Positions 1 through 64,000 of a stretch of DNA of 64,000 nucleotides are shown piece by piece. This DNA comes from Candidatus Aminicenantes bacterium (GTDB lineage Bacteria; Acidobacteriota; Aminicenantia; Aminicenantales; Saccharicenantaceae): contig CAVZBY010000011.1 in assembly GCA_963773685.1 (NCBI GenBank), positions 661,532 through 725,531 of the forward strand, given 5' to 3'. The translations under genes were made by a program, and so were the position numbers. The notes beneath the pieces were generated by a model. It had not been told where the DNA came from, did not search any database, and saw only the letters and a program-made list of their open reading frames with translations. Each line of letters opens with the position of its first letter. Position 1 is the first letter of the stretch.

Positions 1-136
1 GGGTCGCGGTGAACGAGAAGATCGCGACGAAGACCAGCAGGACCGCGGTGAACGCGATGAGGATGTTCTTCCTCTTCAGGACGATACGGACGTATTCCTG
101 GAGGTCGATCTCTTTTCTTTCGAGGGACGTGTTCAT
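1..136 (-). CDS. Chain-length determinant (Wzz/GumC-like) protein, N-terminal fragment; gene continues past the left edge
   Basis: Minus-strand ATG at 134-136. Reads MNTSLERKEIDLQEYVRIVLKRKNILIAFTAVLLVFVAIFSFTAT, a charged leader plus TM helix as in Wzz N-termini. Lies directly downstream of the wza-like gene on the same strand. Confidence 0.5.
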   Translation of the reverse strand, partial: MNTSLERKEIDLQEYVRIVLKRKNILIAFTAVLLVFVAIFSFTAT

Positions 137-147
137 GGCCGTATTCC

Positions 148-994
148 TTAGAAGATGGATTCGGGGACGTAGACCGTGTCGTTCTCGAGGAGCGGGACGT
201 CCTTCTGTCTTGTTGTTGAGGATGCTCCTCGCGTTGACCTTGATCTCTTTTTCCTTGCCGGTCTCGTCCTTCCGCTTGATGACGACGCCGCCCCGGGCCG
301 CCCGGTCCGTGAAGCCTCCGGCCTGGGCGATGGCCTGGAGGAGCGTCGGCATGGCGGACTTCTTGACCTGGAGGGCGCCCGGATTCTTGACCTGGCCGAA
401 GACATAGACGGCCACGAGCTTGTCCACCGGGATATTGACGATGTCGCCCGCTTCCAGGGGGACGTTGAGCTTGGCGTCGCCCTTGAGGAAGAGGTCGTCG
501 ATGGAGATGCGGAGCGACGTGCTCGTCCCGTCGGGGAGCTGGCGGATGATGATGATGTCGCTCCCCGCGTCCCGGGTCAGGCCGCCGGCCTCGGAGACGA
601 TCTGCATGAGCGTCTGGCGGCCAAGGAGCTGGTAGGGCCCGGGCTTCTCGACCGCGCCGAGCACGGAGACCCGCTTGCTCTGGTACTCGCGGATGAAGAC
701 GGTCACCTGGGGGTTCTGGACGTACTTCTCTCCCAGGAGATCGGCCAGCTTCTTTTCGAGCTCGGACTTCGTCAGTCCGTCGACGAGAACCTCGCCGAGG
801 AGCGGAAGGCTGACCTTCCCGTCCTCGGACACCCGGACCGTCCGGCTCAGCTCGTCCGCCCCGAAGACGCTGATCTCGAGGAGGTCCTTGGGACCGACGC
901 GGTATTCCTGGGTGAACTTCTCCTGGGCCGTCAGGAGGACGGAACCCATGGCCAGCAGGACCATCATGATGATCTTGGTCGATTTGGCGCCCAT
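148..994 (-). CDS. wza: Polysaccharide export protein (Wza-like; Poly_export + SLBB), one frame break near 201
   Basis: Own translation of the minus strand: MGAKSTKIIMMVLLAMGS...YRVGPKDLLEISVFG...VSEDGKVSLPLLGEVLVDGLT...VSVLGAVEKPGPYQL...GDIVNIPV...VYVFGQVKNPGAL...DVPLLENDTVYVPESIF. The + strand ORF 176..1039 is its antisense shadow. Confidence 0.8.
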
Positions 995-1016
995 GTCCAA
1001 CTCCTTGATGAGGCGG

Positions 1017-2282
1017 TTAGAAATCCCGGATCAGGCTGAGCCCGATGAAATTCTTCTTCCGGTCGAAGCCCGGAGCGTTCGAATCCCTCGCATAGATATT
1101 GTAGCTCAACTGGATGCCTGTCTTCCGGAAGACAAAGACCGAGAATCCGATCGAATGGGTCCGATGGCTGTCCCGCCTGGCGATCTCCAGGGGGGCACCG
1201 CCGGGCCCCGGGATCTGGAACGGCTCCGGATAGCGGAGCCAGCCGTGCCTGAAGTCATAATCGAGTCGGAAGCGCCGGGTCAGACGAAAGGAGATCCCGG
1301 GGCTCACGCGGTTCTCGACGTAGAAATAAGGCGTCCGCGAGATAGGAAAAATAGATGTCGCGTCCGAGCCGGAAGCGGAGGTCGAAGCGCCCGAGCCGGA
1401 AATCGAGGTTCGTGTCGGCGATCAGTCCGGAAAAGGTCTTCCGGTCCTTCGAGTCCGGGGTGAACTTCTTATAGCCCAAGGACAGAGTCCCCCGGGCCCT
1501 TCCCACGAGAGGGAACCGGATCCCGCTCGAGACCTGGTAAGAGCGGGAATTCCGCCACTGGTAGGAAGGATCGTCGAATTCATAGGTGGTGGCGCCGGTC
1601 GTCACGAAGAAGAAGCTCTCGGCGAAGACCGGATAATAGAGCTCGGCGCTCCCGGTCGTCTCCTTGCGGTTCAGGCTCCTCGACAACAACGTCTCGCTGT
1701 CGGGAAGGACGATATCCTCGTACTGGAATCTCGTCGACCGTCCCGGCGACGCCGATGGCGGAACCGCGCGGCGTCTCATAGAACGCGGCCAGCTTCACGC
1801 CCTTGTCGGTGTCGGTCACGAGACTCGACGAATTCGCTCAAGGCCCTTCGCTGGTGTTTCTCGAAATGGTAGATGCCGGAGAAGGCCAGCCGATTGAAAA
1901 GCCGCAGGCGGACGCCGGGACTGAAGCTGTTGGTGAACCTCCGAAGCCGAGTTTCCCTGGCGAAATACAGGTATTCGGGATTATCCGTCAACGACAGGAT
2001 CAGCGAGCGGCCCAGCAGGAGATAGGCCCTGACCTCGGGGGATATCGTGCCGGTATAATCCCCTACGGCCTTCTCTTCCGTGCTCCGGAAATAGACGTTG
2101 TCATCGTACCCGACGTTCGTCAGCCGGAACTCCGGCAGGAACCGGAACGGACCGATCCGCAGCTTCGCCCCAGACCGGATCTCGTTCAGCTCGACATCGA
2201 AGTTCTTGTAGTTCTGCCCAAATGCGGATACGCAGGCAAAGCAGACCAGTCCCGCGGCAATGATCCCGTGGAGCTTTCTCAT
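1017..2282 (-). CDS. Outer-membrane beta-barrel protein of the EPS locus (two frame breaks near 1300 and 1780)
   Basis: Three consecutive minus ORF pieces. N-terminus MRKLHGIIAAGLVCFACVSAFGQ looks like a signal peptide. Alternating beta-strand pattern, and the C-terminus ends ...GLSLIRDF with an aromatic terminal residue. Confidence 0.6.
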
Positions 2283-2400
2283 CGGACGATCTGTTTGGCC
2301 AGGAAATACGCCGCGGCGGCAATGAGCAAGCCACGGCCAGACGCTCTTCCAATTCAGGGATGCGAATCTTTTCATCGAACGGCCTCGAAGATCCTGACGG

Positions 2401-3588
2401 TCAGGAAAGGTTCTTCGGCCAGGGGCCATGGGACACCCCCCGGAAGACCTTCATGAAGGACAGCCTCTTGACCAGGGCCAGGATCAGGTCGCCGTGCCAG
2501 TCGAAATCGCCCTTCTCGCGGATGATGGGGATGATCCCGTCGGTCTGGGCCAGATAGAAGATCCGTTCCATCTGGGCGTCCGTCAGCCGGGCGCAGACCC
2601 TGCGGGCCATGCGTCCCAGGACGATCTCCCTCTGCATGGCGGTCTTCCAGGCCTTCTCGTAGGGGGCCAGGTCTTTGGCCCCGAAGGCGCTCCTGGCGAA
2701 GCACCCGCCGATGACATCCGAGGCGATATCGGCGCCCATCAGCCCGAAGGCGACCCCGCCGCCGGTCGTCGTCTTGACGTGCCCCGCGGCCTCGCCGACG
2801 GCAATGACGCGTTCCGCGTAGGTCCTCGAAAGCAGGCCCTGGGCGATCGCCTTGATCCTGATCCCGTCGGAGCCGCGTCCGCATAGCGGTCCGGGAACAT
2901 CGTCCCGGCGAGTCTCGCGAGATAGGTCCGCGGCTCGCGCTTGGTCAGGACGCCCGACCCTGAGGCGCGAGGGCCCGGACGGGACCGTCCAGGCGAATGC
3001 CCCGGGCGCGACGTCGCGGCCGACGAAGATGGCGGCGGCGGCTTCCGTCCGTCTCGATCTCCACCTGGGCTCCGTTCAGGTATTCCTTCGGGCCGCCCCA
3101 GGCCGAGCTTCGCGTGAAGCCCGAAATCGATGCCCGAGGCCAGGACGGCCATCCTGGCCGAATAGAGGCTCCGGCTTCCGCCCGCTTCCCTGGCGCGGAC
3201 CCGGACGCCCTCTTCGGAGACGAGGACATCCTCGGCTTTCGTCGACAGCACGATCTCGGCGCCCCGGGCCCGCGCCTCGGAAGCCAGGTTGCGGTCGAAC
3301 CGCTCCCTGTCCACGACGTAGGCGAAGGGCTGGGGATGACGATAGACGACGGACGTGCCGAAGGGCGAAACGAGCCTGACGGTCTGCAGTTCGCACAGGG
3401 CGGAGTCCCGGTTCATCCCGAAGGAATCGAAGACCTCCTTCCCGATGATCCCGGTGCAGACGACCCTGGATCCGATGCCGTCCTTCCTCTCGAGAACACG
3501 GACGTGCGAGCCCGGCTCCGGCCAGGCGGGCGGCCAGGCGAAGACCGCTGGGTCCTCCGCCGACGATGAGAACGTCCGAGCTCTTCAT
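2401..3588 (-). CDS. FAD-dependent oxidoreductase, geranylgeranyl reductase family (several frame breaks)
   Basis: N-terminus MKSSDVLIVGGGPSGLRLAARLAGAG carries a GxGxxG FAD fold. Middle and C-terminal pieces lie in other frames (ORFs 2739..3416 and 2401..2739). Confidence 0.65.
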
Positions 3589-3647
3589 TTGCGTCTCTAT
3601 TTAAGTGATATGGCCGGGAAATGTCAATCGGTCCGGCCTTTCCCGGG

Positions 3648-4258
3648 CTAGACCTTCTGCGTCCTTGACTCCCATTTTCCCCTGAACGTGATCCAGAACG
3701 AGAGGAAGACGAGCTTGAGGTCCAGCCAGAAGGTCCGCTTCCGGATATAGAGAAGGTCGTAGCGGAACTTCTTCCGTCGCGGGGTCTCCCCGGGCAGATA
3801 GACCTGGGTCAGGCCCGTCAGCCCGGGCCTGACAGCATGCCGTTCGCCGATATCCCGGGATATCCTCGATGGCCCGGGTGTCCGGGTCGCCCTGGACCTC
3901 TTTTTCGTGGGGCCTCAGGGCCCGAGGGCCGACGAAGCTCATGTCGCCCTTGAAGATGTTCCAGAGCTGGGGAAGCTCGTCCATGGCCGTGGCCCTCAGG
4001 ATGCGGCCGATCTTCGTCACCCGGGGATCGTTCGCGACGGCCTGGACGGCTCCCCTGCCCTTTTCCGCATCGACGATCATCGAACGGAACTTCATGGCCT
4101 TGAAGACCCGGCCGTTCTTCCCGACCCGTTCCTGACCATAGAAGACGGGCCCCCTGTCCTGGAGCCATATCAGGAGCCCGAAAAGGAGCCACAGCGGGGA
4201 CGAGAGGACGAGGCCGACGAACGACAGCGCGATATCGAACGGGCCGCTTGAGGAACAA
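3648..4258 (-). CDS. Undecaprenyl-phosphate sugar phosphotransferase (bacterial sugar transferase, priming enzyme); frame breaks near 4241 and 3830
   Basis: Reads ...FDIALSFVGLVLSSPLWLLFGLLIWLQDRGPVFYGQERVGKNGRVFKAMKFRSMIVDAE...DPRVTKIGRILRATAMDELPQLWNIFKGDMSFVGPRALRP, then RPGLTGLTQV...YDLLYIRKRTFWLDLKLVFLSFWITF in a shifted frame. Stop at 3648. Start taken as TTG at 4258 (LFLKRP-FD). Confidence 0.8.
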
Positions 4259-4261
4259 GGC

Positions 4262-4725
4262 TCCGGTCGAGCGGCCCCGGCCCGCGAGGCGTTCCGCCGC
4301 AGGAATTTCGTTCCCAGCACGGCCAGCGATGCCGGCGATGTCGACGCCCCAATCGACGGGGCTCCCGTTCCTGTTCGGGACGAAGCTCTGGAGGTATTCG
4401 TCCAGGAATCCGTAAGCGACGGCGACGAGCCCGGCCTTGAGAGCCCATCCCGGAGTCCATCTCCGTGCGATCGGTCCCCCGGAAGGCCCGGAAGAGCAGA
4501 TAGGCGAGGACGCCGTACTCGAGGAAATGCAGGGACTTGCGGAAGACGACATAGAACACGTCCACGGCCTCCGCGGAAGCATGCGGGAACAGCCATCGGA
4601 ACACGGCCGTCGAGATCTCGTAGGTGAGGCTGCTGGCCAAGGCCTTGTTCCCGACGGGAAAGAAGATCGCCATCCAGAGCGACCGGCGGAAGCCAATACT
4701 TGAAGAACCGTCTCGCCCGGCTCAT
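4262..4725 (-). CDS. VanZ-like membrane protein (frame breaks)
   Basis: MSRARRFFKYWLPPVAL / WMAIFFPVGNKA...RKSLHFLEYGVLAYLLFRAF / ...AVAYGFLDEYLQSFVPNRNGSPVDWGVDIAGIAG. The ATG at 4723-4725 sits in an ATGA junction with the upstream GT gene. Boundaries are approximate. Confidence 0.55.
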
Positions 4726-5952
4726 GACAGGCCCCCGTCCGCGCGAAACGACCGCCAGCAGATCCTCGTACCTGTCCATGATCATCTTCCGGGCGAAATT
4801 GTCGACGACGTAGCGCCGGGCGTTCGCGGCCATCTCCCGGCGCGCCCCGGGATCCCCCTTGAGCTTGAGGACCGTCTCCCCGATGGCCGGGACGTCGTCG
4901 GGAGGGACGACCTCCCCGCAGCGATTCCCGCGGATCAGAGCGGCGACCTCGGAATCCGCCGGCGCCAGCCCCAGGATCGGCCTTCCCGCGGCCAGGAAGT
5001 TATAGAGCTTCGACGGGACGGACATCTGCGACTTTTCCTTGTCCAGGGGGACGAGGAGGACGTCGCTCGAGGCCAGGAGCTCGGGCAGGTCGGCGTACGG
5101 CTGGAACGGCAGGAATCGGACGTTGTCGACCCCCATCGCGGCGGCCCTTTTTTGCAGTTCGGCCTTCTTCATCCCTTCGCCGACGATCACGAACACCACG
5201 TCCTTCGCCTCCTTCAGTCGCCGCGGCCGCCTCGAGGACGCGTTCCAGGGCCCGGTTGCTGCTGATGCTGATCGTCCCCGAATACATGATGACGAACTTG
5301 TCCTGAAGGCCGTATTTCCTGGAAACGGGATTGTCCTTGGGATAAGGCTTCAGGAAATCGGTGTCCACCCAGTTGGGGATCACGGTCAGCTTGTCGCGCG
5401 GGACCCCCTTGTCCAGGAGGTTCCTCAGGAAGCCGTCGCCGATGACGACGATATGGTCGGAGATCCGGTAGACCCACTTCTCGAGGGCCTGGGCGAAGCG
5501 GATGGCGGCGCGGATTCCTGAGGATGCCCGATTCGATGGAGAGATCGGGATGGATGTCCTGGACGTTGAGGAGCACTCTGGCGCCCCGGAGCTTCGCGGC
5601 CAGGAATCCCGTGAGGCCGAGCTGGAGCGGCGGCGTGCGCAGGAAGAGGATATCCCCTTTCCGGAGCGTCAAGGCATTGAGGATGGTCTCCGCCGTATAG
5701 ATGTTCCAGGCGAGGAGCCGGGCGATCGGATGCGGCGCCCGCGTTCGTCCAGAACCGCTTGACGAGGAAGCCGTTCTCCCGCCGCCGCGAAAGCAGTCGC
5801 CCTTTGAGCTCCGCCGGCCTTCGCCTCGGGATGGTCGTCACGACCTCGACCTCGTGCCCCCGCGCCGCCAGGTCGGTCGCCAGCTCGTTGATGAGGATCG
5901 GCGCGCTGCCGAAGTCCGGCAGGAAATACATGGTGTGGATGGAGATCTTCAT
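4724..5952 (-). CDS. Glycosyltransferase family 4 (GT-B, WcaI-like), several frame breaks
   Basis: N-terminus MKISIHTMYFLPDFGSAPILINELATDLAARGHEVEVVT. Middle VLLNVQDIHPD...IPNWVDTDFLKP. C-terminus VFVIVGEGMKKAELQ...LASSDVLLVPLDKE...PSKLYNFLAAGRPILG. Confidence 0.75.
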
Positions 5953-7200
5953 GTCAGGACTGCGCGACGCGCGCCTCTCGAGGGATCTTCGGTCCCGGCG
6001 GGACCGCCTTCGGTTCGCGGACTCCAGACCCAGATATAGGCCATGGCCGGGACGAGGAGCAGGAGATCGACCCCGTAGAAGGCCGCCGTCGATTCGAAGA
6101 AGCTCCGGCCGGTCAGGAAGCCGATGATCAGGACCGATTGCATGAGCAACGGGAGATCCGGCCCCGAGACTCACCGGATCCTCTTCATGAGCCCCGATCG
6201 CAGGATGAAGCTGCCAGATCGCAACGATCGCCGCCGTGAAGAGGGCGGCCCCGAACAGGCCGCTGTGAATGGCCGAATGGAGATAGGAATTGTGCATGTG
6301 CTCGGAGTTGAGCATCAGCCGGTCCGCGTGGAATCCCCACCCGAGGAAGGGCGAGTGCTCGATCTGGGTCAGCCCCTTGCGCCAGGTATAATCCCGGCCG
6401 GTCAGGAACATGAGCCTTTCGACGTGGCCCTGGAGGCGCCATTTGATGCCGGATAGATAGACGAGATAGGTCGCGGCAGGGGCGATGACGAGGAACCTGA
6501 GGTCCACCCCCAGGATCAGGACCAGCAGGACTCCGGATATGGCCAGCCCGAGCAGCGAGGTCCGGGACCGGGTCTGGGCCAGCATGAACAGGGCCGGCAG
6601 GAGAAGGACCGCCCAGGCGATCTTATCCCTCTTCCTCCTTCGGCAGATCAGATAGGTGAACGAGATGATGACCATCACCAGCGCGAAACGCCCGACCCCG
6701 TTGGCCCTCATGTCGCCCAGGTTGAACGGAAGCTTATAGATCTGGGTAAAGAGCTCGTCCGAGCCGCCGACACGGAGCACGTCGGGGATGAGGGCGAAGA
6801 AGATCACGGCGACGATGATGTTGTTCAGGTACAGGATCCTCCGAAGCTTGTCCAGCGGGTCGGGCGTCTCTACGGCGACCCAGACGACGAGCAGGGGCGC
6901 GACGTACTCACCCGCCCAATAGAGGGCCGTCAGCCGGTTCGGGGACAGGAAAACGGAGGATACGGCGCTGACCGCGAAGTAGCCGAAAAGAAAGCTCGCG
7001 GGCATCCTGAGGAAAGAGAATCCCGGCCTTTTGACCAGCATCCATATCAGGCTCAGATAAGCGGCCGCGAGGGGAAAAAGAGTCCTCACGGCCTGAAAAA
7101 CGGACAGGGGATCGGACCACCCTCCGGCCAGGCGGAGATTGTAGATGCCCGTGAACATCCCGCCCCAGACGAGAAGCCAGAGGAGGTCCGTGAAGATCAT
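5949..7200 (-). CDS. O-antigen ligase/polymerase-like (Wzy_C) polytopic membrane protein, frame break near 6190
   Basis: Multi-TM protein with ...AQTRSRTSLLGLAISGVLLVL...FLGWGFHADRLMLNSEHMHNSYLHSAIHSGLFGAALF. The tail continues in ORF 5949..6149. Confidence 0.7.
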
Positions 7201-8471
7201 TCCTGACTCCGCCCCCCGCGGGACCCGAGGACGACGGAACGATAGATCTCATGGAGCCTGTCTCCGTGAGCCCTCCAGGGATAATAAGCGGCCGCCCTCT
7301 TTCTGGCGGCCTCGCCCAGAGCCGCGCGTAACGGCTCGTCATCACGAAGGGCCTTCAGGGCGCGGGCCATTTCCCCGACGACGCGCTCGGAGTCCGCAGG
7401 GCCGATCTTGATCCCCCACTCCTCCTGGATATGGGAGCCGGGGCCGCCCGAATCGAGGCAGATCACGGGGAGCCCGGAGGCCATGGCCTCGACGACGACC
7501 GCGCCGCCGCCGTCACGAAAGCTCGGGAACAGGAAGACGTTGGACGACCGCATCTCCTCCAGGACCTTCTCGCGCGGAAGCCAATCCCGGATCGTCACCG
7601 AATCGCCCAGACCCAGGTCGCCGATGAGCCGTTTCAGCCGCTCCTCCTCGGGCCCCTTGCCGATGATGAGCATCCGGGCGTCGGGGCGCTCGGACGCGAA
7701 CCGGGCAAAGGCACGGACCGCGAGGGCAAAGCCCTTGAGACGATGGAGACGGCCGGCCGTCATGACCCGAAAGGCCCCCGGCTCGCGGACTCGGACGGGC
7801 CTCGGGAGAATGTCGTTCTCGGAGATGCCGTTGACCGGGAAGAAAAGCGCCTTGTCCCGGAAGCGTTCCGGGACGAGCTCGCGCGTTTCGTCGTTGCAGA
7901 CAAGGAGCGCCTTGGCCCGGCGGACCGCGCGGCGGCGCACGGGGTCCCGTCGCCCGAACCATTGGGCGATGTTCCGGGTATCCTCCGCGAACCGCCCGTA
8001 AAGCGAGTATTCCGACCGGAGCGGCTTCGGGGTCCTCTGGCCGCCGCCGACGGGCCCCCAAACGAACGGCACGGGAAGGAAGGCCCCGATATAGCTGGCG
8101 ATCCAATCATTGCCGAACGTGACGTGGTGGGCGACGTCGAACCGGAACTCCTTATGGAGCTTTCGGGCGACCCTCCAGGCCTTGATCTGCCAGAGGTAAT
8201 AATAGATCCTCTGCCCGAACTCGATCCTGTACAGCCATTTCAGCCCGGCAGGAAGCTCCACGAAGATGAATCGGGGCGAACCCGCCGTCGCTTCCGGCCG
8301 GGTGCTTTCCACCCCCGGCTTGTTGTAGCCGTGGGCGATCACCCAGAGATCGTGGAACCGGCCCAGCTGTTCCACGAGCCTCCATCCGGTCAGGTCCTCC
8401 CCGGGGTGAAGGTGGACGGACCCGGAGGGATTGCAGGCGTAGGCGGAGACGAGGACTCTAAGCTTGGTCAT
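7197..8471 (-). CDS. Glycosyltransferase family 4 (intact)
   Basis: MTKLRVLVSAYACNPSGS... and C-terminal LFPSFRDGGGAVVVEAMASGLPVICLDSGGPG. The ORF track allows an upstream start at 8546. Confidence 0.85.
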   Translation of the reverse strand: MTKLRVLVSAYACNPSGSVHLHPGEDLTGWRLVEQLGRFHDLWVIAHGYNKPGVESTRPEATAGSPRFIFVELPAGLKWLYRIEFGQRIYYYLWQIKAWRVARKLHKEFRFDVAHHVTFGNDWIASYIGAFLPVPFVWGPVGGGQRTPKPLRSEYSLYGRFAEDTRNIAQWFGRRDPVRRRAVRRAKALLVCNDETRELVPERFRDKALFFPVNGISENDILPRPVRVREPGAFRVMTAGRLHRLKGFALAVRAFARFASERPDARMLIIGKGPEEERLKRLIGDLGLGDSVTIRDWLPREKVLEEMRSSNVFLFPSFRDGGGAVVVEAMASGLPVICLDSGGPGSHIQEEWGIKIGPADSERVVGEMARALKALRDDEPLRAALGEAARKRAAAYYPWRAHGDRLHEIYRSVVLGSRGGRSQE

Positions 8472-9645
8472 GGGGAATAGCGCTTTCAGGTGATTCGGCC
8501 CGGGGGGCTCCATCCGTTCCGCCGCGGACGAGGCCGCGGATCTCACGCGATAAACCCTCGGCGATGGCTCGCCAGGAGAAGTGTTCGCGCGCGAAGATCC
8601 GGGCCTGGCGCCCCAAGAGCTCCGACCGCGCGGGATCGCGCATGAGTTGAACGATCCCGTCCGCGAAATTCTCGTCGGAATCCGCGATCAGCAGATGGCG
8701 CCCGGAGATCGCCTCCAGCCCTTCAGCCCCCTTGGTCGTGGAGACGATGGGACGCCCCGCGGCCATGTACTCGAGCAGCTTCACCCGCGTTCCCGAACCC
8801 GATCGGATGGGGGCCACACAAAGAGCGCAGGCCTTCACGAACGCGGGCACCTCGGTATGAGGAATCGACCCGGGGTTCAGGAGCCAGTCCCGCCGGACGG
8901 CGATCCGGCCCCCGATGATGGCCAGCTGGAGTCCGGGGATGGACCTCGACGCCGAGGGAAATATGCTGGAGACAAGGGCATCGATCGCTTCTCTGTTGGG
9001 AGGATAGTCCGGCAATCCCATGAACAGAACGGTTTTATCGGTGAGCCCGTATTTCGATGCCACCAGGGCCGCCTTTTCGGGCGAGACGTCGAACCGGTCG
9101 GGATCGACGCCGTTCGGAACGATGACCGGCGCCCATCCATACAATCCCTTGAACGCCCGGGCGTCCGCGACGGACACGGCCGTGACAAGGTCGGATCTAC
9201 GGCCGATGGTCTTTTCCGCCCAACGGGTGAGCCGGGATACGAAGGGACCGTTCCGGCCCTTCCTCAGCAGATATTCCACGTTATGGGAGTGATAGACGAT
9301 CGGGGAGCGGACGCCCGCGATCCTCAAGGAGGCGAAGACGAGGAGCAGATAAGCCGCCCAGGAAGCCCCCTCGATCACAACGGCGTCGGGCCGTTCGGAC
9401 CTCACGGCGCGGACGATGGCCGGGAGCCTCCGGAAGATCGACAGGACCTTCCGCAAGTGACGATCGGAGGAATACGGAAGATCGACCGTCCTGATCTCCC
9501 CTGGAGACCCCGTCAGCGATGTCCTGTGGGTCATTTGGATCAGCACGACCTCTCCGGGAAGATGCCGGGCCAGGTGATAGCTCACGGAGGCCGCCCCGGA
9601 AGCGGGAGGAAAGACCTCATAGAGAGCGATCATGGCCGTTTTCAT
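8458..9645 (-). CDS. Glycosyltransferase family 4 (intact)
   Basis: MKTAMIALYEVFPPASGAASVSYHLARHL... and ...CALCVAPIRSGSGTRVKLLEYMAAGRPIVSTTKGAEG. The start overlaps the stop of the upstream gene. Confidence 0.85.
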   Translation of the reverse strand: MKTAMIALYEVFPPASGAASVSYHLARHLPGEVVLIQMTHRTSLTGSPGEIRTVDLPYSSDRHLRKVLSIFRRLPAIVRAVRSERPDAVVIEGASWAAYLLLVFASLRIAGVRSPIVYHSHNVEYLLRKGRNGPFVSRLTRWAEKTIGRRSDLVTAVSVADARAFKGLYGWAPVIVPNGVDPDRFDVSPEKAALVASKYGLTDKTVLFMGLPDYPPNREAIDALVSSIFPSASRSIPGLQLAIIGGRIAVRRDWLLNPGSIPHTEVPAFVKACALCVAPIRSGSGTRVKLLEYMAAGRPIVSTTKGAEGLEAISGRHLLIADSDENFADGIVQLMRDPARSELLGRQARIFAREHFSWRAIAEGLSREIRGLVRGGTDGAPRAESPESAIPHDQA

Positions 9646-10835
9646 GATCGCCGCCTCCGAGCTTCCCGGGAAGGTCGATCCTTGAGGAAATCCCCCGCCA
9701 CCTCCCGGACCTCCCGGGCGAACCGGTCCACCGAGAAGGCCGCCTTGCGGCGCTCGAGATGCTCGCGGAGGGCGCCCTGAAGGCCCTTGTCTTCCAGGAC
9801 GCGCCCGATCTTCCCGACAGCCTCCGACCGCCCTGAGTATATGAGTTCCGGACGCTCGACGATCTCGGTCTGGCCCCCGCTCGCGGGAACCCAGACGAGA
9901 CAGCCCGCTTTGACCATTTCCGCGACGGCGATCCCGAACGCCTCGTTCCAACAGGCCGAGATCCCGAAGCGATGCCGGCCGAGGAACGCCGCCTTTTCCT
10001 TTCCGGCCATCCGGCCCTCCAGGAAGACCCAGTCCGCGTTCTGAAGGGCAAGGGCCTTGATCCTGGCCATGTAATCGGCGTCGATCCCGTCGCCGATGAT
10101 ATGAAGGTGGACGGCGGCCCCGGCTTGTCGGACCTCCCTCAGGACGGCGATGATCGATTCGATGTCCTTTTCCGGGGAGATCCTTCCCAGATAGACGAAC
10201 CCGGGCTCCCGCTCCTCCCAGGGGAGGCCCGGAGGGACGTCGACGACCGGCGGATAGATCCGCCGGGTCTCGATCCCGAAGGACTCCCGCAGGGTCCGGG
10301 CGGTCCAATCCGAATTCGCTATGGTTAAGTTCCTTTTCCATCCGTCCCGGGACGCCCGGGAAAGGGCCCGGGCCAGGGAAAGATACGGTCCTCGGATGAC
10401 CCGGCTCCGATGAAAAGCCCGGACGAAGGCCTTGGGCTCTTTCCTGTCCCTCTCGCGGAGGAGATCGTCGAAGGAGAAATCGGCGATGAATTGGATGCCT
10501 CTCACCCCGAAATCCATGACGTTATAGGTCGAGATCATGAGATCGAAACGGGAGGCATTCTCGCGGCAATAGCGAGCCGCGCGCGCCGACCTCAGGGCGG
10601 AGAACCGGGTCCTGGCGAAGGCGGGGATGGGAAAGGACACGATGCGGACCCGTTCCGCGTCGAGACGCGTCCCATAGTATCCGTTGAGCCGGCCGAGGTC
10701 CGGATCCCCCATCGTGACCAGGGTGACGTCATGATCCTCTTCGAGCGCCTCGGCGGCGCGCAGGGCCCTGGCTTCGGATCCGCCGCCCTCGCGGAGCTGG
10801 GGATGGAAGATCGCGACGCTGGGCTTGCCCATCAC
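9642..10835 (-). CDS. Glycosyltransferase family 4 (intact)
   Basis: 397-aa ORF with ...YLGRISPEKDIES...GISACWNEAFGIAVAEMVKAGCLVWVPASGGQTEIV. Confidence 0.85.
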   Translation of the reverse strand: MMGKPSVAIFHPQLREGGGSEARALRAAEALEEDHDVTLVTMGDPDLGRLNGYYGTRLDAERVRIVSFPIPAFARTRFSALRSARAARYCRENASRFDLMISTYNVMDFGVRGIQFIADFSFDDLLRERDRKEPKAFVRAFHRSRVIRGPYLSLARALSRASRDGWKRNLTIANSDWTARTLRESFGIETRRIYPPVVDVPPGLPWEEREPGFVYLGRISPEKDIESIIAVLREVRQAGAAVHLHIIGDGIDADYMARIKALALQNADWVFLEGRMAGKEKAAFLGRHRFGISACWNEAFGIAVAEMVKAGCLVWVPASGGQTEIVERPELIYSGRSEAVGKIGRVLEDKGLQGALREHLERRKAAFSVDRFAREVREVAGDFLKDRPSREARRRRS

Positions 10836-11605
10836 GCCCCCGCCTTCCGGAACATCGTATGGATCTCCTGTCCCCGCGGATATATGCCCATCGGGGCGAA
10901 GCCCGCGTCCTCGATCATTCGCAGGACGTCGCTTTCGGTCCGCTTATCGGGCAAGAGGGTCGGATGGATCTCGCAACACAGGTAAAGGCACCCCGGATCC
11001 CGAAGCGTCTCCCGCAATCCTTCAAGGGCCGCGATCTCGTAGCCTTCGACGTCGATCTTGATGGCCCGGGGCGCGGGCAGGCCCAATTCGGCGACGATTC
11101 CGTCCCCGCGGACGACACGGGCCGTCCCGGAATGCGATTTGCCCTCCGCAGGGACGAGGCTCGTCGAGCCCATTCCGATCTTCCTGTCGACGAACAGCTC
11201 CCCGAGGTATTCGCGGGCACCGAGGGCCATCCGGACGACCGTGACGTTGTCCAGGCCGTTCAGCCGGACGTGGCCTTCCAGAATATCGGCGATCGCCGGA
11301 TCAGGCTCGAAGGAGATCACGCGCCCGGATGGGCCGACTCGTTTGGCGAGGAAGACGGAGTGGATCCCGATATTGGCGCCGACATCATAGACGGTGTCGC
11401 CGGGACCCAGGACGTCCATCAGCATCCCCAGGATCCGCCCCTCGTTGACCCCGCTTTCGTCAGAGAAGCCCCGGATATATCGCCATTGGCCGTAATTCCC
11501 GGCGAAGAAGCGCGCCTCTTCCCCGCTGACGGCGATCCCGGCCAGGCCTTGAGGCGGACGGGTCAGCCTGAAGAGGACCGTTTTGATGAGCCCGCCGAGG
11601 ATCAT
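10832..11605 (-). CDS. FkbM-family methyltransferase
   Basis: MILGGLIK...TVYDVGANIGIHSVFLAKRVGPSGRVISFEP...AIKIDVEGYEIAALEGL. Confidence 0.85.
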   Translation of the reverse strand: MILGGLIKTVLFRLTRPPQGLAGIAVSGEEARFFAGNYGQWRYIRGFSDESGVNEGRILGMLMDVLGPGDTVYDVGANIGIHSVFLAKRVGPSGRVISFEPDPAIADILEGHVRLNGLDNVTVVRMALGAREYLGELFVDRKIGMGSTSLVPAEGKSHSGTARVVRGDGIVAELGLPAPRAIKIDVEGYEIAALEGLRETLRDPGCLYLCCEIHPTLLPDKRTESDVLRMIEDAGFAPMGIYPRGQEIHTMFRKAGA

Positions 11606-13098
11606 GTCGGCCTCCTCCCCGAAAGGACGGGGGCCAGCCGTTCGCGGATGAACGAACGTTCCCGCCGGTCCATCGCGAACATCAGGATTGCCGGGACCAG
11701 GCCCGCCGACAGGAAGATCGCGCCGATCAGCTTGATGTGCAGGACGCGGTCGCAGAGAGCCAGCCCGGCGATATAGGCCAGGAGGAGGAACACTAGCCGG
11801 GCCGTGCCGCCCTCCCAGAGCCGGCGCATCCGGATCCGGCCGAACTTCCCGGCCGCCCAGAAATTGAAGAACGTGAAGGCCGCCAGCCGGATGGCCGTCG
11901 CCAGGGCGGCGCCGTTGATGCCCCATGTCCTGACGAAGGCCCACATCAGAAGGGAATACGTGATGAGCTCGAGAACCTGGAATTTCGTCGTCACGTCCAC
12001 GCGCCCGATCCCCTGAAGGTAGTTGTAGGCCACCGTGACGAGCGTATTGATCAGGAAGCCGATGGCCAGCATCTGGAGCACGGCCGTGCTCCGGAGGGCG
12101 AACTCGGGACCCAGCCACAGGGCGAGGATCTCGCGGCTGAAAAAGAAAACGAGGAGAAGGACCGGGCCCGTCAGGATGAGGAGGTACTTGATGGACCTCG
12201 AAATGATCTCCTCGATCCTCGCGCCCTGGTTCCCTCCGTTGAGGAAGCTGAAAGCCGGGAAAAGGACCAGGGACAGGCTCCCCGGTATGATGCCGATCCG
12301 GCTAATGGCCTCGTACGGCGCGGAATAATAGCTGACGGCGTCCATGCCGGCCATGTTGCCGATCATGAGACGGTCCAGGGAGTTGATCATGGTGTACAGG
12401 ATGCCCGAGACCGCGAGCCAGCCGCTGAACGACAGCAGGGGGCGAAGATAGGTCCTGACAAAAACCGGCCTCGATCTCAGGACGGGAAAGACGCGAAAGC
12501 TGCAGAACGCCCACAGCAACAGGCCCAAAAGACGCGAGAGGATGAGCATGACGACGATCCCGGGAAGGCGGAACCCCAAGAGGGCCCCGATGAGGGGCAG
12601 GGAATAGAACAGGATGTTGAGAGGGATCTTGACGGCGTTCACCAAGTCGAATCGCTGTCCGGCCTCGAGGATGCCCCGGAAAGAGGAGGACACGAAATTC
12701 AGGGGCAGGGAGAGGGCCACGAGCTGAAGGGTCAGCCGGGTCTCCGGGCCGAAGGCGGCGGGGATCTTCAAAAAGCGCTCGGAGAGGAGGGGGGCCGCAA
12801 GGAACAAGCCCAGGAAGGCAACGGACCCGACGGCGACCTGCAGGAAGACCGTCGTCCAGAAATATCCCGAGATGCGCTCCGTCTCTCCCTTCCCGAGGGC
12901 TTCGGCAATGTATTTGGTCGTCGTCCTTCCCAATCCGAGCTCGAACATGCCGAAGTAGCCGAAAACGATCCAAACGATGGAGAGGATCCCGAACCGGGTC
13001 GTTCCCAGATAGCGGATGACGAGAGGGATCGTCAGGAAACCCACGGCGAACGGGACGGCTAGCCCGGCAAAATTGATGATCGTGTTCCTGGCGAGCAT
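11602..13098 (-). CDS. wzx: Polysaccharide flippase (Wzx, MOP superfamily)
   Basis: Intact polytopic ORF of about 12 or more hydrophobic helices: MLARNTIINFAGLAVPFAVGFLTIPLVIRYLGTTRFGILS.... An upstream alternative start exists at 13182. Confidence 0.8.
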   Translation of the reverse strand: MLARNTIINFAGLAVPFAVGFLTIPLVIRYLGTTRFGILSIVWIVFGYFGMFELGLGRTTTKYIAEALGKGETERISGYFWTTVFLQVAVGSVAFLGLFLAAPLLSERFLKIPAAFGPETRLTLQLVALSLPLNFVSSSFRGILEAGQRFDLVNAVKIPLNILFYSLPLIGALLGFRLPGIVVMLILSRLLGLLLWAFCSFRVFPVLRSRPVFVRTYLRPLLSFSGWLAVSGILYTMINSLDRLMIGNMAGMDAVSYYSAPYEAISRIGIIPGSLSLVLFPAFSFLNGGNQGARIEEIISRSIKYLLILTGPVLLLVFFFSREILALWLGPEFALRSTAVLQMLAIGFLINTLVTVAYNYLQGIGRVDVTTKFQVLELITYSLLMWAFVRTWGINGAALATAIRLAAFTFFNFWAAGKFGRIRMRRLWEGGTARLVFLLLAYIAGLALCDRVLHIKLIGAIFLSAGLVPAILMFAMDRRERSFIRERLAPVLSGRRPT

Positions 13099-13463
13099 GG
13101 CGCTGCCGAATCCGTCCTTGACGCCGGGGTCCGGGGCTTTCCGAGGCATGTTTTTCAAGGAGCTTGAGCGGATTTTGCGCAAGCTACCGCCGATGGCAAA
13201 ATCCGTCTATCTCGATTGTGAAGAAATACCTAAGCTTTTGCGAAGACGACAAACCAAGTGGCTTTGATTATATCCGAAGCCGGGCGCAAAATCGAACGGT
13301 TTGTCATTATCGTCGTCCGGGGGAATCTTAGCCTTCCCCCCCTGGGGCCGCAATCGTCCGGGAGGATGAATCCCGGGGTGAAAATTGCCCCTCGCCCCTC
13401 ACCTATAGGGGTGAGGTCGCGAAAGGTCCCGCCGCCCCGGGGATCCCGGCACGGGTCCGGGCT

Positions 13464-13493
13464 TTGACAACCGGGCCCTGAGGGGGATATAAA
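13464..13493 (+). promoter_or_regulatory. Sigma70-like promoter TTGACA-N18-TATAAA
   Basis: ttgaca at 13464-13469 and tataaa at 13488-13493, just upstream of the 13503 ORF. Confidence 0.5.
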
Positions 13494-13502
13494 TAACCCG
13501 TA

Positions 13503-14471
13503 ATGGAGGCCCCCCAGATGGATACCGTGTGCGTTCCGGCGATCGGAAAGATCTCCCGTCTCCTCGTCGCGGCCCTTCCCGCTATCCTCGCCGCGGCGGT
13601 GGGACTTGCGGCGGCCCAGGCGATCGATCCTTTCTACCTCAGGCTTTTCGAGGGCGGCGAAGCCGCGTTCGTCTCCGGAGACCACGCCAAATCCGTCAAG
13701 GATCTGGAGGTGGCCGTTTTTGGGCTGGCCTCCGACAGGGCCCGCTCGGCCCGGGCGTGCGTCTATCTCGCCCTGAGCCACGCCTCTCTGAAGAACGCCG
13801 AAAAGAGCGAACAGTTCCTGCGGCGGGCCGTCGGGCTCATCGGAGATGCCGACCCCGGTTCCCTGGGACTGGCCGAAGGGGCCCTGAACGCCTTTGAAAG
13901 GCTTCGCGAAAAGCTGCCGCCTGAAGCCGAAGCCGGGAGCGAAGAGAAGACCCTCCCGGCGTGGGAAAAGCCAAAGGAACCCGCCCCGCCCCCCGTCGCG
14001 AGACCCGTTGTCGATCCCGCTCAGGTCAAGGAATTGGAGGGCCGTCTCGGGAAGGAGCCGGATAACGACCGGCTTCGCCTCGATCTCGCGTCCCTGTACG
14101 TGAGCCGGAGAGACTTTCGCAAGGCCAACAAGCTCATGCGGGATCTCCTGAAAAGGGACCCCGAAGAGCTGATGGCGACCTACCATCTCTCCCGGGTCCT
14201 GTACTTCCAGAAGGACTACAGGAAGGCCCTCGAAGGATTCCACAAGATCATCGGTCCCGCCTCGGAAGAGAAGATCACGCGGGACGCCGTCCTCCGCTCG
14301 ACCCTCTACACCGCCCTGTGCTTGAACGCCCTCGGGCAGAAGGACAGCAGGGATTCCTACATGAATTACCTCGACCGGAACGTCCCGTTGGCCGAGCTCA
14401 AGCGGCTTGTCGCCGAAGAAGGCCTTCAGGCAGAATGGGAGAAGCTCTCCGACGGCCGCGAACCGTCCTGA
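13503..14471 (+). CDS. TPR-repeat protein with N-terminal signal/anchor
   Basis: 322-aa ORF with a hydrophobic N-terminus (LLVAALPAILAAAVGLAAAQA), a Pro-rich linker and TPR-like helices (LASLYVSRRDFRKANKLMRDLLKRDP...YHLSRVLYFQKDYRKALEGF). The 424-aa minus ORF 13230..14504 is its shadow. Confidence 0.7.
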   Translation: MEAPQMDTVCVPAIGKISRLLVAALPAILAAAVGLAAAQAIDPFYLRLFEGGEAAFVSGDHAKSVKDLEVAVFGLASDRARSARACVYLALSHASLKNAEKSEQFLRRAVGLIGDADPGSLGLAEGALNAFERLREKLPPEAEAGSEEKTLPAWEKPKEPAPPPVARPVVDPAQVKELEGRLGKEPDNDRLRLDLASLYVSRRDFRKANKLMRDLLKRDPEELMATYHLSRVLYFQKDYRKALEGFHKIIGPASEEKITRDAVLRSTLYTALCLNALGQKDSRDSYMNYLDRNVPLAELKRLVAEEGLQAEWEKLSDGREPS

Positions 14472-15412
14472 TGGAGGGGGGACCAATGGCAGAAAAGGAC
14501 CCAAAAGACATGGCCTATCTCCTGATGACCGTGGCTTATAATGAGGAACGGCAGATCGCCCAGGCCATCGAGTGCGTTCTCGGACAATCCGTCCTTCCCC
14601 GGCGGTGGTTCATCGTCAGCGACGGTTCCACGGATGGGACCGACCGGATCATCCAAGGCTACGCGCAGAAGTTTCCCTGGGTCCGGTACGAAAGGCTGGA
14701 AAAGGTCCCGGGAAAGATCCCCACCCTCGGAAAGGCCTCCTTCGCCTATGCGCGGGCCTGGGAGCACGTCCGCAAGCTCCTCGGAGGCCTCGATTATGAT
14801 TTCTTCGGGAACCTGGACGCCGATATCACGTTCGAACCCGCCTATTTCGAGAGGCTCCTGGCCATAATGAGCGCCGACGATCGGCTGGGGATCTGCGGAG
14901 GCGGGGCCTACAGTGTCCTGGAAAACGGGGAGAGCCTGGCGGGAGGATTCATTCAGCCCGATTTCGTGGGAGGGCCGGTCCAGTTCTTCAGGAAAGAATG
15001 CCTCGAGGACATCGACGGCTATCATCCTTATGATCATGCCGATGTCGTGGCCGTTACCATGGCCCGCATGAAGGGCTGGAAGGTCCGTTGTTTCCCGGAG
15101 ATCCGGGCCCTTCACCATGGACAGCCGGGGAATTCCGTCAAAGAGAAGGTCCCCATCTGTTTCCAGATGGGACAGGCCGATTACGTCGCGGGGAATTATG
15201 CTCCCTTCATCCTGGGCCGCTGTGTGCTCAGATCGTTCCACAAGCCGGTCCTTTTCGCCGGACTCTCCATGCTCGCCGGGTACCTCTGGGCCGGCCTGAG
15301 CCGGAAAGAAAGACGCATGCCCCGGGACGTCCTGGCTTATATGAGACGGGACCAGAAGCGGCAGATCCTGGTCTCGCTGGGGCTTTCCCGGACGAACCCC
15401 TATCGGATCTAG
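14471..15412 (+). CDS. Glycosyltransferase family 2
   Basis: YLLMTVAYNEERQIAQAIECVLGQSVLPRRWFIVSDGSTDGTDRII...GNLDADITF (DxD), with C-terminal TM segments. Alternative ATG at 14486. Confidence 0.85.
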   Translation: MEGGPMAEKDPKDMAYLLMTVAYNEERQIAQAIECVLGQSVLPRRWFIVSDGSTDGTDRIIQGYAQKFPWVRYERLEKVPGKIPTLGKASFAYARAWEHVRKLLGGLDYDFFGNLDADITFEPAYFERLLAIMSADDRLGICGGGAYSVLENGESLAGGFIQPDFVGGPVQFFRKECLEDIDGYHPYDHADVVAVTMARMKGWKVRCFPEIRALHHGQPGNSVKEKVPICFQMGQADYVAGNYAPFILGRCVLRSFHKPVLFAGLSMLAGYLWAGLSRKERRMPRDVLAYMRRDQKRQILVSLGLSRTNPYRI

Positions 15413-15423
15413 AGATCTCCATC

Positions 15424-16194
15424 ATGAGCCTATCCAGAGGGATCAAGGCCCTGGTCCTGGCCGGCGGCCGGGGTAAACGCCTGGGCGGATACACGGAAGA
15501 TTTCAACAAGGCCATGCTGAAATTCGGGGACAAGTACCTGATCGAATTCAGCCTCGACAGCGCCGCCGCCGTCGGGGTGGGCGAGATCGTCGTCGTCATC
15601 GGCTACCAGGGCGGACAGATCAGAGGCGCCATCGGCGATTCCTATCGAGGGATCCCGGTCAGGTACGTCGTCCAGCCGGAACAAAGGGGGGTCGTCCACG
15701 CCATCGAATGCGGCCGATCGGCGGTCGGCGATTCCGATTTTATCCTGCAGCTGGCCGACGAGTATTTCCTGAAGGCCGAGCACCCCGCCTTCCTCCGCTT
15801 CTTCCAGGAGCAGCGGGCCTTCGCCGCTTGCGGCATCGTTCATGTCGAAGATCTCCAAAGGATCCGGAAGACCTATTCCGTTCAAGGCGAGGAAACGACA
15901 AAAAGGATCACGCGCCTCATCGAAAAGCCGACGGACCCCGTCAACGACATCATGGGGACCGGAAACATCCTTTTCAAGAACGAGATCTACCATTACGTTC
16001 CCTTGACCCCGACGAACCCGCAACGGGGGGAGAAAGAGCTTCCGGACCTGATCCAGTGCGCCATCAACGACGACCAAAAGGTCCTTTACTACCCGATCGC
16101 CTCAGCCTATACCAACGTGAACACCCCGGAGGACCTCCAATTTCTGGAACGATCCTATTCGGGGCCGCACGGAGTCCGTAAGCCGGCGCCTTAG
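15424..16194 (+). CDS. Sugar-phosphate nucleotidyltransferase
   Basis: MSLSRGIKALVLAGGRGKRLGGYT...KAMLKF carries the G-x-G-x-R-L signature. Confidence 0.8.
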   Translation: MSLSRGIKALVLAGGRGKRLGGYTEDFNKAMLKFGDKYLIEFSLDSAAAVGVGEIVVVIGYQGGQIRGAIGDSYRGIPVRYVVQPEQRGVVHAIECGRSAVGDSDFILQLADEYFLKAEHPAFLRFFQEQRAFAACGIVHVEDLQRIRKTYSVQGEETTKRITRLIEKPTDPVNDIMGTGNILFKNEIYHYVPLTPTNPQRGEKELPDLIQCAINDDQKVLYYPIASAYTNVNTPEDLQFLERSYSGPHGVRKPAP

Positions 16195-16275
16195 CCGCGT
16201 ATGAAAGAGGCGTTCGTCGGACCCCGAGATCTCGATCCGACCCGGGTCGATCAGCCGCGCTGACCCGTCGATTTC

Positions 16276-16304
16276 TTGACAGGCCCGGACCCCTCCTCTA
16301 TACT
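16276..16304 (+). promoter_or_regulatory. Sigma70-like promoter TTGACA-N17-TATACT upstream of thiC
   Basis: ttgaca at 16276-16281, a 17-nt spacer, and tatact at 16299-16304. The thiC ATG is at 16331. Confidence 0.6.
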
Positions 16305-16330
16305 GAATTTTTATCCTCTGTAAGAACACC

Positions 16331-17638
16331 ATGACACAGATCGAGAAGGCTAGGAAAGGGACTCTCTCCCCCCAGTTGCGGAAGATCGCCGGGGAGGAAC
16401 GGATTGCCCCCGCCGACCTGGCCGGGCTCGTGGCCTCGGGCAAGGTCGTCATTCCCTGGAATCCCGCCCACGCACCCTCGCGTCCGGCCGGCATCGGGCA
16501 CGGTCTTCGGACCAAGGTCAACGTCAATTTGGGCACCTCCAAGGACTTCCCACGCCTCTCCGTCGAGCTCAGGAAGGTCGCCGTCAGCCTCGAGTACGGG
16601 GCGGACGCCCTCATGGACCTGAGCACGGGCGGCGACATCCGCGCGATCAGGCGGCGCATCCTCGCCGCGACGCCGCTTCCTCTCGGCACGGTCCCCATCT
16701 ACCAGGCCGCCGTCAAGGCCATCGAGGAGCGCGGAACCGTCGTCGACATCACCGAGGACGACCTCTTCGACGCCGTCGAGAGCCAGGCCCGCGAGGGCGT
16801 GGATTTCATGACCATCCACGCCGGCCTGACCCTGAAAGCCATCGACCGGCTGAAGGCGCAGGGCCGCGTGGCCGACGTCGTCTCACGGGGCGGGGCCTTC
16901 CATCTGGCCTGGATGCTCCATAACGGGAAGGAGAATCCCTTCCATGCCCGGTTCGACCGCCTCCTCGAGATCGCCCGCCGCCATGACGTGACCCTGAGCC
17001 TCGGGGACGGACTCAGGCCCGGGAGCATCATGGACGCCACGGACCGTCCCCAGATCGAAGAGCTCCTGACCCTGGGCGAGCTCGTGAAGCGGGCCCTCGA
17101 AGCGGGCGTTCAGGTCATGGTCGAGGGGCCGGGCCACGTCCCGCTGGACCAGATCGAAATGAACGTCAAGCTCCAGAAGCGCGTCTGCCACGAGGCCCCG
17201 TTCTACGTCCTCGGGCCCCTCGTCACGGACATCGCTCCCGGGTACGACCATATCGTCGCGGCCATCGGCGGGGCCATCGCCGCCGCCGCCGGCGCCGATT
17301 TCCTGTGCTATGTCACGCCCTCGGAACATCTGGGCCTCCCCTCCGTCGACGACGTCCAGGAGGGGCTCGTGGCCTCGAGGATCGCCGCCCACGCCGCCGA
17401 CATCGTCAAGAACGTCCCAGGGGCGAGGGAAAGGGACCTCGAGCTCTCCCGGGCCAGGAAGCGGCTCGATTGGGAGGGCCAGAAAGCGCTCGCCATCGAT
17501 CCCCGCAAGTTCGGCGTCGTTCGGCGGGAACGGAAGACCAGGACGAAGGCCTGCTCCATGTGCGGGGACTTCTGCGCGATGCGCATCGTCTCCGAGTTCC
17601 TGGACCCCGCGGGGAAGGCCGATGTCGCCTGCTCCTGA
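16331..17638 (+). CDS. thiC: Phosphomethylpyrimidine synthase ThiC
   Basis: Intact 435 aa: ...VNVNLGTS...[13 protein letters not shown]...DFMTIHAG...VSRGGA...[10 protein letters not shown]...[11 protein letters not shown]...[20 protein letters not shown]...[14 protein letters not shown]...CSMCGDFCA. Confidence 0.95.
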
Positions 17639-18503
17639 TACCCTCCTCTTCGGCACGGCCGGAGTCCCGCTGGGGAGCCAGGACGCCACGACCGTCAAGG
17701 GGATCGAGCACACCTCCGTCCTCGGCCTCGATTGCCAGGAGATAGAGTTCGTCAACGGGGTCAAGATGGGCTTGGATACGGCCCACAAGGTCGCAGCGGC
17801 CGCCGCGGTCCGGAAGGTCCGGCTCAGCGCCCACGCCCCCTATTTCATCAACCTCAGCTCGGAGGACCGCGGCAAGCGCCTCCAAAGCCAGGAGCGGATC
17901 CTGGCAACGGCCCGGATCGCCCACGCCTGCGGGGCGGGGAGCGCCGTCTTCCATGCCGGTTTCTACGGAAGGAGCTCGCCCGAGCAGACCTTCGCCGACA
18001 TCCGCAAGGAGCTCGCCCAGGTCGTCTCCATCCTCCGCTCGGAGCGCGTGCCGGTGACGCTCCGCGTCGAGACCATGGGGAAGCGGTCCCAGTTCGGCTC
18101 CCTGGAAGAGGTCCTGAACCTCTGCCGGGAGATCGAGGACGTCCAGCCTTGCCTCGACTTCTCCCACCTCCATGCCCGGGAGGGCCGGGTCAATTCCTAT
18201 GACGAGTTCGCCCGGGTCCTCTCCAAGGTCGAAAAGAAGCTCGGCCGCGTCGCCCTGAGAAACGCCCACATCCATATCTCGGGAAGCTATTACAGCGAGG
18301 CCGGAGAGCTGAAACATCTCGACCTGATGCAGTCGGATTTCCGTTTCGATGATTGGATCGAAGCCCTCGTCGATTTCGATGTCCGGGGCCTCGTCATCTG
18401 CGAGAGCCCGAACCGCGAGGAAGACGCCCTGATGCTGAAGAAGCTCTATCAGGGACAGCGATCGAAAACGGACGACCCGGCATCCCCCTCGGTCCAGGGC
18501 TGA
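17622..18503 (+). CDS. Endonuclease IV-like AP endonuclease (xylose isomerase-like TIM barrel)
   Basis: [13 protein letters not shown]...AVFHAGFY...[12 protein letters not shown]...CLDFSHLHA...[10 protein letters not shown]...VICESP matches the metal-ligand pattern of the Nfo family. The start overlaps the end of thiC. Confidence 0.7.
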
Positions 18504-18591
18504 CCGGGGCCGTCCATCCGGGACAAGATATCGAGCGCCGCCGGCCGAATCCCAAGTCGAGTAACGGCGTTACTATTTTTCGCTTCAAGCC

Positions 18592-18620
18592 TTGACACTC
18601 CCGCGCGCGGCTTATAAACT
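18592..18620 (+). promoter_or_regulatory. Sigma70-like promoter TTGACA-N17-TAAACT (or N15-TATAAA)
   Basis: ttgaca at 18592-18597 and cttataaact at 18611-18620. The downstream ATG is at 18657. Confidence 0.5.
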
Positions 18621-18656
18621 AGAGCCTCCCTTCTATCGGGACCATACGGTTACGGC

Positions 18657-19514
18657 ATGAAAAGCATTGAACTCGACGCTATCAGGGACAGAGTCAGAAG
18701 CCTCGTCCAGGAAGCGAATTTTATCCTGCCCGCCGACGTTGCCGCCCGCCTCGAGGCGATGTCCGCCGCCGAGGAATCCGACGCGGGGAAAGAGGTCTTC
18801 CGCGAGCTCCGGGAGAACGCCGCGATCGCCGCCGCCGAGGGGTTGGGCCTCTGCCAGGACACCGGCCTGGCCGTCTTCTTCGTCGAGGTCGGCGAAGGCG
18901 TCCGGTTCGAAAGCAAAAGGCCTTCGGACGGCCTGCGCCGGGCCATCGAGGACGGCATGATCGCCGGATACGGCGAAGGCTGCCTGAGAAAGTCCGTCGT
19001 CGCGGATCCCCTGCGCCGGGCCAACACCGGGACCAACGCCCCCGCTTTCATCCATTGGGAGGTCGTCCCGGGGGATGTGCTCAAGGTCACCTTCATGGCC
19101 AAGGGCGGAGGGGCGGAGAACTGGAGCGCGGTCCGGATGTTCCCGCCTGCCGCGGGACGGGAGGCCGTCGAAGATTTCGTCGTGGCCTCCGTCGACCTGG
19201 CCGGCCCGGCCGCCTGCCCTCCCCTCATCCTAGGGGTCGGGATCGGCGGGAATTTCGAGGGAGCGCCTCTTCTCGCGAAGAAGGCCCTCCTCCGGAAGCC
19301 CCTGGGAGCCCCCCATCCCGACGCTTTCTACGCGGCGATGGAAGGACGGCTGCTCGAGAGGATCAACGGGCTCGGCATCGGGCCCCAGGGACTCGGCGGG
19401 CGGGCGACGGCCCTCGCCGTCCATATCGAGGCCGCGCCCTGCCACATCGCCTCCCTTCCGGCGGCCGTGAATATCCAATGCCATTCGCACCGAGTGCTCG
19501 GATTCGAATTATAA
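18657..19514 (+). CDS. Fe-S type fumarate/tartrate hydro-lyase, alpha subunit
   Basis: 285 aa: ...GLGLCQDTGLAVFFVEVG...NAPAFIHWEVVPGD...KGGGAENWS...ACPPLILGVGIGGNFE...NIQCHSHR. Confidence 0.85.
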   Translation: MKSIELDAIRDRVRSLVQEANFILPADVAARLEAMSAAEESDAGKEVFRELRENAAIAAAEGLGLCQDTGLAVFFVEVGEGVRFESKRPSDGLRRAIEDGMIAGYGEGCLRKSVVADPLRRANTGTNAPAFIHWEVVPGDVLKVTFMAKGGGAENWSAVRMFPPAAGREAVEDFVVASVDLAGPAACPPLILGVGIGGNFEGAPLLAKKALLRKPLGAPHPDAFYAAMEGRLLERINGLGIGPQGLGGRATALAVHIEAAPCHIASLPAAVNIQCHSHRVLGFEL

Positions 19515-19525
19515 AGGAGAACGCT

Positions 19526-20068
19526 ATGGTCGAGATCCGATTCCATGGACGCGGCGGCCAGGGGACCGTCGTGGCCTCGAAGGTCCTGGCAGACGCCGTC
19601 GCCAAGGAGGGCAGCTACGTCCAGGCCTATCCCGAGTTCGGCGTGGAGCGGCGCGGCGCCCCCGTTTTCGCGTTCCTGCGCATCGACAAGAAGCCCATCT
19701 ACGACAAGAGCCGGATCTACGCCCCGGACCACGTCGTCGTCGTGGACCCGACCCTGGTCGAGGCCATCGACGTCACCGAAGGCCTCAAGGACGGCGGTTG
19801 GATCATCATCAACAGCGACAACCCTCCGGAGCATTTCAAGTTCCCGTCCCGCTTCAAGGTGGCCACCGTCAACGCCACCGAGATCGCCGTCCGCAACAAG
19901 CTGGGAACGCTCGCGGCGCCCATCGTCAACACGGCCATCGTCGGGGCGGTCACGAAGATCCTGGGCCTGGCGAAGCTCGAATCCCTGACCGCGGCCATCA
20001 GCGAAGGGGTTCCCATCAAGCGCGAAGAGAACGTCCGGGCGGCCGAGGAGGCCTACGCCAAGGCCTGA
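19526..20068 (+). CDS. porG: 2-oxoacid (pyruvate-type):ferredoxin oxidoreductase gamma subunit
   Basis: MVEIRFHGRGGQGTVVASKVLADAVAKEGSYVQAYPEFGVERRGAPV. Confidence 0.85.
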   Translation: MVEIRFHGRGGQGTVVASKVLADAVAKEGSYVQAYPEFGVERRGAPVFAFLRIDKKPIYDKSRIYAPDHVVVVDPTLVEAIDVTEGLKDGGWIIINSDNPPEHFKFPSRFKVATVNATEIAVRNKLGTLAAPIVNTAIVGAVTKILGLAKLESLTAAISEGVPIKREENVRAAEEAYAKA

Positions 20069-20093
20069 GGGCCGCCGCGACGAGGAGATCAGC

Positions 20094-20393
20094 ATGACCC
20101 GAAAAAAAGACGTCAAAAAGATCGTTTTCGCGACCGAGAAGGAGATGCCGGTCACGGCCATGTCCCTCGGCTCCATGCTCTACAACAAGACGGGGGCCTG
20201 GCGGAACATCCGGCCCGAGGTCGACCGGTCCAAGTGCATCCAGTGCGGCATCTGCTGGAAGTTCTGCCCCGACGCGTCCATCGACATCGTCGACAACTGG
20301 CCGGTGGTGGACCTCGTGTACTGCAAGGGATGCGGCATCTGCGCCGAGGAATGCCCCACGAAGTGCATCGCCATGGTCGAGGAGGAAAAATGA
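20094..20393 (+). CDS. porD: 2-oxoacid:ferredoxin oxidoreductase delta subunit (2x[4Fe-4S])
   Basis: CIQCGICWKFCP and CKGCGICAEECP motifs in a 99-aa protein. Confidence 0.85.
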   Translation: MTRKKDVKKIVFATEKEMPVTAMSLGSMLYNKTGAWRNIRPEVDRSKCIQCGICWKFCPDASIDIVDNWPVVDLVYCKGCGICAEECPTKCIAMVEEEK

Positions 20394-21545
20394 AAAAGGT
20401 CATCATGGGCAACCACGCCCTGTCGTACGGGGCCAAACTCGCCCGTTCGCAGGTCATCGCAGCCTATCCCATCACGCCCCAGACGCAGGTCGTGGAGCTT
20501 CTCTCGGAGATGTGCGCCGACGGGACGCTCGACGCCAAGTTCATCAAGGTCGAATCCGAGCATTCGGCCATGGCGGCCAGCCTCGGCGCCTCGCTCGCCG
20601 GGGCCCGGACCTTCACGGCCACCTCGTCCCAGGGGCTCGCCCTGATGCATGAGATGCTTCACTGGGCCTCGGGCGGCCGCCTGCCCGTCGTCATGGGCGA
20701 CATCAACCGGGCCATGGCCCCGGGCTGGAGCATCTGGACCGACCAGAACGACAGCCTCTCCCAGAGGGACACCGGATGGATCCAGTTCTATTGCGCCTCG
20801 AACCAGGAGGTCGTGGACACGGTCATCCAGGCCTTCAAGGTCTCCGAGAAGATGCTCATCCCGAGCATGGTCATCCTGGACGCGTTCGCCCTCTCCCACA
20901 CCTATGAGGTCGTCGACATCCCGGACCAGGCGAAAGTGGACGCTTACCTGCCGCCGTTCCGCCCGAAATATAAGCTGACGACCGCCGATCCGCACGCCTT
21001 CTTCGGACTGACCGCCCCCGAGCATTATATGGAGCTCCGCTACAAGCTCCAGAAGGACATGGAGCTCGTGGCCGGCCTGGTCGAGGAGACCGGCCGGGAA
21101 TACGAGGAGGTCTTCGGACGACGTTCTCGGCCTCGTGGACGCCTACCGGTGCGACGACGCCGATTTCCTGTTCATTACCTCCGGAACCGCCGGCTACACG
21201 GCCCGGGTCGCCGTGGACGATCTTCGCGCCGAAGGGGTCAAGGCCGGGAACCTGAGGATCATCCTCTTTCGGCCATTCCCGTTCGACACCGTCCGCCAGT
21301 ATCTGGGGAAGGTCCGCAAGGCGGCCGTGCTCGACCGGAACCTTTCCTACGGCCACCACGGCATATTTTACCAGGAAGTGAAATCGGCCCTTTACGGGTA
21401 TGACGGGATGCCGCCGGTCCACGGCTACGTCGCCGGGCTCGGCGGACGCGACATCACGCCCGGGGACTTCAAGGACATCTACCGGTCGGCGTCGGCCGCG
21501 GACCGGCCCACCGAGGAGATCGGCTGGATAGGAGTCAAGAGATGA
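20390..21545 (+). CDS. porA: 2-oxoacid:ferredoxin oxidoreductase alpha subunit (one frame break near 21115-21135)
   Basis: MKKVIMGNHALSYGAKLARSQVIAAYPITPQT...ESEHSAMAA...TATSSQGLALM..., continued by ORF 21135..21545 (DADFLFITSGTAGYTARVAVDDLRAEGVKAGNLRIILFRPFP). Confidence 0.85.
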
Positions 21546-22431
21546 AGAAAGAGCGCACGATGAAGCTGACCCTCCCCGAAGAGGAGCTGATGAGCCCGGG
21601 GCACCTCGCCTGCCAGGGCTGCGGGGCGACGATGGCCATGAGATACGTGCTCAAGGCCCTGGGGCTGAAAACGATCGTCTGCATCCCGGCCTGCTGCTGG
21701 GCGGTCATCGACGGGCCCTTCCCCCATTCCTCGCTCAGCGTCCCCATCTTCCATTGCGCCTTCGAGACGGCCGCCTCCACGGCGGCCGGCGTCAAGGCCG
21801 GCCTGGAGATCACGGGCGATACCGAGACGACCGTCATGGCCTGGGCCGGAGACGGCGGGACCTTCGACATCGGCCTCCAGGCGCTGTCCGGGGCGGCCGA
21901 GCGGAACGACGACATCATCTACGTCTGCTACGACAACGAAGCCTACATGAACACGGGGATCCAACGGGCTCGGCCACTCCTTACGGGGCGTGGACGACGA
22001 CGACCCCCGTCAAGCATTTCAAGAACCGCCCGAAGAAGGACATCGACGCCATCATGGCCGCCCACCGCATCCCCTACCTCGCCACGGCCAGCGTGGCCTA
22101 TCCCGAGGACATGTTCAAGAAAGCCAAGAAGGCCAAGGAAACCAAGGGGACGCGCTTCCTCCACATCTATGCCCCCTGCCCATCCGGCTGGAAGAGCCGG
22201 CCCGAGGATACCGTCAAGCTCGCCCGCCTGGCCGTCCAGACCGGGATCTTCCCCCTTTACGAGATCGAGGACGGCGAGCGGACGACGATCAGCATCAAGG
22301 TCAAGGAGAGGAAGCCGATCAACGACTACCTGAGGCTCCAGGGGCGCTTCCGCCACCTGAAGGAACAGGACATTGCGGACATGCAGGCTGAGGTCGACCG
22401 GAAGAACGAGCGCCTGCTGAAGAGCTGTTGA
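21542..22431 (+). CDS. porB: 2-oxoacid:ferredoxin oxidoreductase beta subunit (frame break at GGG run 21966-21968)
   Basis: GHLACQGCGA...MAWAGDGGTFDIGLQALSGAAERNDDIIYVCYDNEAYMNTGIQR, then in a shifted frame GSATPYGAWTTTTPVKHF...IYAPCPSGW. One extra G would restore the frame. Confidence 0.85.
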
Positions 22432-22500
22432 ACCGCCGGGACCGGGCCGCTCCGGTCCCGGGAACCCGCGCCCGCAAAGGGCGCGATGGGGCCCGCCGTG

Positions 22501-22529
22501 TTGCCCCGGGCCGGGATATCGCGTATAAT
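22501..22529 (+). promoter_or_regulatory. Sigma70-like promoter TTGCCC-N17-TATAAT
   Basis: ttgccc at 22501-22506 and tataat at 22524-22529, upstream of the GTG start at 22585. SD AAGGAG at 22575-22580. Confidence 0.45.
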
Positions 22530-22584
22530 ATTTCCTACGTTATTGGTAGAGTTTGATGATCGATCGAAACCACAAGGAGCGTCC

Positions 22585-23082
22585 GTGAATAAGAAGCTGA
22601 TCCCGGCCCTCACCTTGGCCCTCATCATCGCCTGCGCCGTCCCTGCCCTGGCCGTCCAGGGGGAGAATGTCCCGGCCCCCGATTTCGCCATCAAGGATCT
22701 GAAGGGAACGGACCTGACCCTGGCCGATTACAAGGGCAAAGTGCTGGTTCTGAACTTCTGGGCGACCTGGTGCGGGCCCTGCCGGGCCGAGATCCCCGAC
22801 TTCATCGAGGCCTACAAGGAGAACAAGACCCGAGGCCTGGAGATGATCGGGATATCCGTGGATCGCATGACAGCCGATAAGCTCCTCGCCTTCGTCGAAA
22901 AGGCGGGCATCAATTATCCCGTCGCCCTGGCCGACCGAACGATCGTCGAGGCCTACGAGCCCGGCGATTATATCCCGGCGACCATCGTCGTCGACAAGAA
23001 GGGCGTCATCCGCTTCCGCCACGTCGGCCAGCTCGAAAAGGCCGACCTGCTCAAGCTGTTCAACGAGCTCGTCGCGGAATAG
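22585..23082 (+). CDS. TlpA/ResA-like thiol:disulfide oxidoreductase (thioredoxin fold), secreted or lipid-anchored
   Basis: GTG start after AAGGAG. VNKKLIPALTLALIIACAVPALA looks like a signal sequence. VLVLNFWATWCGPCRAEIP carries the CxxC motif. Confidence 0.8.
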   Translation: MNKKLIPALTLALIIACAVPALAVQGENVPAPDFAIKDLKGTDLTLADYKGKVLVLNFWATWCGPCRAEIPDFIEAYKENKTRGLEMIGISVDRMTADKLLAFVEKAGINYPVALADRTIVEAYEPGDYIPATIVVDKKGVIRFRHVGQLEKADLLKLFNELVAE

Positions 23083-23103
23083 GCGCGGACGGGACAGGGC
23101 CCC

Positions 23104-24080
23104 TCACCAGCGGTAAACAATAGCTGCCCAGGTGAAGCCGGCGCCGAAGGCGTCCAGGACGATGACGTCCCCCTTCTTGACCTTCCCTTCCCGGGCGAGC
23201 TCCTCCAATCCGAGGGGGATCGTGGCCACGGAGCAGTTGCCGTACTTGTGGATGTTGACGAAGATCTTTTCCTTCGGAAGCTTCAGCCGTTCCCCGGTGG
23301 CGTCGATGATCCGGATGTTGGCCTGATGGGGGATGAGCCAGGCGATCTCCTCTTTGGCGACACCGGCCCGCTTCAGGGCCTCCAAGGCGGCCTCCCCCAT
23401 CCGTTTGACGGCGTGCTTGAAGACCTCGTTCCCCTTCATCTGAAGGAACTGGAGGTTCGCGGCGACCGTCGTCTCGGATGTGGGCAGGCCGAGACCCTCC
23501 GGCGGGTATGGATAGAAGGTCGGCGAGGTTCCCGTCGGCCCCCCAGTAAGGGGAGAGCATCCCGGACGCAGTCCGTGCTCTCTTCGAGCACGAAGGCCCC
23601 GGCGCCGTCGCCGAAGAGGACGCAGGTCGAGCGATCCGCCCAGTTGGTCACCCGGCTCAGCATCTCGGGGGCGACGAGCAGGACGCGCTTCGCGGTCCCG
23701 GACAGGATGAGGCTCTCGGCGACGATCATTCCGTAGAGAGCCCCCGAGCACCCGGCCGAGATGTCCAGAGCCGGGATGGGAGTGCCCTTGAGCCCCCTCT
23801 GGATATGGCAGGCCGTCGAGGGGAAGATCGTATCAGGGGTGTTCGTGGCGACCAGGATCAGGTCGATATCGCCGATCTCGAGCCCGGCGTTGCGCAGGGC
23901 ATTGCCCGCGGCTTCTACGCCCAGGTCCGATGTCGCCTGATCTTCCCGGGCGATCCGGCGCTCGCGGATCCCCGTCCGGCTGACGATCCATTCGTCGGTC
24001 GTTTCGACCATCTTTTCGAGGTCGGCGTTGGTCAGGACCTTGTCGGGGATGGCGACTCCCTGGCCGACGATCTTGATCAT
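23104..24080 (-). CDS. fabH: 3-oxoacyl-ACP synthase III (FabH), frame break(s) near 23540-23570
   Basis: MIKIVGQGVAIPDKVLTNADLEKMVETTDEWIVSRTGIRER...DISAGCSGALYG...LLVAPE..., then ...WLIPHQANIRII...NIHKYGNCSVATIPLGL...FGAGFTWAAIVYRW. Confidence 0.85.
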
Positions 24081-24185
24081 TCTGTCGTTTCGTATTCTTC
24101 CATGCTCTCTCCAGTTGCCGTATATCATAACATAGGGCGTTCCGATTGGAAAAGGGCTCGGGCAGTGATAGAATCCCCCCGGGTC

Positions 24186-25435
24186 ATGAGCAAGCGCGTC
24201 GTTCCGGCAGCGGCCTTCGTCGCCCTGCTTGCCTTTGCCGGCAGGGCCTGGCCCCAGCTCGTCATCGGCCAGTACGAGGATGAAGCGCCCCTCGCGACCT
24301 GGAACGCCCCGGGGATCCTCCTGGCGCCTTCGCTCGCCTGCGGCGGGGCCGGCATCGCCGCGGCCTGGGACGCCGCGGCCGTCCTCGTCAACCCGGCCCT
24401 TGCCTGTTCCCTCCCCCGACTGACGGCGTCGGTGAGCGCCTCCTACCTTTCGGCGTCGCTCATGAGGTACTCGATCCTGAACACCGGCGTCCTTTCGGCT
24501 CCCGGCCCCTTGACCGACAGCTCCTACGGCCTCGATTTCGGAGGGCTGGCGGTCCGATTCGGGAAATGGGCGCTGGCCGCTTCGGCGGACCTCTCGGAAA
24601 ACTACGGCCGGCCGCTTCTCGAATATCGTCTCGAGGATCAGGGCTCCCTTGTCTATTCCCTCCGGGCCGAACAGACCGGATGGCTCAGGAGCTTCAATCT
24701 GGCGGCAGCCAGGACCGTTTCCCGACGGCTCGCCGTCGGGTTGGGCATTCGCATCCTGCGCGGCGAGCTCGAGAGAACGACCGGGGAGAATTTCGCCGCG
24801 GACGGCGTCCTCATCGACGACGGCCGGCGGCAGAAGTTCTCGGGATTCTGCTGGAACCTGGGCCTGACCTATGCGTTCTCCGGGCGCGTCTCGGGAGGCC
24901 TCATCTTCCGTGGCCCCTTCGCCAAGAAGGCCTCGAGCCGGGGGCTTCTGGAATACAGGGTCCCGGCCTCCGGGACGGACATCACGATCTCCGTCGGACG
25001 AAAAGGACCGATATGAACAGCCGTGGGTGCGGGCGCGGGGCTTCCTGGCGCCCGGCGGAGAGCCTCCGCGTCGTCTCCGACGTCCGCTTCACCAAATGGT
25101 CCTCCTACAAGGCCTCCTATTTCGGCGAGCCGAAGGAGCGCGACTTCCGGGATGTCTGGACGGCGGCCGCGGGAATGGAGTACACGGGCTCCTATCGCTT
25201 GTTCGGCCGCAGTGTCCGCTCTCCCCTCCGCATCGGGATCGCCGTCGATCCCCAGCCCATGAAGACGACCAGGTCCTCCTACGTCAGCCTGACGTTCGGG
25301 AGCGGTCTCGCTATCGGGCGCGTCCGCCTCGACGTCGCGGCGGCCCTCGGCCGGGAGCACGGCTCGGGAGAAGGGCTGTCCGCACGCCGCGCCGTGGTGA
25401 CGCTGAGCTATGACGTCGGGAGCGAACGGCCATGA
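24186..25435 (+). CDS. Putative outer-membrane beta-barrel protein (frame break near 25010)
   Basis: MSKRVVPAAAFVALLAFAGRAWPQ looks like a signal peptide, followed by an alternating-strand pattern. The C-terminal piece lies in the frame of ORF 24566..25435. Confidence 0.5.
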
Positions 25436-26693
25436 GAAAGCTGTTCGTCCCGATCCTCTTCGCCTTTTGCGTCTTCCCGGCGCGCGTTTCGGCCCTGCCT
25501 CCCGTACCGGACGAGCCCGTCGAGATCGTGAGCGTGGCCGCGACGGAGGGGAACCTGCGGATCCTGGCCGAAATTCAGGCCGACGTCCTGAAAGCGGCCG
25601 GGAAGGTCTATATCGTGGCGACCGCCGGGGATCTCGGGCGGCTGTCGGCGCGGGGCGTTCCGTTCGCAGTGGAAACGGCCCATTTCGCCCCGGCGCGGCC
25701 CTTCGCGATATCCGCGGCGGGCGGCATCAACGGGGATTTCCATTCCTATCGGGAGCTCGAGGCCGATCTCAAGGCGCTCGAAGCCGACCATCCCGGGACC
25801 ATGAAGCTGTTCACGATAGGCACGAGCCTCGAAGGACGGAACATTTACGCCATGAAGATCAGCGACGCCCCGGAGCGGGACGAGAACAAGCCCGGAGTTC
25901 TCTTCCTCGGTTGCCATCACGCCCGCGAATGGATCTCGGTCGAGGTGCCCCTTCTCCTGGCCCGGTATCTGGCCGAGAACGCCGTATCGGACCGGGCCGT
26001 CGCGGACCTCGTCGCCCGCAGTGAGGTTTGGATCGTCCCTCTGGTCAATCCGGACGGCCTCGAATACTCCATCGATGTCTATCGTTATTGGCGGAAGAAC
26101 CGCCGGGCCAACGCGGACGGAAGCTTCGGCATCGACCTCAACCGGAACTACGGATACAAGTGGGGCGTCGACGACATCGGGTCGAGCCCGTCGCCCCTGT
26201 CGGAGGCCTTCCGGGGACCTTCGGCCTTTTCCGAGCCCGAGACCCGGGCCGTGCGGGACCTGTTCCTGCGCCGGGACTTCCGGGCCGTCGTCTCCTACCA
26301 CAGCTTTTCCCAGTCCATCCTCTATCCATGGGGCTACGCCGACGCCCCCACCGACAGGGACGGCCTGCTCCGGGAGATCGGGCTGGAAATGGCTGGGCTC
26401 ATCGAGGCCGTCAACGGGCGCGCCTATGCCTGCGGGCGCTCGGCGGCATCGCTCTATCTGACGAACGGGGATACGACGGATTGGACGTTCGCCGCGTCCG
26501 GCGTCCCCTCGTACACCATCGAGCTTCCCCCATCGACATCGAGCACGGCGGATTCTTCAACGCCGAGAGGGAGATCGACTCCATCTTCCGCGAGAACCTC
26601 CCCGCCATGCTTTCCCTGGCCCGGCGGGCGGCCGGTCAGGCGGGAAAGACCGGGATCGCCCGCGGGAAGAAGGCGCCCGGACCGTTCCGTTGA
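25432..26693 (+). CDS. M14-family zinc carboxypeptidase, secreted (frame break near 26530)
   Basis: Signal peptide, then ...FHSYRELEADL...GTSLEGRNIYAMKISD...VLFLGCHHAREWIS...PLVNPDGLEYS...WRKNRR...GIDLNRNY...SYHSFSQSILYPWGY...TDWTF. The tail lies in the frame of ORF 26028..26693. Confidence 0.85.
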
Positions 26694-26717
26694 CAAAGCC
26701 GGATCAAAAATATAAAT
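26689..26717 (+). promoter_or_regulatory. Sigma70-like promoter TTGACA-N15-TATAAA / N17-TAAATA
   Basis: ttgaca at 26689-26694 overlaps the M14 stop codon. tataaataa follows at 26710-26718. The downstream ATG is at 26745. Confidence 0.45.
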
Positions 26718-26744
26718 AAGAGGGACCGCGCGTCGCGGACGACG

Positions 26745-27622
26745 ATGCTCAAGACGAACGCCTTGCTCAGGAGCATCGGGGCCGTCACCGATCCCGCAAG
26801 GGAGGGGCTTCCCTACTGGGCCTTCTGGCTTCTCCTATGCATCATCATCCTCCTCCTTTTCTTCATCTTCCTCAGGGATAAGGACCTGCGGCCGGCGGCT
26901 TAGCGCGTTCCTATCGGGGGCCAAGCGCAAGATGATCCGCATGCGGCTGGCGGCCAGGATCCGGCGCGAGAAGGAGAAGAAGGCGGGTCTCTGGAAGGAG
27001 CTCGGCCGGAAGGCGTGGTGCGAGGACGTCCGGATCGAAGGCACCGAGGAGACCTTCCGGAGTCTCACCGCCCTGGAAGAGGAAATGAACCGGCGCCAGG
27101 CGGAATGGCAGGAGGCCTACGGAAAGCTCGATACCCTTGAAACGGCCCGCGAAAAGGCCCGGAAGCTCAGGCGGAATTCGGGGCCGAAGAGGGGGCGCTC
27201 CGGGCGGCGGAGGAGGAAGGCGGAACTCCTGGGGCGCGGGAAGAAGCGCCCGGCCGGGTGTCGGGCCGGCCGGGGCGGACGCCCCGGACGAGGAGGACGC
27301 CGCGCGGCTCGCCGCCGATATCGCGGCCGTCGGGGCCGAGATCGGACGCCTCCAGGAGAAGGCCCGGGAAACGCATCGTCTCCATGAGGAAGCGGACCGG
27401 GCCGAGGAGCGGGAGATCCGGGAGTGGATGAAGAAAAAGGAAGAGGCCCAGGACCGGATCATCGACGTGAAGAAAGGCTCCGAGCCCCTCTACGAAAGCC
27501 TGGGCCGGGCCTTCGACGAGGCCCGCGTCGAGCACAAGGAGCTGGCCCTCGTCTATTTCCAGATCGACAGCGTCGACCGCGCCATTAGGGACCTTCAGGC
27601 CCGGATCGAAAAGCTCAGCTGA
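26745..27622 (+). CDS. Hypothetical membrane-anchored coiled-coil protein (two or more frame breaks)
   Basis: MLKTNALLRSIG...YWAFWLLLCIIILLLFFIFL gives a TM anchor. Charged heptad-like segments follow: ...LTALEEEMNRRQAEWQEAYGKLDTLETAREKA... and ...IGRLQEKARETHRLHEEADRAEEREIREWMKKKEEAQ...IRDLQARIEKLS. Confidence 0.5.
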
Positions 27623-27639
27623 GCGCAGGGCGCCGGGCC

Positions 27640-27668
27640 TTTACCGCTCCGGCACATCCGTCTAGAAT
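27640..27668 (+). promoter_or_regulatory. Promoter-like TTTACC-N17-TAGAAT placed 6 nt from the queH ATG (possible leaderless mRNA)
   Basis: tttacc at 27640-27645, tagaat at 27663-27668 and ATG at 27675. No SD sequence lies between them. Confidence 0.4.
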
Positions 27669-27674
27669 AGTTCT

Positions 27675-28241
27675 ATGCCCAAGCCGAGGATCCTGGTGCA
27701 CGTCTGTTGCGCTCCCGACGCCTTGTACGTCGCCGGCCTCCTCGGCGAAACGTACGAGGTCACGGGCTTCTTCTACGATCCCAACATCCATCCCCGGGCG
27801 GAATACGACCTGAGGCTCGCGGAGACGCGGAAGGTCGCCGGGCTGCTCGGCATGGAGCTCATCGAAGGCCCCTACGACGCGGACCGCTGGATGATGCTGA
27901 CGCGGAAGTTCAAAGACGAACCGGAGAAGGGTCGACGCTGCGACGTCTGTTACGCCATGCGCCTCGGAAAGACGGCGGAAACGGCCCGCGAACGGGGGTT
28001 CGGCCTGTTCACGACGGTCATGAGCCTCAGCCCGTGGAAGAAGGCCGGGACGATGAACAGGATCGGAAAGCTCTTTGCCCGAAGGCACGGGATCGGCTTC
28101 CTGGAAGCCGACTTCAAGAAGAAGGACGGCTTCCGAAAGAGCGTGGCCCTGAGCAAGGAAGCCGGCCTTTACAGGCAGGATTATTGCGGGTGTGTGTACA
28201 GCGGGCAGGCCCGCCGTTCGAGGTCAGCGGTTGAGCGCTGA
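27675..28241 (+). CDS. queH: Epoxyqueuosine reductase QueH (DUF208)
   Basis: ILVHVCCAPDALY...FFYDPNIHP...RCDVCYAMRL...FTTVMSLSPWK...YRQDYCGCVYS. Confidence 0.85.
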   Translation: MPKPRILVHVCCAPDALYVAGLLGETYEVTGFFYDPNIHPRAEYDLRLAETRKVAGLLGMELIEGPYDADRWMMLTRKFKDEPEKGRRCDVCYAMRLGKTAETARERGFGLFTTVMSLSPWKKAGTMNRIGKLFARRHGIGFLEADFKKKDGFRKSVALSKEAGLYRQDYCGCVYSGQARRSRSAVER

Positions 28242-28266
28242 GGGGCACGGGAAGGGGCCCCGCGCC

Positions 28267-30537
28267 GTGACGGGGCGGGCCGTCGCGCTCACTGTCTTCG
28301 GCGTCGTTCAGGGAGTCGGCTTCCGGCCTTTCGTTTACCGACTGGCCCGGGAGCTCGGGCTTTCGGGCTGGGTCAAGAACGCCGGGAAGGGCGTCGAGAT
28401 CCTCCTCGAGGCGCCCGGGCCCGCGGGGATCGACCGGTTCGTCGAGGCCCTGGAAGAACGGAAGCCGCCCCTGGCCCGGATCGAGAGGGTCGACCGGCGG
28501 CCCGCCCGGCCCCGGCCTCAACGGCTTCGAGATCCGGAAGACCCGCCGAGCGGCCGGATTCGTCTTCATCTCCCCCGATATCGCCGTCTGCGACGATTGC
28601 CTCAAAGAGATCCGCACGCCGGGAGAGCGCCGTTATCGCTACGCCTTCACCAACTGCACGAACTGCGGCCCCCGCTACACCATCGTCCGCGACCTCCCCT
28701 ATGACCGGAAGACCACGACCATGGCGGGCTTCCCCATGTGCCCCGATTGCGCCCGGGAGTACGGGGATCCCCTGGACCGGAGATACCACGCCCAGCCCAT
28801 CGCCTGCCCCGTCTGCGGCCCCCGCCTGAGCCTCATCGATCCGAGGACGGGCCGGACGCTCGCCGGGAGTATCGCCGAAGCCGCGGCCCTCATCCGGAAG
28901 GGCCGGATCCTGGCCGTCAAGGGGATCGGCGGGTTCCACCTGGTCTGCGATCCGTTGAATGCGGGGCCGTCCGGCGCCTGAGGCGCATCAAGGAACGGCG
29001 GACGAAGCCGCTGGCCCTCATGGCGGCGGACCTCGCGACGATCCGAAGGTACGCCCGCGTGTCGGCGGCCGAAGCCGGGCTCCTGCGTTCGGCCCGGAGG
29101 CCCATCGTCCTCCTCGGAAAAGAGGAAGGATATCCCCGGCATCGCTCCCGGCCTCGGCGAGATCGGATTCATGCTCCCCTATTCGCCCCTCCACGAGCTT
29201 CTCCTCGAGCGCATCCCGCTCATCGTGGCCACGAGCTCGAACGCCAAGGACGCCCCCATCATGAAATCCGAGGAAGAGGGCATCGGCGCCCTGTGCGACT
29301 TCGTCCTGACCCACGACCGTCCGATCGAGATGAGGTCGGACGACTCGGTCGTCAAGGCGGCGGGCCGGAAGCCTCTCTTCGTCCGGCGGGCCAGGGGATA
29401 TGTTCCCTATCCTCAGCCGGTCCCGGAAGGGCTCCGGACGGGGACGGTCATCGCGGCGCTCGGCGGCGAGTTGAAGGACACGATCTCCCTGTACAAGGAC
29501 GGCTACGTCATCACGAGCCAGTTCCTGGGCGACCTGGACGATTACCGGAACTTCGGCTATTTCAAGGAGACCCTCGCCCATCTCGAACGGCTCTTCGGAG
29601 CCAGGCCCAAGGTCCTCGTCACCGACCTCCACCCGGACTTCCGGACGACGCGGTTCGCCGAGCGGTCCGGTCTCCCGCATGTCCGGGTCCAGCATCACCA
29701 CGCCCACGTGCTCGCTCCTCTCCTGGAACACGGCGTTCCGCCGGGCACGAAGGTCCCTGGGCGTCGCCCTGGACGGCTACGGGTACGGGGAGGACGGGAG
29801 AGCCTGGGGAGGCGAGTTCCTCATTGCGGATTACGCGACGTTCCTGAGGCTGGCGCATTTCGAGGAGGTCCCGCTTCCCGGAGGGGACCTGGCGTCGCGT
29901 CAGCCCTGGAGGATGGCCCTATCCTACCTGAGGGCGGCGTTCGGCAAGGATATCCCTCCCGTCAGGGCCCTGAAGGCCGTCGGACCCGGGAAGGTCAAGG
30001 CCGTGCTGGCGATGATGGCGAGCGGGGCGGCGAGCCCCCCCGCCTCGAGCTGCGGCCGTCTTTTCGACGCCGTCTCGTTCCTGTGCGGACTCGCGCCGCT
30101 GGAGATGGAGTACGAGGCGGAGGCGGCCATGCGCCTCGAAGACGCGGCCGAACGCCGGACGACCGCGCACTATCCTTTTTCCGTTTCCGGCGACGGGGCG
30201 CCCTTCCGCGTCTCCTTCGCCCCCGCCGTCCGGGAGATCGTCGCCGAGCTCGGACGCGGGACTCCCGTGTCGCGCATTTCGGCGAAGTTCCATGAGACGC
30301 TGGGCCGCGTCATCCTCGACATCGCCAGGCGCGCCCGGAACGAATACGGGATCGAGATCGTTTCCCTCGCGGGCGGATGTTTCCTGAACAGGAGACTTCT
30401 TCTCGTCGCCGGAGCGCCTTCTCGAAGGGGCCGGCTTCCGGGTCCTCCGCTCCGAGGCCTATTCGCCGAACGACGAATCGGTCTCCGTGGGGCAGATCGC
30501 TTTCGCCCTGGCCCGGGCGCGCCGCCGGAAGCCTTAA
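28267..30537 (+). CDS. hypF: Carbamoyltransferase HypF ([NiFe]-hydrogenase maturation), about five frame breaks
   Basis: Acylphosphatase domain VFGVVQGVGFRPFVYRLARELGLSGWVKN. Zn fingers CDDCLKEI...CTNCGPRY and CPDCAREY...CPVCGPRL. YrdC-like AVKGIGGFHLVCD. PLALMAADL. LPYSPLHELL. Kae1-like VQHHHAHV...GVALDGYGYGEDG.AWGGEF. GTG start assumed. Confidence 0.8.
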
Positions 30538-31307
30538 TCCCGGGCCTCGGGCCCCTTCCCCGCCGGCCTTGTCATCCGCATCCTCAGCCCGCCCGTGAAG
30601 GAAAGGATCGCGTTGGCGAGGAGGGCGATGAGAAAGCCGGCCGCGCCGAAGAGCGCGAACCCGGCGATCCCGCCGAGACCGGCGAAGACCACTCCTCCGA
30701 CGATCTGGCCCTGCATATCCTTGAGGAAGGAAGGGAGAAGATCGAGGATCCCGGGGACAAAGGACGTGGCCCCCGCCAACAGCCCAGACAGGATCCCGGC
30801 GACGAGCCCCATGCCTCCCCAGAACAGAAGACAGGAGGGAGGATGGATGGACCGGACGACCAAGTCCTCCCCGGCCGGAGACGGAGATCGAACGGCGTGC
30901 TCATGACCGCCCGGCTCCGGGACTTCCGGGGCGGAACAGGAAGGGCAGACCCCGGTTTCCGGGTCGAGGGGCGAGCCGCAGGCAGGACATCCGCCCTCGT
31001 CCTCGGCCCCGACGCGGCCGCCGCATCCGGCACAGACCGCCGATTCGATGTCGTTCTCGTAACCGCAATAGATGCAGATGGCCTTTTTCTCGCCGAGGGA
31101 GGGAGGGGAGCTTTGGATCCAACCTGTCCCGTCGTAGTAGTACCATTTCCCGGTCTGCGTCCCGATCATCCAGAACCGGCCCTCGTCGTCCTTGAAGCGC
31201 AAATGCTTGAGACCCTCGACATATTCGCGCCGGGAGATCTCTCCGTTATGGAACCGGCGGGTCATCAGCTCGAAATCGGCCTTCACATCCTTGAACTTAT
31301 CGTCCAT
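30534..31307 (-). CDS. Hypothetical zinc-ribbon membrane protein
   Basis: Intact 257 aa. N-terminus has ...RFWMIGTQTGKWYYYDGTGW, then Cys pairs CIYCGY...CAGCGG and CPACGS...CPSCS, and a Gly-rich C-terminus of 3-4 TM helices. Confidence 0.65.
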   Translation of the reverse strand: MDDKFKDVKADFELMTRRFHNGEISRREYVEGLKHLRFKDDEGRFWMIGTQTGKWYYYDGTGWIQSSPPSLGEKKAICIYCGYENDIESAVCAGCGGRVGAEDEGGCPACGSPLDPETGVCPSCSAPEVPEPGGHEHAVRSPSPAGEDLVVRSIHPPSCLLFWGGMGLVAGILSGLLAGATSFVPGILDLLPSFLKDMQGQIVGGVVFAGLGGIAGFALFGAAGFLIALLANAILSFTGGLRMRMTRPAGKGPEARD

Positions 31308-31510
31308 CTTTCCCCCCCGGCCCGGACCCGTCGCGCGTGAAATGCATTTCGTTTGTTTTCAATGACATATTATTTATACTATAATCAACGCTTTAGGCGC
31401 CCTGACGAATTCTTGTGCAAACCGCCGTATCTTCAAGGATTCGTTGGCTTTTTTGGCCGGCGACCCCGTAGATATCCACAATATTTCCACATTTCCTGTG
31501 AATAAATACT

Positions 31511-32464
31511 TCACAGTCCGAACTGTTTCAAGAGGTCAAAGAGATCGAACCCGAGGACAGGCGCCGGGATGAACGAGACGACGAAGATGACGACGATGAG
31601 GGCGCCGACCGCTTTCCTTCCCCGGGACAGAGGGACGTCCTCGTCGACGACCCGCGGGTGCTTCAAGCCGAGGAGAAGGATGAGAAGGGCCCAGACGAAC
31701 CAGCCCACCCAGAAGAAGACGCCCATGACAACGAAAGCGATCAAAAAGACCTTGGCCACGGTCGAGGCCTTTCTCCCGACCATCGCAAAAAAGATGTGCC
31801 CGCCGTCGAGCTGGCCCATGGGGAAGAGATTGAAGGCCGTGACCAGGATGCCGACCCAGCCCGCAAAGGCCACAGGATGCGGGAGGATGACCTGCCCCGC
31901 CGGGATGTCCGCGAACAGGAGGCCCGCGATGAACCTGATCAGGAGGGGCTCCCCGAAGACGAGCGCCCCCTCGCCGTGGGGAGCCGGGCCTATCTTGGAC
32001 ATGGAGAGCCCGACAACGAGGGCCGGGAGGGCGAGGACGAAGCTCGTGAGCGGCCCGGCCGCCCCGATGTCGAACAGCTGGCGCCGGCGAGTGATGGGCG
32101 ACTTGATCTTGATGAACGCCCCGAGCGTTCCGATGAGGGTCGGGGCCGGGACGAAATAGGGCAGAGTGGCGTCGATCCGATAGCGACGGCAGGCCAGGTA
32201 ATGTCCGAGCTCGTGCCCTAAGAGGATGACGAGAAGGACCGCGGAGTAGAGGACGCTCAGGGTGACGATTTCGCGGTCACCGAAGACCGCGGTCCGGAAA
32301 TCGAACGGAAAATCCTGTTCGATCGCATTCCCGTATTTGAAGCTCAGGCTCCAGCTCAAGCCGACGAAGAACGTCGAGGCGATGGTCAGGATGAACAGGA
32401 GGATATTGAGCCAGGGACCGGCCTTCGTCCGGATCCTTTCCATGGCCCCCATGGAAAAGGCCAT
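31511..32464 (-). CDS. Site-2 protease family (M50) metalloprotease
   Basis: Polytopic protein with the LLGHELGHYLACRRY (HExxH) motif. Confidence 0.8.
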   Translation of the reverse strand: MAFSMGAMERIRTKAGPWLNILLFILTIASTFFVGLSWSLSFKYGNAIEQDFPFDFRTAVFGDREIVTLSVLYSAVLLVILLGHELGHYLACRRYRIDATLPYFVPAPTLIGTLGAFIKIKSPITRRRQLFDIGAAGPLTSFVLALPALVVGLSMSKIGPAPHGEGALVFGEPLLIRFIAGLLFADIPAGQVILPHPVAFAGWVGILVTAFNLFPMGQLDGGHIFFAMVGRKASTVAKVFLIAFVVMGVFFWVGWFVWALLILLLGLKHPRVVDEDVPLSRGRKAVGALIVVIFVVSFIPAPVLGFDLFDLLKQFGL

Positions 32465-32480
32465 CCGCGGGGGGCCCGGG

Positions 32481-32744
<264 letters not shown>

Positions 32745-32791
32745 TTACGGGTCCATTATATCGCAATCGCCCGGGTTTTCAAGGGAACGCC

Positions 32792-33448
32792 TTACTTGGC
32801 GCTCCCGAGCCGGCCGACCTTGAGGGAAGCCTCATAGCCGTAATAGGTCTGACTGTATTCCTCCTGGAGCTTCTTGTAGACGGCCAGCGCTCCGGGGGCG
32901 TCGCCCTTGAGCTCCAGGGCCTCGGCCTTGTGGAACAGGACCGCGTCGAGAGGATAGGAAGCCGGCTTCTCTTTCTCGATCCTCGCGTAGATCTCCAGGG
33001 CCCGCCCGAAATCCTTCTTCCGGACGAGGATCCGGGCGAGGAGGTCCTGGGCCTCATAGGCGATGAAATCCCGGCGCGACGCCTTGACGGCCGCGGCGTT
33101 CTTCTCCGCCTTGTCCAGGTCTCCCTTCTCGAGCCAATAGGTGGCGAGGGCGATATAGGCGACCCGGGAGTACTTGCCCGAGCCGGCCAGCTTCTCGAGC
33201 CGGGGCAGGTTCTCGGGCTTCTTGTCGAGGTCGGCGCGAAGGGCGCCGATCTCGCCGACGACCCGGCTCTCGGCCAATAGCCCCCGATTCCTGAGGAACG
33301 TGATGCCCAGGAAGACCAGGGCCAGGAGGACGAGGACTCCCAGACCGATGAGCAGCTCACGCTTCCACGTCTTGGCGAGCTCGAGGAATTTGTTCATTCC
33401 CGAAACGAAGCCGTCCTGCTGGAGCTGATGACGTTCCACTCTTTTCAT
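32792..33448 (-). CDS. Membrane-anchored TPR-like protein (YfgM-like)
   Basis: N-terminal TM (LLIGLGVLVLLALVFLGITFL) followed by TPR-like helices. Confidence 0.6.
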   Translation of the reverse strand: MKRVERHQLQQDGFVSGMNKFLELAKTWKRELLIGLGVLVLLALVFLGITFLRNRGLLAESRVVGEIGALRADLDKKPENLPRLEKLAGSGKYSRVAYIALATYWLEKGDLDKAEKNAAAVKASRRDFIAYEAQDLLARILVRKKDFGRALEIYARIEKEKPASYPLDAVLFHKAEALELKGDAPGALAVYKKLQEEYSQTYYGYEASLKVGRLGSAK

Positions 33449-33653
33449 AAGGGTCTCCTCGCACCTGTTCCGTAGCCTTCTCTTTTAGCACATCCGGGCC
33501 CAAAAGCCAAGGTTCAATACGTGTCCCCAGGCGTCCGGGCCTTCAATCGGCCAGCGAGAACGTCCCCATCGTCTGCGGAGTCCGGAAGGGGGCGCGACCA
33601 GGCGGATCCGTCCGATGGAGGGAACCTTTAACGGGCGGAATCCGTAACTACGG

Positions 33654-35867
33654 ATGATGATAACGAACGCTCTTACCGAAAACGCCGCCCGGACCGGCAC
33701 GGCTTTGGCCATGTTCCTGACGCTTTCCCTGGCCGCCGCGGTCGCTTCGCCGGCGGCGCGCACCAGGCCCGGGGGGGCCCTCGAGCCCATCGCTTTGCCC
33801 TCGTCCGCCAGCCCGCCGGTCCTCGACGGAAGGCTCGACGACTCCATTTGGGAGACGGCCTCGCATTTCGACGCCTTCAAGACCTTCAAGCCGGACTACG
33901 GAAAGGAACCGTCCCAGCGGACGGAAGCCTATGTCGCCTACGACCCGGACAATTTCTATTTCGCCTTCCGCTGCTGGGACACGGAAACATCGAAGATCAA
34001 GACCTCCGTCTGCAAGCGGGACGCCATCGCCCAGGACGACATTGTCCTCCTCCTCCTGGACACGTTCAACGACAACCAGAACTGCTATACCCTGATGCTC
34101 AATCCGCTCGGCATCCAGGGCGACGGCATCATGAATGTCCAGGGCAACGTGGACGAGAGCCACGATCTGGTCTGGTACAGCACGGGACGGATCGACGAGA
34201 ACGGGTGGACGGTCGAAGCCCGCCTCCCGCTCCGGAGCATCCGCTTCCCCAACGGCAAGACGCTGGAGATGAAGGCCGTGTTCGTCCGGTTCCTCACGAG
34301 GACGTCGGAGCAATTCTGCTTCCCGCCCCTGAACCCGGCGAACAGCAACATCATGGCCCAAGCCCAGCCTATCCTGGTGTCCGGGCTCCGATACCAGCGG
34401 GTCCGGGAGCTCATCCCCGCGTTCACGTACGGCTCGCGGCGCGAGGCCCGGGACGGGTCGCTGAGGAAGATCGAGGAGAACCGGGATTTCAGCCTGACCG
34501 GCAAGTACGGCCTGACCTCCGACCTGACCCTGGACGGCGCCTATAATCCCGACTTCAGCCAGGTCGAGGCCGACGCCGGACAGGTGGACGTCAATCTTCG
34601 CTACGCCCTTTATTACCAGGAGAAACGGCCTTTCTTCCTGGAAGGCCAGGATATTTGGGCCTTCGGCGGGGCGATGGAAGACGCCCCCCTGCAGTCCATC
34701 GTCTATACGCGGACTATCGTCGACCCCGTCTACGGATTCCGGCTGACCGGGAAGTTGGGGCGCCGCGATACCGTTGCCGCCATCTACGCCAGGGACGACC
34801 TGCCCGGAGACGCAACCGATGAGCATCCCGTGTTCTCCATCGTCCGGTACAAGCACGCCCTGCGCGGAGATTCCTACCTCGGCGGCTTCTATACGGGACG
34901 GGAACAGGGCCGGGGATACAACCGGGTCGGCGGGGTGGACGGCCGGCTCCGGCTGAACCAGACCTGGGTGTTCTCCTTCCACGGCTTCGGGTCCCTGACC
35001 CGCCGGGACGGCGCGGCCTCGAGCCACAGGGACCATGCCCTGGCCCTGAGTTTCAATCACCAGAGCCGGAGGTGGATGATCGATGCGGGCTACCAGGACG
35101 TCTCCCCCGATTTCCAGGTCGACTCGGGCTTCCTGACGAGGACCGGCGTCAGGCGGCTGGGCCTCACGGCGATTCACATGATCTACCCGCGCTCGAAGTT
35201 CTTCCAGAAGATCGAGCCCTTTTATTGGGGCTATCAGCTTTACGACACGATCGACGGCAGGTGGGAGACGTTCAACATGTTCGTGCTGAGGGCCTCCCTG
35301 CCCCGGAGCACCGAGCTCCGCCTCGAGGGCATCCTGGGCAACGAGATCTTCGCCGGGCGCCGGTTCGAGAGGACCGGCTTCGGGGCCCGGGCCCGCAGCC
35401 AGATCCTCAAGCAGGTCTTCTTCGAGACGTCCTTCCGGAGGTCGGGCGGGATCTATTACGACCCGGACGCCCCTTACCAGGGCGACGAGACCCGGACGGG
35501 CCTCTACGCGCGTTACCAGCCGGCCGACAAGCTCGACTTCAGCCTGAGCCTCGACAACGTCCGGTTCGCCCGCCGCTCCGACGGCAAGAGGATCTACGAC
35601 TATACGATCCTCTGGAACCGGAACACGTTCCAGATCAACAAATACCTATTCCTTCGGGCCATCGTCGAGTACAACTTCTATCGGAAGCGCCTGACCGGCG
35701 ACGGGCTGGTCTCGTTCACATACATCCCGGGGACGGTCTTCTACGTGGGGTATGGGTCGGCCTTCGAGCGTCTGGACTGGAGGAACGGCGAATACGTCGA
35801 TGGGCGCCGCTTCCTGGAGACCAAGCGCGGCCTGTTCCTGAAGATCAGCTATCTCTGGCGGTTCTGA
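33654..35867 (+). CDS. CBM9-like/DUF5916-type outer-membrane-associated protein
   Basis: Intact 737 aa. Signal peptide, then PVLDGRLDDSIWETASHFDAFKTFKPDYGKEPSQRTEAYVAYDPDNFYFAFRCWD (CBM9-like), then a long beta-rich C-terminus ending ...ISYLWRF. The family call is from memory of this architecture. The minus ORF 33648..35177 is its shadow. Confidence 0.65.
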   Translation: MMITNALTENAARTGTALAMFLTLSLAAAVASPAARTRPGGALEPIALPSSASPPVLDGRLDDSIWETASHFDAFKTFKPDYGKEPSQRTEAYVAYDPDNFYFAFRCWDTETSKIKTSVCKRDAIAQDDIVLLLLDTFNDNQNCYTLMLNPLGIQGDGIMNVQGNVDESHDLVWYSTGRIDENGWTVEARLPLRSIRFPNGKTLEMKAVFVRFLTRTSEQFCFPPLNPANSNIMAQAQPILVSGLRYQRVRELIPAFTYGSRREARDGSLRKIEENRDFSLTGKYGLTSDLTLDGAYNPDFSQVEADAGQVDVNLRYALYYQEKRPFFLEGQDIWAFGGAMEDAPLQSIVYTRTIVDPVYGFRLTGKLGRRDTVAAIYARDDLPGDATDEHPVFSIVRYKHALRGDSYLGGFYTGREQGRGYNRVGGVDGRLRLNQTWVFSFHGFGSLTRRDGAASSHRDHALALSFNHQSRRWMIDAGYQDVSPDFQVDSGFLTRTGVRRLGLTAIHMIYPRSKFFQKIEPFYWGYQLYDTIDGRWETFNMFVLRASLPRSTELRLEGILGNEIFAGRRFERTGFGARARSQILKQVFFETSFRRSGGIYYDPDAPYQGDETRTGLYARYQPADKLDFSLSLDNVRFARRSDGKRIYDYTILWNRNTFQINKYLFLRAIVEYNFYRKRLTGDGLVSFTYIPGTVFYVGYGSAFERLDWRNGEYVDGRRFLETKRGLFLKISYLWRF

Positions 35868-37187
35868 TCACCAATCGAACCGGACGAGCCCCGTCCTCTC
35901 GGCAAGCTGTCCCCGGATGTCCTCTTTGCGGACACGGCCTTCCTTTTCGGCCTTGACGGCCTTGAAGAGCTCGAAGGTCGTCAGCAGGCCGTTGCCGTCC
36001 TTCTGGGCCTCCTCGATCTGGAGGGGAGAGAACGGGACCGTCCGCGCCGCCGCTTCCTGGGCCAGGAAGTAGTTGCCGATGAGCAGGGCCTTCATCTTGG
36101 TGTTGTCGAACTCCTGCATCCGGCGCCCCTTGTATTTTTGGAGGAGGGCGCATTCGTCGTCCGTGGCCCAGTTCCGCCCGCTCCGGACGAGGACGAGGAT
36201 GAGCGGCTCCCTCTGGAGGCTGACCTCGACGGGCTGATCGACGGTCTCGATGAGCCAGGCGTCCTCCTCCTTGCTCCGGATGACCTTCTTCCAATAGGCG
36301 TCGACGTCCACGACCTTCCCCCAACCCAGGTACTGGAGCGCCTGGATGACCGCCGTCCTGAGCTCGGGGCCTTCGGACTTGAGGAGCCTGTTGAAGGATT
36401 CCTGTTCCGACGCCCGGGCCTCCTTCAGGCTGTCCTCGATCTCCCGGAGGGCCTGCTCGTGGCGCCTGACCTCTTCCTCCCGGCGGACGAGAAGGTGCTT
36501 GAGGACGGGGAAGGTATATTCACCGCCGTCGAGCCAGCCGTACTCCGGGCTCTCCGTCGCTTTCAGGTCGAGCATGGGGGCGACGTTCTTGAGGAAGAAG
36601 CCCGCGACCTCGACGTTCTTGGATCCGAACGACGGAAGGAGAAGATAGAATCCCCTTCCCTTGCGGATGAGAGCGGAGACGGGGCGCCCGTCGCGGCCCT
36701 TGGCCAGGAATTCGTAGGTCCCGTCCGCGCTCTCGCCCTTGTCCCAAGCGGCGTCGGGGACGGGGTCCTGGAAGAGCTTATAGGCATGCGTGATCGACGG
36801 CCGGAACTTGTCGAAGATGAGGCTGAAGGGGACATTCGGCCTGAGGACGACATCCTCCGAAGGATCGGCGTCCTGGAAATGCAGTCCGGGGAACATCCCG
36901 ATGACCGCGGTCAGGTCCGCGAGGTCGCCGAGGCCGACGAAACAGACGACCCGGGCCCCGCCCTCGACGAGAGGGGCGAGCTCCGCCGCGATCCCGTTCC
37001 GGGCCCGGCTTTCCTGCCCCGGAAGGCCCATCTGGAAGAAAAGCGTCTCGAGGTCCGGGTTCACCCCCGGACGCTCGGGGCGTCCCGGCCCCCCGGCCAG
37101 GAGCTCGGCATCGAACCCCTCCGCGCGCAGGCGCTCGCGGTCCTTTTCGTCGAAATCGATCAGAACGATCTTGGACATGGCCCTCAT
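35868..37187 (-). CDS. Hypothetical protein, 439 aa, no family recognised
   Basis: Intact ORF in a region where neighbouring genes carry frame breaks, with protein-like composition. The likely start is MSKIVLIDFDE at 37178. Confidence 0.6.
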   Translation of the reverse strand: MRAMSKIVLIDFDEKDRERLRAEGFDAELLAGGPGRPERPGVNPDLETLFFQMGLPGQESRARNGIAAELAPLVEGGARVVCFVGLGDLADLTAVIGMFPGLHFQDADPSEDVVLRPNVPFSLIFDKFRPSITHAYKLFQDPVPDAAWDKGESADGTYEFLAKGRDGRPVSALIRKGRGFYLLLPSFGSKNVEVAGFFLKNVAPMLDLKATESPEYGWLDGGEYTFPVLKHLLVRREEEVRRHEQALREIEDSLKEARASEQESFNRLLKSEGPELRTAVIQALQYLGWGKVVDVDAYWKKVIRSKEEDAWLIETVDQPVEVSLQREPLILVLVRSGRNWATDDECALLQKYKGRRMQEFDNTKMKALLIGNYFLAQEAAARTVPFSPLQIEEAQKDGNGLLTTFELFKAVKAEKEGRVRKEDIRGQLAERTGLVRFDW

Positions 37188-37372
37188 CCTTGCCGAATTG
37201 AATTCATAGCAAATTCCGGCCCATTGCCTCTCTTATCTAATACCCCCCCCTCTGCCTGTAAATCACCCTTTGAGGTGAATCCCCGGGGGATATTGGCGAT
37301 GATTCCGGACGAACTCTGACATCTCGGGCCCGGATGCCCGACGCCTCTTTCAAGCCGCGTTAAAACGACCTT

Positions 37373-38276
37373 TTATTCCTGCTGCCGGGGCTTGAGCTTG
37401 CTCAGCGATTCCTTGAGCCAGGTGACATATTCGGGCCGCTGGATCAGGCTCTCGACCCGAAAGACCCTGATGCCCGCCAGCCTGCCTTCGTTGACCTTGG
37501 CGACGAAGAAATCCATCAGTCCCTTGAACTCCTGTTCGGTCAGCCACCGATGTTCACTGCCCGCGTCGAGATACAGGGATCCCAGGATCGGCTTCCCCGG
37601 GAATTTGTCCAACACCCGGGCGAGCAGCTGTTCGTGGTTCTGGAGCTCTTTCGTGTCGTAGAAGCTGAAGATGATCGCGTCGATGTCGAAATCGTACGGC
37701 TTGTCCAGATCGGCCGGCGGGTAGCAGGGGGCCCAGATCGCCAGGCGCGGATTGATGGCCTTGGCCTGGGCGATGATGCGGCGGAATTCGTCGGCGGAAT
37801 GGCCTCCCTCGGCGGGCTTCTCCGTCTCTTCGTAGAAGTCGTTGAGGTACAGGCCGATGATCTGCTTGTGGGTGAGCGACAGCTCCGCGATCCAGGCCGC
37901 GTGCCGCATGGCCTGGTCGAACGTCCATCCCCAGATGCCCCGTCTCGATCTTGGCGATGATGTACTTGACGCCCGGCGTGTTCATGTGCCGGTACATCAG
38001 GGTGTCCTCGAGCTTCATCGTCCCGTCATAAGGCTTGTCGTGAGTCCAGACCGTGTTGAACCCGACCTCCTTGACCATCGGAGCGATGTCCACCTTGGAG
38101 CTGTGCTCCCAGACGGAGATCAGGGGCTCGGCAGGGAAGTCGATCGCGTCGGTCGCGAGCACAGGGGCGACGCACACCACCGATAGGATCCCGGCCGCGA
38201 GCGCCGATCGCAGAATGCCCCTCGGCAACGCGAACCTTCCGGTCTGAAGCATCGATCGATCACGGGTTCTTGACAT
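37373..38276 (-). CDS. Secreted hypothetical protein, possibly glycoside-hydrolase-like TIM barrel (frame break near 37925)
   Basis: SD GGAGGT before the ATG at 38276. MSRTRDRSMLQTGRFALPRGILRSALAAGILSVVCVAPVLA looks like a Tat/Sec signal. The C-terminal piece is ORF 37373..37909. The functional guess is weak. Confidence 0.5.
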
Positions 38277-38323
38277 GAGACCTCCTTCCTTCAATTGGCT
38301 GGGCGACGGACAAATGCCCGTTT

Positions 38324-38659
38324 TCAGTGCGGGAGTTCGAGCCATACGACGGGCTCGGTTCCCGAATTCCAGCCGTCGTGTCCGGGAGGTATGACGCCGA
38401 CGTCTCCCGGGCCGTATTCTTCTTCTTTTCCATCATCCATCCTGACGCGCAAATGGCCCGAAAGCACATAAATGACGTGATGCTTCGGACAGCTCTTAGC
38501 CCCGACAAGCGGTTTTATGTGTTTCGACCATTGCCATCCGGGCTCGGCCGTGACCCGCTGAATAGTGAAGCCGTCGATCGTGACGATTTCGATCCTGAGC
38601 TTTTCCGGGGTCTGAGTTTCATCCGGCCGGTTCAGACTTTTTTTTGCGATGGATGCCAT
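38324..38659 (-). CDS. Cupin-domain protein
   Basis: 111 aa: ...KHHVIYVLSGHLRVRMDDGKEEEYGPGDVGVIPPGHDGWN, the two-motif cupin pattern. Confidence 0.7.
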   Translation of the reverse strand: MASIAKKSLNRPDETQTPEKLRIEIVTIDGFTIQRVTAEPGWQWSKHIKPLVGAKSCPKHHVIYVLSGHLRVRMDDGKEEEYGPGDVGVIPPGHDGWNSGTEPVVWLELPH

Positions 38660-38859
38660 ACCCTTTCCCTCCTTACTTTGCGCCGAGTCCCCTATACATA
38701 TCTTACATCAACAAGAGAGCATATCAAACGGCAACAGAAATGTTGTTATCCTGTTTGGAATCCTAGATTTAGGGAAAGTCGCTCCGAGGCATCCCGCAGA
38801 AGCGATAAGCTCCGGCACCGACCTGCTGGAAAGCAAAAATGAGAAAGTGAGGTCGCGCG

Positions 38860-40257
38860 TCAATGGCTGATGATATCCAAAACCCCGGTCCGCAAGGAGA
38901 ACCACACCAACTGCAGAAACGTATCTTCGGCCCTTCTCGTATACTCCACCTTTCCTTCCTTCCTCGAGCCCGATGAGTTCGGAGCGTTGGAATTCCGAAC
39001 CTTCAACAGGTTCGCCAGGAACGAGGCGAAGCGATTGTCGAATCCTTTTTCGGTTCCGGTCTCTTTGTCGAGAATGGCGACCACCAGATCCTTATAGATC
39101 CCGCGCACATGGCCGCGAGCATAGCCGCCGGATACATCGACCTCAAACGTCACTTCCTGCGCCCTGCCGGACTTGATCCGGGTGTGTGCCGAAGCATCCA
39201 GGAACCCGCTCAGGCAGGCCAGCTCCATCGCGTCGAGCGAACCCGAATAGTGGAGCGAGAAGTGCGGCGAGGTGATTGGGATCGACATCATCACCTTCAA
39301 CGTCCCGGCGCTCATGAGGTCGCCCTTCCCCTGAAGCCGGACGGCGGCGGTTGCGTCGCCCCTGTTCGCGATTCCCTCGACGGAGAAGCTCACGGCCCCG
39401 AACGTCAACACGGCGGGCGCTTCTCCAACGGCGAACCTCTCGCTGTACGTCAGGCGGCCGTCCGTGATGCCGAGGCTGCCGACCTGCAGAGGTCGCCGGA
39501 TGGCGGCCAGCGCCTCGTGCACCATGAGCGGGCTCTTCAAGCGCGGCTTCCGCGGTTTCTCGCGATTGACCAGCGCGTCGAAGGAGGGTCGGGAAAACTG
39601 GACCGACCGGGCCCGATACGACTCTCCCCGGAGCAACTCGCCGTACGCCAGGCCCGACGCTCTGAACTCGGGTACGACCACGTGATACCGCGTCGTTCGG
39701 AAATCCCTCCCCGCAAAGAACGCTTTATCTTCAACCAACGTCCGCAGCTCGGTCCCCTCGGCGATCAGTTCCGAGCGAGGCACCGAGGCGTTCAGCTGTG
39801 CGCAACGGATCCCATAGCGAGCCCGGAGAAATTCCACGTCGAGATTGGTCGCGTAAAGACGGGACTTGGCGAAGATATCAGCGGTCGCCGCCTTTCCCCA
39901 AAGAACTTTCGCCCAGCGAACGCCCGTTAAAGAGATCGGGCCGACCTTGAGCGTCGTATGGGATGAGCTCAGCGCAACGGATCGAGCGACCAGGCGATTG
40001 GCGCCCACCGAGTAATCCAGCTCACCGATCTTCAACACGGACCCCGGATTCGCTCGTGAGTACGCTCGCTCCACCTTCGCTTTGAAATGACGGTTGAGGA
40101 TCGCGTCCCCGAACACAAGGACGAGCACCGCGATAATGAGGGCGAGCCCGCCAAGGGAAGCCGCCGCATAAGCGGCCAGTCTCCTGAGCGAAAGCCTCCC
40201 GCCAGGCTTCACCGCTCTTGGGTGAACCCTATCCTTTCGTGAATCATGGTTGCTCAT
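38860..40257 (-). CDS. Membrane-anchored hypothetical protein (AsmA/DUF748-like guess)
   Basis: Intact 465 aa with a single N-terminal TM (LAAYAAASLGGLALIIAVLVLVF) and a repetitive beta-rich body. Confidence 0.6.
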   Translation of the reverse strand: MSNHDSRKDRVHPRAVKPGGRLSLRRLAAYAAASLGGLALIIAVLVLVFGDAILNRHFKAKVERAYSRANPGSVLKIGELDYSVGANRLVARSVALSSSHTTLKVGPISLTGVRWAKVLWGKAATADIFAKSRLYATNLDVEFLRARYGIRCAQLNASVPRSELIAEGTELRTLVEDKAFFAGRDFRTTRYHVVVPEFRASGLAYGELLRGESYRARSVQFSRPSFDALVNREKPRKPRLKSPLMVHEALAAIRRPLQVGSLGITDGRLTYSERFAVGEAPAVLTFGAVSFSVEGIANRGDATAAVRLQGKGDLMSAGTLKVMMSIPITSPHFSLHYSGSLDAMELACLSGFLDASAHTRIKSGRAQEVTFEVDVSGGYARGHVRGIYKDLVVAILDKETGTEKGFDNRFASFLANLLKVRNSNAPNSSGSRKEGKVEYTRRAEDTFLQLVWFSLRTGVLDIISH

Positions 40258-40467
40258 AAGGGAGGCGTCATTCGAGCGCTGACGGCCCTATTATATCTCC
40301 GGTGCGCGGCTGTGTCCATCGTCACAAGGAAAGGCCGGGGCAACCCCCGCCACAAGCCTCGCCGCACGGCTCCGAACCTTCCCCCCCGCCGGAGAATCCG
40401 CCTGCTGTTGACATAATCTTTTATTTCGTAGTTAGTAGAATCTGTCGTCATAAGAAGGAGGGGACAA

Positions 40468-40704
40468 ATGGATTTGAAGAAACTCGCGATTGGAATAATC
40501 ATTCTGGGGATTTTGGTTGCTGGCTACGGGATCATCGTATCCCTATCGGACGGAAGGGGCTTTAGGGGCGCGCATGATACGATGATGGCTGAAAACGAAG
40601 GATTAGGGGCTGGACATGCCAATCTCCCCTTTATCCTGGTCGGGGCAGGGATCATCGTTTTGGGCGTCGTCGTCAGCTACGCGAACAAGAGAACTAAATC
40701 CTGA
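40468..40704 (+). CDS. Small two-TM membrane protein
   Basis: SD AAGGAGG before the ATG. MDLKKLAIGIIILGILVAGYGIIV...LPFILVGAGIIVLGVVVSYA. Confidence 0.55.
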   Translation: MDLKKLAIGIIILGILVAGYGIIVSLSDGRGFRGAHDTMMAENEGLGAGHANLPFILVGAGIIVLGVVVSYANKRTKS

Positions 40705-40708
40705 TTAC

Positions 40709-40752
40709 GAGAGTAGCCCTGGGGGGACTCGAACCCCCGACCTGCGGATTAG
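40709..40752. repeat. Island left boundary: 44-bp perfect direct repeat (attL-like), a displaced 3' portion of tRNA-Arg
   Basis: gagagtagccctggggggactcgaacccccgacctgcggattag is identical to 54373-54416. Similarity extends to 40759/54423 with 2 mismatches. No D-arm or 5' acceptor follows, so this is a tRNA fragment. Confidence 0.9.
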
Positions 40753-40817
40753 AAATCTGAACAGGCTCAACGCTAATGGCTTAAGAATGAATGTGTTATG
40801 GGGATGGCGGTCGCAAT

Positions 40818-40836
40818 GATGGCCGAATTATTGCCA
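40818..40836. repeat. 19-nt direct repeat, left copy (gatggccgaattattgcca)
   Basis: Identical to 54249-54267. Both copies lie just inside the island ends. Confidence 0.8.
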
Positions 40837-41156
40837 ATCCAGGAAGCGCTACTCCTCGGCGGAAGCTCCTAAAGGGCTTTGACTGGGCTTGCCACACCGG
40901 ATCCTCCCACAGGCTTTTTCGTAGACGTGCCGCGTTTGTGCGTAGGGGTAGTTGAGTTTGACAGTGCGTACAGTTTAGAGTGACGCTTGGGGACGGAAAA
41001 GGGATATCTACGCTAGACCTGCAAGGTGGTTACCTGCCCAAATAGCATCGATTTCCATAGAGATCGGGCTGCTGAGGGGAGTAATCGACTTCTCTATGAA
41101 CCACCATACCGCCTTGCAACGCAGCTGGATTTTACGATCGGGACTGTATCACTCAA

Positions 41157-42482
41157 TTACACAACAGTCAGAAACGGGGCTTTCTCCCCTTCGTTGTCCT
41201 GCGTGGAAACTTGATAATTATCCCAGCCCTCTGACTTGTCTTTGCTCGAGGTCGTCCCAATTCTGTAGTACAGCTTGTCAGATGCCGTGGACAACTTTTC
41301 CCAGACCGGACCGGGCAATTTGTATGACGGGCCGGTGAAGCGCTCACTGTCATTGTATGATCCGTAGAAGTTCTCTTCGGTTCGTTGGGAACCATTAGCC
41401 ACGTAATCGAACAACTCCGGTCCATTACAGATCTCGAAGATATAGTATTTGTTCGCGCCCGTCACGACCGAAAAAGACGGCGGGTCATCTGCACCTGGCC
41501 ATGTGGTCGGCCCCTTAACGGATGGCCCCGTAGGCGTCGTGGAACTCGTCGCAATTTCGAATGGTCTTTGGCTCTCAAACCCGGGATCGGCGACGCCGAC
41601 GACGAAATAGTTTGGCGTTTGAGTCGGTGGCATTCTACGACAAATCTCCGTATGCAACTTGCGATAGTCTCCCGAGAAGTTCCCGTGGTCCCAAACCTCC
41701 AGTAGCTTCTCAGTGAATAAGCCATTGTTAATCCCGTCTGAGGACAACTGATTATCCTGGCAACCGGAGATCAACACGAGCGAAGCTTGAAGAGGCGTGG
41801 CGCGTCCGCGTGGAACCATCCACTGTGCAGCATCGTACAGGTCCTTATGCCTCAAGTACGCGGCCATGGACTCGGCCGGCGTCAGTGCTCGGAATCGAGG
41901 GGGCTGTTCCTTGATCGCTCTAGCTTTCCTCATAGGATCAGTCCCTCCGAAGAACAAGGTGTAGTTATCATGCAAAGAAACAAAGAATTCTTTCGGTCGC
42001 GGCGTCCCAGTCGTAGTCGGAGCAAATGTCGGAGTTCTTCCCGGCAGTAGCAATATGGACTTGAGAACCGTACCGCTGTGACAACTATCCGAGAGTGCTA
42101 ATATGCGCACACCAGCGCCAAACTGCGACCACAGTTGAGATAACTCATCGTCTATCAGCATTCGATCATACAGGCACCAAGTTTCGTCATAGCCATCATC
42201 CTCATCCCCGTTCGCGTCCGGCACCTGTCCTCCGTGCCCGGAGTAGGTGAGAAAGAGCATATCACCTGCCCCGAGTACTTTTGCAGCTTTGCCGATTTCC
42301 TGGACCACACGGCTATAAGTTGCATCATAAGTCAGTATTATGGTCGATGTGTACCCCAAAGAATCAGCCAACTCTTTCATTGATATGGCGTCGTTTTCAC
42401 ACCCGGCCAAAAGACCATCGACGCCATAGGAGGCTTTATCAATGAGGTTCAGACCTATGTGGATGGATATTCCTTTTATCAT
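41157..42482 (-). CDS. Caspase-like (peptidase C14) protease with an unknown ~250-aa C-terminal region
   Basis: SD AAGGAG before the ATG. IHIGLN...GCENDAISM...MLFLTYSGHGGQVPD...VRILALSDSCHSGTV gives the His (SGHG) and Cys (DSCHSG) dyad in canonical order and spacing. Confidence 0.8.
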   Translation of the reverse strand: MIKGISIHIGLNLIDKASYGVDGLLAGCENDAISMKELADSLGYTSTIILTYDATYSRVVQEIGKAAKVLGAGDMLFLTYSGHGGQVPDANGDEDDGYDETWCLYDRMLIDDELSQLWSQFGAGVRILALSDSCHSGTVLKSILLLPGRTPTFAPTTTGTPRPKEFFVSLHDNYTLFFGGTDPMRKARAIKEQPPRFRALTPAESMAAYLRHKDLYDAAQWMVPRGRATPLQASLVLISGCQDNQLSSDGINNGLFTEKLLEVWDHGNFSGDYRKLHTEICRRMPPTQTPNYFVVGVADPGFESQRPFEIATSSTTPTGPSVKGPTTWPGADDPPSFSVVTGANKYYIFEICNGPELFDYVANGSQRTEENFYGSYNDSERFTGPSYKLPGPVWEKLSTASDKLYYRIGTTSSKDKSEGWDNYQVSTQDNEGEKAPFLTVV

Positions 42483-42564
42483 AGTGTATCTCCTTCTTTC
42501 AGAATGTCTGTGTTCGTCACCAAGTAACTTGGTGGCAACTGCTCTTTGCCGCGTAATTGCGGGC

Positions 42565-43746
42565 TCACTGTATGGTCTCCCATTCGAGACTAACTACGTT
42601 GCCGTTCTTCTTAAGGTCCAAAGACCTCCACGATCCGAACTGTTGTAGCCCCGCGCAATCGATTCTGGTAACCTGATATACGAGGGTGCGGTTTGCCTGG
42701 TATGTTGTGAGAGGTAGCACCAGATCGACCGCCGTCACTGGTGCAAGGTCGTTCACTTCGGCACGATGTACGTCGGGCAGATCATTCAGCCGCGCCGCGA
42801 TCTGGAGCGATTTAAGTCCGCGGTTCCCTAGATTAATTAGATTGACGAAAACAACATTCGTCGCGATATCTTCGATTGCATTTCTCAGTTCAGGGAGAGT
42901 CGTGCCACCACCACTGACGAGAGCGTATACTGGGATGACAGTCGTGGTCCCGTCCGGCACACCCACGTCAATTGATCCGCCAGCCATCACGGTGGCTTCC
43001 ACAGGTGCCCTGACAGCGGTGCCCCCAGCAATCGCATATATCTCTCGTATATTGACGGCCCCGATGAGGTTGTCCGTAAGGGAACTCCCAGGGGTCACGT
43101 TCGCACTCTGGCCCGTACCTGAGGGGCCAGGGATTCTGTTGATGAGCCGGGCGGATGCTCCTTGAACCATGACTTCAATCGGACCGGCTTCCCACGGGCC
43201 AACCACTGTCTGAAGGTCGAGAATTATCGAACCTCGAAGCGTCGTCTGATCGGGCAAGCGTGTCACGATATCACACGCAATTCCCGTGAACTCGATCATC
43301 TTCTGAAGCAAGGGCACGTCTTCCAGCTTTGAAATCAAACTCACCTGAAAGCCGTCCCAGAGCTTCGTCACCTCGACTGTAATCTCAGATTGTGCCATCC
43401 CGGCAATTGCCCAATCATACGAGGCGTCACCGGGGATCTCAGTCAGAAAGTCGATCACTGGGTCCATCGCATACGATGTAAGCTTAGTCCTTAGTTCGTA
43501 CCGGACAAAGAGAGGCATGTCTGGCTGGACCGTCGCGAGAAGAACCGCCTTATTGTTGGTCGGTGTTTCAGGATCGACCGTAGAGTACAGGCAAATCGCC
43601 GCACGGTACGATCGGTCCCCATCGTTCGGACCAAAACGGGCTATGCGGTAGGTCCGAGGTACGACCAAAAAACGCCCAGGTTGTTGTAAGGACCGGTATA
43701 CCGTGTAAAGGTCGCTCTGCAGGAACGTCATCCTTAATCTCTTCAT
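42565..43746 (-). CDS. Hypothetical protein (~393 aa), operon gene 3
   Basis: The ATG (MKRLRMTFLQ...) lies in an ATGA context at 43743-43746. Its N-terminus carries the motif FLVVPRTYRIARFGPNDGD, shared with the 573-aa protein. It overlaps the tail of ORF 43568..46090. Confidence 0.65.
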   Translation of the reverse strand: MKRLRMTFLQSDLYTVYRSLQQPGRFLVVPRTYRIARFGPNDGDRSYRAAICLYSTVDPETPTNNKAVLLATVQPDMPLFVRYELRTKLTSYAMDPVIDFLTEIPGDASYDWAIAGMAQSEITVEVTKLWDGFQVSLISKLEDVPLLQKMIEFTGIACDIVTRLPDQTTLRGSIILDLQTVVGPWEAGPIEVMVQGASARLINRIPGPSGTGQSANVTPGSSLTDNLIGAVNIREIYAIAGGTAVRAPVEATVMAGGSIDVGVPDGTTTVIPVYALVSGGGTTLPELRNAIEDIATNVVFVNLINLGNRGLKSLQIAARLNDLPDVHRAEVNDLAPVTAVDLVLPLTTYQANRTLVYQVTRIDCAGLQQFGSWRSLDLKKNGNVVSLEWETIQ

Positions 43747-46090
43747 ACTGGCGGAAAGTCGTTTGGCCCAGGCGAAAAGCATCCTGACAGCCGACCGCAA
43801 CAGCACCCTGGTCGGTCTCCTGTCTATAGAGAGCACCAAGGGTGTTACATGGGTAGAGGATCTCTGTCGACTGTTGGCGCCCCATTATCTGAACTGCATA
43901 TGAGGTCAGACGCAGTCGATCGGCAACGACTGCCGTGAGGTTCAATTGTGGACTCACCGCAATGACAGGGTGTATGGAAACATATTGGCCGGTTGCCAGC
44001 GCAACTGTCGACGCTGGCCCCTGGGCAGCAGAAGCTTCCGAAGGGCGCTCGCTCGTTCCCGAAGCCGGAACTTCCCGGTTGTAGTGAAGGGTAACAGCAG
44101 GATGACAGTAAGAGACCGACTCGGCGTCAACAAAGGTGCGGCCATCAAGGTCGTGAGCCTGGGCAGCCGAGAAGGCTACCGGCGTAACAGCCTCCTTGCC
44201 CCCATGTGCCACAAGTAGGCTGAGCCTGGGGACAGCAACGTAGGCTTTGAAAGAATAGCTCGTTACAAGCCTGGCTGGCTCCGTCTGGTACCCAGGATAG
44301 GCCAACGCTCCATAGCAGGCACGGGCCCAATCATCGATGAGGTACAGGGTGACTACTGCCGTCTCACCCAGTCGCTCAAGAGTCGTCGGGAAAGACTGGA
44401 TTCGCGTGGCGCCGGCCGCGTCTCTGAAGGGCAAAACGAATTGAACTGACAGGCCATCAACAGCAACAGGCGACGCTTTCACCGATCCTAGCCGTTTCAG
44501 GGCTTCGGCTGTCGGAGTCGACATTGCGGGACGGAGAGTGAATCGGATTGTCGTCTCGATACCGGGTTGGCCGGACGCCGTGTGTCCCTTCTGGCGGAAG
44601 GAATATAGAAAGGGGCTATTCTCGGAATCACTGTTCGGCGACGGGAGTACCGGCTCAAAACTCGGCGCATACCAATATTTGCCGTTCGTAATTCGATCCT
44701 TCCAGATTGGCGAAGACGGTTCGTCCACTACCGGAAGACTCTGATCGACCCCGTGGGCCCCAGGCAGAGAACTCGGGCGATCGATGACGACTTCGTTTGA
44801 AGTAAAGTGGTGCAGGTTCGGCGCCACCTGAATAGTCTGCGCTACATGTCCACCCGAAACAAGCGCCGAGGCCGGAACGACAGCATTGCGCCCAGGCGTC
44901 ATTTTGGACCTCAGTGTCCGGTAGCCGTTTCCGTCTGCCGCCAGCTCAATGGATCGTGGACGAACGGTCGACTTTATACCAATCGAAGGCAAAGAACGCA
45001 GCCTGCGTGGTGCAGGCTCGAAGCCCGCAGTTTGCGAGTCCACGCACACCAAGCGAATATGTGAATCCGTCGGTCGGCCGCGCAACGAATCGCCGAAGAT
45101 CCGATCAAGCGAAGTCTCCATTTCGAGAGTGCGTTCGCCCACGCGCGCGATGTCCTGCTCAAAAGCAAGGGCAAATGCACTGCCCGGACGCCGCTTCAGC
45201 CTGTAGCAATTCTGAGGGGAGGCCGGTTCCAGTTCGGGAGTGAGACACTCAATAATAACCGAGGCGGCCCTTCGAAAAGGCGTCACTAACTGGTCTATGT
45301 CAATCGCCCTTTCTGCCTCCTGGCTGCCATCAGGATTCAAAACATGGTACTGAACCACCTTCGCGTCAATGAGATCGCGGAGCATTGTGCCAACGTCTGT
45401 GAGTGTCAGAGGAGCATCCGCATCGAGATGATCCGAAACCCAATCAGAGATCCAATCGAAAATCTCCTGCCAGATGCCGGAGACCTGGACTCTCTGAGTG
45501 ACTGCCGCCGTCCGGAACTGAACGTGACAGCGGACCTTGAGACGCGAAGGAACTCCGGAAAGAGCGGCGACGACCTCCACGGTGTTTTCCCGATCCAGCT
45601 GTGCCTGCAGAGAGGCGCGAGGTGCGATTCCTTCAGAGAGAATGGGGCCGGAGAGAATATCTCCTTCGAATCCCACAAGTGTAAAGGTCGCCGGTCGGAC
45701 GTAAATCGGACGATAGCTCTCAAGGGAGTCTGCGTCGGCGCCGGTAAGAGCACTCGACTCAGGGATAACCCATCCAACTGAGAGCGTTAGAACACCCTGC
45801 TGGATGAGATGGTGAATGGAGCTCTCTTCGGGCAACGGTCGGCGGCTAAGCATGATGGTGAGTGACAGGATAGGTGTTCCCACGCTATCGCAGCACAGCG
45901 CCGGAACACCGGGGAGAACGTGGAACAACCCGGGACGGGACGCGACCGCAAGGCTCTGGTTCATCTCGTCCGGCAGCACTAGTACCGTGAGCATCTGAAT
46001 GCTTCCGGTCTTCAGTTCCCGCACCTCCCATGGGGCACTGCCGGACGGGCCACAGCGGTCACGCTCTGCCAAAACGATACGCCTCTCCAC
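43568..46090 (-). CDS. Hypothetical large protein (up to 840 aa), operon gene 2; true stop probably near 43743
   Basis: Long uninterrupted ORF. The 46090 start is GTG without an obvious SD, and an alternative ATG exists at 45994 (MLTVLVLPDE...). The last ~55 codons overlap gene 3 out of frame and look non-coding. Confidence 0.65.
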   Translation of the reverse strand: MERRIVLAERDRCGPSGSAPWEVRELKTGSIQMLTVLVLPDEMNQSLAVASRPGLFHVLPGVPALCCDSVGTPILSLTIMLSRRPLPEESSIHHLIQQGVLTLSVGWVIPESSALTGADADSLESYRPIYVRPATFTLVGFEGDILSGPILSEGIAPRASLQAQLDRENTVEVVAALSGVPSRLKVRCHVQFRTAAVTQRVQVSGIWQEIFDWISDWVSDHLDADAPLTLTDVGTMLRDLIDAKVVQYHVLNPDGSQEAERAIDIDQLVTPFRRAASVIIECLTPELEPASPQNCYRLKRRPGSAFALAFEQDIARVGERTLEMETSLDRIFGDSLRGRPTDSHIRLVCVDSQTAGFEPAPRRLRSLPSIGIKSTVRPRSIELAADGNGYRTLRSKMTPGRNAVVPASALVSGGHVAQTIQVAPNLHHFTSNEVVIDRPSSLPGAHGVDQSLPVVDEPSSPIWKDRITNGKYWYAPSFEPVLPSPNSDSENSPFLYSFRQKGHTASGQPGIETTIRFTLRPAMSTPTAEALKRLGSVKASPVAVDGLSVQFVLPFRDAAGATRIQSFPTTLERLGETAVVTLYLIDDWARACYGALAYPGYQTEPARLVTSYSFKAYVAVPRLSLLVAHGGKEAVTPVAFSAAQAHDLDGRTFVDAESVSYCHPAVTLHYNREVPASGTSERPSEASAAQGPASTVALATGQYVSIHPVIAVSPQLNLTAVVADRLRLTSYAVQIMGRQQSTEILYPCNTLGALYRQETDQGAVAVGCQDAFRLGQTTFRQYEEIKDDVPAERPLHGIPVLTTTWAFFGRTSDLPHSPFWSERWGPIVPCGDLPVLYGRS

Positions 46091-46177
46091 TCAACGCGAC
46101 GCGAGAGCCAAACCCTTGGAAACCAAATCTCACCTTTATCACCAAATCACGTCGTCAGATATAACGACGCGCGCCTA

Positions 46178-46903
46178 TTATGTTTTCCCGCGCTTGCCGG
46201 TTTCAGCCCGCTTGGCCGGCGGAACGACGGATACCGCGGGCCCCGTACTTTTGCTCTTCCCTTCCGCAGAGGCAGTCCGAGTTGGCGGAGTCACTTCAAA
46301 CCCACTGATCTCAATAGCCCGAGCGGCAGCCTCCTCCTGCGGCAGTGCTCGCGAACTGGGCGGAACCTCATTGCCACCGGAGGTCACGGGCGGTGGCGTC
46401 GCCGAAGCATCTGTCGATATCCGCGTGGGGAGCAAGAAGTCCTTCAGTTCTAGAGAACGGTTCTTAACCTCTTTGTCACTCGGTCGCGGAACTTGCACTA
46501 CAAGCGGTCCATTTCCATTCGATTCGACCCATTCTCCGGTCCATTCCTGTCCACCCGTAAACAGGCCGCCTTTTACCACAACCCTCACCTGGTATTTAAA
46601 CTTGGGTATGAAATCGAGCTGACCCGTAAAGATCGTCCAAAAACGCGGCTCATCCTGATCGGCAAAACTCCAGACAAACTTGGTAATCGGTCGATCTGCG
46701 CCGTCCCCGGTCTTTCCAAGGCACTGGAACGACACCTCAACCATCTGCTTTGCGTCTTCAAGGACAACGCCGAGCGTCACGGGACCGACAGACAGTTTGC
46801 CGGCAGAGTCGGCACGAACCTCTATCGCATTTTCATTGGTGAGAACGTCCGTTTGGGTCGGGATCAAGATCGAGTATATTCTTTTCCACGAAGCAGCGGG
46901 CAT
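46178..46903 (-). CDS. Hypothetical; probably the C-terminal continuation of the 573-aa ORF across a frame break near 46840-46850
   Basis: Coding-looking from ...IPTQTDVLTNENAIEVRADSAGKLSVGPVTLGVVLED... to a Pro/Ser/Thr-rich, Lys/Arg-terminated tail. No SD precedes the only internal ATG (46903). Confidence 0.5.
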   Translation of the reverse strand: MPAASWKRIYSILIPTQTDVLTNENAIEVRADSAGKLSVGPVTLGVVLEDAKQMVEVSFQCLGKTGDGADRPITKFVWSFADQDEPRFWTIFTGQLDFIPKFKYQVRVVVKGGLFTGGQEWTGEWVESNGNGPLVVQVPRPSDKEVKNRSLELKDFLLPTRISTDASATPPPVTSGGNEVPPSSRALPQEEAAARAIEISGFEVTPPTRTASAEGKSKSTGPAVSVVPPAKRAETGKRGKT

Positions 46904-48554
46904 GCGGATAGGCAAGTTCGTCAGGAGGTTCTGCGAAATGAATTTGCCTTTTAATGAATGTCTGATCGGGGGTCCAGCCGGCAGGTGGGTTTTCCACATG
47001 TGCCTGGTCCTTCTTTTCCTCTGACCAGGTCCAGGCAGCATCGGCCGGATCGGTTGCCTGGAACACATGGGCTTTCCACTGGATATCCCCCTTGGTGCTC
47101 GGATACCCGACCTGAGCCGACAAAAACGCCACTGGCTCGCCAATCCATTTGCGACTTGGATCAGGCCAGTTGACCACCGGCTTGACAATCCGACTGTTCT
47201 TACGGTCCCAATCACTCAGATACAGAGTGCTGAAATACTTGTTTTCAGCTTGAGGATCGGCCTTGATATCATTGTAGAAGCCTTCAAGAGTGCCGCTCAC
47301 AACTGTGTCCTGCAAATATGCCATTTCGCGCGTTTCATCGTATTCGAGGTTAAGATGGGTCTCGTCTCTGCGATACTTCAGGGCCATACCTACTCCCCAC
47401 GGACCAGACCCGCTGCTAGCCTTCGCAGGCTCGACATTGGGAGCCGGCGGTTCGAAGATCATCTTCTGCGCTGCCTCCATGAATTTCTGATAAACAAGGT
47501 CCGTCTTCTTGTCGATGTCCTGCTGCATTTTTTCGGCGCCCGGAATAGTAGGATCGATTTCCACAACGACCTTCATTATGCCCTTAGTGCGCATATTGTT
47601 GATCTCGACTTTAATGTCGGCAGAGGCCCATAGATAGTGACCAGACATCGCCGACGAGAAGTGGCTGAAAATCTTGTCCCACTCCCCGGTGATCTTAATG
47701 TGGACAAGAGGAGCCCAGAACTTGATTTTCATGTCCTGTCGAACCACCATCGCGCTGTAGGTGCCGTGAAAGCTTGCCCATAGAAGCGCAGCCGGCAAAC
47801 TGCCGACTAACCCGGAGAAAGCGTTTTCAGCAAGCAGGTCAATCGAACCTGCCCCCTGACCCTGGAGATTTACGTACCACGGGTCCAAATTCGTGCCGGC
47901 GGTATCCCGCGTGAGCGGAACAGAACGCGGGAATTTCATGGCGGGTGAGGCCAATGGTGTCAGATTGAATGACCGCATCACCGCAATGTCGGCGCCCCGA
48001 GGCGGGGCAGGTGGTGCCGCAGACCCCGGTGTCACGCCCGACCCGGCAAGGGCCGTGGAGGTGCCCATAGGAGAGTTGATTGTCGGCACGGAGCCGTTGG
48101 GAAGCGGCGACAAGTTGGTCAGCAACGTCACGTTTGATACGACCGGCATCGGTCTGAACATAGGGCGCGCACTAGTGCGCCATCCCCAGTACTTGTCGTT
48201 ATCTCCCCGAAAGATCTCGGCCAGCTGATCCTCAGCCGTTTTGAGAACGTCCGGTGGCGGCGCAGCCGTCGTCGAGAAGCTAATGACCCCCCCGGCTACC
48301 TCGCGCTCTCCGGCCACTCCAACTGTGCTGTTCTCACTCTGAACGCCGACAAAGTGGATCATTCGAAACTTGAAGTCGCCATTGCCCCCGTGGCGAGCCA
48401 ACCGAACGTAGTTAGGCATCCAATAGTATACCGGTGGTTTGCCTTGCCGCTGTAAATCGTCATTGTGAAGATCGGGGAGATATAGCATCTCATATCCAGC
48501 CATAGCAATATGCTGGAATCCCCCTGCGAAGATCGGTCCTACTGGGTCAGCCAT
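46833..48554 (-). CDS. Hypothetical large protein (573 aa as read; ~790 aa if joined to 46178..46903), operon gene 1
   Basis: SD AGGAGG 7 nt before the ATG at 48554. MADPVGPIFAGGFQH...PPVYYWMPNYVRLARHGGNGDFKFRMIHF.... No family recognised. Confidence 0.7.
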   Translation of the reverse strand: MADPVGPIFAGGFQHIAMAGYEMLYLPDLHNDDLQRQGKPPVYYWMPNYVRLARHGGNGDFKFRMIHFVGVQSENSTVGVAGEREVAGGVISFSTTAAPPPDVLKTAEDQLAEIFRGDNDKYWGWRTSARPMFRPMPVVSNVTLLTNLSPLPNGSVPTINSPMGTSTALAGSGVTPGSAAPPAPPRGADIAVMRSFNLTPLASPAMKFPRSVPLTRDTAGTNLDPWYVNLQGQGAGSIDLLAENAFSGLVGSLPAALLWASFHGTYSAMVVRQDMKIKFWAPLVHIKITGEWDKIFSHFSSAMSGHYLWASADIKVEINNMRTKGIMKVVVEIDPTIPGAEKMQQDIDKKTDLVYQKFMEAAQKMIFEPPAPNVEPAKASSGSGPWGVGMALKYRRDETHLNLEYDETREMAYLQDTVVSGTLEGFYNDIKADPQAENKYFSTLYLSDWDRKNSRIVKPVVNWPDPSRKWIGEPVAFLSAQVGYPSTKGDIQWKAHVFQATDPADAAWTWSEEKKDQAHVENPPAGWTPDQTFIKRQIHFAEPPDELAYPHARCFVEKNILDLDPDPNGRSHQ

Positions 48555-48793
48555 AAGTTACCTCCTATTAATAGGAAATTCGATATACATAATGCCAAGA
48601 TCCCTATTAAGTCAGGGCCGGAACAATGCGCGCGTTTCATTTATCCTGCCCTTATAATTTTTAGCTATGAGGAAAGTGAAAAAAACAATATTTTTGCCAT
48701 AAAAGACTCAACTAACCCTCCCCCGACCAACTAAATATGGAAACTCGCCTACACAAAGTCAACATCCGAGCCGGCGTCTCCGCGTATTTCAAA

Positions 48794-48813
48794 TAATCTC
48801 CAATAATTTCAAT
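48794..48813 (+). promoter_or_regulatory. 20-nt shared upstream motif, copy 1 (taatctccaataatttcaat)
   Basis: 19/20 identical to 49766-49785. Ends 18 nt before the ATG at 48832. Confidence 0.5.
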
Positions 48814-48831
48814 GTTTTTCAAACTAATTCG

Positions 48832-49554
48832 ATGAAATATGTAAGGGAATTATCAGGGATCAGATTAACGTCGGGTATCACCGGCTATAGAATTCTGGAA
48901 GAAATGATACTTGATAAGTTCGACCCGGCGAAGCCATTCTACTCACTCGTCCTAGCCTACCTGTGCCAAGTCCACGGATTGGCGGAACTGATCTCTCGTG
49001 GGTTCTATCGGGAGTTCGAGACGTTCATACAAAAAGTGCGGCCCGCAGCTCACATATCCCGAAAGCAACTAATCGCGCTCTTCCTGGCTAATATGAGTGA
49101 GGTGATCCGGGATGACGCTGAACAAACTCTCTTGGGCGGGACAACCATTTTGTTGCTTCCACTGGAGATGCAGGCATGGAGTGGAGAGGGCCTCAAGTGG
49201 GACGCGGCTGAGTTGGCCGACACGGTATTCTCGGACAAGTACAACGCGACCCTTCGGTACTTCAACCGCCTTACCGCCGGGAGCCTACTCGTAATGGCGT
49301 GGGAGCACGTGAAGCCGAAGCATCGACGCGACCCGGTCGCCCAGTTCCTTAGGCACTGCCGGAATGCGGCTGCCCATAACGGAGTATTCACTTTTAACCA
49401 CGGGCAACCAGATAAACCGGCTGAGTGGCACGGTATCAAGATTGTTCGGGCCTTGGAAGGCTCACCCCTGTTCGTCGATCCGCCGCGAAAGGGGTTTCTC
49501 GGCCCTGGTGACGCAGTTTACTTGCTGGCCGACATCGAAAAGAAGTTAATGTAA
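48832..49554 (+). CDS. HEPN-motif protein (Abi_2/AbiD-like guess), putative RNase
   Basis: Mostly helical 240 aa with ...VAQFLRHCRNAAAHNGVF..., where R-N-A-A-A-H matches the HEPN Rx4-6H motif. Confidence 0.55.
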   Translation: MKYVRELSGIRLTSGITGYRILEEMILDKFDPAKPFYSLVLAYLCQVHGLAELISRGFYREFETFIQKVRPAAHISRKQLIALFLANMSEVIRDDAEQTLLGGTTILLLPLEMQAWSGEGLKWDAAELADTVFSDKYNATLRYFNRLTAGSLLVMAWEHVKPKHRRDPVAQFLRHCRNAAAHNGVFTFNHGQPDKPAEWHGIKIVRALEGSPLFVDPPRKGFLGPGDAVYLLADIEKKLM

Positions 49555-49765
49555 TTGATCAAACTGGACGCCGATAAGGGCGGAAGATCCCACCTCGTTA
49601 TTAAAGGACGCTCAGGGAAGCATCAGATTCTCACTGAGAGGAGAGGGGCACCACCGCTCCTTATCACATGCCCCCCGCTATTGCGGATAAGCCGATTATA
49701 TTAGAAAGATGGATACTCGCCCTCTTAATGTCAGCGGCTCGAAGGGGATAGCCCTGATTTTCTAG

Positions 49766-49785
49766 TAATCTCCAATTAATTCAAT
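49766..49785 (+). promoter_or_regulatory. 20-nt shared upstream motif, copy 2 (taatctccaattaattcaat)
   Basis: 19/20 identical to 48794-48813. Ends 59 nt before the ATG at 49845. Confidence 0.5.
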
Positions 49786-49829
49786 TTATCTAGCATTCCT
49801 TCGACTAATACTACGGATGTATATAGATA

Positions 49830-49842
49830 GGGGGGGGGGGGG
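49830..49842. repeat. Homopolymeric G13 tract occupying the SD position of the 49845 gene
   Basis: 13 consecutive G, then AA, then the ATG at 49845. Confidence 0.9.
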
Positions 49843-49844
49843 AA

Positions 49845-50036
49845 ATGCAGACAGTCGAAAGGCTCGATTCCTGGAAAGAGATAGCGAGGTATCTTCGAAG
49901 GGACGTGGGGACGTGTATCAAATGGACGAAATATTATGACCTCCCTGTTTATCATATTAATAAGAATTCTCCGCGCTCCAGAGTATTCGCGTTTAGAACA
50001 GAAATCGATCAATGGTTTAAGGGCAAAACAAAATAA
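49845..50036 (+). CDS. Small excisionase/MerR-like helix-turn-helix protein
   Basis: 63 aa: LDSWKEIARYLRRDVGTCIKWTKYYDLPVYHINKNSPRSRVFAFRTEIDQWF matches the pattern of Xis-family HTH_17-type DNA-binding domains. Confidence 0.55.
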   Translation: MQTVERLDSWKEIARYLRRDVGTCIKWTKYYDLPVYHINKNSPRSRVFAFRTEIDQWFKGKTK

Positions 50037-50235
50037 GAGGAAGTAAAGACAAGGTTTCTGCTTTTAGGCATCTCATTAATCGTCTGCACTCGAATATAAC
50101 GGCTATTAACCTGCCCCCCATAAATCGGCCCAGGTTTAATGGACTAACTCAGAGGAAGTGACCTGCCCCCCGAATCTTGGTCCATTCCGGATGCGACTTT
50201 TTTGATAAAATCGGGCATTCGGAAAGGAGTTCGGG

Positions 50236-50499
50236 ATGAAGAAGAAGTTCACGGAGGCGCAGATCGTCTTTGCTCTTCGCCAAGCGGAGAGCGGGACGCC
50301 GATCGCGGAGATCGTCCGGAAGATGGAGATCTCCGAGGTCACGTTCTATCGCTGGAAGAAGAAGTACGCGGGGATGGGTGTGGCGGAACTCCGCCGGTTG
50401 AAGCAGCTCGAAGATGAGAACCGGCGGCTGAAGCGGCTGGTGGCCGATCTGACGCTCGACAAGTAGATGCTCCAGGATGCCTTATCAAAAAAGTTCTGA
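50236..50499 (+). pseudogene. IS3-family transposase OrfA (HTH), with in-frame TAG at 50464-50466 upstream of the slippery site
   Basis: MKKKFTEAQIVFALRQAESGTPIAEIVRKMEISEVTFYRWKKKYAGMGVAELRRLKQLEDENRRLKRLVADLTLDK*MLQDALSKKF*. Confidence 0.8.
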
Positions 50500-51387
50500 G
50501 GCCCGCCGAGGAGCGGGACCTGGTGTTCGTCATGAGGACGTCCTACCAGGTCTCTGAGCGGCGGGCGTGTCGAGCTTTGAGACTCCCCCGATCGACGATC
50601 CGGCACAAGAGCATGGCAGACCCTCAGACGGCGCTTCGCATGCGACTGAGGGATCTCGCCATGTCACGGGTTGGCTATGGCTATCGACGGCTCCAGGTCC
50701 TGATCGAGCGGGAAGGATGGCACGTGAATCACAAGCGGGTTTATCGCTTGTATCGTGAGGAAGGCTTGGCCATGAGGCGGAGACCTTCCAGGCGGCGCAA
50801 GGCCTGCCTGAAGAGGGAGCTGCGGCCTCTGGCCGCGGAAAAGAACGAATGTTGGAGCATGGACTTCATGTCGGACGAGCTCTTCGACGGCCAGAGGATT
50901 CGGCTTTTAGCGCTAGTCGACAATCATACCCGTGAAAGTCTGGCGATCCATGTGGGCCAGAGGATCCGGGGCTGCTGAGGTGGTCCAGGTCTTGGAGCGG
51001 GTCATGAAGGGTCACGGCCGGCCGCTGACGATACGGGTGGACAACGGCCCGGAATTTATCTCTAAAGACGTCGATCTCTGGGCTTACTGGAACCACGTCA
51101 GCTTGGACTTCTCCCGTCCGGGGAAGCCGATGGACAACGCTTATATCGAGTCCTTCAACGGCCGGTTCCGGCAGGAATGCCTCAACGAGCACTGGTTCCT
51201 AAGCTTGGATGATGCCCGGGACAAGGTCGAAGCTTGGCGGCGGGACTACAACGAAGAACGCCCCCACAGCGCTCTCGGCAACGCGACCCCGGAGGAATAC
51301 GCGGCTCATGTCGAGTCTCGAAAAGGGCTTCCGGACCAAGAGCTCGCAGCGGCAGAAAAAGAACTTGCTTATTCAATAAGTTGCTGA
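50487..51387 (+). pseudogene. IS3-family transposase OrfB (rve/DDE), frame break near 50960
   Basis: The -1 frame from AAAAAAG reads KKVLRPAEERDLVFVMRTSYQVSERRACRAL...NECWSMDFMSD...LLALVDNHTRESLAIHVGQRIRG, then after a shift AEVVQVLERV...IRVDNGPEFISK...NAYIESFNGRFRQECLN...YNEERPHSALG. Confidence 0.8.
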
Positions 51388-51416
51388 CAAAATGGGCGAG
51401 AATCGGGGTGCGGGTC

Positions 51417-51773
51417 ATGAGCGTTTGGCCGGTTGGTGCTTATGGATTACTGTTTGGGGGGCCTATCGGGGCCATTTGGTTTTCATTTTTTAAGGATGTA
51501 GATTATTCGTTCTTCATCAACTATCGAAAATGGGTGTTCCCAGCATTACTAGTTCATATTTGCCTGCGCTTAGCTCAGAAACCTGACCCAGACTGGCGCA
51601 AGACCTGGCTCTTGGTGATACTCGCGGTGTTAAATAACCCGATTCGTTTGGTCCATTTTGGTATCGTTTGGCCTTGGTTGATAATCAATGCCGCCACACT
51701 AATATTTTCATTCTGGGCAGTAACGAAAGTGAGAGACTGCCGCCTTAGAGAGAATAAGCAAAGGTGGTCTTAA
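51417..51773 (+). CDS. Small polytopic membrane protein (118 aa)
   Basis: MSVWPVGAYGLLFGGPIGAIWFSFF...WVFPALLVHICL...WLLVILAVLNN...WPWLIINAATLIFSFWAV. The A of the ATG is the last base of the IS, so the N-terminus may be IS-truncated. Confidence 0.5.
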   Translation: MSVWPVGAYGLLFGGPIGAIWFSFFKDVDYSFFINYRKWVFPALLVHICLRLAQKPDPDWRKTWLLVILAVLNNPIRLVHFGIVWPWLIINAATLIFSFWAVTKVRDCRLRENKQRWS

Positions 51774-51859
51774 CATCTCTTAGCGAGCCGCCTTCGGGCG
51801 TCTTGCGGCTTTGGGGATGCATAGAAGTCCTATTTATGGGATAGTCCCAGGAGGATAAG

Positions 51860-53011
51860 ATGTCTGAAGTTGTGTTTATTCTAGGTGCTGGCGCCTCTGC
51901 TCATACCGGAGCCCCGGTTATGAGCGCTTTTTTTAACACAGTTTGTGATCTCTATGAGGATGGAAAGATTAGTGTTGAAGACAAAGAGGCCTTTTCGCTG
52001 ATAAGGGATGCCAAGAGGGATCTAGAGAGAATTTTAGTCAAGGTCGACTTGGACTTGCATAATCTGGAAACCCTTTTTTCCCTTATAGAAATGGGGAGGC
52101 TTATAGGCGTCTTCCCTGGAAGTATACCGATAGAAATATTGCATAAGGCCATACAAAGAGTGATAGTCCGAACGATAGAACTGAAAACCAACTGCTATTT
52201 TGTGCCATGTGATGACGACGCATATTGCTTACTCCTTAGAGAACTTAAGTCGCTCTGGGGCCAACGAAACATATGGCGTAGTTCAATAATCACATTTAAT
52301 TATGATGTTGCGATTGACCTTGCGGTGGAACGTAACGTAGGAGCCATTGACTATTGCCTTCATGAGAAACCGGACAATTCGCCCTGCGGCTACAAATTAT
52401 TGAAGCTTCATGGTTCGTTCAATTGGGCCAAATATAAAGAGAACAATCAGAGCGGAGTTATTCCAGTCTCCGTTAATAGGTTTGTTAATGAGTATTTTCA
52501 ACAACGGGAAGAACGGAAAATGATAACCACCGCAGATTTGCCCATTAAGGTAGCAGATAGATTAAATAATACCTTTCAGATTGATGTGGGGTCCAAGATC
52601 AATAGACTAAGAGCGAACTTCTACTCGGGATATGAAGTGGACTTGCTTGATGATTCTCCATTAATAGTCCCTCCTACGTGGAGTAAAACGGAATACCACA
52701 CAATTTTGAAAAGCGTCTGGGCGCAAGCAGCAAAAGAAATATCTGAGGCAAAGTACATTATCATTATCGGGTATTCTCTTCCCCCAAGTGATCTCTTTTT
52801 TCAATATCTTTTAGCTTTAGGGATGCTTGATATCCACCGCATAAAAGCTTTCTGGGTTATTGATCCAGCCGAGGCTACCATAAAGAGGTACAGGGAATTT
52901 ATCGGAGATCCCATAAAAGCGGCATTCCGCGAGTCCCCACAAGCCTTTAATCACTTTGCAGTCAAGCAAATCCATCAGTTCTTTGAATCGAATGGTCTAA
53001 TCGAATCGTGA
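51860..53011 (+). CDS. SIR2-like (SIR2_2-type) protein, putative NAD+-consuming defence effector
   Basis: SD AGGAGG. VVFILGAGASAHTGAP (Rossmann), SSIITFNYDVAIDLAVE (conserved Asn), YKLLKLHGSFNW (conserved His) and YIIIIGYSLPPSDLFFQYLL. Confidence 0.75.
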   Translation: MSEVVFILGAGASAHTGAPVMSAFFNTVCDLYEDGKISVEDKEAFSLIRDAKRDLERILVKVDLDLHNLETLFSLIEMGRLIGVFPGSIPIEILHKAIQRVIVRTIELKTNCYFVPCDDDAYCLLLRELKSLWGQRNIWRSSIITFNYDVAIDLAVERNVGAIDYCLHEKPDNSPCGYKLLKLHGSFNWAKYKENNQSGVIPVSVNRFVNEYFQQREERKMITTADLPIKVADRLNNTFQIDVGSKINRLRANFYSGYEVDLLDDSPLIVPPTWSKTEYHTILKSVWAQAAKEISEAKYIIIIGYSLPPSDLFFQYLLALGMLDIHRIKAFWVIDPAEATIKRYREFIGDPIKAAFRESPQAFNHFAVKQIHQFFESNGLIES

Positions 53012-53177
53012 GTTTTCAGAATAACGATACTGAGTACTGGAGTGATTTGGTCACGTCGCCTTGAAGGAAGGAATCCGGAAGTACGATTAGGTCTGAAAAA
53101 GGTAGGAGCATTGTATTCGCCCATTAATAGATACAGAAAACGCGTTGGCTCCAAAGTAATTTCCAGGAGAGAATGGA

Positions 53178-53645
53178 ATGAAGGGAGATGGAGTTAGTCG
53201 GCAACTTGTCGGTGAAGCGGGCGTTCATTATGTACTCTCGGAGTTGGCACAACGAGGGTTGATCGCTGTCGCCACCAGTCGGAACGTTAAGGGCCCTGAC
53301 GTGATCGTCACGAATCCGGACGGAACGCGGTTTGCCGCAATCCAGGTAAAGACGCGACGTAATACTGGAGATAAGTTTTGGAATGTCGGGGATAGGGGCT
53401 TGACTTGGGGAGGCCCGAATTGTTGGTATGTCTTTGTTCGTATTAACAATGGAAGGTTCGAGGCCTTTATGGAGAAAGCCAGGAAGGTGAAGGAGTTTGC
53501 TAAGGCAGACTTTGACGAGCTAAACCGACGAGGCAAGAAATCATTTGGGGCATCGTGGGGATTCGGGGCCTATTTCGTTAGGCTCTTCAATGATTCGAGA
53601 ATTGAAGAACGGGCCCGGAAGCAATGGAGAGTATTTAATCTTTGA
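53178..53645 (+). CDS. Small PD-(D/E)xK-like putative nuclease (155 aa)
   Basis: VGEAGVHYVLSELAQRGLIAVATSRNVKGPDVIVTNPDGTRFAAIQVKTR gives an E...D...QxK arrangement, as in Hjc/restriction-endonuclease-fold proteins. Confidence 0.5.
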   Translation: MKGDGVSRQLVGEAGVHYVLSELAQRGLIAVATSRNVKGPDVIVTNPDGTRFAAIQVKTRRNTGDKFWNVGDRGLTWGGPNCWYVFVRINNGRFEAFMEKARKVKEFAKADFDELNRRGKKSFGASWGFGAYFVRLFNDSRIEERARKQWRVFNL

Positions 53646-54248
53646 CAAGGAGCGCAGTGTTCCATACTCTTCGAATTGCACCAGAGTGTGAAGGCGGTCG
53701 ATCCCAAGGCGATTTGAAGGTCCAACAGAGGTTCGTTGAAATCATGCTGTATATGGTCCTGCTCAAGGACGAACCAGTTTTCCTTTTGCACTGGCCATTC
53801 GATACATTGCCCACGCTCAAGGAAATGTTTAGAAATTAGTTCCTGGGGTGAATGAGGGGATTTGAATCTCCAACATTCGAATCCCGACTTCAATTCCGTA
53901 CTCATCAGACATCTATACCATCTTTACAGCTGAAAGTGCTAATACGTAGGGGTCTAGTGGGGGGAGCGAGATATTAGTTTAGAATCCTCTTTAGAAGGGG
54001 TGGGGCGGGTTAAACGGGGTATCCACGGGCGATCAATGAGGCTATCCGACCTCCTGAGCTCTCAGACCTCGGGCATACGGTCTTGGTATCAGGGAATCTT
54101 AATCAACCTACAGCGCAGTCGAGCCACCAAGGGGGAGATGGGTAGGGGCCAAGCTAGCATATACTGCGTTAGTGTTAAAAATGCCTCCGCTTTTTTAGGC
54201 AGGAGAGTGCTCGCACGTCTCCCTAGTCCCATAACTCTATGAGAATCC

Positions 54249-54267
54249 GATGGCCGAATTATTGCCA
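54249..54267. repeat. 19-nt direct repeat, right copy (gatggccgaattattgcca)
   Basis: Identical to 40818-40836. Confidence 0.8.
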
Positions 54268-54372
54268 TTTTATAGTGGAAAATAGCGGAATCCGATGGAC
54301 TTTGACGGAATGGGACGATAGGCCACGCTTCACGCTAAGTGATTGATACTGATTATGTATAAGGGGGAATTA

Positions 54373-54416
54373 GAGAGTAGCCCTGGGGGGACTCGAACCC
54401 CCGACCTGCGGATTAG
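54373..54416. repeat. Island right boundary: 44-bp perfect direct repeat (attR-like) overlapping the 3' part of tRNA-Arg
   Basis: Identical to 40709-40752. Covers 5 nt beyond the tRNA 3' end, the acceptor 3' strand, the T-arm, the variable loop and the 3' anticodon stem, up to the anticodon. Confidence 0.9.
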
Positions 54417-54452
54417 GAATCCGTCGCTCTATCCATACTGAGCTACAGGGCT
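54378..54452 (-). tRNA. tRNA-Arg (anticodon CCT)
   Basis: Hand-folded 75 nt: AGCCCTG TA GCTC AGTATGGATA GAGC G ACGGA TTCCTAA TCCGC AGGTC GGGGG TTCGAGT CCCCC CAGGGCT A. The 7-bp acceptor, D and T stems are all paired. There is one A.C pair in the anticodon stem. No encoded CCA. Confidence 0.9.
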
Positions 54453-54550
54453 GGCTCGGTTAGATGGGTCAAATATAGCCGAATCCCTCGGGGTTTTCAA
54501 TAGAATCGCGCGCCGGGCCCGAATGGGACCGCAGGGTTCGGCCGGGTCAA

Positions 54551-54691
54551 GAATCAGGATTCCAGAGCGCAGGCTAAAGCCTGCGGCTACAAACGGCGAA
54601 TCCGGATTCTGGAGCTCAGGCTAAAGCCTGCGGCACCAAGAAAAGAATCCGGATTTCAGAGCGCAGGCTGAAGCCCGCGGCTGTAAAGAGC
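54551..54691. repeat. Three tandem 47-bp repeats, each with two palindromic elements
   Basis: Units at 54551-54597, 54598-54644 and 54645-54691. Each starts with GAATCCGGATTC (perfect palindrome in unit 2, 1 mismatch in units 1 and 3) and contains hairpin CGCAGGC-TAAA-GCCTGCG. Confidence 0.85.
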
Positions 54692-54726
54692 CTGAGGCTA
54701 CAACGCAAAGACCCGGGATCCCGGCG

Positions 54727-55401
54727 TCAGCTGCCCGGGTTGCTCTTGTACTTCTTGGTGGCCTCGTCGATCTGGGCCTTGTACTTCGCGACCAGGGCCA
54801 GGTCCTCCGCGTTCAGGCTCGGCGATTCGTCGGGCTTGCTCATCTCTTCGATGGAGGTCCGGGAGCTCTTGATCTGGTCCTCGTAGATGGTCTTCATCTC
54901 GGCGTTCAGGTCGGGCTTCTTCAGCTGCTCCTCGGCGATCCTGATGGACTCCTCCATCCCCTGGATCGTCTTCTTCGTCCACTCCTGGGAGCTGATCGTC
55001 ATGTCGCCGACCATGATCCGCCCCCAGACGGCCATGTAGTCCCCGAAATCGGCGAAGCCGTATTTCCGGGCGAAGCCGTTGTATTCCTCGGCCCTTTTCT
55101 CGATGTCCGACATCTTCATCATCTGGCCGCCCTTGAAGAGGACCTCGAAGGGGTTCACGTCCTCCTGGAGGGATTCGATGAACTTGGCCATTTTTGCGTC
55201 GGTGAGATAGGGCTTCATGTAATCGTTGGCCGCGCCGACGTTCGCCGGCGTCGCATCCGCGGCCTTCCGGGCGATCCCCTGGACCGCTTCCGCCGCTTTC
55301 TCCGCCCCGCTCTTCTTGCCGCAGGCGAACGACATCGCCAGGACCATGACCGCCACGATGATGACGGCGATTCTTCCGGAGTTCCGAACTTTCAAATGCA
55401 C
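54727..55401 (-). CDS. Hypothetical lipoprotein
   Basis: GTG start after GGGAGGAGG. VHLKVRNSGRIAVIIVAVMVLAMSFACGKK has a lipobox. The body is a Lys/Glu-rich helical region. Confidence 0.6.
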   Translation of the reverse strand: MHLKVRNSGRIAVIIVAVMVLAMSFACGKKSGAEKAAEAVQGIARKAADATPANVGAANDYMKPYLTDAKMAKFIESLQEDVNPFEVLFKGGQMMKMSDIEKRAEEYNGFARKYGFADFGDYMAVWGRIMVGDMTISSQEWTKKTIQGMEESIRIAEEQLKKPDLNAEMKTIYEDQIKSSRTSIEEMSKPDESPSLNAEDLALVAKYKAQIDEATKKYKSNPGS

Positions 55402-55466
55402 CCGACACCTCCTCCCGAATTTTCCGCAGGCACCGATTATACGCACCTCGAGGAAAAAGGACAGCG

Positions 55467-57060
55467 CTATTTCTTGAACAGCCCGACCAGCTTCCTGAGG
55501 TATTCCAGCACGGTCTTCTTGTTGCTTCCCGCCTCGAGGTCGCCGGCCGAGAGCTCCTTGATCTTCCTGAGGGATTCGAGATTGTTCCGGTTCCGCTGGC
55601 TGACGAGCTCGGCCACGGACTCGGCCAGGCCGGGGTTCCGGGCGAGGATCTCCACGAAAGCCTCGGCGCCGATCTCGAGAAGCTCGGCTTCCTCCTCGAC
55701 GGCGACGGTGGCCGTCCGGGGCATCCCGGTGAAGAGGGACATCTCGCCGACGATCCCCCCGGGCCCCGTTTGGAACTCGGAGCCATAGGACTTCCCGTTC
55801 TCCTCGGCCGACACGCGGCCCTTGACCTTGCCCCGGGCGATGATATAGCAGGCCTCGCCCTTCTCCCCCTGCCGGAAGAGGACCTCCCCCGGCGTGAAGA
55901 CGACGCGCCGCGCAAGGGAAGCAAGCTCCCCGGCCTCGGCGTCGGTCAGGATGGCCTGGCCCGCCCGGTCCCCTTCCTGGTGCCTGAGGAACGAGGAATT
56001 GAGGAGGTCGACGAGATTGCGCTCGACGGCCTTTCGCCGCCGCCTTTTCCGCCCCGCCCCTGTCGACCGTTCTCCAGGACCTTGGCCAGCTCGCCCGCGA
56101 CGGGCACCGGGATGGCGATGCCCAGCCGCCTGAACTTGTACCAGACGCGGCGTCCGACCTCGGTCTGGATGGAGAATTTCCGCTGATAATCCTGGATCCA
56201 GAACTTGAGCAGGTAGGAAACCCCATAGTCGTCGGTCCCGAGGATATAGGCCAGAGGAGCCGGCGAGGCCACCACTTCGGGGACCTCGCGCGCGGCGGCC
56301 TTGAGCGTCTCCAGAACGACGGCGGGCGCCGCTTCGATAGCCGATCTTGAGGGGGAGCGTGATCGCGGCCTTGGGATCGGGCTGGGAGAAATTCGTGATC
56401 GTGCCCGAGGCCACGGCGTTGTTGGGCAGGACGATCATGTTCGAGGCCCGGTCGAGGATGCGGGTCTCGCGCCAGTTCGTTTCCATGACGATGCCTTCCG
56501 TCTCTCCGATCTTCACCCAATCGCCCCGGCTGAAGGAGCGCGTGAAATGGAGCGACAGCCCGGCCAGGATGTTGCCGAGGACGCCCTGCAGGGCGAGGCC
56601 GATGACGGCGGTCAGGATGGCGGACGTGGCGAGGAAGGGCGTGATATTGATGCCGAGGATCCCCTTGAGGATCATGAAGACGAGCAGAAGGTAGAAGACG
56701 GCCAGGATGAATCCGTGGAGTACGCCGGGGACCGGATAGCGCGCCTTCCGTCTGCGGAACCAGGCCTGGATGGAGGCGTCGACGAGGCAGACGATGAAGA
56801 CGACGGCGAAGAAGACCAGGCCCGCCCGGACGAAATCGAAGAACGCGTTCGCGGACGGGCAGGAGCCGCCGCGCCGCGCCCGACGTGAACGCGAGGGCGA
56901 CGAGGATGAACGATGCGGGCAGGGCCAGCCGGGACAGGACGGGGCGCCCGCGAAAGGGCCGCCGGAGCACGGCCGTAAGGAGGACCGCCATCCCCAGGGC
57001 GGCGAACCCTGCGACGATCTCGATGTACAGGGTCCAGTTCGACAGCACGGCATCGGGCAT
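55467..57060 (-). CDS. MscS-family mechanosensitive channel fused to a cyclic-nucleotide-binding domain (3-4 frame breaks)
   Basis: TM region ...ITPFLATSAILTAVIGLALQGVLGNILAGLSLHFTRSFSRGDWVKIGETEGIVMETNWRETRI.... C-terminus ...VFTPGEVLFRQGEKGEACYIIARGKV...GPGGIVGEMSLFTGMPRTATVAVEEEAELLEI is cNMP-binding. Confidence 0.75.
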
Positions 57061-57073
57061 GAGCGCCTCCTCC

Positions 57074-57893
57074 TCAAACGAACAGCCGCAGCCCCTGGCG
57101 GGCGGCGGTCGTCCTTCGAAAATGTTCCCTGGCCGACGCGGCCAGGCCGTCGACGAGGTCGTCCCCGTGGTCGGGGTTCAGATGCGAGAGCAGGAGCTCG
57201 CCCGCGCCCGCTTCCGCGGCCAGCCGGGTCCCCTCGAGCCAGGTCGAGTGGCCCCAGCCCCGCTTCCCGTTCGCGTATTCGTCCGGAGTGAACGTGGCGT
57301 CACAGATGAAGTGGGACGCGCCGGCCGCGAAAGCCGCCAGCTCGTGGTCGATCTCGTCTTCCGGATGCTCGGTATCCGTGGCGAAAACGATGCTTTTTCC
57401 GCCCTCGTCGAACCTGTAGGCGAGGCTCCCCTGCGGATGGCAGAGCCTGTGAGAGGTAATCTTGACGCCGCCCAGGACGAGCCCGTCGGGCGGGAGCTCC
57501 TTATAGGTCTTGCGCGACCGCGTCTCGAAGAGCTCGATAGGAAAGTACTTTCCGGCGACGAGCCCGCCGAGGTACTGTTCCGTCTCCGTGGGAGAGGCGG
57601 GCGCGTAGATGGTGATCTCGACATCCGGCAGGAACAGCGGCGCGAAGAACGGGAAGCCGATGACGTGGTCCAGGTGGAAGTGGGTCAGGAGGAGGGTGAC
57701 CCGGAGTGGCTTCCGCGCCCCGCTCCCGGATGAGGCAGTCGCCGAAATCCTTGATCCCGGTCCCCGCGTCGACGACGATGATCTCTCCCGCCCCGGACAG
57801 GACCGAGGCGCAGGGCGTGTGGCCGCCGTAGCGCGTCTTGTCCTTTCCCGGCGACGGGAACGTCCCGCGTACGCCCCAGAATTGAACTTCCAT
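57074..57893 (-). CDS. MBL-fold metallo-hydrolase (one frame break near 57700)
   Basis: MEVQFWGVRGTFPSPG...IIVVDAGTG, then after a shift ...VTLLLTHFHLDHVIGFPFF (HxHxDH). The tail reads ...GELLLSHLNPDH. Confidence 0.7.
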
Positions 57894-57905
57894 GACGGTC
57901 CTCCC

Positions 57906-59990
57906 CTATTTCACCTTGAGCTCGAAGACGCCGTCCCAGCCGTCCGGGGGCGGGGCCTGGCGGAAGGCCGCGAGCCGCTCCAGATAGACGGCGGCCGGGG
58001 CGTCGGCCGGAAGCCCGCGGAACGCCGCCTCGGCCGCGTCCCAATCCCGCGCCCGGTAGGCTTCGAGGCCGCGCTCGAACGCCGCGACCCTCTCGATCTC
58101 CTCCGCGGTGGCCGTCGCCCGCTCAGCGACCGGCTCGAAGATGCGCACGGGGCGCGTCTTGCCGACGACCCTGATCCTGTCGATCTCGCGGGCGAGGATG
58201 ACGTCCTTGACGGCCTCCCGGGTCTCTTCGCCGATCAGGAGGAAGATCCCGTACTGCTTGCAGGCGCCTTCGAGCCGCGAGGCCAGGTTCATGGTATCGC
58301 CCATGGCGGTGTAATCGAACCTCTTCTGGGAGCCCATGTTCCCGACGACGGCCGGCCCGGAGTGGATGCCGACGCGGGCGAAGACCTCGCTTCCGAACCG
58401 GCGCGCGAATTCCGGCCTCAGCTCGGCCAGCCTTTTCTGACAGCGGAGGGCCGCCCGGCAGGCCCTGAGGGCGTGGTCCGGCTGGTCGAGCGGCGCGTTC
58501 CAGAAGGCGATGATGGCGTCCCCCTCGTACTTGTCGAGGGTCCCGCCCGTCTCCAGGATGATGTCGGTCATCTCGGAGAGGTAGGCGTTGAGGAGCTCGA
58601 CCAGCGCCTCGGGAGAGAGCTTCTCCGAGACCGAGGTGAAACCGGCCACGTCGGAGAAGAACGCCGAGATCTCGCGCCTCTCCCCTCCCAGGTCGAGCAT
58701 GGCAGGGTTCTCGAGGATCTTCTCGATGACGTCCGGGCTCAGGTAATGCTTGAAGACGCTCTTGATGAAGCGGCGCTGGCGCCCCTCCACTCCGTAGTTG
58801 AGGAGAGAAGCGGCGACGGAGCCGAGAAGCGCGGCGAAGACGGGGACGACGAACGGCAGCCACGTCCCCGCCGCAAAGGCCAGCGAAGAGGCCGCCGCCG
58901 GGAGCGCCGCGAAGAGCGCGAAGAGGCCGGCGACCCTCCAGGTCCCGCTCGCGAGGGATACGACGACCGGGGCGAGGAGTGATAGGAGAAGGATATACAG
59001 GAGCGTGACGGCGCCGGACGGGACACGGACGGAATCGCCGTTCAGGAGGTTGTCCAGGGCCGCCGCCTGGATCTCGGTCCCGGGGCAGACGGCGCTGAAG
59101 GGCGTGGGACGCAGGTCGAGGAGCCCGGGTGCGCTCGTCCCGACGAGGACAGTCTTGCCGGAGAATTCCTTGGGATCGATCTGAGGGGGTTTGCCTTCGT
59201 CCATCTGGGCCCAGGAATTGATGATGGCGGCGGCCGACCAGCTCTTGTAGGTCCCGGTCGGTCCGTGATATCGGATGATCATCCGTCCGCGTCGGTCCAG
59301 GGGGACGTTCCCTATTTCCGTCTTCCCGCCGACGAACCTATTCATCGCCAGCGGAAGCGAAGGAAGGACGAGAACGTCGTAGGAAAAGGCCAGCGGAAGG
59401 CGGCGAAAGATGCCGTCCTCATCGGGGGCGAATCTGACGTTGCCGGCGCCGACCGCCGACCGGAGGAGAACCTCGATAGGCAGGGTGACCGAGCGGAGCG
59501 GCTCGATGGCCCCCGCCGGCACCGGCGAGGGCGGCAGGGCGAATCGTGCCAGCTCGCGGACCGCGGCCTCATCCTTGTCCTTGGCCTCCTCGCTGAGGAA
59601 GAACGGGATGAAGACGTTGCCCGAAGCCTTCATCGCGCAGGCCAGGATCTCGTCGTCCTCGACCCCGTATCGCGAGCCCTCGCTCAGGATGAGGTCGAAG
59701 AAGACCGCTTTCGCCCCGCCGGCTTTGAGATAATCGATGATGGCCACATAGATCTGGCGCGGCCACGGCCAGGGAAGGCTCTGCGCTTTTTCATAGACGT
59801 CGAGGCTCTCCTGGTCGATGAGGATGAGGGCGATATCCGCATCCGCGCGCGAGGAAGAAGCGAACAGCCTCAGCCTGAGGTCCCAGGACTTCCACTCCAG
59901 GGGCTCGAAAAGGCCGAGGGAATGGATGAGGAGCGCGACCAGGAATACGGCCCCCCCGACGGCGAGGCCGCGGAGAAGCTTCTTGGACAT
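57906..59990 (-). CDS. CHASE2 sensor-domain class III adenylate/guanylate cyclase
   Basis: Intact 694 aa. Periplasmic CHASE2-like N-terminus (ILIDQESLD...WPWPR...), TM cluster, then ISAFFSDVAGFTSVSE...GGTLDKYEGDAIIAFWNAP...VGIHSGPAVVGNMGS..RFDYTAMGDTMNLASRLE. Confidence 0.85.
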   Translation of the reverse strand: MSKKLLRGLAVGGAVFLVALLIHSLGLFEPLEWKSWDLRLRLFASSSRADADIALILIDQESLDVYEKAQSLPWPWPRQIYVAIIDYLKAGGAKAVFFDLILSEGSRYGVEDDEILACAMKASGNVFIPFFLSEEAKDKDEAAVRELARFALPPSPVPAGAIEPLRSVTLPIEVLLRSAVGAGNVRFAPDEDGIFRRLPLAFSYDVLVLPSLPLAMNRFVGGKTEIGNVPLDRRGRMIIRYHGPTGTYKSWSAAAIINSWAQMDEGKPPQIDPKEFSGKTVLVGTSAPGLLDLRPTPFSAVCPGTEIQAAALDNLLNGDSVRVPSGAVTLLYILLLSLLAPVVVSLASGTWRVAGLFALFAALPAAASSLAFAAGTWLPFVVPVFAALLGSVAASLLNYGVEGRQRRFIKSVFKHYLSPDVIEKILENPAMLDLGGERREISAFFSDVAGFTSVSEKLSPEALVELLNAYLSEMTDIILETGGTLDKYEGDAIIAFWNAPLDQPDHALRACRAALRCQKRLAELRPEFARRFGSEVFARVGIHSGPAVVGNMGSQKRFDYTAMGDTMNLASRLEGACKQYGIFLLIGEETREAVKDVILAREIDRIRVVGKTRPVRIFEPVAERATATAEEIERVAAFERGLEAYRARDWDAAEAAFRGLPADAPAAVYLERLAAFRQAPPPDGWDGVFELKVK

Positions 59991-60004
59991 CCGCCCCGGG
60001 CCGG

Positions 60005-60926
60005 TCAGGGTTTCAGCCCTTTCGCGGCCTGGAGGAACCGCGCCGTCCGGACATCGAGCGTCTTGGGCACGGCCTTCGTTCCCTTGATCAGGGAGTTGAC
60101 CTTGCCGAGCCTGTCCTCGGCCGAGGGATGCGTCTTGAACCAGCCCTTGGCCCCGCCCGCGGCCGGACCGCCGGTCATCGTCTTCAGGAACCGGGCCAGC
60201 CCGTTCGGATCGTAGCCGGTCGCCACCGCGTACTTGACGCCCAGCTTGTCGGCTTCGTACTCGTACTTGCGGTCATAGCCCTTCTCGACCAGGCTCTCGA
60301 CGATATCGCCCAGGACGTTCTCGAAGATGCCCGTGAGCTGGGCCAGCTCCTTGGAGCCGTAACGGGTCGACGGCCTCCTTGCCCAGGATCTTGAAGGCGT
60401 CGACCAGCCGCGATTTCTTGATGGACGCCAGCCCGTGCTTGGCCGAGACGTGGCCGATCTCGTGGGCCAGGATCGAGGCCATCATCTCCTCGTCCTTGCA
60501 GCGCTTGAGGAGCCCCTTGGTGATGAAAACGAACCCGCCGGGGGCGGCCAGGGCGTTGACCTCGTCGGTGTCCAGGATGAGGAAATGGTACCCGCCGTAG
60601 GTCTCCGGCCGGTCGGAGGAGTAGCTGATCGCCCGGCCGCAGGTGTTCACATAATCCGTGAGGCCCGTGTTCCCGAGGACCTTGTATCTGGAGAGGATCA
60701 GGGCCGAAACCGCCCGTCCGATATAGTATTCCTCCTGTTCGGTGATCTCGGAAAAGGTCGTCCGCACGGCCTCGCTCGTCTTGACGATGGAATCCTTGTC
60801 CTTCTCGGAGATCTTCCCCGTATCGCCCAGGACCTTGGCCCCTTCCTGGACGACGGAGCACTGGGCGAAGAGGAGGCCCGCGAGCGCGGCGGTCGCGACC
60901 ATGGAGCCGGAGCGGAGCGCCTTCAC
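60005..60926 (-). CDS. M48-family metallopeptidase lipoprotein (frame breaks near 60230-60380)
   Basis: Signal/lipobox ...LLFAQCS. ...NALAAPGGFVFITKGLL...MMASILAHEIGHV (HExxH). C-terminal piece ...KGWFKTHPSAEDR. Confidence 0.75.
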
Positions 60927-61411
60927 TTTCCACCTCCCGACCCGGCCAGCTTGCCTTTCTTGATGAAGGCTTCGACCTCCGCCGGAGAGACGGTCAGCTT
61001 GAGCATCCTGTCGACGGCGGCGAAGTTGGCGTCCGCGTGTTTCGCTTTATAGCTGTCCTCCACCTGCTTGTTGAAGCCCTTCCCGGCGAGGGCGACCTCG
61101 CTGGCCGAAGCCTGGGTCTTCCTCGTGCCGCCGACGGACGCCAGGTTGAACTTCTTCGTCTCGACGGCGCTCGAATGGATCCAGCCGACGACGCCCGTGG
61201 AGGTCTTGACCTGTACCCAGCCGTTCTGTTCGGCGAGCTTGGTCAGCGAGTCCCCGGCCTTGAGGGCGGCGACCGCGGCGGAATAGAACTTCGGCTCCTT
61301 CCGCAGGCTCGTCGACTGGACCTTGACCACGACGGTCTCGGCTGCGATCAGAAGGATCACGATCGCCAGAATGGCTCCGGCAATCACGACCGGCCTATGG
61401 GCATGCTTCAT
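60923..61411 (-). CDS. Membrane-anchored SH3b-domain protein
   Basis: TM segment (VVIAGAILAIVILLIAA) followed by ...LRKEPKFYSAAVAALKAGDSLTKLAEQNGWVQVKTSTGVVGWIHSSAV. Confidence 0.6.
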   Translation of the reverse strand: MKHAHRPVVIAGAILAIVILLIAAETVVVKVQSTSLRKEPKFYSAAVAALKAGDSLTKLAEQNGWVQVKTSTGVVGWIHSSAVETKKFNLASVGGTRKTQASASEVALAGKGFNKQVEDSYKAKHADANFAAVDRMLKLTVSPAEVEAFIKKGKLAGSGGGK

Positions 61412-61586
61412 CCTTCACTCCTTCTTTCGTCTGGCCACATGATAGGTAAAACCGGTCGCGGATGTCAATCTAAGGCGAGACAAGCGAGAGGTGCGAGATA
61501 AGCGAGACAGGCGAGATGGACAAGACGGGACAGACAGGCAAAACGGGCGAGACTTCCCCCCTTCCTAAAGGGGGGTTGGGGGGGAT

Positions 61587-62455
61587 TTACCGAGACCGGC
61601 GTACCCGGGCCTTGCGTTGGCACTTCGGGCAGAAGAACGTGCTCCGACCTCCGACCCGGATGCGGCGGATCGAGGTCCCGCAGGCGCGGCAGGTCTTCCC
61701 TTCCCGGCCGTAGACCTTGTGAAGCGACTGGTAGTCGCCCGGCTCCCCGTCGGAATCGGTGAAGTCCCTGATCGTCGAGCCTTTCCGGGCAATGGCCCGC
61801 CGGAGGACATCGCGCACCGATCTCCTCAGCGTCTCGAGATCCTTGTCGCCGAGGGCGGCGGCGGAGGTCAGCGGATGGAGCCGCGCCCGGAATAGGATCT
61901 CGTCGGCGTAGATATTCCCGATACCCGCCAAGATCCTCTGGTCTAGCAGAAGGCTCTTGAGGCGGCCCTTCCGGCTCCGAAAGCGGGCGGCGAACTCTTC
62001 CCTGCCCGATTCCAGCGGCTCAGGCCCGAGGGCTTCGAGCTCCGGGGCAGGGCAAGCTGTTTCCGGTCCCAATAAAAGCATGAAGCCAAACTTGCGAATG
62101 TCATGAAATCGAAGCTGGGTTGAAGGGGCCCTGCGACCCCCCCTGGCCTGACACGTTAACGGGATGATCAGCCGGGTATGCTTGTCGACGGGGTCGGAGG
62201 GCCGCGCCAGAAGGAGCCTGCCCGTCATCTTCAGGTGAAAGACGAGCGTCCATCCCCCCTCGCAGGAGATGAGGGCCATCTTCCCCCGGCGCCGCAGGCC
62301 GAGGACCCGCTTCCCCGCCAGGACGGCGAGCCCGCCGCCGGGGCGGCCGGCGGAGGAGGGGCGGGAACAGGAGGCGGGCGGGACCGAGCTCCGCGCCCTC
62401 GAGCCGAGGGCGCCAGGCCGCGGACGATGGTCTCGACCTCGGGAAGCTCGGGCAT
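61587..62455 (-). CDS. mutM: Formamidopyrimidine-DNA glycosylase (frame break near 62280-62400)
   Basis: MPELPEVETIVRGL... then ...FHLKMTGRL...LRFHDIRKFG...LLLDQRILAGIGNIYADEILFRARLHP...CRACGTSIRRIRVGGRSTFFCPKCQ. Confidence 0.85.
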
Positions 62456-62506
62456 GGCGCCATTGTACTTGATTTAGGGGGTGTTTTCGATTAAGATTCG
62501 AGACTC

Positions 62507-62875
62507 ATGAAATTCAAAGCGCTGCTTCCGATGGTCCTCGGCTGGATCGTCCCGGGCCTGGGGCATATCGTCCAGAAGAAGTATGCCCGCGGGGCGGTCT
62601 TCTTCGTTTCCATCTTCGCGATGACGGGGCTCGGCCTGGCCATGGGAGGCAAGGTCTATCCCTTCCAGACGGAGAACCCGCTGACGGTCCTGGCCTTCTT
62701 CGCCGACCTCGGGAACGCGCTCTTTTACGCCCTGGCCCGGCTCCTGGCCATCGGTCCGGGCGCTCTCGAGCGGACGACCTTCGAGTTCGGGACGGCCTAC
62801 ATCGCCGGCGCCGGCCTCCTGAACTATCTCGTCGCCCTGGACGCGCACGACATCGCCGCGGGGAAGAAATCATGA
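62507..62875 (+). CDS. Small polytopic membrane protein
   Basis: 122 aa: LPMVLGWIVPGLGHIVQKKYARGAVFFVSIFAMTGLGLAMGG.... Confidence 0.55.
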   Translation: MKFKALLPMVLGWIVPGLGHIVQKKYARGAVFFVSIFAMTGLGLAMGGKVYPFQTENPLTVLAFFADLGNALFYALARLLAIGPGALERTTFEFGTAYIAGAGLLNYLVALDAHDIAAGKKS

Positions 62876-63048
62876 TCCTCGAAAGCCACCTCTTCTCCAT
62901 GGCCCTGTACGCGTTCTTCGTGGCGCTGGTGATGGCGCTCCTCAGGCGGGAGGGCCGGAAGGCGCGCATCCGGTACGGGGTGACCCTCTTCCTCATCATG
63001 GTCGCCGGCGCGCTCGCGTTCGGCTGGTTCATGTATCTCTTCATTTGA
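62872..63048 (+). CDS. 58-aa two-TM membrane protein (below the ORF-track cutoff)
   Basis: Own translation: MILESHLFSMALYAFFVALVMALLRREGRKARIRYGVTLFLIMVAGALAFGWFMYLFI. ATGA overlap with the upstream gene and TGATG overlap with ftsE. Confidence 0.45.
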   Translation: MILESHLFSMALYAFFVALVMALLRREGRKARIRYGVTLFLIMVAGALAFGWFMYLFI

Positions 63049-63713
63049 TGATCGAGCTGTTTCACGTCTCGAAGCAGTATCAACCTCCCCAGTGGGCCCT
63101 TTCGGACATCAGCCTCCAGGTCAAGAACGGGGATTTCCACTTCATCACCGGGCCCAGCGGCTCGGGCAAGACGACCCTCCTCAAGATCATCTTCCGGGAG
63201 ATCCTGCCCACCGAGGGCCAGATCATCATCGACGGCGTCAACCTCCTGAAGCTGCCGAACCACCGGATCCACGAGCTCCGGCGGACGATGGGCATCGTCT
63301 TCCAGGATTTCCGCCTCCTCTTCCACAGGACCGTCTTCGATAACGTGGCCGTGCCCCTCCAGGTCCTGGGCGAGGCCCGCAAGGAGATCCGGCGGCGGGT
63401 CTTCAACACGCTCCGCATGGTCAACCTTCACAACAAGATGTGGGACCTCCCGGCGCGCCTGTCCTACGGGGAACAGCAGAGGGTGGCCATCGCCCGGGCC
63501 ATCGTCAACGACCCGAAGATCATCCTGGCCGACGAGCCCACGGGCAATCTCGACCCGGAGCTGGCCTTCGAGATCATCTCCCTCTTCAAGGAGATCAACG
63601 CCCGGGGCACGACGGTCATCATCGGGAGCCACGACCGGGAGCTCATCCGCCATTTCGGGGACCGGATCCTCTTTCTCCAGAAGGGCCGGCTCATCCGGAG
63701 GGACGCCTCGTGA
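63048..63713 (+). CDS. ftsE: Cell-division ABC transporter ATP-binding protein FtsE
   Basis: Walker A GPSGSGKTT, signature LSYGEQQRVAIARA, Walker B ILADEPTGNLD. Followed by an ftsX-like gene. Confidence 0.9.
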   Translation: MIELFHVSKQYQPPQWALSDISLQVKNGDFHFITGPSGSGKTTLLKIIFREILPTEGQIIIDGVNLLKLPNHRIHELRRTMGIVFQDFRLLFHRTVFDNVAVPLQVLGEARKEIRRRVFNTLRMVNLHNKMWDLPARLSYGEQQRVAIARAIVNDPKIILADEPTGNLDPELAFEIISLFKEINARGTTVIIGSHDRELIRHFGDRILFLQKGRLIRRDAS

Positions 63714-64000
63714 ACGTCCGCCGGATGAAGTATCTGGCCGGGGCCGCGGCCGGCAGCCTCTGGCAATTCCGGGGGCGGAACGTCTTCTCGACGACGATCA
63801 TCTGCCTGTCGTTCCTCATCGTCGGCGTCTTCCTCTCGCTGGCGAACAATCTTCAGCACGTCGCCCGCGGGGTCTCGGCCGATATGACGGTGGCTTTCTT
63901 CCTCCAGAAGAATGCCGCGCCTTCGGACCTCGCGGAGCTCGAACGGCGCCTGCGGGCTTCTCCGCTCGTCGCCGGCATCGCGACCGTCGCCCCGGAGGCG
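63710..64000 (+). CDS. ftsX: Cell-division permease FtsX-like, N-terminal fragment (runs off the right edge)
   Basis: GTG at 63710 overlaps the ftsE stop. VNVRRMKYLAGAAAGSLWQFRGRNVFSTTIICLSFLIVGVFLSLANNL.... Confidence 0.65.
   Translation, partial: MNVRRMKYLAGAAAGSLWQFRGRNVFSTTIICLSFLIVGVFLSLANNLQHVARGVSADMTVAFFLQKNAAPSDLAELERRLRASPLVAGIATVAPEA

What the first reader, a model, noticed from the sequence alone, without database searches (positions are those of the whole stretch)
40709..54452. ~13.7 kb genomic island at tRNA-Arg(CCT), bounded by a perfect 44-bp direct repeat, with no recognisable integrase
The 44-bp sequence at 40709-40752 recurs at 54373-54416 (51 bp with 2 mismatches). The right copy is the 3' part of an intact tRNA-Arg. 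The left copy is a tRNA fragment with no D-arm or 5' acceptor. This is the signature of site-specific integration into a tRNA 3' end. The first difference outside the core is the anticodon wobble position: CCT in the intact gene and TCT-like in the fragment-side arm. GC content drops visibly inside the island. My spot counts of single lines give ~58% in the operon and 35-48% around the SIR2 gene, against ~63% in core genes. No ORF in the track resembles a tyrosine or serine recombinase. The island therefore looks immobilised or dependent on a recombinase encoded elsewhere. Cargo is dominated by putative conflict genes.
Basis: partly seen in the sequence, partly recalled or inferred. Interest (0 to 1): 0.65.

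Follow-up and report, generated by a model that had tools for sequence, protein, structure and literature searches.

The report
Integrase-less genomic island at tRNA-Arg
A 13.7-kb block of foreign, low-GC DNA sits next to a tRNA-Arg gene between two copies of the tRNA's 3' end and has no integrase of its own; this is an ordinary decayed or helper-dependent genomic island at a site where related bacteria carry other inserts.

Summary
An intact tRNA-Arg(CCT) lies at 54377-54452 (-). Its 3' 45 nt plus 4 trailer bases (54373-54421) recur at 40709-40757: 49 nt with 1 mismatch, 44 nt perfect, and the mismatch is the anticodon wobble base. GC is 52.6% inside against 64-65% outside.

Related metagenomic contigs keep the right flank (MscS/cNMP gene, then tRNA-Arg). 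In four of them the tRNA is followed after about 155 nt by the homolog of window gene 35868-37187, which is an empty site. Others carry unrelated DNA there, including a truncated tyrosine integrase abutting the tRNA. The site is therefore an integration hot spot.

No tyrosine or serine recombinase, and no remnant of one, was found in the island. A perfect 19-nt repeat lies just inside each end and may be an arm-type binding site.

Three refinements apply:
- Foreign DNA extends left to about 37300 (17.1 kb in all), so the repeat-bounded unit is only part of it.
- The island contains an IS3-family element.
- The 'operon' is a conserved three-gene cassette (two large unknown proteins plus a protease).

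Apparent frameshifts are probably assembly errors. Best reading: a CIME-like, integrase-less integrative element. Known kind, low interest.

The parts
54377..54452 (-). Intact tRNA-Arg(CCT), the integration target
   Evidence: ARAGORN; Rfam RF00005 at 67.7 bits
54373..54421 (.). tRNA-proximal att core: tRNA positions about 30-76 plus 4 trailer bases
   Evidence: Direct repeat D2; exact 32-mer present twice, 0 expected
40709..40757 (.). Distal att core: a tRNA 3' fragment with no D-arm or 5' acceptor; wobble base T instead of C
   Evidence: Rfam 27 bits, below threshold
40818..40836 (+). 19-nt repeat GATGGCCGAATTATTGCCA, 61 nt inside the left end; candidate arm-type recombinase binding site (inferred)
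   Evidence: Perfect copy of 54249-54267; the longest shared word in 500 shuffles of the two ends was 13 nt or less
54243..54298 (+). Second copy of the 19-nt repeat (54249-54267), plus an 11-nt direct sub-repeat GAATCCGATGG at 54243 and 54288; 75-130 nt inside the right end
41157..42482 (-). Caspase-like (Peptidase_C14) protease, third gene of the cassette
   Evidence: Pfam PF00656 E 3.8e-23; PDB 3BIJ (GSU0716) E 4e-79
42571..46054 (-). Cassette gene B (about 1175 aa, unknown function), read in two frames with the switch near 43722-43730
   Evidence: tblastn with the Caldilinea 1182-aa neighbour; no Pfam, PADLOC, NCBIfam or PDB match
46214..48554 (-). Cassette gene A (about 780 aa, unknown function), read in two frames with the switch near 46860-46867
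   Evidence: 460 homologs, listed ones mostly 730-895 aa (typically 770-830), none with a Pfam domain; tblastn; AlphaFold model with no convincing PDB match
48832..49554 (+). 240-aa protein of unknown function; the motif RNAAAH looks HEPN-like by eye only
   Evidence: No hit in Pfam, PADLOC, NCBIfam, PHROGs or PDB
49845..50036 (+). 63-aa helix-turn-helix protein, weakly excisionase-like; preceded by a 13-nt G run (49830-49842)
   Evidence: PHROG 66 E 0.0011; NCBIfam MADS1 HTH E 0.003; homologs are not next to integrases
50159..51417 (+). IS3-family insertion sequence: 22-nt inverted repeats (17 of 22 match), orfA and a split orfB, no target-site duplication
   Evidence: HTH_Tnp_1 E 5e-19; HTH_21, rve and rve_3; ends read
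51417..51773 (+). 118-aa putative membrane protein; its start codon overlaps the last base of the IS
51860..53011 (+). SIR2-like protein, 42% GC
   Evidence: PADLOC SIR2 E 3.7e-11; Pfam SIR2_2 at 21.8 bits, below the 24.5 cut-off; NCBIfam SIR2_antiphage at 27.5 bits against a cut-off of 500
53178..53645 (+). 155-aa protein of unknown function; looks PD-(D/E)xK-like by eye only
   Evidence: Only PHROG 29029, E 0.0028; no PDB match
53570..53905 (-). 111-aa ORF of unknown function, the ORF nearest the tRNA
   Evidence: No hit
37300..40708 (.). Second extra block, absent from the empty-site relatives, 58.8% GC. It holds a secreted-protein gene split over two frames (37373-38345), a cupin gene (38324-38659), a 465-aa gene (38860-40257) and a 78-aa membrane ORF (40468-40704)
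   Evidence: the 465-aa homologs are scattered without synteny
37256..37294 (-). Conserved motif upstream of gene 35868-37187. In empty-site relatives it lies 27-65 nt after the tRNA, so it marks the ancestral junction
   Evidence: blastn 90% over 39 nt, E 6e-9; alignment A1

Best explanation
The segment 40709-54421 is what remains of an integrative element that entered the 3' end of tRNA-Arg(CCT) by site-specific recombination, most likely through a tyrosine recombinase. The crossover lay 3' of the anticodon wobble base. The element's own copy of the tRNA 3' end rebuilt the gene, and a 49-nt tRNA fragment was left at the far junction. The element now has both att cores and probable arm sites but no integration or transfer genes. 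On sequence grounds this makes it a cis-mobilizable element (CIME). It lies in a tRNA-linked hot spot that also holds a second, older 3.4-kb foreign block. Its cargo is a mosaic: an A-B-protease cassette, an IS3 element and a SIR2-like module. What is shown: the repeats, the composition, the empty and differently occupied sites in relatives, and the absence of a recombinase. What is inferred: the recombinase class, the crossover position, the role of the 19-nt repeats, and how the integrase was lost.
For: Repeat and tRNA. GC 52.6% against 64-65%. The right flank (MscS/cNMP gene followed by tRNA-Arg(CCT)) is conserved in 26 metagenomic loci. Empty site: in L025, L026, L027 and L041 the tRNA is followed after about 155 nt by the homolog of window gene 35868-37187. 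L025 and L027 then continue collinear with the window's left core (L025 as far as about 25.4 kb). L069 is 82-95% identical in protein on both flanks and has a different 8.9-kb insert between the same two genes. MGE traces at the same tRNA: a Phage_integrase fragment (E 2e-27) ending 6 nt from the tRNA in L021; the same integrase 3'-end sequence as the tRNA trailer in L022, L032, L046, L049, L050, L051 and L069; IS200-like and IS91-like transposases; and a terminase-like gene. No recombinase in the island. 19-nt repeats at both ends. The four empty-site tRNAs encode CCA, whereas the window's tRNA and the other occupied ones do not, as expected if an element supplied the 3' end. CIME definition: PMC5704250.
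Against: No same-species empty site was found. The empty sites come from relatives with about 65% protein identity, and the closest contigs (about 84% nucleotide identity) carry other DNA after the tRNA or end too soon. No relative of this particular element with an integrase was found: the core is absent from viral contigs, and neither the 19-mer nor a second copy of the core is in any of the 69 fetched loci. The first 15-45 nt after the tRNA on the island side weakly resemble the trailer of L039 (z 4.8). That could mean part of this trailer is native rather than element-derived. The left block shows no third att remnant. An unrecognised recombinase among the unannotated ORFs cannot be excluded.
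Confidence: 0.75

Rival explanations
1. The element is not dead. It is a hitcher that keeps intact att cores and arm sites, and it is excised and integrated by an integrase encoded elsewhere in the genome or on an incoming element of the same specificity.
For: The att cores are nearly perfect (44 of 44, 48 of 49) and the two 19-nt end repeats are perfect. This is unexpected for a long-dead element, given the decay seen in neighbours. Integrases that target this tRNA exist in the lineage. Mobilisation of CIMEs in cis has been described (PMC5704250).
Against: No helper integrase is present in the 64-kb window (tblastn best E 0.12). No second copy or relative of this element was found. No oriT, relaxase or excisionase was identified; the HTH match is weak, and its homologs are not linked to integrases.
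Confidence: 0.17
2. The integrase was removed by an IS3-mediated adjacent deletion inside an otherwise typical island. This is one specific route to the best explanation.
For: The IS3-family element at 50159-51417 has recognisable inverted repeats but no 3-4-bp target-site duplication (flanks ..GGAAG and TGAGC..). That is what an IS-mediated deletion or inter-IS recombination leaves. The IS sits beside the excisionase-like HTH gene.
Against: Integrase genes normally lie next to an att site, not mid-island. The assembly has indel errors that could hide a short duplication. Homologs of the HTH gene are not next to integrases.
Confidence: 0.1
3. The structure is an artefact or is unrelated to integration: a chance repeat, a segmental duplication, or a chimeric metagenome assembly joined at tRNA-like repeats.
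For: The contig comes from a metagenome assembly with many frameshifts in core genes.
Against: The repeat is far beyond chance. It stops within a few bases on both sides, so it is not part of a longer duplication. It coincides exactly with a tRNA 3' end. Both flanks are syntenic with relatives across the insert. A 49-nt repeat is too short to mislead a long-contig assembly.
Confidence: 0.03

Closest known systems
CIME (cis-mobilizable element), as defined for decayed ICEs/IMEs of streptococci (Guedon et al. 2017, PMC5704250)
   Same: Flanked by attL and attR, which include the 3' end of the target tRNA gene. No integrase or transfer genes. Sits in a site where further elements accrete.
   Different: Descent from an ICE or IME is not shown. 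No helper element is known. The host is an uncultured lineage: homologs of the core flank gene that carry a source name are Acidobacteriota/Aminicenantes MAGs.
Classical tRNA-linked genomic or defence islands with P4-like tyrosine integrases
   Same: Direct repeat equal to the tRNA 3' end, low GC, mosaic cargo that includes a SIR2-like gene, and an IS element inside.
   Different: The hallmark integrase next to the tRNA is missing, and no fragment of it is detectable.
The integrase-bearing insert at the same tRNA in related contigs (L021 type)
   Same: Same target gene and same orientation, downstream of the tRNA 3' end.
   Different: Different tRNA trailer sequence and no shared genes. The L021-type integrase fragment has no match in the window.

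Membership tests
tRNA-integrated genomic island (site-specific recombinase type) | Direct repeats, one of which is the 3' end of an intact tRNA gene | tested here: met
tRNA-integrated genomic island (site-specific recombinase type) | Composition differs from the flanking core genome | tested here: met
   52.6% GC against 64-65%; no outside window of the same size falls below 63.5%
tRNA-integrated genomic island (site-specific recombinase type) | Absent from the orthologous locus in relatives (empty site) | tested here: met
   L025, L026, L027 and L041 are empty, and L069 has a different insert. These are relatives at about 65-85% identity; no same-species genome was found.
tRNA-integrated genomic island (site-specific recombinase type) | Integrase gene inside the element, usually next to an att site | tested here: not met
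   No Phage_integrase, Resolvase or Recombinase hit in the ORFs or in six-frame translations of the ends. tblastn with the L021 integrase fragment found nothing.
tRNA-integrated genomic island (site-specific recombinase type) | Excision to a circular form, restoring attB | not testable with these tools
   Needs reads or an experiment
CIME (cis-mobilizable element) | attL and attR retained | tested here: met
   48 of 49 nt identical in the cores, plus perfect 19-nt repeats inside both ends
CIME (cis-mobilizable element) | Integration and transfer genes lost | tested here: met
   No integrase, relaxase or type IV secretion domains among the island ORFs
CIME (cis-mobilizable element) | Derived from an ICE or IME and mobilisable by an incoming element of the same specificity | not testable with these tools
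   No related intact element was found
IS3-family insertion sequence (element at 50159-51417) | Terminal inverted repeats starting TG, orfA with HTH_Tnp_1, orfB with a DDE rve domain | tested here: met
IS3-family insertion sequence (element at 50159-51417) | 3-4-bp target-site duplication and intact reading frames | tested here: not met
   The flanks differ. orfA ends before the A AAA AAG motif and orfB is split. Assembly indel errors may explain the frame breaks.
SIR2-type anti-phage system | SIR2 protein scoring above a curated family threshold, with a known partner gene | tested here: inconclusive
   PADLOC SIR2 E 3.7e-11, but Pfam is below its cut-off and NCBIfam scores 27.5 bits against 500. 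The neighbouring 155-aa gene is unassigned.

The most novel reading that the evidence does not exclude
The island could be an active, integrase-less hitcher moved in trans by an integrase of the same tRNA-Arg specificity. Its main cargo could be an undescribed conflict or toxin system: a cassette of two large unannotated proteins (A about 780 aa, B about 950-1180 aa) followed by a swappable protease. The protease is caspase-like in three of the four genomes examined (labelled Caldilinea, Amycolatopsis and Chitinophagaceae) and subtilisin-like in the fourth (Gammaproteobacteria).
Probability: 0.15. Interest if true: 0.55.

Novelty: new member of a known kind. Interest (0 to 1): 0.25.

Why it matters
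As an island it adds little. tRNA-linked islands that have lost their integrase but keep their att sites are well described. It is a clean example from an uncultured lineage, with an empty site, a differently filled site and an integrase remnant all recovered from metagenomes. It also marks tRNA-Arg(CCT) as a hot spot in that lineage. The more useful lead is the cargo. The A-B-protease cassette has hundreds of well-conserved homologs across source records labelled from several phyla (50-67% identity) and no family, structure or name.

Tried and rejected
- **Left-flank synteny.** I used the 465-aa left-flank gene (38860-40257) to look for synteny. It found 20 loci, mostly labelled Verrucomicrobiota, but none has any other window gene or a tRNA nearby.
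- **Exact look-ups.** Look-ups of window proteins found nothing on record.
- **att core in viral contigs.** A 32-nt core search returned 0 hits.
- **Integrase remnants.** Pfam on six-frame translations of 40700-41200, 49500-50600 and 53600-54400 found only the IS3 orfA. tblastn with the L021 integrase fragment gave a best E of 0.12, outside the island.
- **The 63-aa HTH as an excisionase.** Only weak profile matches were found. Its five homologs sit in varied contexts without integrases, so the idea is not supported.
- **A third, decayed tRNA fragment at the 37.3-kb junction.** None was found; local alignment scores there are at background.
- **Frameshifts as evidence of decay.** I rejected this. 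Conserved core genes in the same window are also broken across frames relative to their homologs: the hypF-like gene is in four frame pieces and the MscS gene in two. Assembly indel errors are therefore the likelier cause.
- **Structure of cassette protein A.** The AlphaFold model has mean pLDDT 73.9 and very long beta-hairpins. Foldseek against the PDB gave only generic beta-sandwich matches with TM-scores of 0.15 or less.
- **PDB sequence searches.** Searches for A, B, the SIR2-like protein and the 155-aa and 240-aa proteins found nothing useful.
Full report
**1. The observation**

ARAGORN finds a single tRNA in the window, tRNA-Arg(CCT) at 54377-54452 on the minus strand. Rfam scores it at 67.7 bits. 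The repeat finder reports 40709-40757 and 54373-54421 as a 49-nt direct repeat with one mismatch. A 32-nt piece of the repeat occurs exactly twice in the window and never in 100 shuffles.

The right copy covers roughly positions 30-76 of the tRNA plus 4 trailer bases. The left copy has no D-arm or 5' acceptor strand, and Rfam scores it at 27 bits, below the gathering score of 29. The single mismatch is anticodon position 34: C in the gene, T in the fragment.

GC is 52.6% for 40758-54372, against 64.2% for the left core and 65.1% for the right core. No 13.6-kb stretch outside falls below 63.5%.

**2. Is it an inserted element?**

I used the gene next to the tRNA on the right, a mechanosensitive-channel/cNMP-binding gene at 55467-57077, to scan the metagenome collection. 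This returned 33 loci. In 26 of them a tRNA-Arg(CCT) follows that gene, as in the window. The right flank is therefore conserved.

What follows the tRNA varies between loci.
- **Empty sites.** In L025, L026, L027 and L041 the tRNA is followed after about 155 nt by the homolog of window gene 35868-37187 (49-66% protein identity). L025 then continues collinear with the window's left core down to about 25.4 kb, and L027 is collinear as far as its contig runs.
- **The ancestral junction.** A 39-nt motif that lies 27-65 nt after the tRNA in those loci is found in the window at 37256-37294 (90% identity, E 6e-9).
- **A differently filled site.** L069 is a closer relative, at 82-95% protein identity on both flanks. 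It has the lipoprotein gene, the tRNA and the 436-aa gene separated by a different 8.9-kb insert.
- **Traces of other mobile elements.** The other loci carry unrelated DNA after the tRNA. L021 has a truncated tyrosine integrase (Pfam Phage_integrase, E 2e-27) whose stop codon lies 6 nt from the tRNA. The start of that integrase 3'-end sequence is the tRNA trailer in L022, L032, L046, L049, L050, L051 and L069. L024 has an IS200-like transposase, L050 an IS91-like one, and L053 a terminase-like gene.

**3. The boundaries need widening**

Relative to the empty sites, the window has about 17.1 kb of extra DNA, from about 37300 to 54376. The repeat-bounded unit is the right 13.7 kb of this. The left 3.4 kb has 58.8% GC. 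It holds a cupin gene, a secreted-protein gene split over two frames, a 78-aa membrane ORF and a 465-aa gene.

Homologs of the 465-aa gene, at 46-72% identity, are scattered through MAGs labelled from several phyla, with no shared neighbours. I could not find a third tRNA remnant at the 37.3-kb junction. This block is best read as an older, more decayed acquisition at the same hot spot, but that is an inference.

**4. No recombinase**

Pfam, PADLOC, NCBIfam and PHROGs scans of the island ORFs found no tyrosine or serine recombinase, relaxase or secretion component. Six-frame translations of the non-coding ends and of 49500-50600 gave only the IS3 orfA. tblastn with the L021 integrase fragment gave nothing in the island.

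The 63-aa HTH protein at 49845-50036 has weak excisionase-like matches (PHROG 66 E 0.0011; MADS1 HTH E 0.003). Its five homologs are not next to integrases, so I do not call it an excisionase.

**5. The att region**

A perfect 19-nt word, GATGGCCGAATTATTGCCA, lies 61 nt inside the left end (40818-40836) and 105 nt inside the right end (54249-54267). Both copies are in direct orientation and there are no others in the window. In 500 shuffles of the two ends, the longest shared word was 13 nt or less. Part of the word recurs at 54288-54298.

In a circularised element these copies would flank the core. That is the layout of arm-type integrase binding sites, but this role is inferred.

The four empty-site tRNA genes encode their CCA end. 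The window's tRNA and the other occupied ones do not. This fits replacement of the 3' end by element-borne copies.

One point remains unexplained. The first 15-45 nt after the tRNA on the island side weakly resemble the trailer in L039 (z 4.8). A TTTTCCCC(A)TATA motif is shared by L024, L036, L039 and L042. This could be a shared attP arm or native sequence.

**6. Cargo**

The 'operon' is a three-gene cassette. Gene A (46214-48554) has 460 homologs, typically 770-830 aa, none with a Pfam domain or an informative name. I examined four of them: contigs labelled Caldilinea, Amycolatopsis, Chitinophagaceae and a gammaproteobacterium. In each, gene A is followed by a 950-1180-aa unknown protein and then a protease. 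The protease is Peptidase_C14 in three and Peptidase_S8 in one.

In the window, A and B are each read in two frames. Conserved core genes in the window (the hypF-like gene and the MscS gene) are also broken across frames relative to their homologs. I therefore attribute these breaks to assembly indel errors rather than decay.

The caspase-like protein is solid (Pfam E 3.8e-23; PDB 3BIJ E 4e-79). An AlphaFold model of A has mean pLDDT 73.9 and shows very long beta-hairpins followed by beta-sandwich domains. It has no convincing PDB match.

The remaining cargo is as follows.
- A 240-aa protein with no family assignment.
- The 63-aa HTH protein.
- An IS3-family element at 50159-51417. Its inverted repeats match at 17 of 22 positions, and it has orfA, a split orfB and no target-site duplication.
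- A small membrane protein.
- A SIR2-like protein: PADLOC E 3.7e-11, but below the Pfam and NCBIfam cut-offs.
- Two small ORFs with no family assignment.

The modules differ in GC: 55% for the cassette, 59% for the IS and 45% for the SIR2 region. The cargo is therefore a mosaic. 'Dominated by conflict genes' is plausible but only partly shown.

**7. Verdict**

[quoted passage not shown] It sits in a tRNA-Arg(CCT) hot spot of an uncultured lineage. Homologs of the core flank gene that carry a source name come from MAGs labelled Acidobacteriota or Aminicenantes.

This window cannot show whether the element is dead or is still moved by an integrase encoded elsewhere. The near-perfect att cores and end repeats leave the second option open. 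It is a new member of a known kind and of low interest as an island. The unannotated A-B-protease cassette is the part most worth following up.

Noticed in passing
window 41157-48554; L054, L065, L066, L067: The island's operon is a conserved three-gene cassette: protein A (about 780 aa), protein B (about 950-1180 aa) and a protease. It occurs in four genomes labelled from four different phyla. The protease is caspase-like (C14) in three and subtilisin-like (S8) in one. A and B have no Pfam family and no PDB relative by sequence; an AlphaFold model of A has no convincing PDB fold match.
   Followed up: partly
window 28273-30498, 55473-57060, 37373-38345, 43722-43730, 46860-46867, 50932-50978: Many genes are split across reading frames relative to their homologs, including the conserved core genes for a hypF-like protein and the MscS channel. 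This points to indel errors in the assembly, so pseudogene calls here are unsafe.
   Followed up: partly
window 38860-40257: A 465-aa gene with no Pfam domain has 46-72% identical homologs in 20 MAGs labelled Verrucomicrobiota, Aminicenantes, Acidoferrum, Hydrogenedentes, Elusimicrobia and others. They share no neighbours, which suggests a gene that moves on its own.
   Followed up: partly
window 54549-54687: Three tandem 47-nt repeats lie between the tRNA and the lipoprotein gene. Each holds a GC-rich hairpin (GCAGGCTAAAGCCTGC). They occur nowhere else in the window.
   Followed up: partly
window 49830-49842: A run of 13 G lies 2 nt upstream of the start codon of the 63-aa HTH gene. It could be a slippage-prone tract or an assembly artefact.
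   Followed up: no
window 33654-35867: A 737-aa CBM9/DUF5916 gene is present in the window and in L068 but absent from L025 and L069 at the same position. This is a second presence/absence difference in the left flank.
   Followed up: partly
L021 1923-2485; trailers of L022, L032, L046, L049, L050, L051, L069: The 3' end of a tyrosine integrase gene survives as the tRNA trailer in at least eight related contigs with different downstream content. Seven of them (all but L051) share about 60-100 nt. It is a fossil of one element family at this tRNA.
   Followed up: partly
L025, L026, L027, L041 versus the window and other loci: tRNA-Arg(CCT) genes at the four empty sites encode the 3' CCA (as do two more distant loci, L028 and L029), whereas the window's tRNA and the other occupied loci do not.
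   Followed up: no
L036 5687-5979: In one close relative (about 84% nucleotide identity), the tRNA-Arg is followed 141 nt later by a tRNA-Thr(CGT) that the window lacks.
   Followed up: no

Follow-up and report, generated by a model that had tools for sequence, protein, structure and literature searches.

Related protease-effector modules

The systems closest to the locus described here are modules consisting of a protease and an effector, for which swapping of the protease class, activation by cleavage of a C-terminal tail and fusions to peptidoglycan (PG)-binding domains have been documented (PMC12642450). In the Pepco/Trypco and EACC1 systems (Kaur et al. 2020, PMC7159879; Evans et al. 2025, PMC12642450), the partner carries a disordered C-terminal tail, which in Pepco is rich in proline and charged residues and whose clipping by the neighbouring protease activates the pore (PMC7159879; PMC12642450). 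The proteases belong to the C14, S1 or S8 classes (PMC7159879; PMC12642450), and PG-binding domains fused to the protease have been reported in Pepco systems (PMC12642450). In bacterial gasdermin operons, which combine bGSDM with a caspase-like, CHAT, trypsin-like or subtilase enzyme, a dedicated protease gene adjoins the gene of a non-enzymatic partner, proteases of different classes can replace one another, and the whole represents a self-contained mobile module, whose partner has a removable C-terminal extension and whose predicted outcome is membrane damage.

Similar traits are seen or predicted in a region of the 64,000-nt stretch of Candidatus Aminicenantes DNA analysed here (the window), which is a self-contained, horizontally mobile module of three genes, A, B and a protease gene, and which appears to represent an undescribed module present in more than 100 bacterial and archaeal species. 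At the loci, the protease gene is observed next to its partners, whereas cleavage of the partner and pore formation are what we infer. The module departs from gasdermin operons in that A and B are paralogs of each other and bear Ig-like arrays and that its protease carries X (see below), PG-binding or M15 domains, but no repeat or NTPase sensor domain. A and B are also 3-5 times larger than bacterial gasdermins. The Pepco/Trypco/EACC1 modules resemble it in the disordered tail of a partner and in their protease classes, whereas the 117-aa Pepco and the small EACC1 contrast with the 791 aa of A and the 1168 aa of B, to which they show no detectable similarity, and are usually joined to STAND, Avs or other sensors, none of which is present in the A/B module. 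Transferring the protease-effector logic to the new module would be a reasonable analogy, given a class swap (C14/S8) as in the known modules.

Membership in any of these systems is not supported. A and B show no Pfam gasdermin match, and no gasdermin occurs among the top 50 Foldseek PDB matches obtained with whole chains. Profiles of Pepco, Trypco and EACC1 do not match A or B either, and the NCBIfam model 'caspase_w_EACC1' reaches 18.9 bits versus a cut-off of 140 bits. A known system in PADLOC-DB v2 did not emerge, as only the generic 'caspase' HMM (PDLC02987, E 1.3e-8) matches the protease and none matches A or B.

Gene organization and genomic island

The preliminary description had read the region as an operon of three large proteins ending in a caspase-like protease. 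The collinear minus-strand ORFs and both Shine-Dalgarno sites were found where it had placed them (Table 1), and its suspicion that the first two ORFs encode one protein proved right, as judged from tblastn alignments and identity to protein P0274. The '~840-aa' and '~393-aa' ORFs, which it had taken as separate, are likewise one gene (B), leaving two large genes rather than three. With the protease gene, the operon thus comprises three genes instead of four or five.

Table 1. Features of the three-gene module and its island (positions in the window).
Feature	Position	Strand	Comment
ORFs	46833-48554, 46178-47215, 43568-46090, 42565-43839, 41157-42482	-	collinear
Promoter-like TTGACT-17-CATATT	48734..48762	-	consensus match only; in AT-rich 277-nt region upstream of A
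Shine-Dalgarno AGGAGG, gene A	48561..48566	-	7 nt ahead of ATG at 48554
Gene A	46178..48554	-	791 aa after removal of extra T at ~46844/46845
Single-base insertion (TT for T)	46844..46845	-	divides A into 573-aa ORF and ~225-aa continuation
I-S-G-F-E-V motif	46292..46309	-	single copy, A residues 749-754 (disordered tail); V/I-x-G-aromatic short linear motif
Gene B	42565..46072	-	1168 aa after removal of extra C at ~43721/43722
Single-base insertion (CC for C)	43721..43722	-	divides B into '840-aa' and '424-aa' ORFs
Shine-Dalgarno AAGGAG, caspase gene	42490..42495	-	ahead of ATG at 42482
Caspase-like protease gene	41157..42482	-	441 aa, Pfam Peptidase_C14
Peptidase_C14 domain	41607..42413	-	residues 24-292; PF00656, E 3.8e-23, 82.8 bits (cut-off 21.4 bits)
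Catalytic His83 codon	42234-42236	-	in Peptidase_C14 domain
Catalytic Cys134 codon	42081-42083	-	in Peptidase_C14 domain
X domain	41160..41540	-	residues ~315-441; ~115-aa domain
Distal att-like direct repeat	40709..40757	.	copy of 3' half of tRNA-Arg; left island edge
tRNA-Arg(CCT) and proximal 49-nt repeat	54373..54452	-	tRNA 54377-54452, repeat 54373-54421; right island edge

Intact Caldilinea proteins used as tblastn queries align across both frame changes. Omission of one T makes the translation of A identical to the independently assembled 791-aa P0274, and the contig independently assembled from run ERR12035931 has gene calls of 791, 1168 and 441 aa, the same lengths as corrected A, corrected B and the caspase. 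A second run, ERR15459707, provides a 942-aa open stretch of B covering its frameshift site; B is uninterrupted in two independent assemblies and A is intact in that of ERR12035931. Gene B probably starts with the TTG at 46072, as the length of the gene called in the independent assembly suggests. Since the remainder of A and the entire caspase are 100% identical to the independent gene calls, both copies come from the same population; the exact caspase protein also occurs in NCBI, ENA and Logan records.

The module in the window is cargo of a tRNA-Arg-bounded island of 13.7 kb (~13.66 kb). The flanking 49-nt direct repeats agree in 48 of 49 positions, and the GC content is 0.45-0.58 within the island versus 0.60-0.68 outside, so that repeats of a tRNA 3' end enclose a region of deviant composition, as in tRNA-integrated genomic islands. 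The ORFs of the island include no recognizable integrase gene, but IS remnants with a split transposase ORF. Of the two neighbours regarded earlier as signs of a defence island, the SIR2-like gene was recovered by PADLOC (E 3.7e-11), while the 'HEPN' gene contains the RNxxxH motif without matching a profile.

Most likely, both frameshifts arose as errors in the assembly consensus, and the copy in the window is probably intact. That they are real, and the module a decayed, non-functional cargo of a degenerate island, seems improbable: the presence of two frameshifts within 7.4 kb, the split transposase ORF and the apparent lack of an integrase would agree with decay, whereas both changes are +1 insertions in two-base homopolymers, and their removal restores A (in sequence) and B (in length) as in two independent read sets. 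Decay would, moreover, touch only this copy and not the nature of the module.

A protease of interchangeable class with a novel domain

Judged by its sequence, the third gene encodes a genuine metacaspase/orthocaspase (MEROPS C14, Pfam PF00656), scoring above the Pfam gathering threshold and containing the family motifs SGHG and DSCHSG. The catalytic dyad noticed at the outset corresponds to His83 (YSGHG) and Cys134 (DSCHSG), which are invariant in 47 of 47 module-linked C14 relatives. The enzyme is set apart from other metacaspases by a module-specific C-terminal domain, termed X, and by the genes for A and B, which always precede it. The X domain is novel, has no relatives in Pfam or PDB, and is confined to the third gene of these modules, in one or two copies in C14 and one to three copies in S8 versions. 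At 70 loci, Peptidase_C14 was found 50 times, subtilase S8 19 times and both together once; the 67 typed third genes comprise 47 of the C14 and 20 of the S8 type, and the S8 enzymes, present in ~29% of the loci, bear the same X domain. The third gene encodes what looks like an active endoprotease, with C14 (caspase-like) and S8 (subtilase) as interchangeable classes.

A connection of the protease gene to the cell wall, via PG_binding_1/3 and Peptidase_M15 domains, was absent from the preliminary description. Among the 67 third genes, PG_binding_1 is present in 22, PG_binding_3 in 12 and Peptidase_M15_3 in 10, and an X or PG-binding domain is present in 65 of the 67 typed proteases. The proteases have no signal peptide.

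Such leaderless PG-binding/M15 proteins resemble endolysins and, as in phage holin-endolysin cassettes, would reach the wall only through a lesion that a partner makes in the membrane. In contrast to these cassettes, a small TM holin is absent, A and B lack TM helices, the module is not found in phages, and endoproteolysis is the primary activity expected of its enzyme. Derivation from phage structural or lysis genes (such as those for capsid or tail proteins, a maturation protease and an endolysin), which could also account for the long hairpins and Ig-like decorations of the partners and for very weak Foldseek matches to viral glycoproteins and tail proteins, is largely refuted and retains hardly any probability: relatives of A are absent from 2.9 million IMG/VR viral contigs and 50,697 GenBank phage records, PHROGs give no match, no conserved phage genes surround the module, and the viral Foldseek matches all stay at TM <=0.11.

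The paralogous partners A and B

In protein A, an N-terminal module of high conservation is followed by Ig-like beta-sandwich domains and a disordered, Pro-rich C-terminal tail of ~100 aa. In B, an N-terminal module paralogous to that of A precedes disordered linkers and a row of Ig-like domains. An hhalign comparison (probability 95.5%, E 1.6e-8) and the fact that the HMM of B also matches every A show that the two are paralogous over the N-terminal ~300-400 residues, continuing into the Ig-like domains. The preliminary description could not place the large proteins in any family and saw neither TM helices nor signal peptides in them, and both statements hold: A and B have no match in Pfam, PADLOC, NCBIfam, PHROGs or PDB sequences, 46 diverse members give no Pfam match at E <= 0.1, and at least 460 A homologues of 750-850 aa are all devoid of Pfam domains. 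No TM helices are predicted in A and B, signal peptides and TM segments are absent from all three module proteins, and no NTPase or repeat-type sensor is found in the module.

Foldseek assigned no fold to the N-terminal modules, yielding weak matches (TM <=0.14) exclusively to Ig-like proteins; B, on a low-confidence model (pLDDT 60), matched Ig-like arrays. The AF2 model of A (pLDDT 76.8) predicts a disordered tail and very long amphipathic beta-strands at residues 248-315 and 369-406, with hairpin tips of pLDDT <55. These predicted hairpins recall the protease-activated and bicomponent beta-pore toxins (aerolysin, epsilon-toxin, VCC, leukocidins), in which two paralogous subunits would likewise cooperate after activation by removal of a terminal peptide. 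However, those toxins are secreted with signal peptides and Foldseek found no fold match, and the likeness would be architectural only.

The mean pairwise identity of A is 48% across phyla (range 45-67%, always above that of B), while B, with relatives in 654 representative clusters, evolves fast. The divergence of B correlates with that of the protease at a Spearman coefficient of 0.68 and that of A with B at 0.36, and B is occasionally fused to the protease, as seen in the B-S8 and B-C14 proteins P0133 and P0255. The conservation of A is unusually high for a defence protein and counts against a defence reading.

Distribution and genomic context

The genes for A, B and the protease travel together in fixed order in bacteria and two archaeal MAGs: of 71 sufficiently long loci, which were drawn from 111 species found among about 185,579 species genomes, 70 keep the order A, B, protease, bearing out the expected co-occurrence of the large proteins with a protease. 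The bacterial loci represent at least 12 phyla, and the two archaeal MAGs are affiliated with Methanosarcina (L033) and Methanotrichaceae (L037). In Deinococcus, the module resides on a plasmid. A fourth conserved neighbour gene was not found in 80 loci; three Pfam-annotated contexts contain mostly transporters and regulators, and LuxR-type regulators lie upstream of the module in several loci. The defence-island context postulated earlier holds locally, for the tRNA-Arg island with its SIR2-like gene, but not family-wide: no enrichment was seen in 116 flank proteins (of up to 1000 aa) of 19 other loci, which gave only sporadic generic PADLOC matches (PD-T4-6 kinase, mad3/6, AriA and HEC-01A, 1-2 proteins each) in a survey without background control.

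These mostly ordinary metabolic or regulatory flanks would agree with a structural or developmental assembly outside any conflict, such as an envelope fibre, sheath, coat or cage, in which A/B heteromers are processed by a wall-anchored maturation protease. The strong conservation of A across phyla is as expected of a self-assembling structure, and the paralogous pair with its Ig-like strings and the wall-binding domains of the protease are also in line with it. Nevertheless, this appears doubtful in view of the extremely patchy spread over unrelated phyla, the lack of an export signal and the free swap of protease classes, which is not usual among proteases dedicated to maturation; the island that bears the module here and the Deinococcus plasmid indicate an accessory, mobile trait.

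It is similarly unlikely that the module represents a released or secreted weapon, bacteriocin-like or directed at prey or eukaryotes, with A/B as a toxin complex matured by the protease and the PG-binding and M15 domains acting on the walls of other bacteria or lysing the producer for release. Arrays of Ig-like domains, seen in B and in the C-terminal half of A, are a typical trait of extracellular proteins, regulators of transcription adjoin several loci, and the carriers include soil and sediment taxa with competitive lifestyles. M15 peptidoglycan peptidase domains are present even in both archaeal loci, and the walls of Methanosarcina and Methanotrichaceae are not known to contain murein. 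However, these loci are MAG contigs, and their S8 proteins closely resemble those of bacterial loci (E = 0 to L042 and L039), so that the M15 domains there could stem from recent transfer or from mis-binning. Further arguments against a weapon are the absence of signal peptides and TM segments from all three proteins, and 80 loci without adjoining secretion genes or a conserved immunity gene.

Possible mode of action and the tail motif of A

We tentatively favour a protease-controlled envelope-breaching system, in which the protease docks on the tail of A and licenses the A/B effector. A and B may form a latent two-component effector, and the X domain(s) of the protease would dock on V-x-G-[WYF] motifs in the disordered C-terminal tail of A, while co-evolution and sometimes fusion would tie the protease to B as well; B, which evolves fast, would probably be the sensing or regulatory part. 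Cleavage would then license the A/B complex to breach the cell envelope, so that the leaderless protease could bring its wall-binding and wall-cleaving domains to the peptidoglycan. Alternatively, the PG-binding domains might act as sensors or bind an alternative C-terminal motif of A. The process would end in lytic death of the cell or in killing within a conflict, abortive infection being the leading candidate.

The tail motif of A is proposed as a putative docking site for the X domain, based on patterns across 66 loci, in which presence and copy number of V-x-G-[WYF] follow the X domains of the protease. Aromatic residues follow glycine in 93 of 176 cases in A tails from X-domain loci (19.5 +/- 4.2 in shuffles, maximum 33 in 2000), compared to 3 of 26 in X-less loci. 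The motif is present in 48 and absent from 5 X-domain loci, versus 3 and 10 X-less loci (Fisher p = 3e-6), and tails tend to have more motifs where the protease has more X copies (rho 0.55); these statistics ignore kinship, and 10 of the 13 X-less loci belong to a few related genera of Actinomycetota. Between C14- and S8-linked loci, only one alignment column of A discriminates, and no cleavage site can therefore be named. The tail motif is followed by an arginine at +1 in 13 of 53 C14-linked versus 2 of 31 S8-linked contexts, no more than a hint of a P1 specificity.

Gene content of the operon

The collinear minus-strand ORFs between 48554 and 41157, which the preliminary description read as three large proteins followed by a caspase-like protease, are present there together with their Shine-Dalgarno sites (AGGAGG 7 nt upstream of the ATG at 48554, AAGGAG ahead of the ATG at 42482), and the large ORFs are real, but they represent two genes rather than three. 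All homologues of the 573-aa ORF are 750-850 aa long, and tblastn with intact Caldilinea proteins crosses a change of frame in both large genes. Removal of one T from a TT at ~46844/5 joins the 573-aa ORF to its continuation of ~225 aa, as had been supposed, yielding a protein of 791 aa (A) identical to P0274, a protein encoded on a contig from an independent assembly of run ERR12035931, and removal of one C from a CC at ~43721/2 yields a second protein of 1168 aa (B). The three gene calls on that contig are 791, 1168, and 441 aa, and a second read set, run ERR15459707, contains a 942-aa open stretch of B spanning the B site and adjoining an identical caspase. As judged from the frame-corrected lengths and the intact genes in independent read assemblies, the operon consists of A, B, and the caspase gene (Table). 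Both frameshifts in the window are, as a rough estimate, very probably homopolymer consensus errors; real frameshifts in a locally pseudogenised operon are improbable and would bear on the copy in the window alone.

Distribution and synteny of the triad

A profile search with A recovered relatives in 111 of ~185,579 species-representative genomes, among them members of Chloroflexota, Actinomycetota, Bacteroidota, Acidobacteriota, Gemmatimonadota, Planctomycetota, Myxococcota, Verrucomicrobiota, Armatimonadota, Pseudomonadota, and Desulfobacterota as well as two archaeal MAGs (Methanosarcina and Methanotrichaceae), whose loci are MAG contigs. Another relative occurs on a 447-kb Deinococcus plasmid, where RefSeq lists A and B as "hypothetical protein" and the third gene as "caspase family protein". 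Eighty loci were retained, and their ORFs were called by a simple longest-ORF rule. The large proteins do co-occur with a protease: the order A-B-protease is found in 70 of the 71 loci with a long enough contig, the exception being Amycolatopsis xylanica with a DUF6345 protein as third gene product. This protein measures ~500-550 aa, shows a weak motif of thermolysin-propeptide type, and is encoded 3' of two Amycolatopsis modules, in A. xylanica directly after B in the place of the protease. For B, word-indexed homologue searches returned just 6 proteins even with a profile, and an exhaustive representative search was needed, which gave a family of 654 representative clusters (50% identity).

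No fourth conserved gene emerged when all flanking ORFs were clustered; PrsW lies near two loci and is not recurrent. The lack of any conserved immunity gene fits a secreted antibacterial toxin less well than a latent self-directed effector, and a released toxin or weapon appears unlikely. Six loci encode a LuxR-type regulator adjacent to A on its upstream side, and others show matches that are weaker or lie farther off (a minority of loci overall); a BTAD-domain regulator takes this position on the Deinococcus plasmid. The occurrence of upstream regulators in several unrelated loci hints at regulated expression of the module.

Protease and X domain

The last ORF had been taken for a caspase-like protease with a C14 dyad, and by its sequence it is a genuine member of Peptidase_C14 (Pfam E 3.8e-23, 82.8 bits compared to a cut-off of 21.4 bits), with His83 (SGHG) and Cys134 (DSCHSG) invariant in 47/47 aligned related C14 proteins. 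The protease class varies within the family, as 47 of the 67 third-gene products typed belong to Peptidase_C14 and 20 to the Peptidase_S8 subtilases (per locus: C14 50, S8 19, both 1). The locus with both, L043 from a Deltaproteobacteria MAG, carries its C14 and S8 proteases after A and B and may represent an intermediate in a swap of protease class.

Common to C14 and S8 versions is a domain of ~115 aa, here called X, with the consensus ...APTFxV..G...YYAVEVAT...LF......NFYASW......Y.LP...W.RL.....LYYR......W.N...S.....AP.I. It is confined to the protease genes of the module (1-2 copies in C14 versions, 1-3 in S8 versions) or to a small extra ORF 3' of some S8 genes, and has no relative in Pfam or in a profile search of PDB sequences. 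In four S8-type loci, one extra X is encoded by such an ORF (288-327 aa) directly 3' of the protease. Wall-related domains among the 67 proteases comprise PG_binding_1 (22), PG_binding_3 (12), Peptidase_M15_3 (10), M15_2 (two), and a glycoside-hydrolase-like domain (one). The C14 proteases occur with X (23), with X and PG-binding (12), or with PG-binding and no X (11, mostly Actinomycetota), the S8 proteases with X and M15 (11) or with X (8); nearly all therefore contain X and/or a wall-binding domain. No signal peptide was found in the module proteases. B is fused to the protease in P0133 (B-S8, 2127 aa) and P0255 (B-C14, 1454 aa).

Relatedness and predicted structures of A and B

The large ORFs lack a described family, as had been proposed: they match nothing in Pfam, PADLOC, NCBIfam, or PHROGs, no Pfam family appears at E ≤ 0.1 in 46 diverse members of A and B scanned singly, and profile searches of PDB sequences with A and B gave no match. 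None of the three proteins contains a TM-like hydrophobic stretch (maximal Kyte-Doolittle 19-residue mean <1.5), in agreement with the reading by eye. An assignment to phage structural genes finds no backing in PHROGs, and A has no relative in 2.9 million viral contigs or 50,697 phage records; a phage-derived module is thus largely refuted and very unlikely.

Residues 30-424 of A align with residues 28-324 of B (hhalign, probability 95.5%, E 1.6e-8), and every A is matched by the B HMM as well, which identifies the two as paralogous in their N-terminal module. The AF2 model of A, calculated for the intact homologue P0002 from a 57-sequence alignment (mean pLDDT 76.8), starts with an alpha/beta subdomain and a disordered Pro/Gly-rich linker (~150-205), continues with amphipathic strands of great length (248-289, 292-315, 369-406) that surround a helix of 28 residues and whose hairpin tips are of low confidence, and ends with beta-sandwich domains (430-685) and a disordered tail of ~100 residues. 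The model of B is of low quality (pLDDT 60); strings of Ig-like domains are matched in the C-terminal half. Whole-chain Foldseek searches (A against PDB and viral libraries, B against PDB) assigned no fold to the shared module, returning low-TM matches to Ig-like, adhesin, and complement structures and weak ones to class-III viral glycoproteins.

Over 47 genomes, A proteins share 48% identity on average in pairwise comparison, C14 proteases 43%, and B proteins 29%, and A is better conserved than B in every pair; the divergence of B correlates with that of the protease at rho 0.68 and with that of A at rho 0.36. A class-specific cleavage-site signature in A was rejected, with C14- and S8-linked A proteins differing at one discriminating column; a conserved Arg-Asp in the 150-215 linker of A is present in both groups, and the linker of B shows no class-specific signature either.

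Tail motif of A

Within the tail of A, which is otherwise variable, lie short motifs of the form V/I-x-G-[WYF]-x-hydrophobic, in many cases with a Pro after them, and a copy often forms the extreme C-terminus (e.g., EVAGWRVD, DPEGWVNT). Aromatic residues follow Gly in 93 of 176 cases in 53 tails from loci with an X-bearing protease, compared to 19.5 ± 4.2 (maximum 33 in 2000) for the same tails shuffled with their composition kept, and in 3 of 26 cases (3.3 expected) in 13 X-less loci. The motif is present in 48 and absent in 5 loci with X, versus 3 and 10 of the X-less ones (Fisher p = 3e-6), and its number correlates with the copy number of X (rho 0.55); both statistics treat loci as independent and ignore kinship, the X-less loci being mostly Actinomycetota of few related genera. 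The window conforms, with one X domain and one tail motif. We infer that X would dock on the tail of A. In 10 of the 13 X-less loci, all from Actinomycetota, A ends with [FY]-x-x-[YH]-x-[LV]-COOH instead of the G-aromatic motifs; since PG_binding_1 without X goes with this alternative tail, the PG-binding domain may read the C-terminal end of A in these variants.

Relation to known systems and proposed mechanism

Death effectors gated by a protease, such as gasdermins, Pepco, EACC1, and MBL nucleases, increasingly emerge as a central principle of immunity in prokaryotes and have parallels in animal pyroptosis. For the gasdermin, Pepco, EACC1, and MBL modules, interchangeable protease classes, a partner that bears a tail, and fusions to PG-binding domains are documented (PMC12642450). 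The triad has this grammar in common with them, but its partners are two huge paralogous proteins that belong to no described family and to which no fold could be assigned. Tests for the partner families that define those systems were negative, and the triad is therefore no member of gasdermin, Pepco/EACC1, or any PADLOC system; by analogy, its working would be most like that of gasdermin/Pepco/EACC1-like protease-effector modules. It harbors three orphan domain families, namely the A/B module, the rest of B, and X. A full-text literature search found no description of the triad, which is absence of evidence within the literature searched.

The most likely mechanism, proposed tentatively and with somewhat less than even confidence, is a protease-licensed envelope breach. 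A and B would constitute a latent two-component effector, with the protease tethered to the tail of A via X and coupled to B; cleavage of A, B, or both would license the A/B complex to breach the envelope, whereupon the wall-binding and M15 domains of the leaderless protease would reach peptidoglycan, resulting in lytic death or killing. The strong conservation of A and the ordinary flanking genes would also suit a self-assembling structure that has no part in conflict and is matured by the protease, a reading that we regard as unlikely. Beyond the envelope-breach mechanism, it is possible, if doubtful, that A and B form an unrecognised superfamily of giant two-component protease-licensed envelope effectors in Bacteria and Archaea, with an X/V-x-G-aromatic recruitment code and wall targeting, as a new executioner class beside gasdermins, Pepco, and EACC1 and not a variant of any. 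The triad spans many bacterial phyla and archaeal MAGs, and the module is compact (three genes, ~7.4 kb), self-contained, and endowed with concrete predictions (a catalytic Cys134 mutant, binding of X to the G-aromatic motif, cleavage of the tail), hence bench-ready. The gain would be either an additional executioner family or a novel type of assembly matured by a protease, and three orphan domain families covering several hundred protein clusters would acquire a function.

Genomic setting in the window

The triad lies inside an island of ~13.66 kb bounded by direct repeats of 49 nt that correspond to the 3' half of tRNA-Arg(CCT), with a GC content of 0.45-0.58 compared to 0.60-0.68 outside; no integrase gene was seen inside it. 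A defence-island setting, as suggested before, holds for the window with its tRNA-Arg island and SIR2-like gene (Pfam SIR2_2 E 2.2e-4, under the gathering cut-off; PDB sequence relative not found), but not for the flanks across the family. PADLOC gave isolated generic matches only among 116 flank proteins from 19 loci (raw counts without background control), and the Pfam-annotated contexts of three loci are dominated by transporters and regulators and include one nSTAND-WD40 protein. These sparse matches and ordinary flanks indicate a local, not general, association with defence islands. The supposed HEPN gene, divergent from A and likewise located in the island, did not hold up: its product has the RNxxxH motif (CRNAAAHN) only and matches nothing in Pfam, PADLOC, or PDB. 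The island also contains an IS3-type transposase that is split within the rve integrase core domain, reflecting either decay of the IS or one more indel error, the third in this island. A 45-nt direct repeat of 71% identity connects the SIR2-like gene, at its 3' end, with a region of minus-strand ORF beyond the island and may be due to chance or reflect a remote paralogue.

Table. Positions of features in the window and in related loci (L numbers).
Feature	Sequence	Position	Strand	Remark
Gene A	window	46178-48554	-	791 aa after removal of one T
Tail motif of A	window	46292-46309		ISGFEV
Gene B	window	42565-46072	-	1168 aa after removal of one C; TTG start inferred from gene length
Caspase gene	window	41157-42482	-	441 aa
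Island edge repeats	window	40709-40757, 54373-54421		48/49 identical
19-nt repeat	window	40818-40836, 54249-54267		exact; just inside each island end
Supposed HEPN gene	window	48832-49554	+	240 aa
IS3-type transposase	window	50523-51387	+	two overlapping ORFs: HTH_21 + rve N-terminal part, then rve C-terminal part + rve_3
SIR2-like gene	window	51860-53011	+	defence-associated type; PADLOC SIR2 E 3.7e-11
45-nt repeat	window	37484-37528, 52943-52987		
C14 and S8 proteases	L043	10514-11878, 13272-16589		
Extra X ORF	L028	11136-12119		
Extra X ORF	L036	9166-10032		
Extra X ORF	L045	19236-20192		
Extra X ORF	L076	19350-20312		
DUF6345 protein	L012 (A. xylanica)	15052-16554		
DUF6345 protein	L003	16851-18494		
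LuxR/GerE-type HTH gene	L025	3184-3831		directly 5' of A
LuxR/GerE-type HTH gene	L031	3485-4198		directly 5' of A
LuxR/GerE-type HTH gene	L060	8939-9673		directly 5' of A
LuxR/GerE-type HTH gene	L070	9099-9818		directly 5' of A
LuxR/GerE-type HTH gene	L074	9077-9850		directly 5' of A
LuxR/GerE-type HTH gene	L075	9070-10014		directly 5' of A
BTAD-domain regulator	L085 (Deinococcus plasmid)	6611-8509		directly 5' of A
A tail [FY]-x-x-[YH]-x-[LV]-COOH	L060, L064, L066, L068, L072, L074, L075, L078, L081, L082			proteases with PG_binding_1, no X
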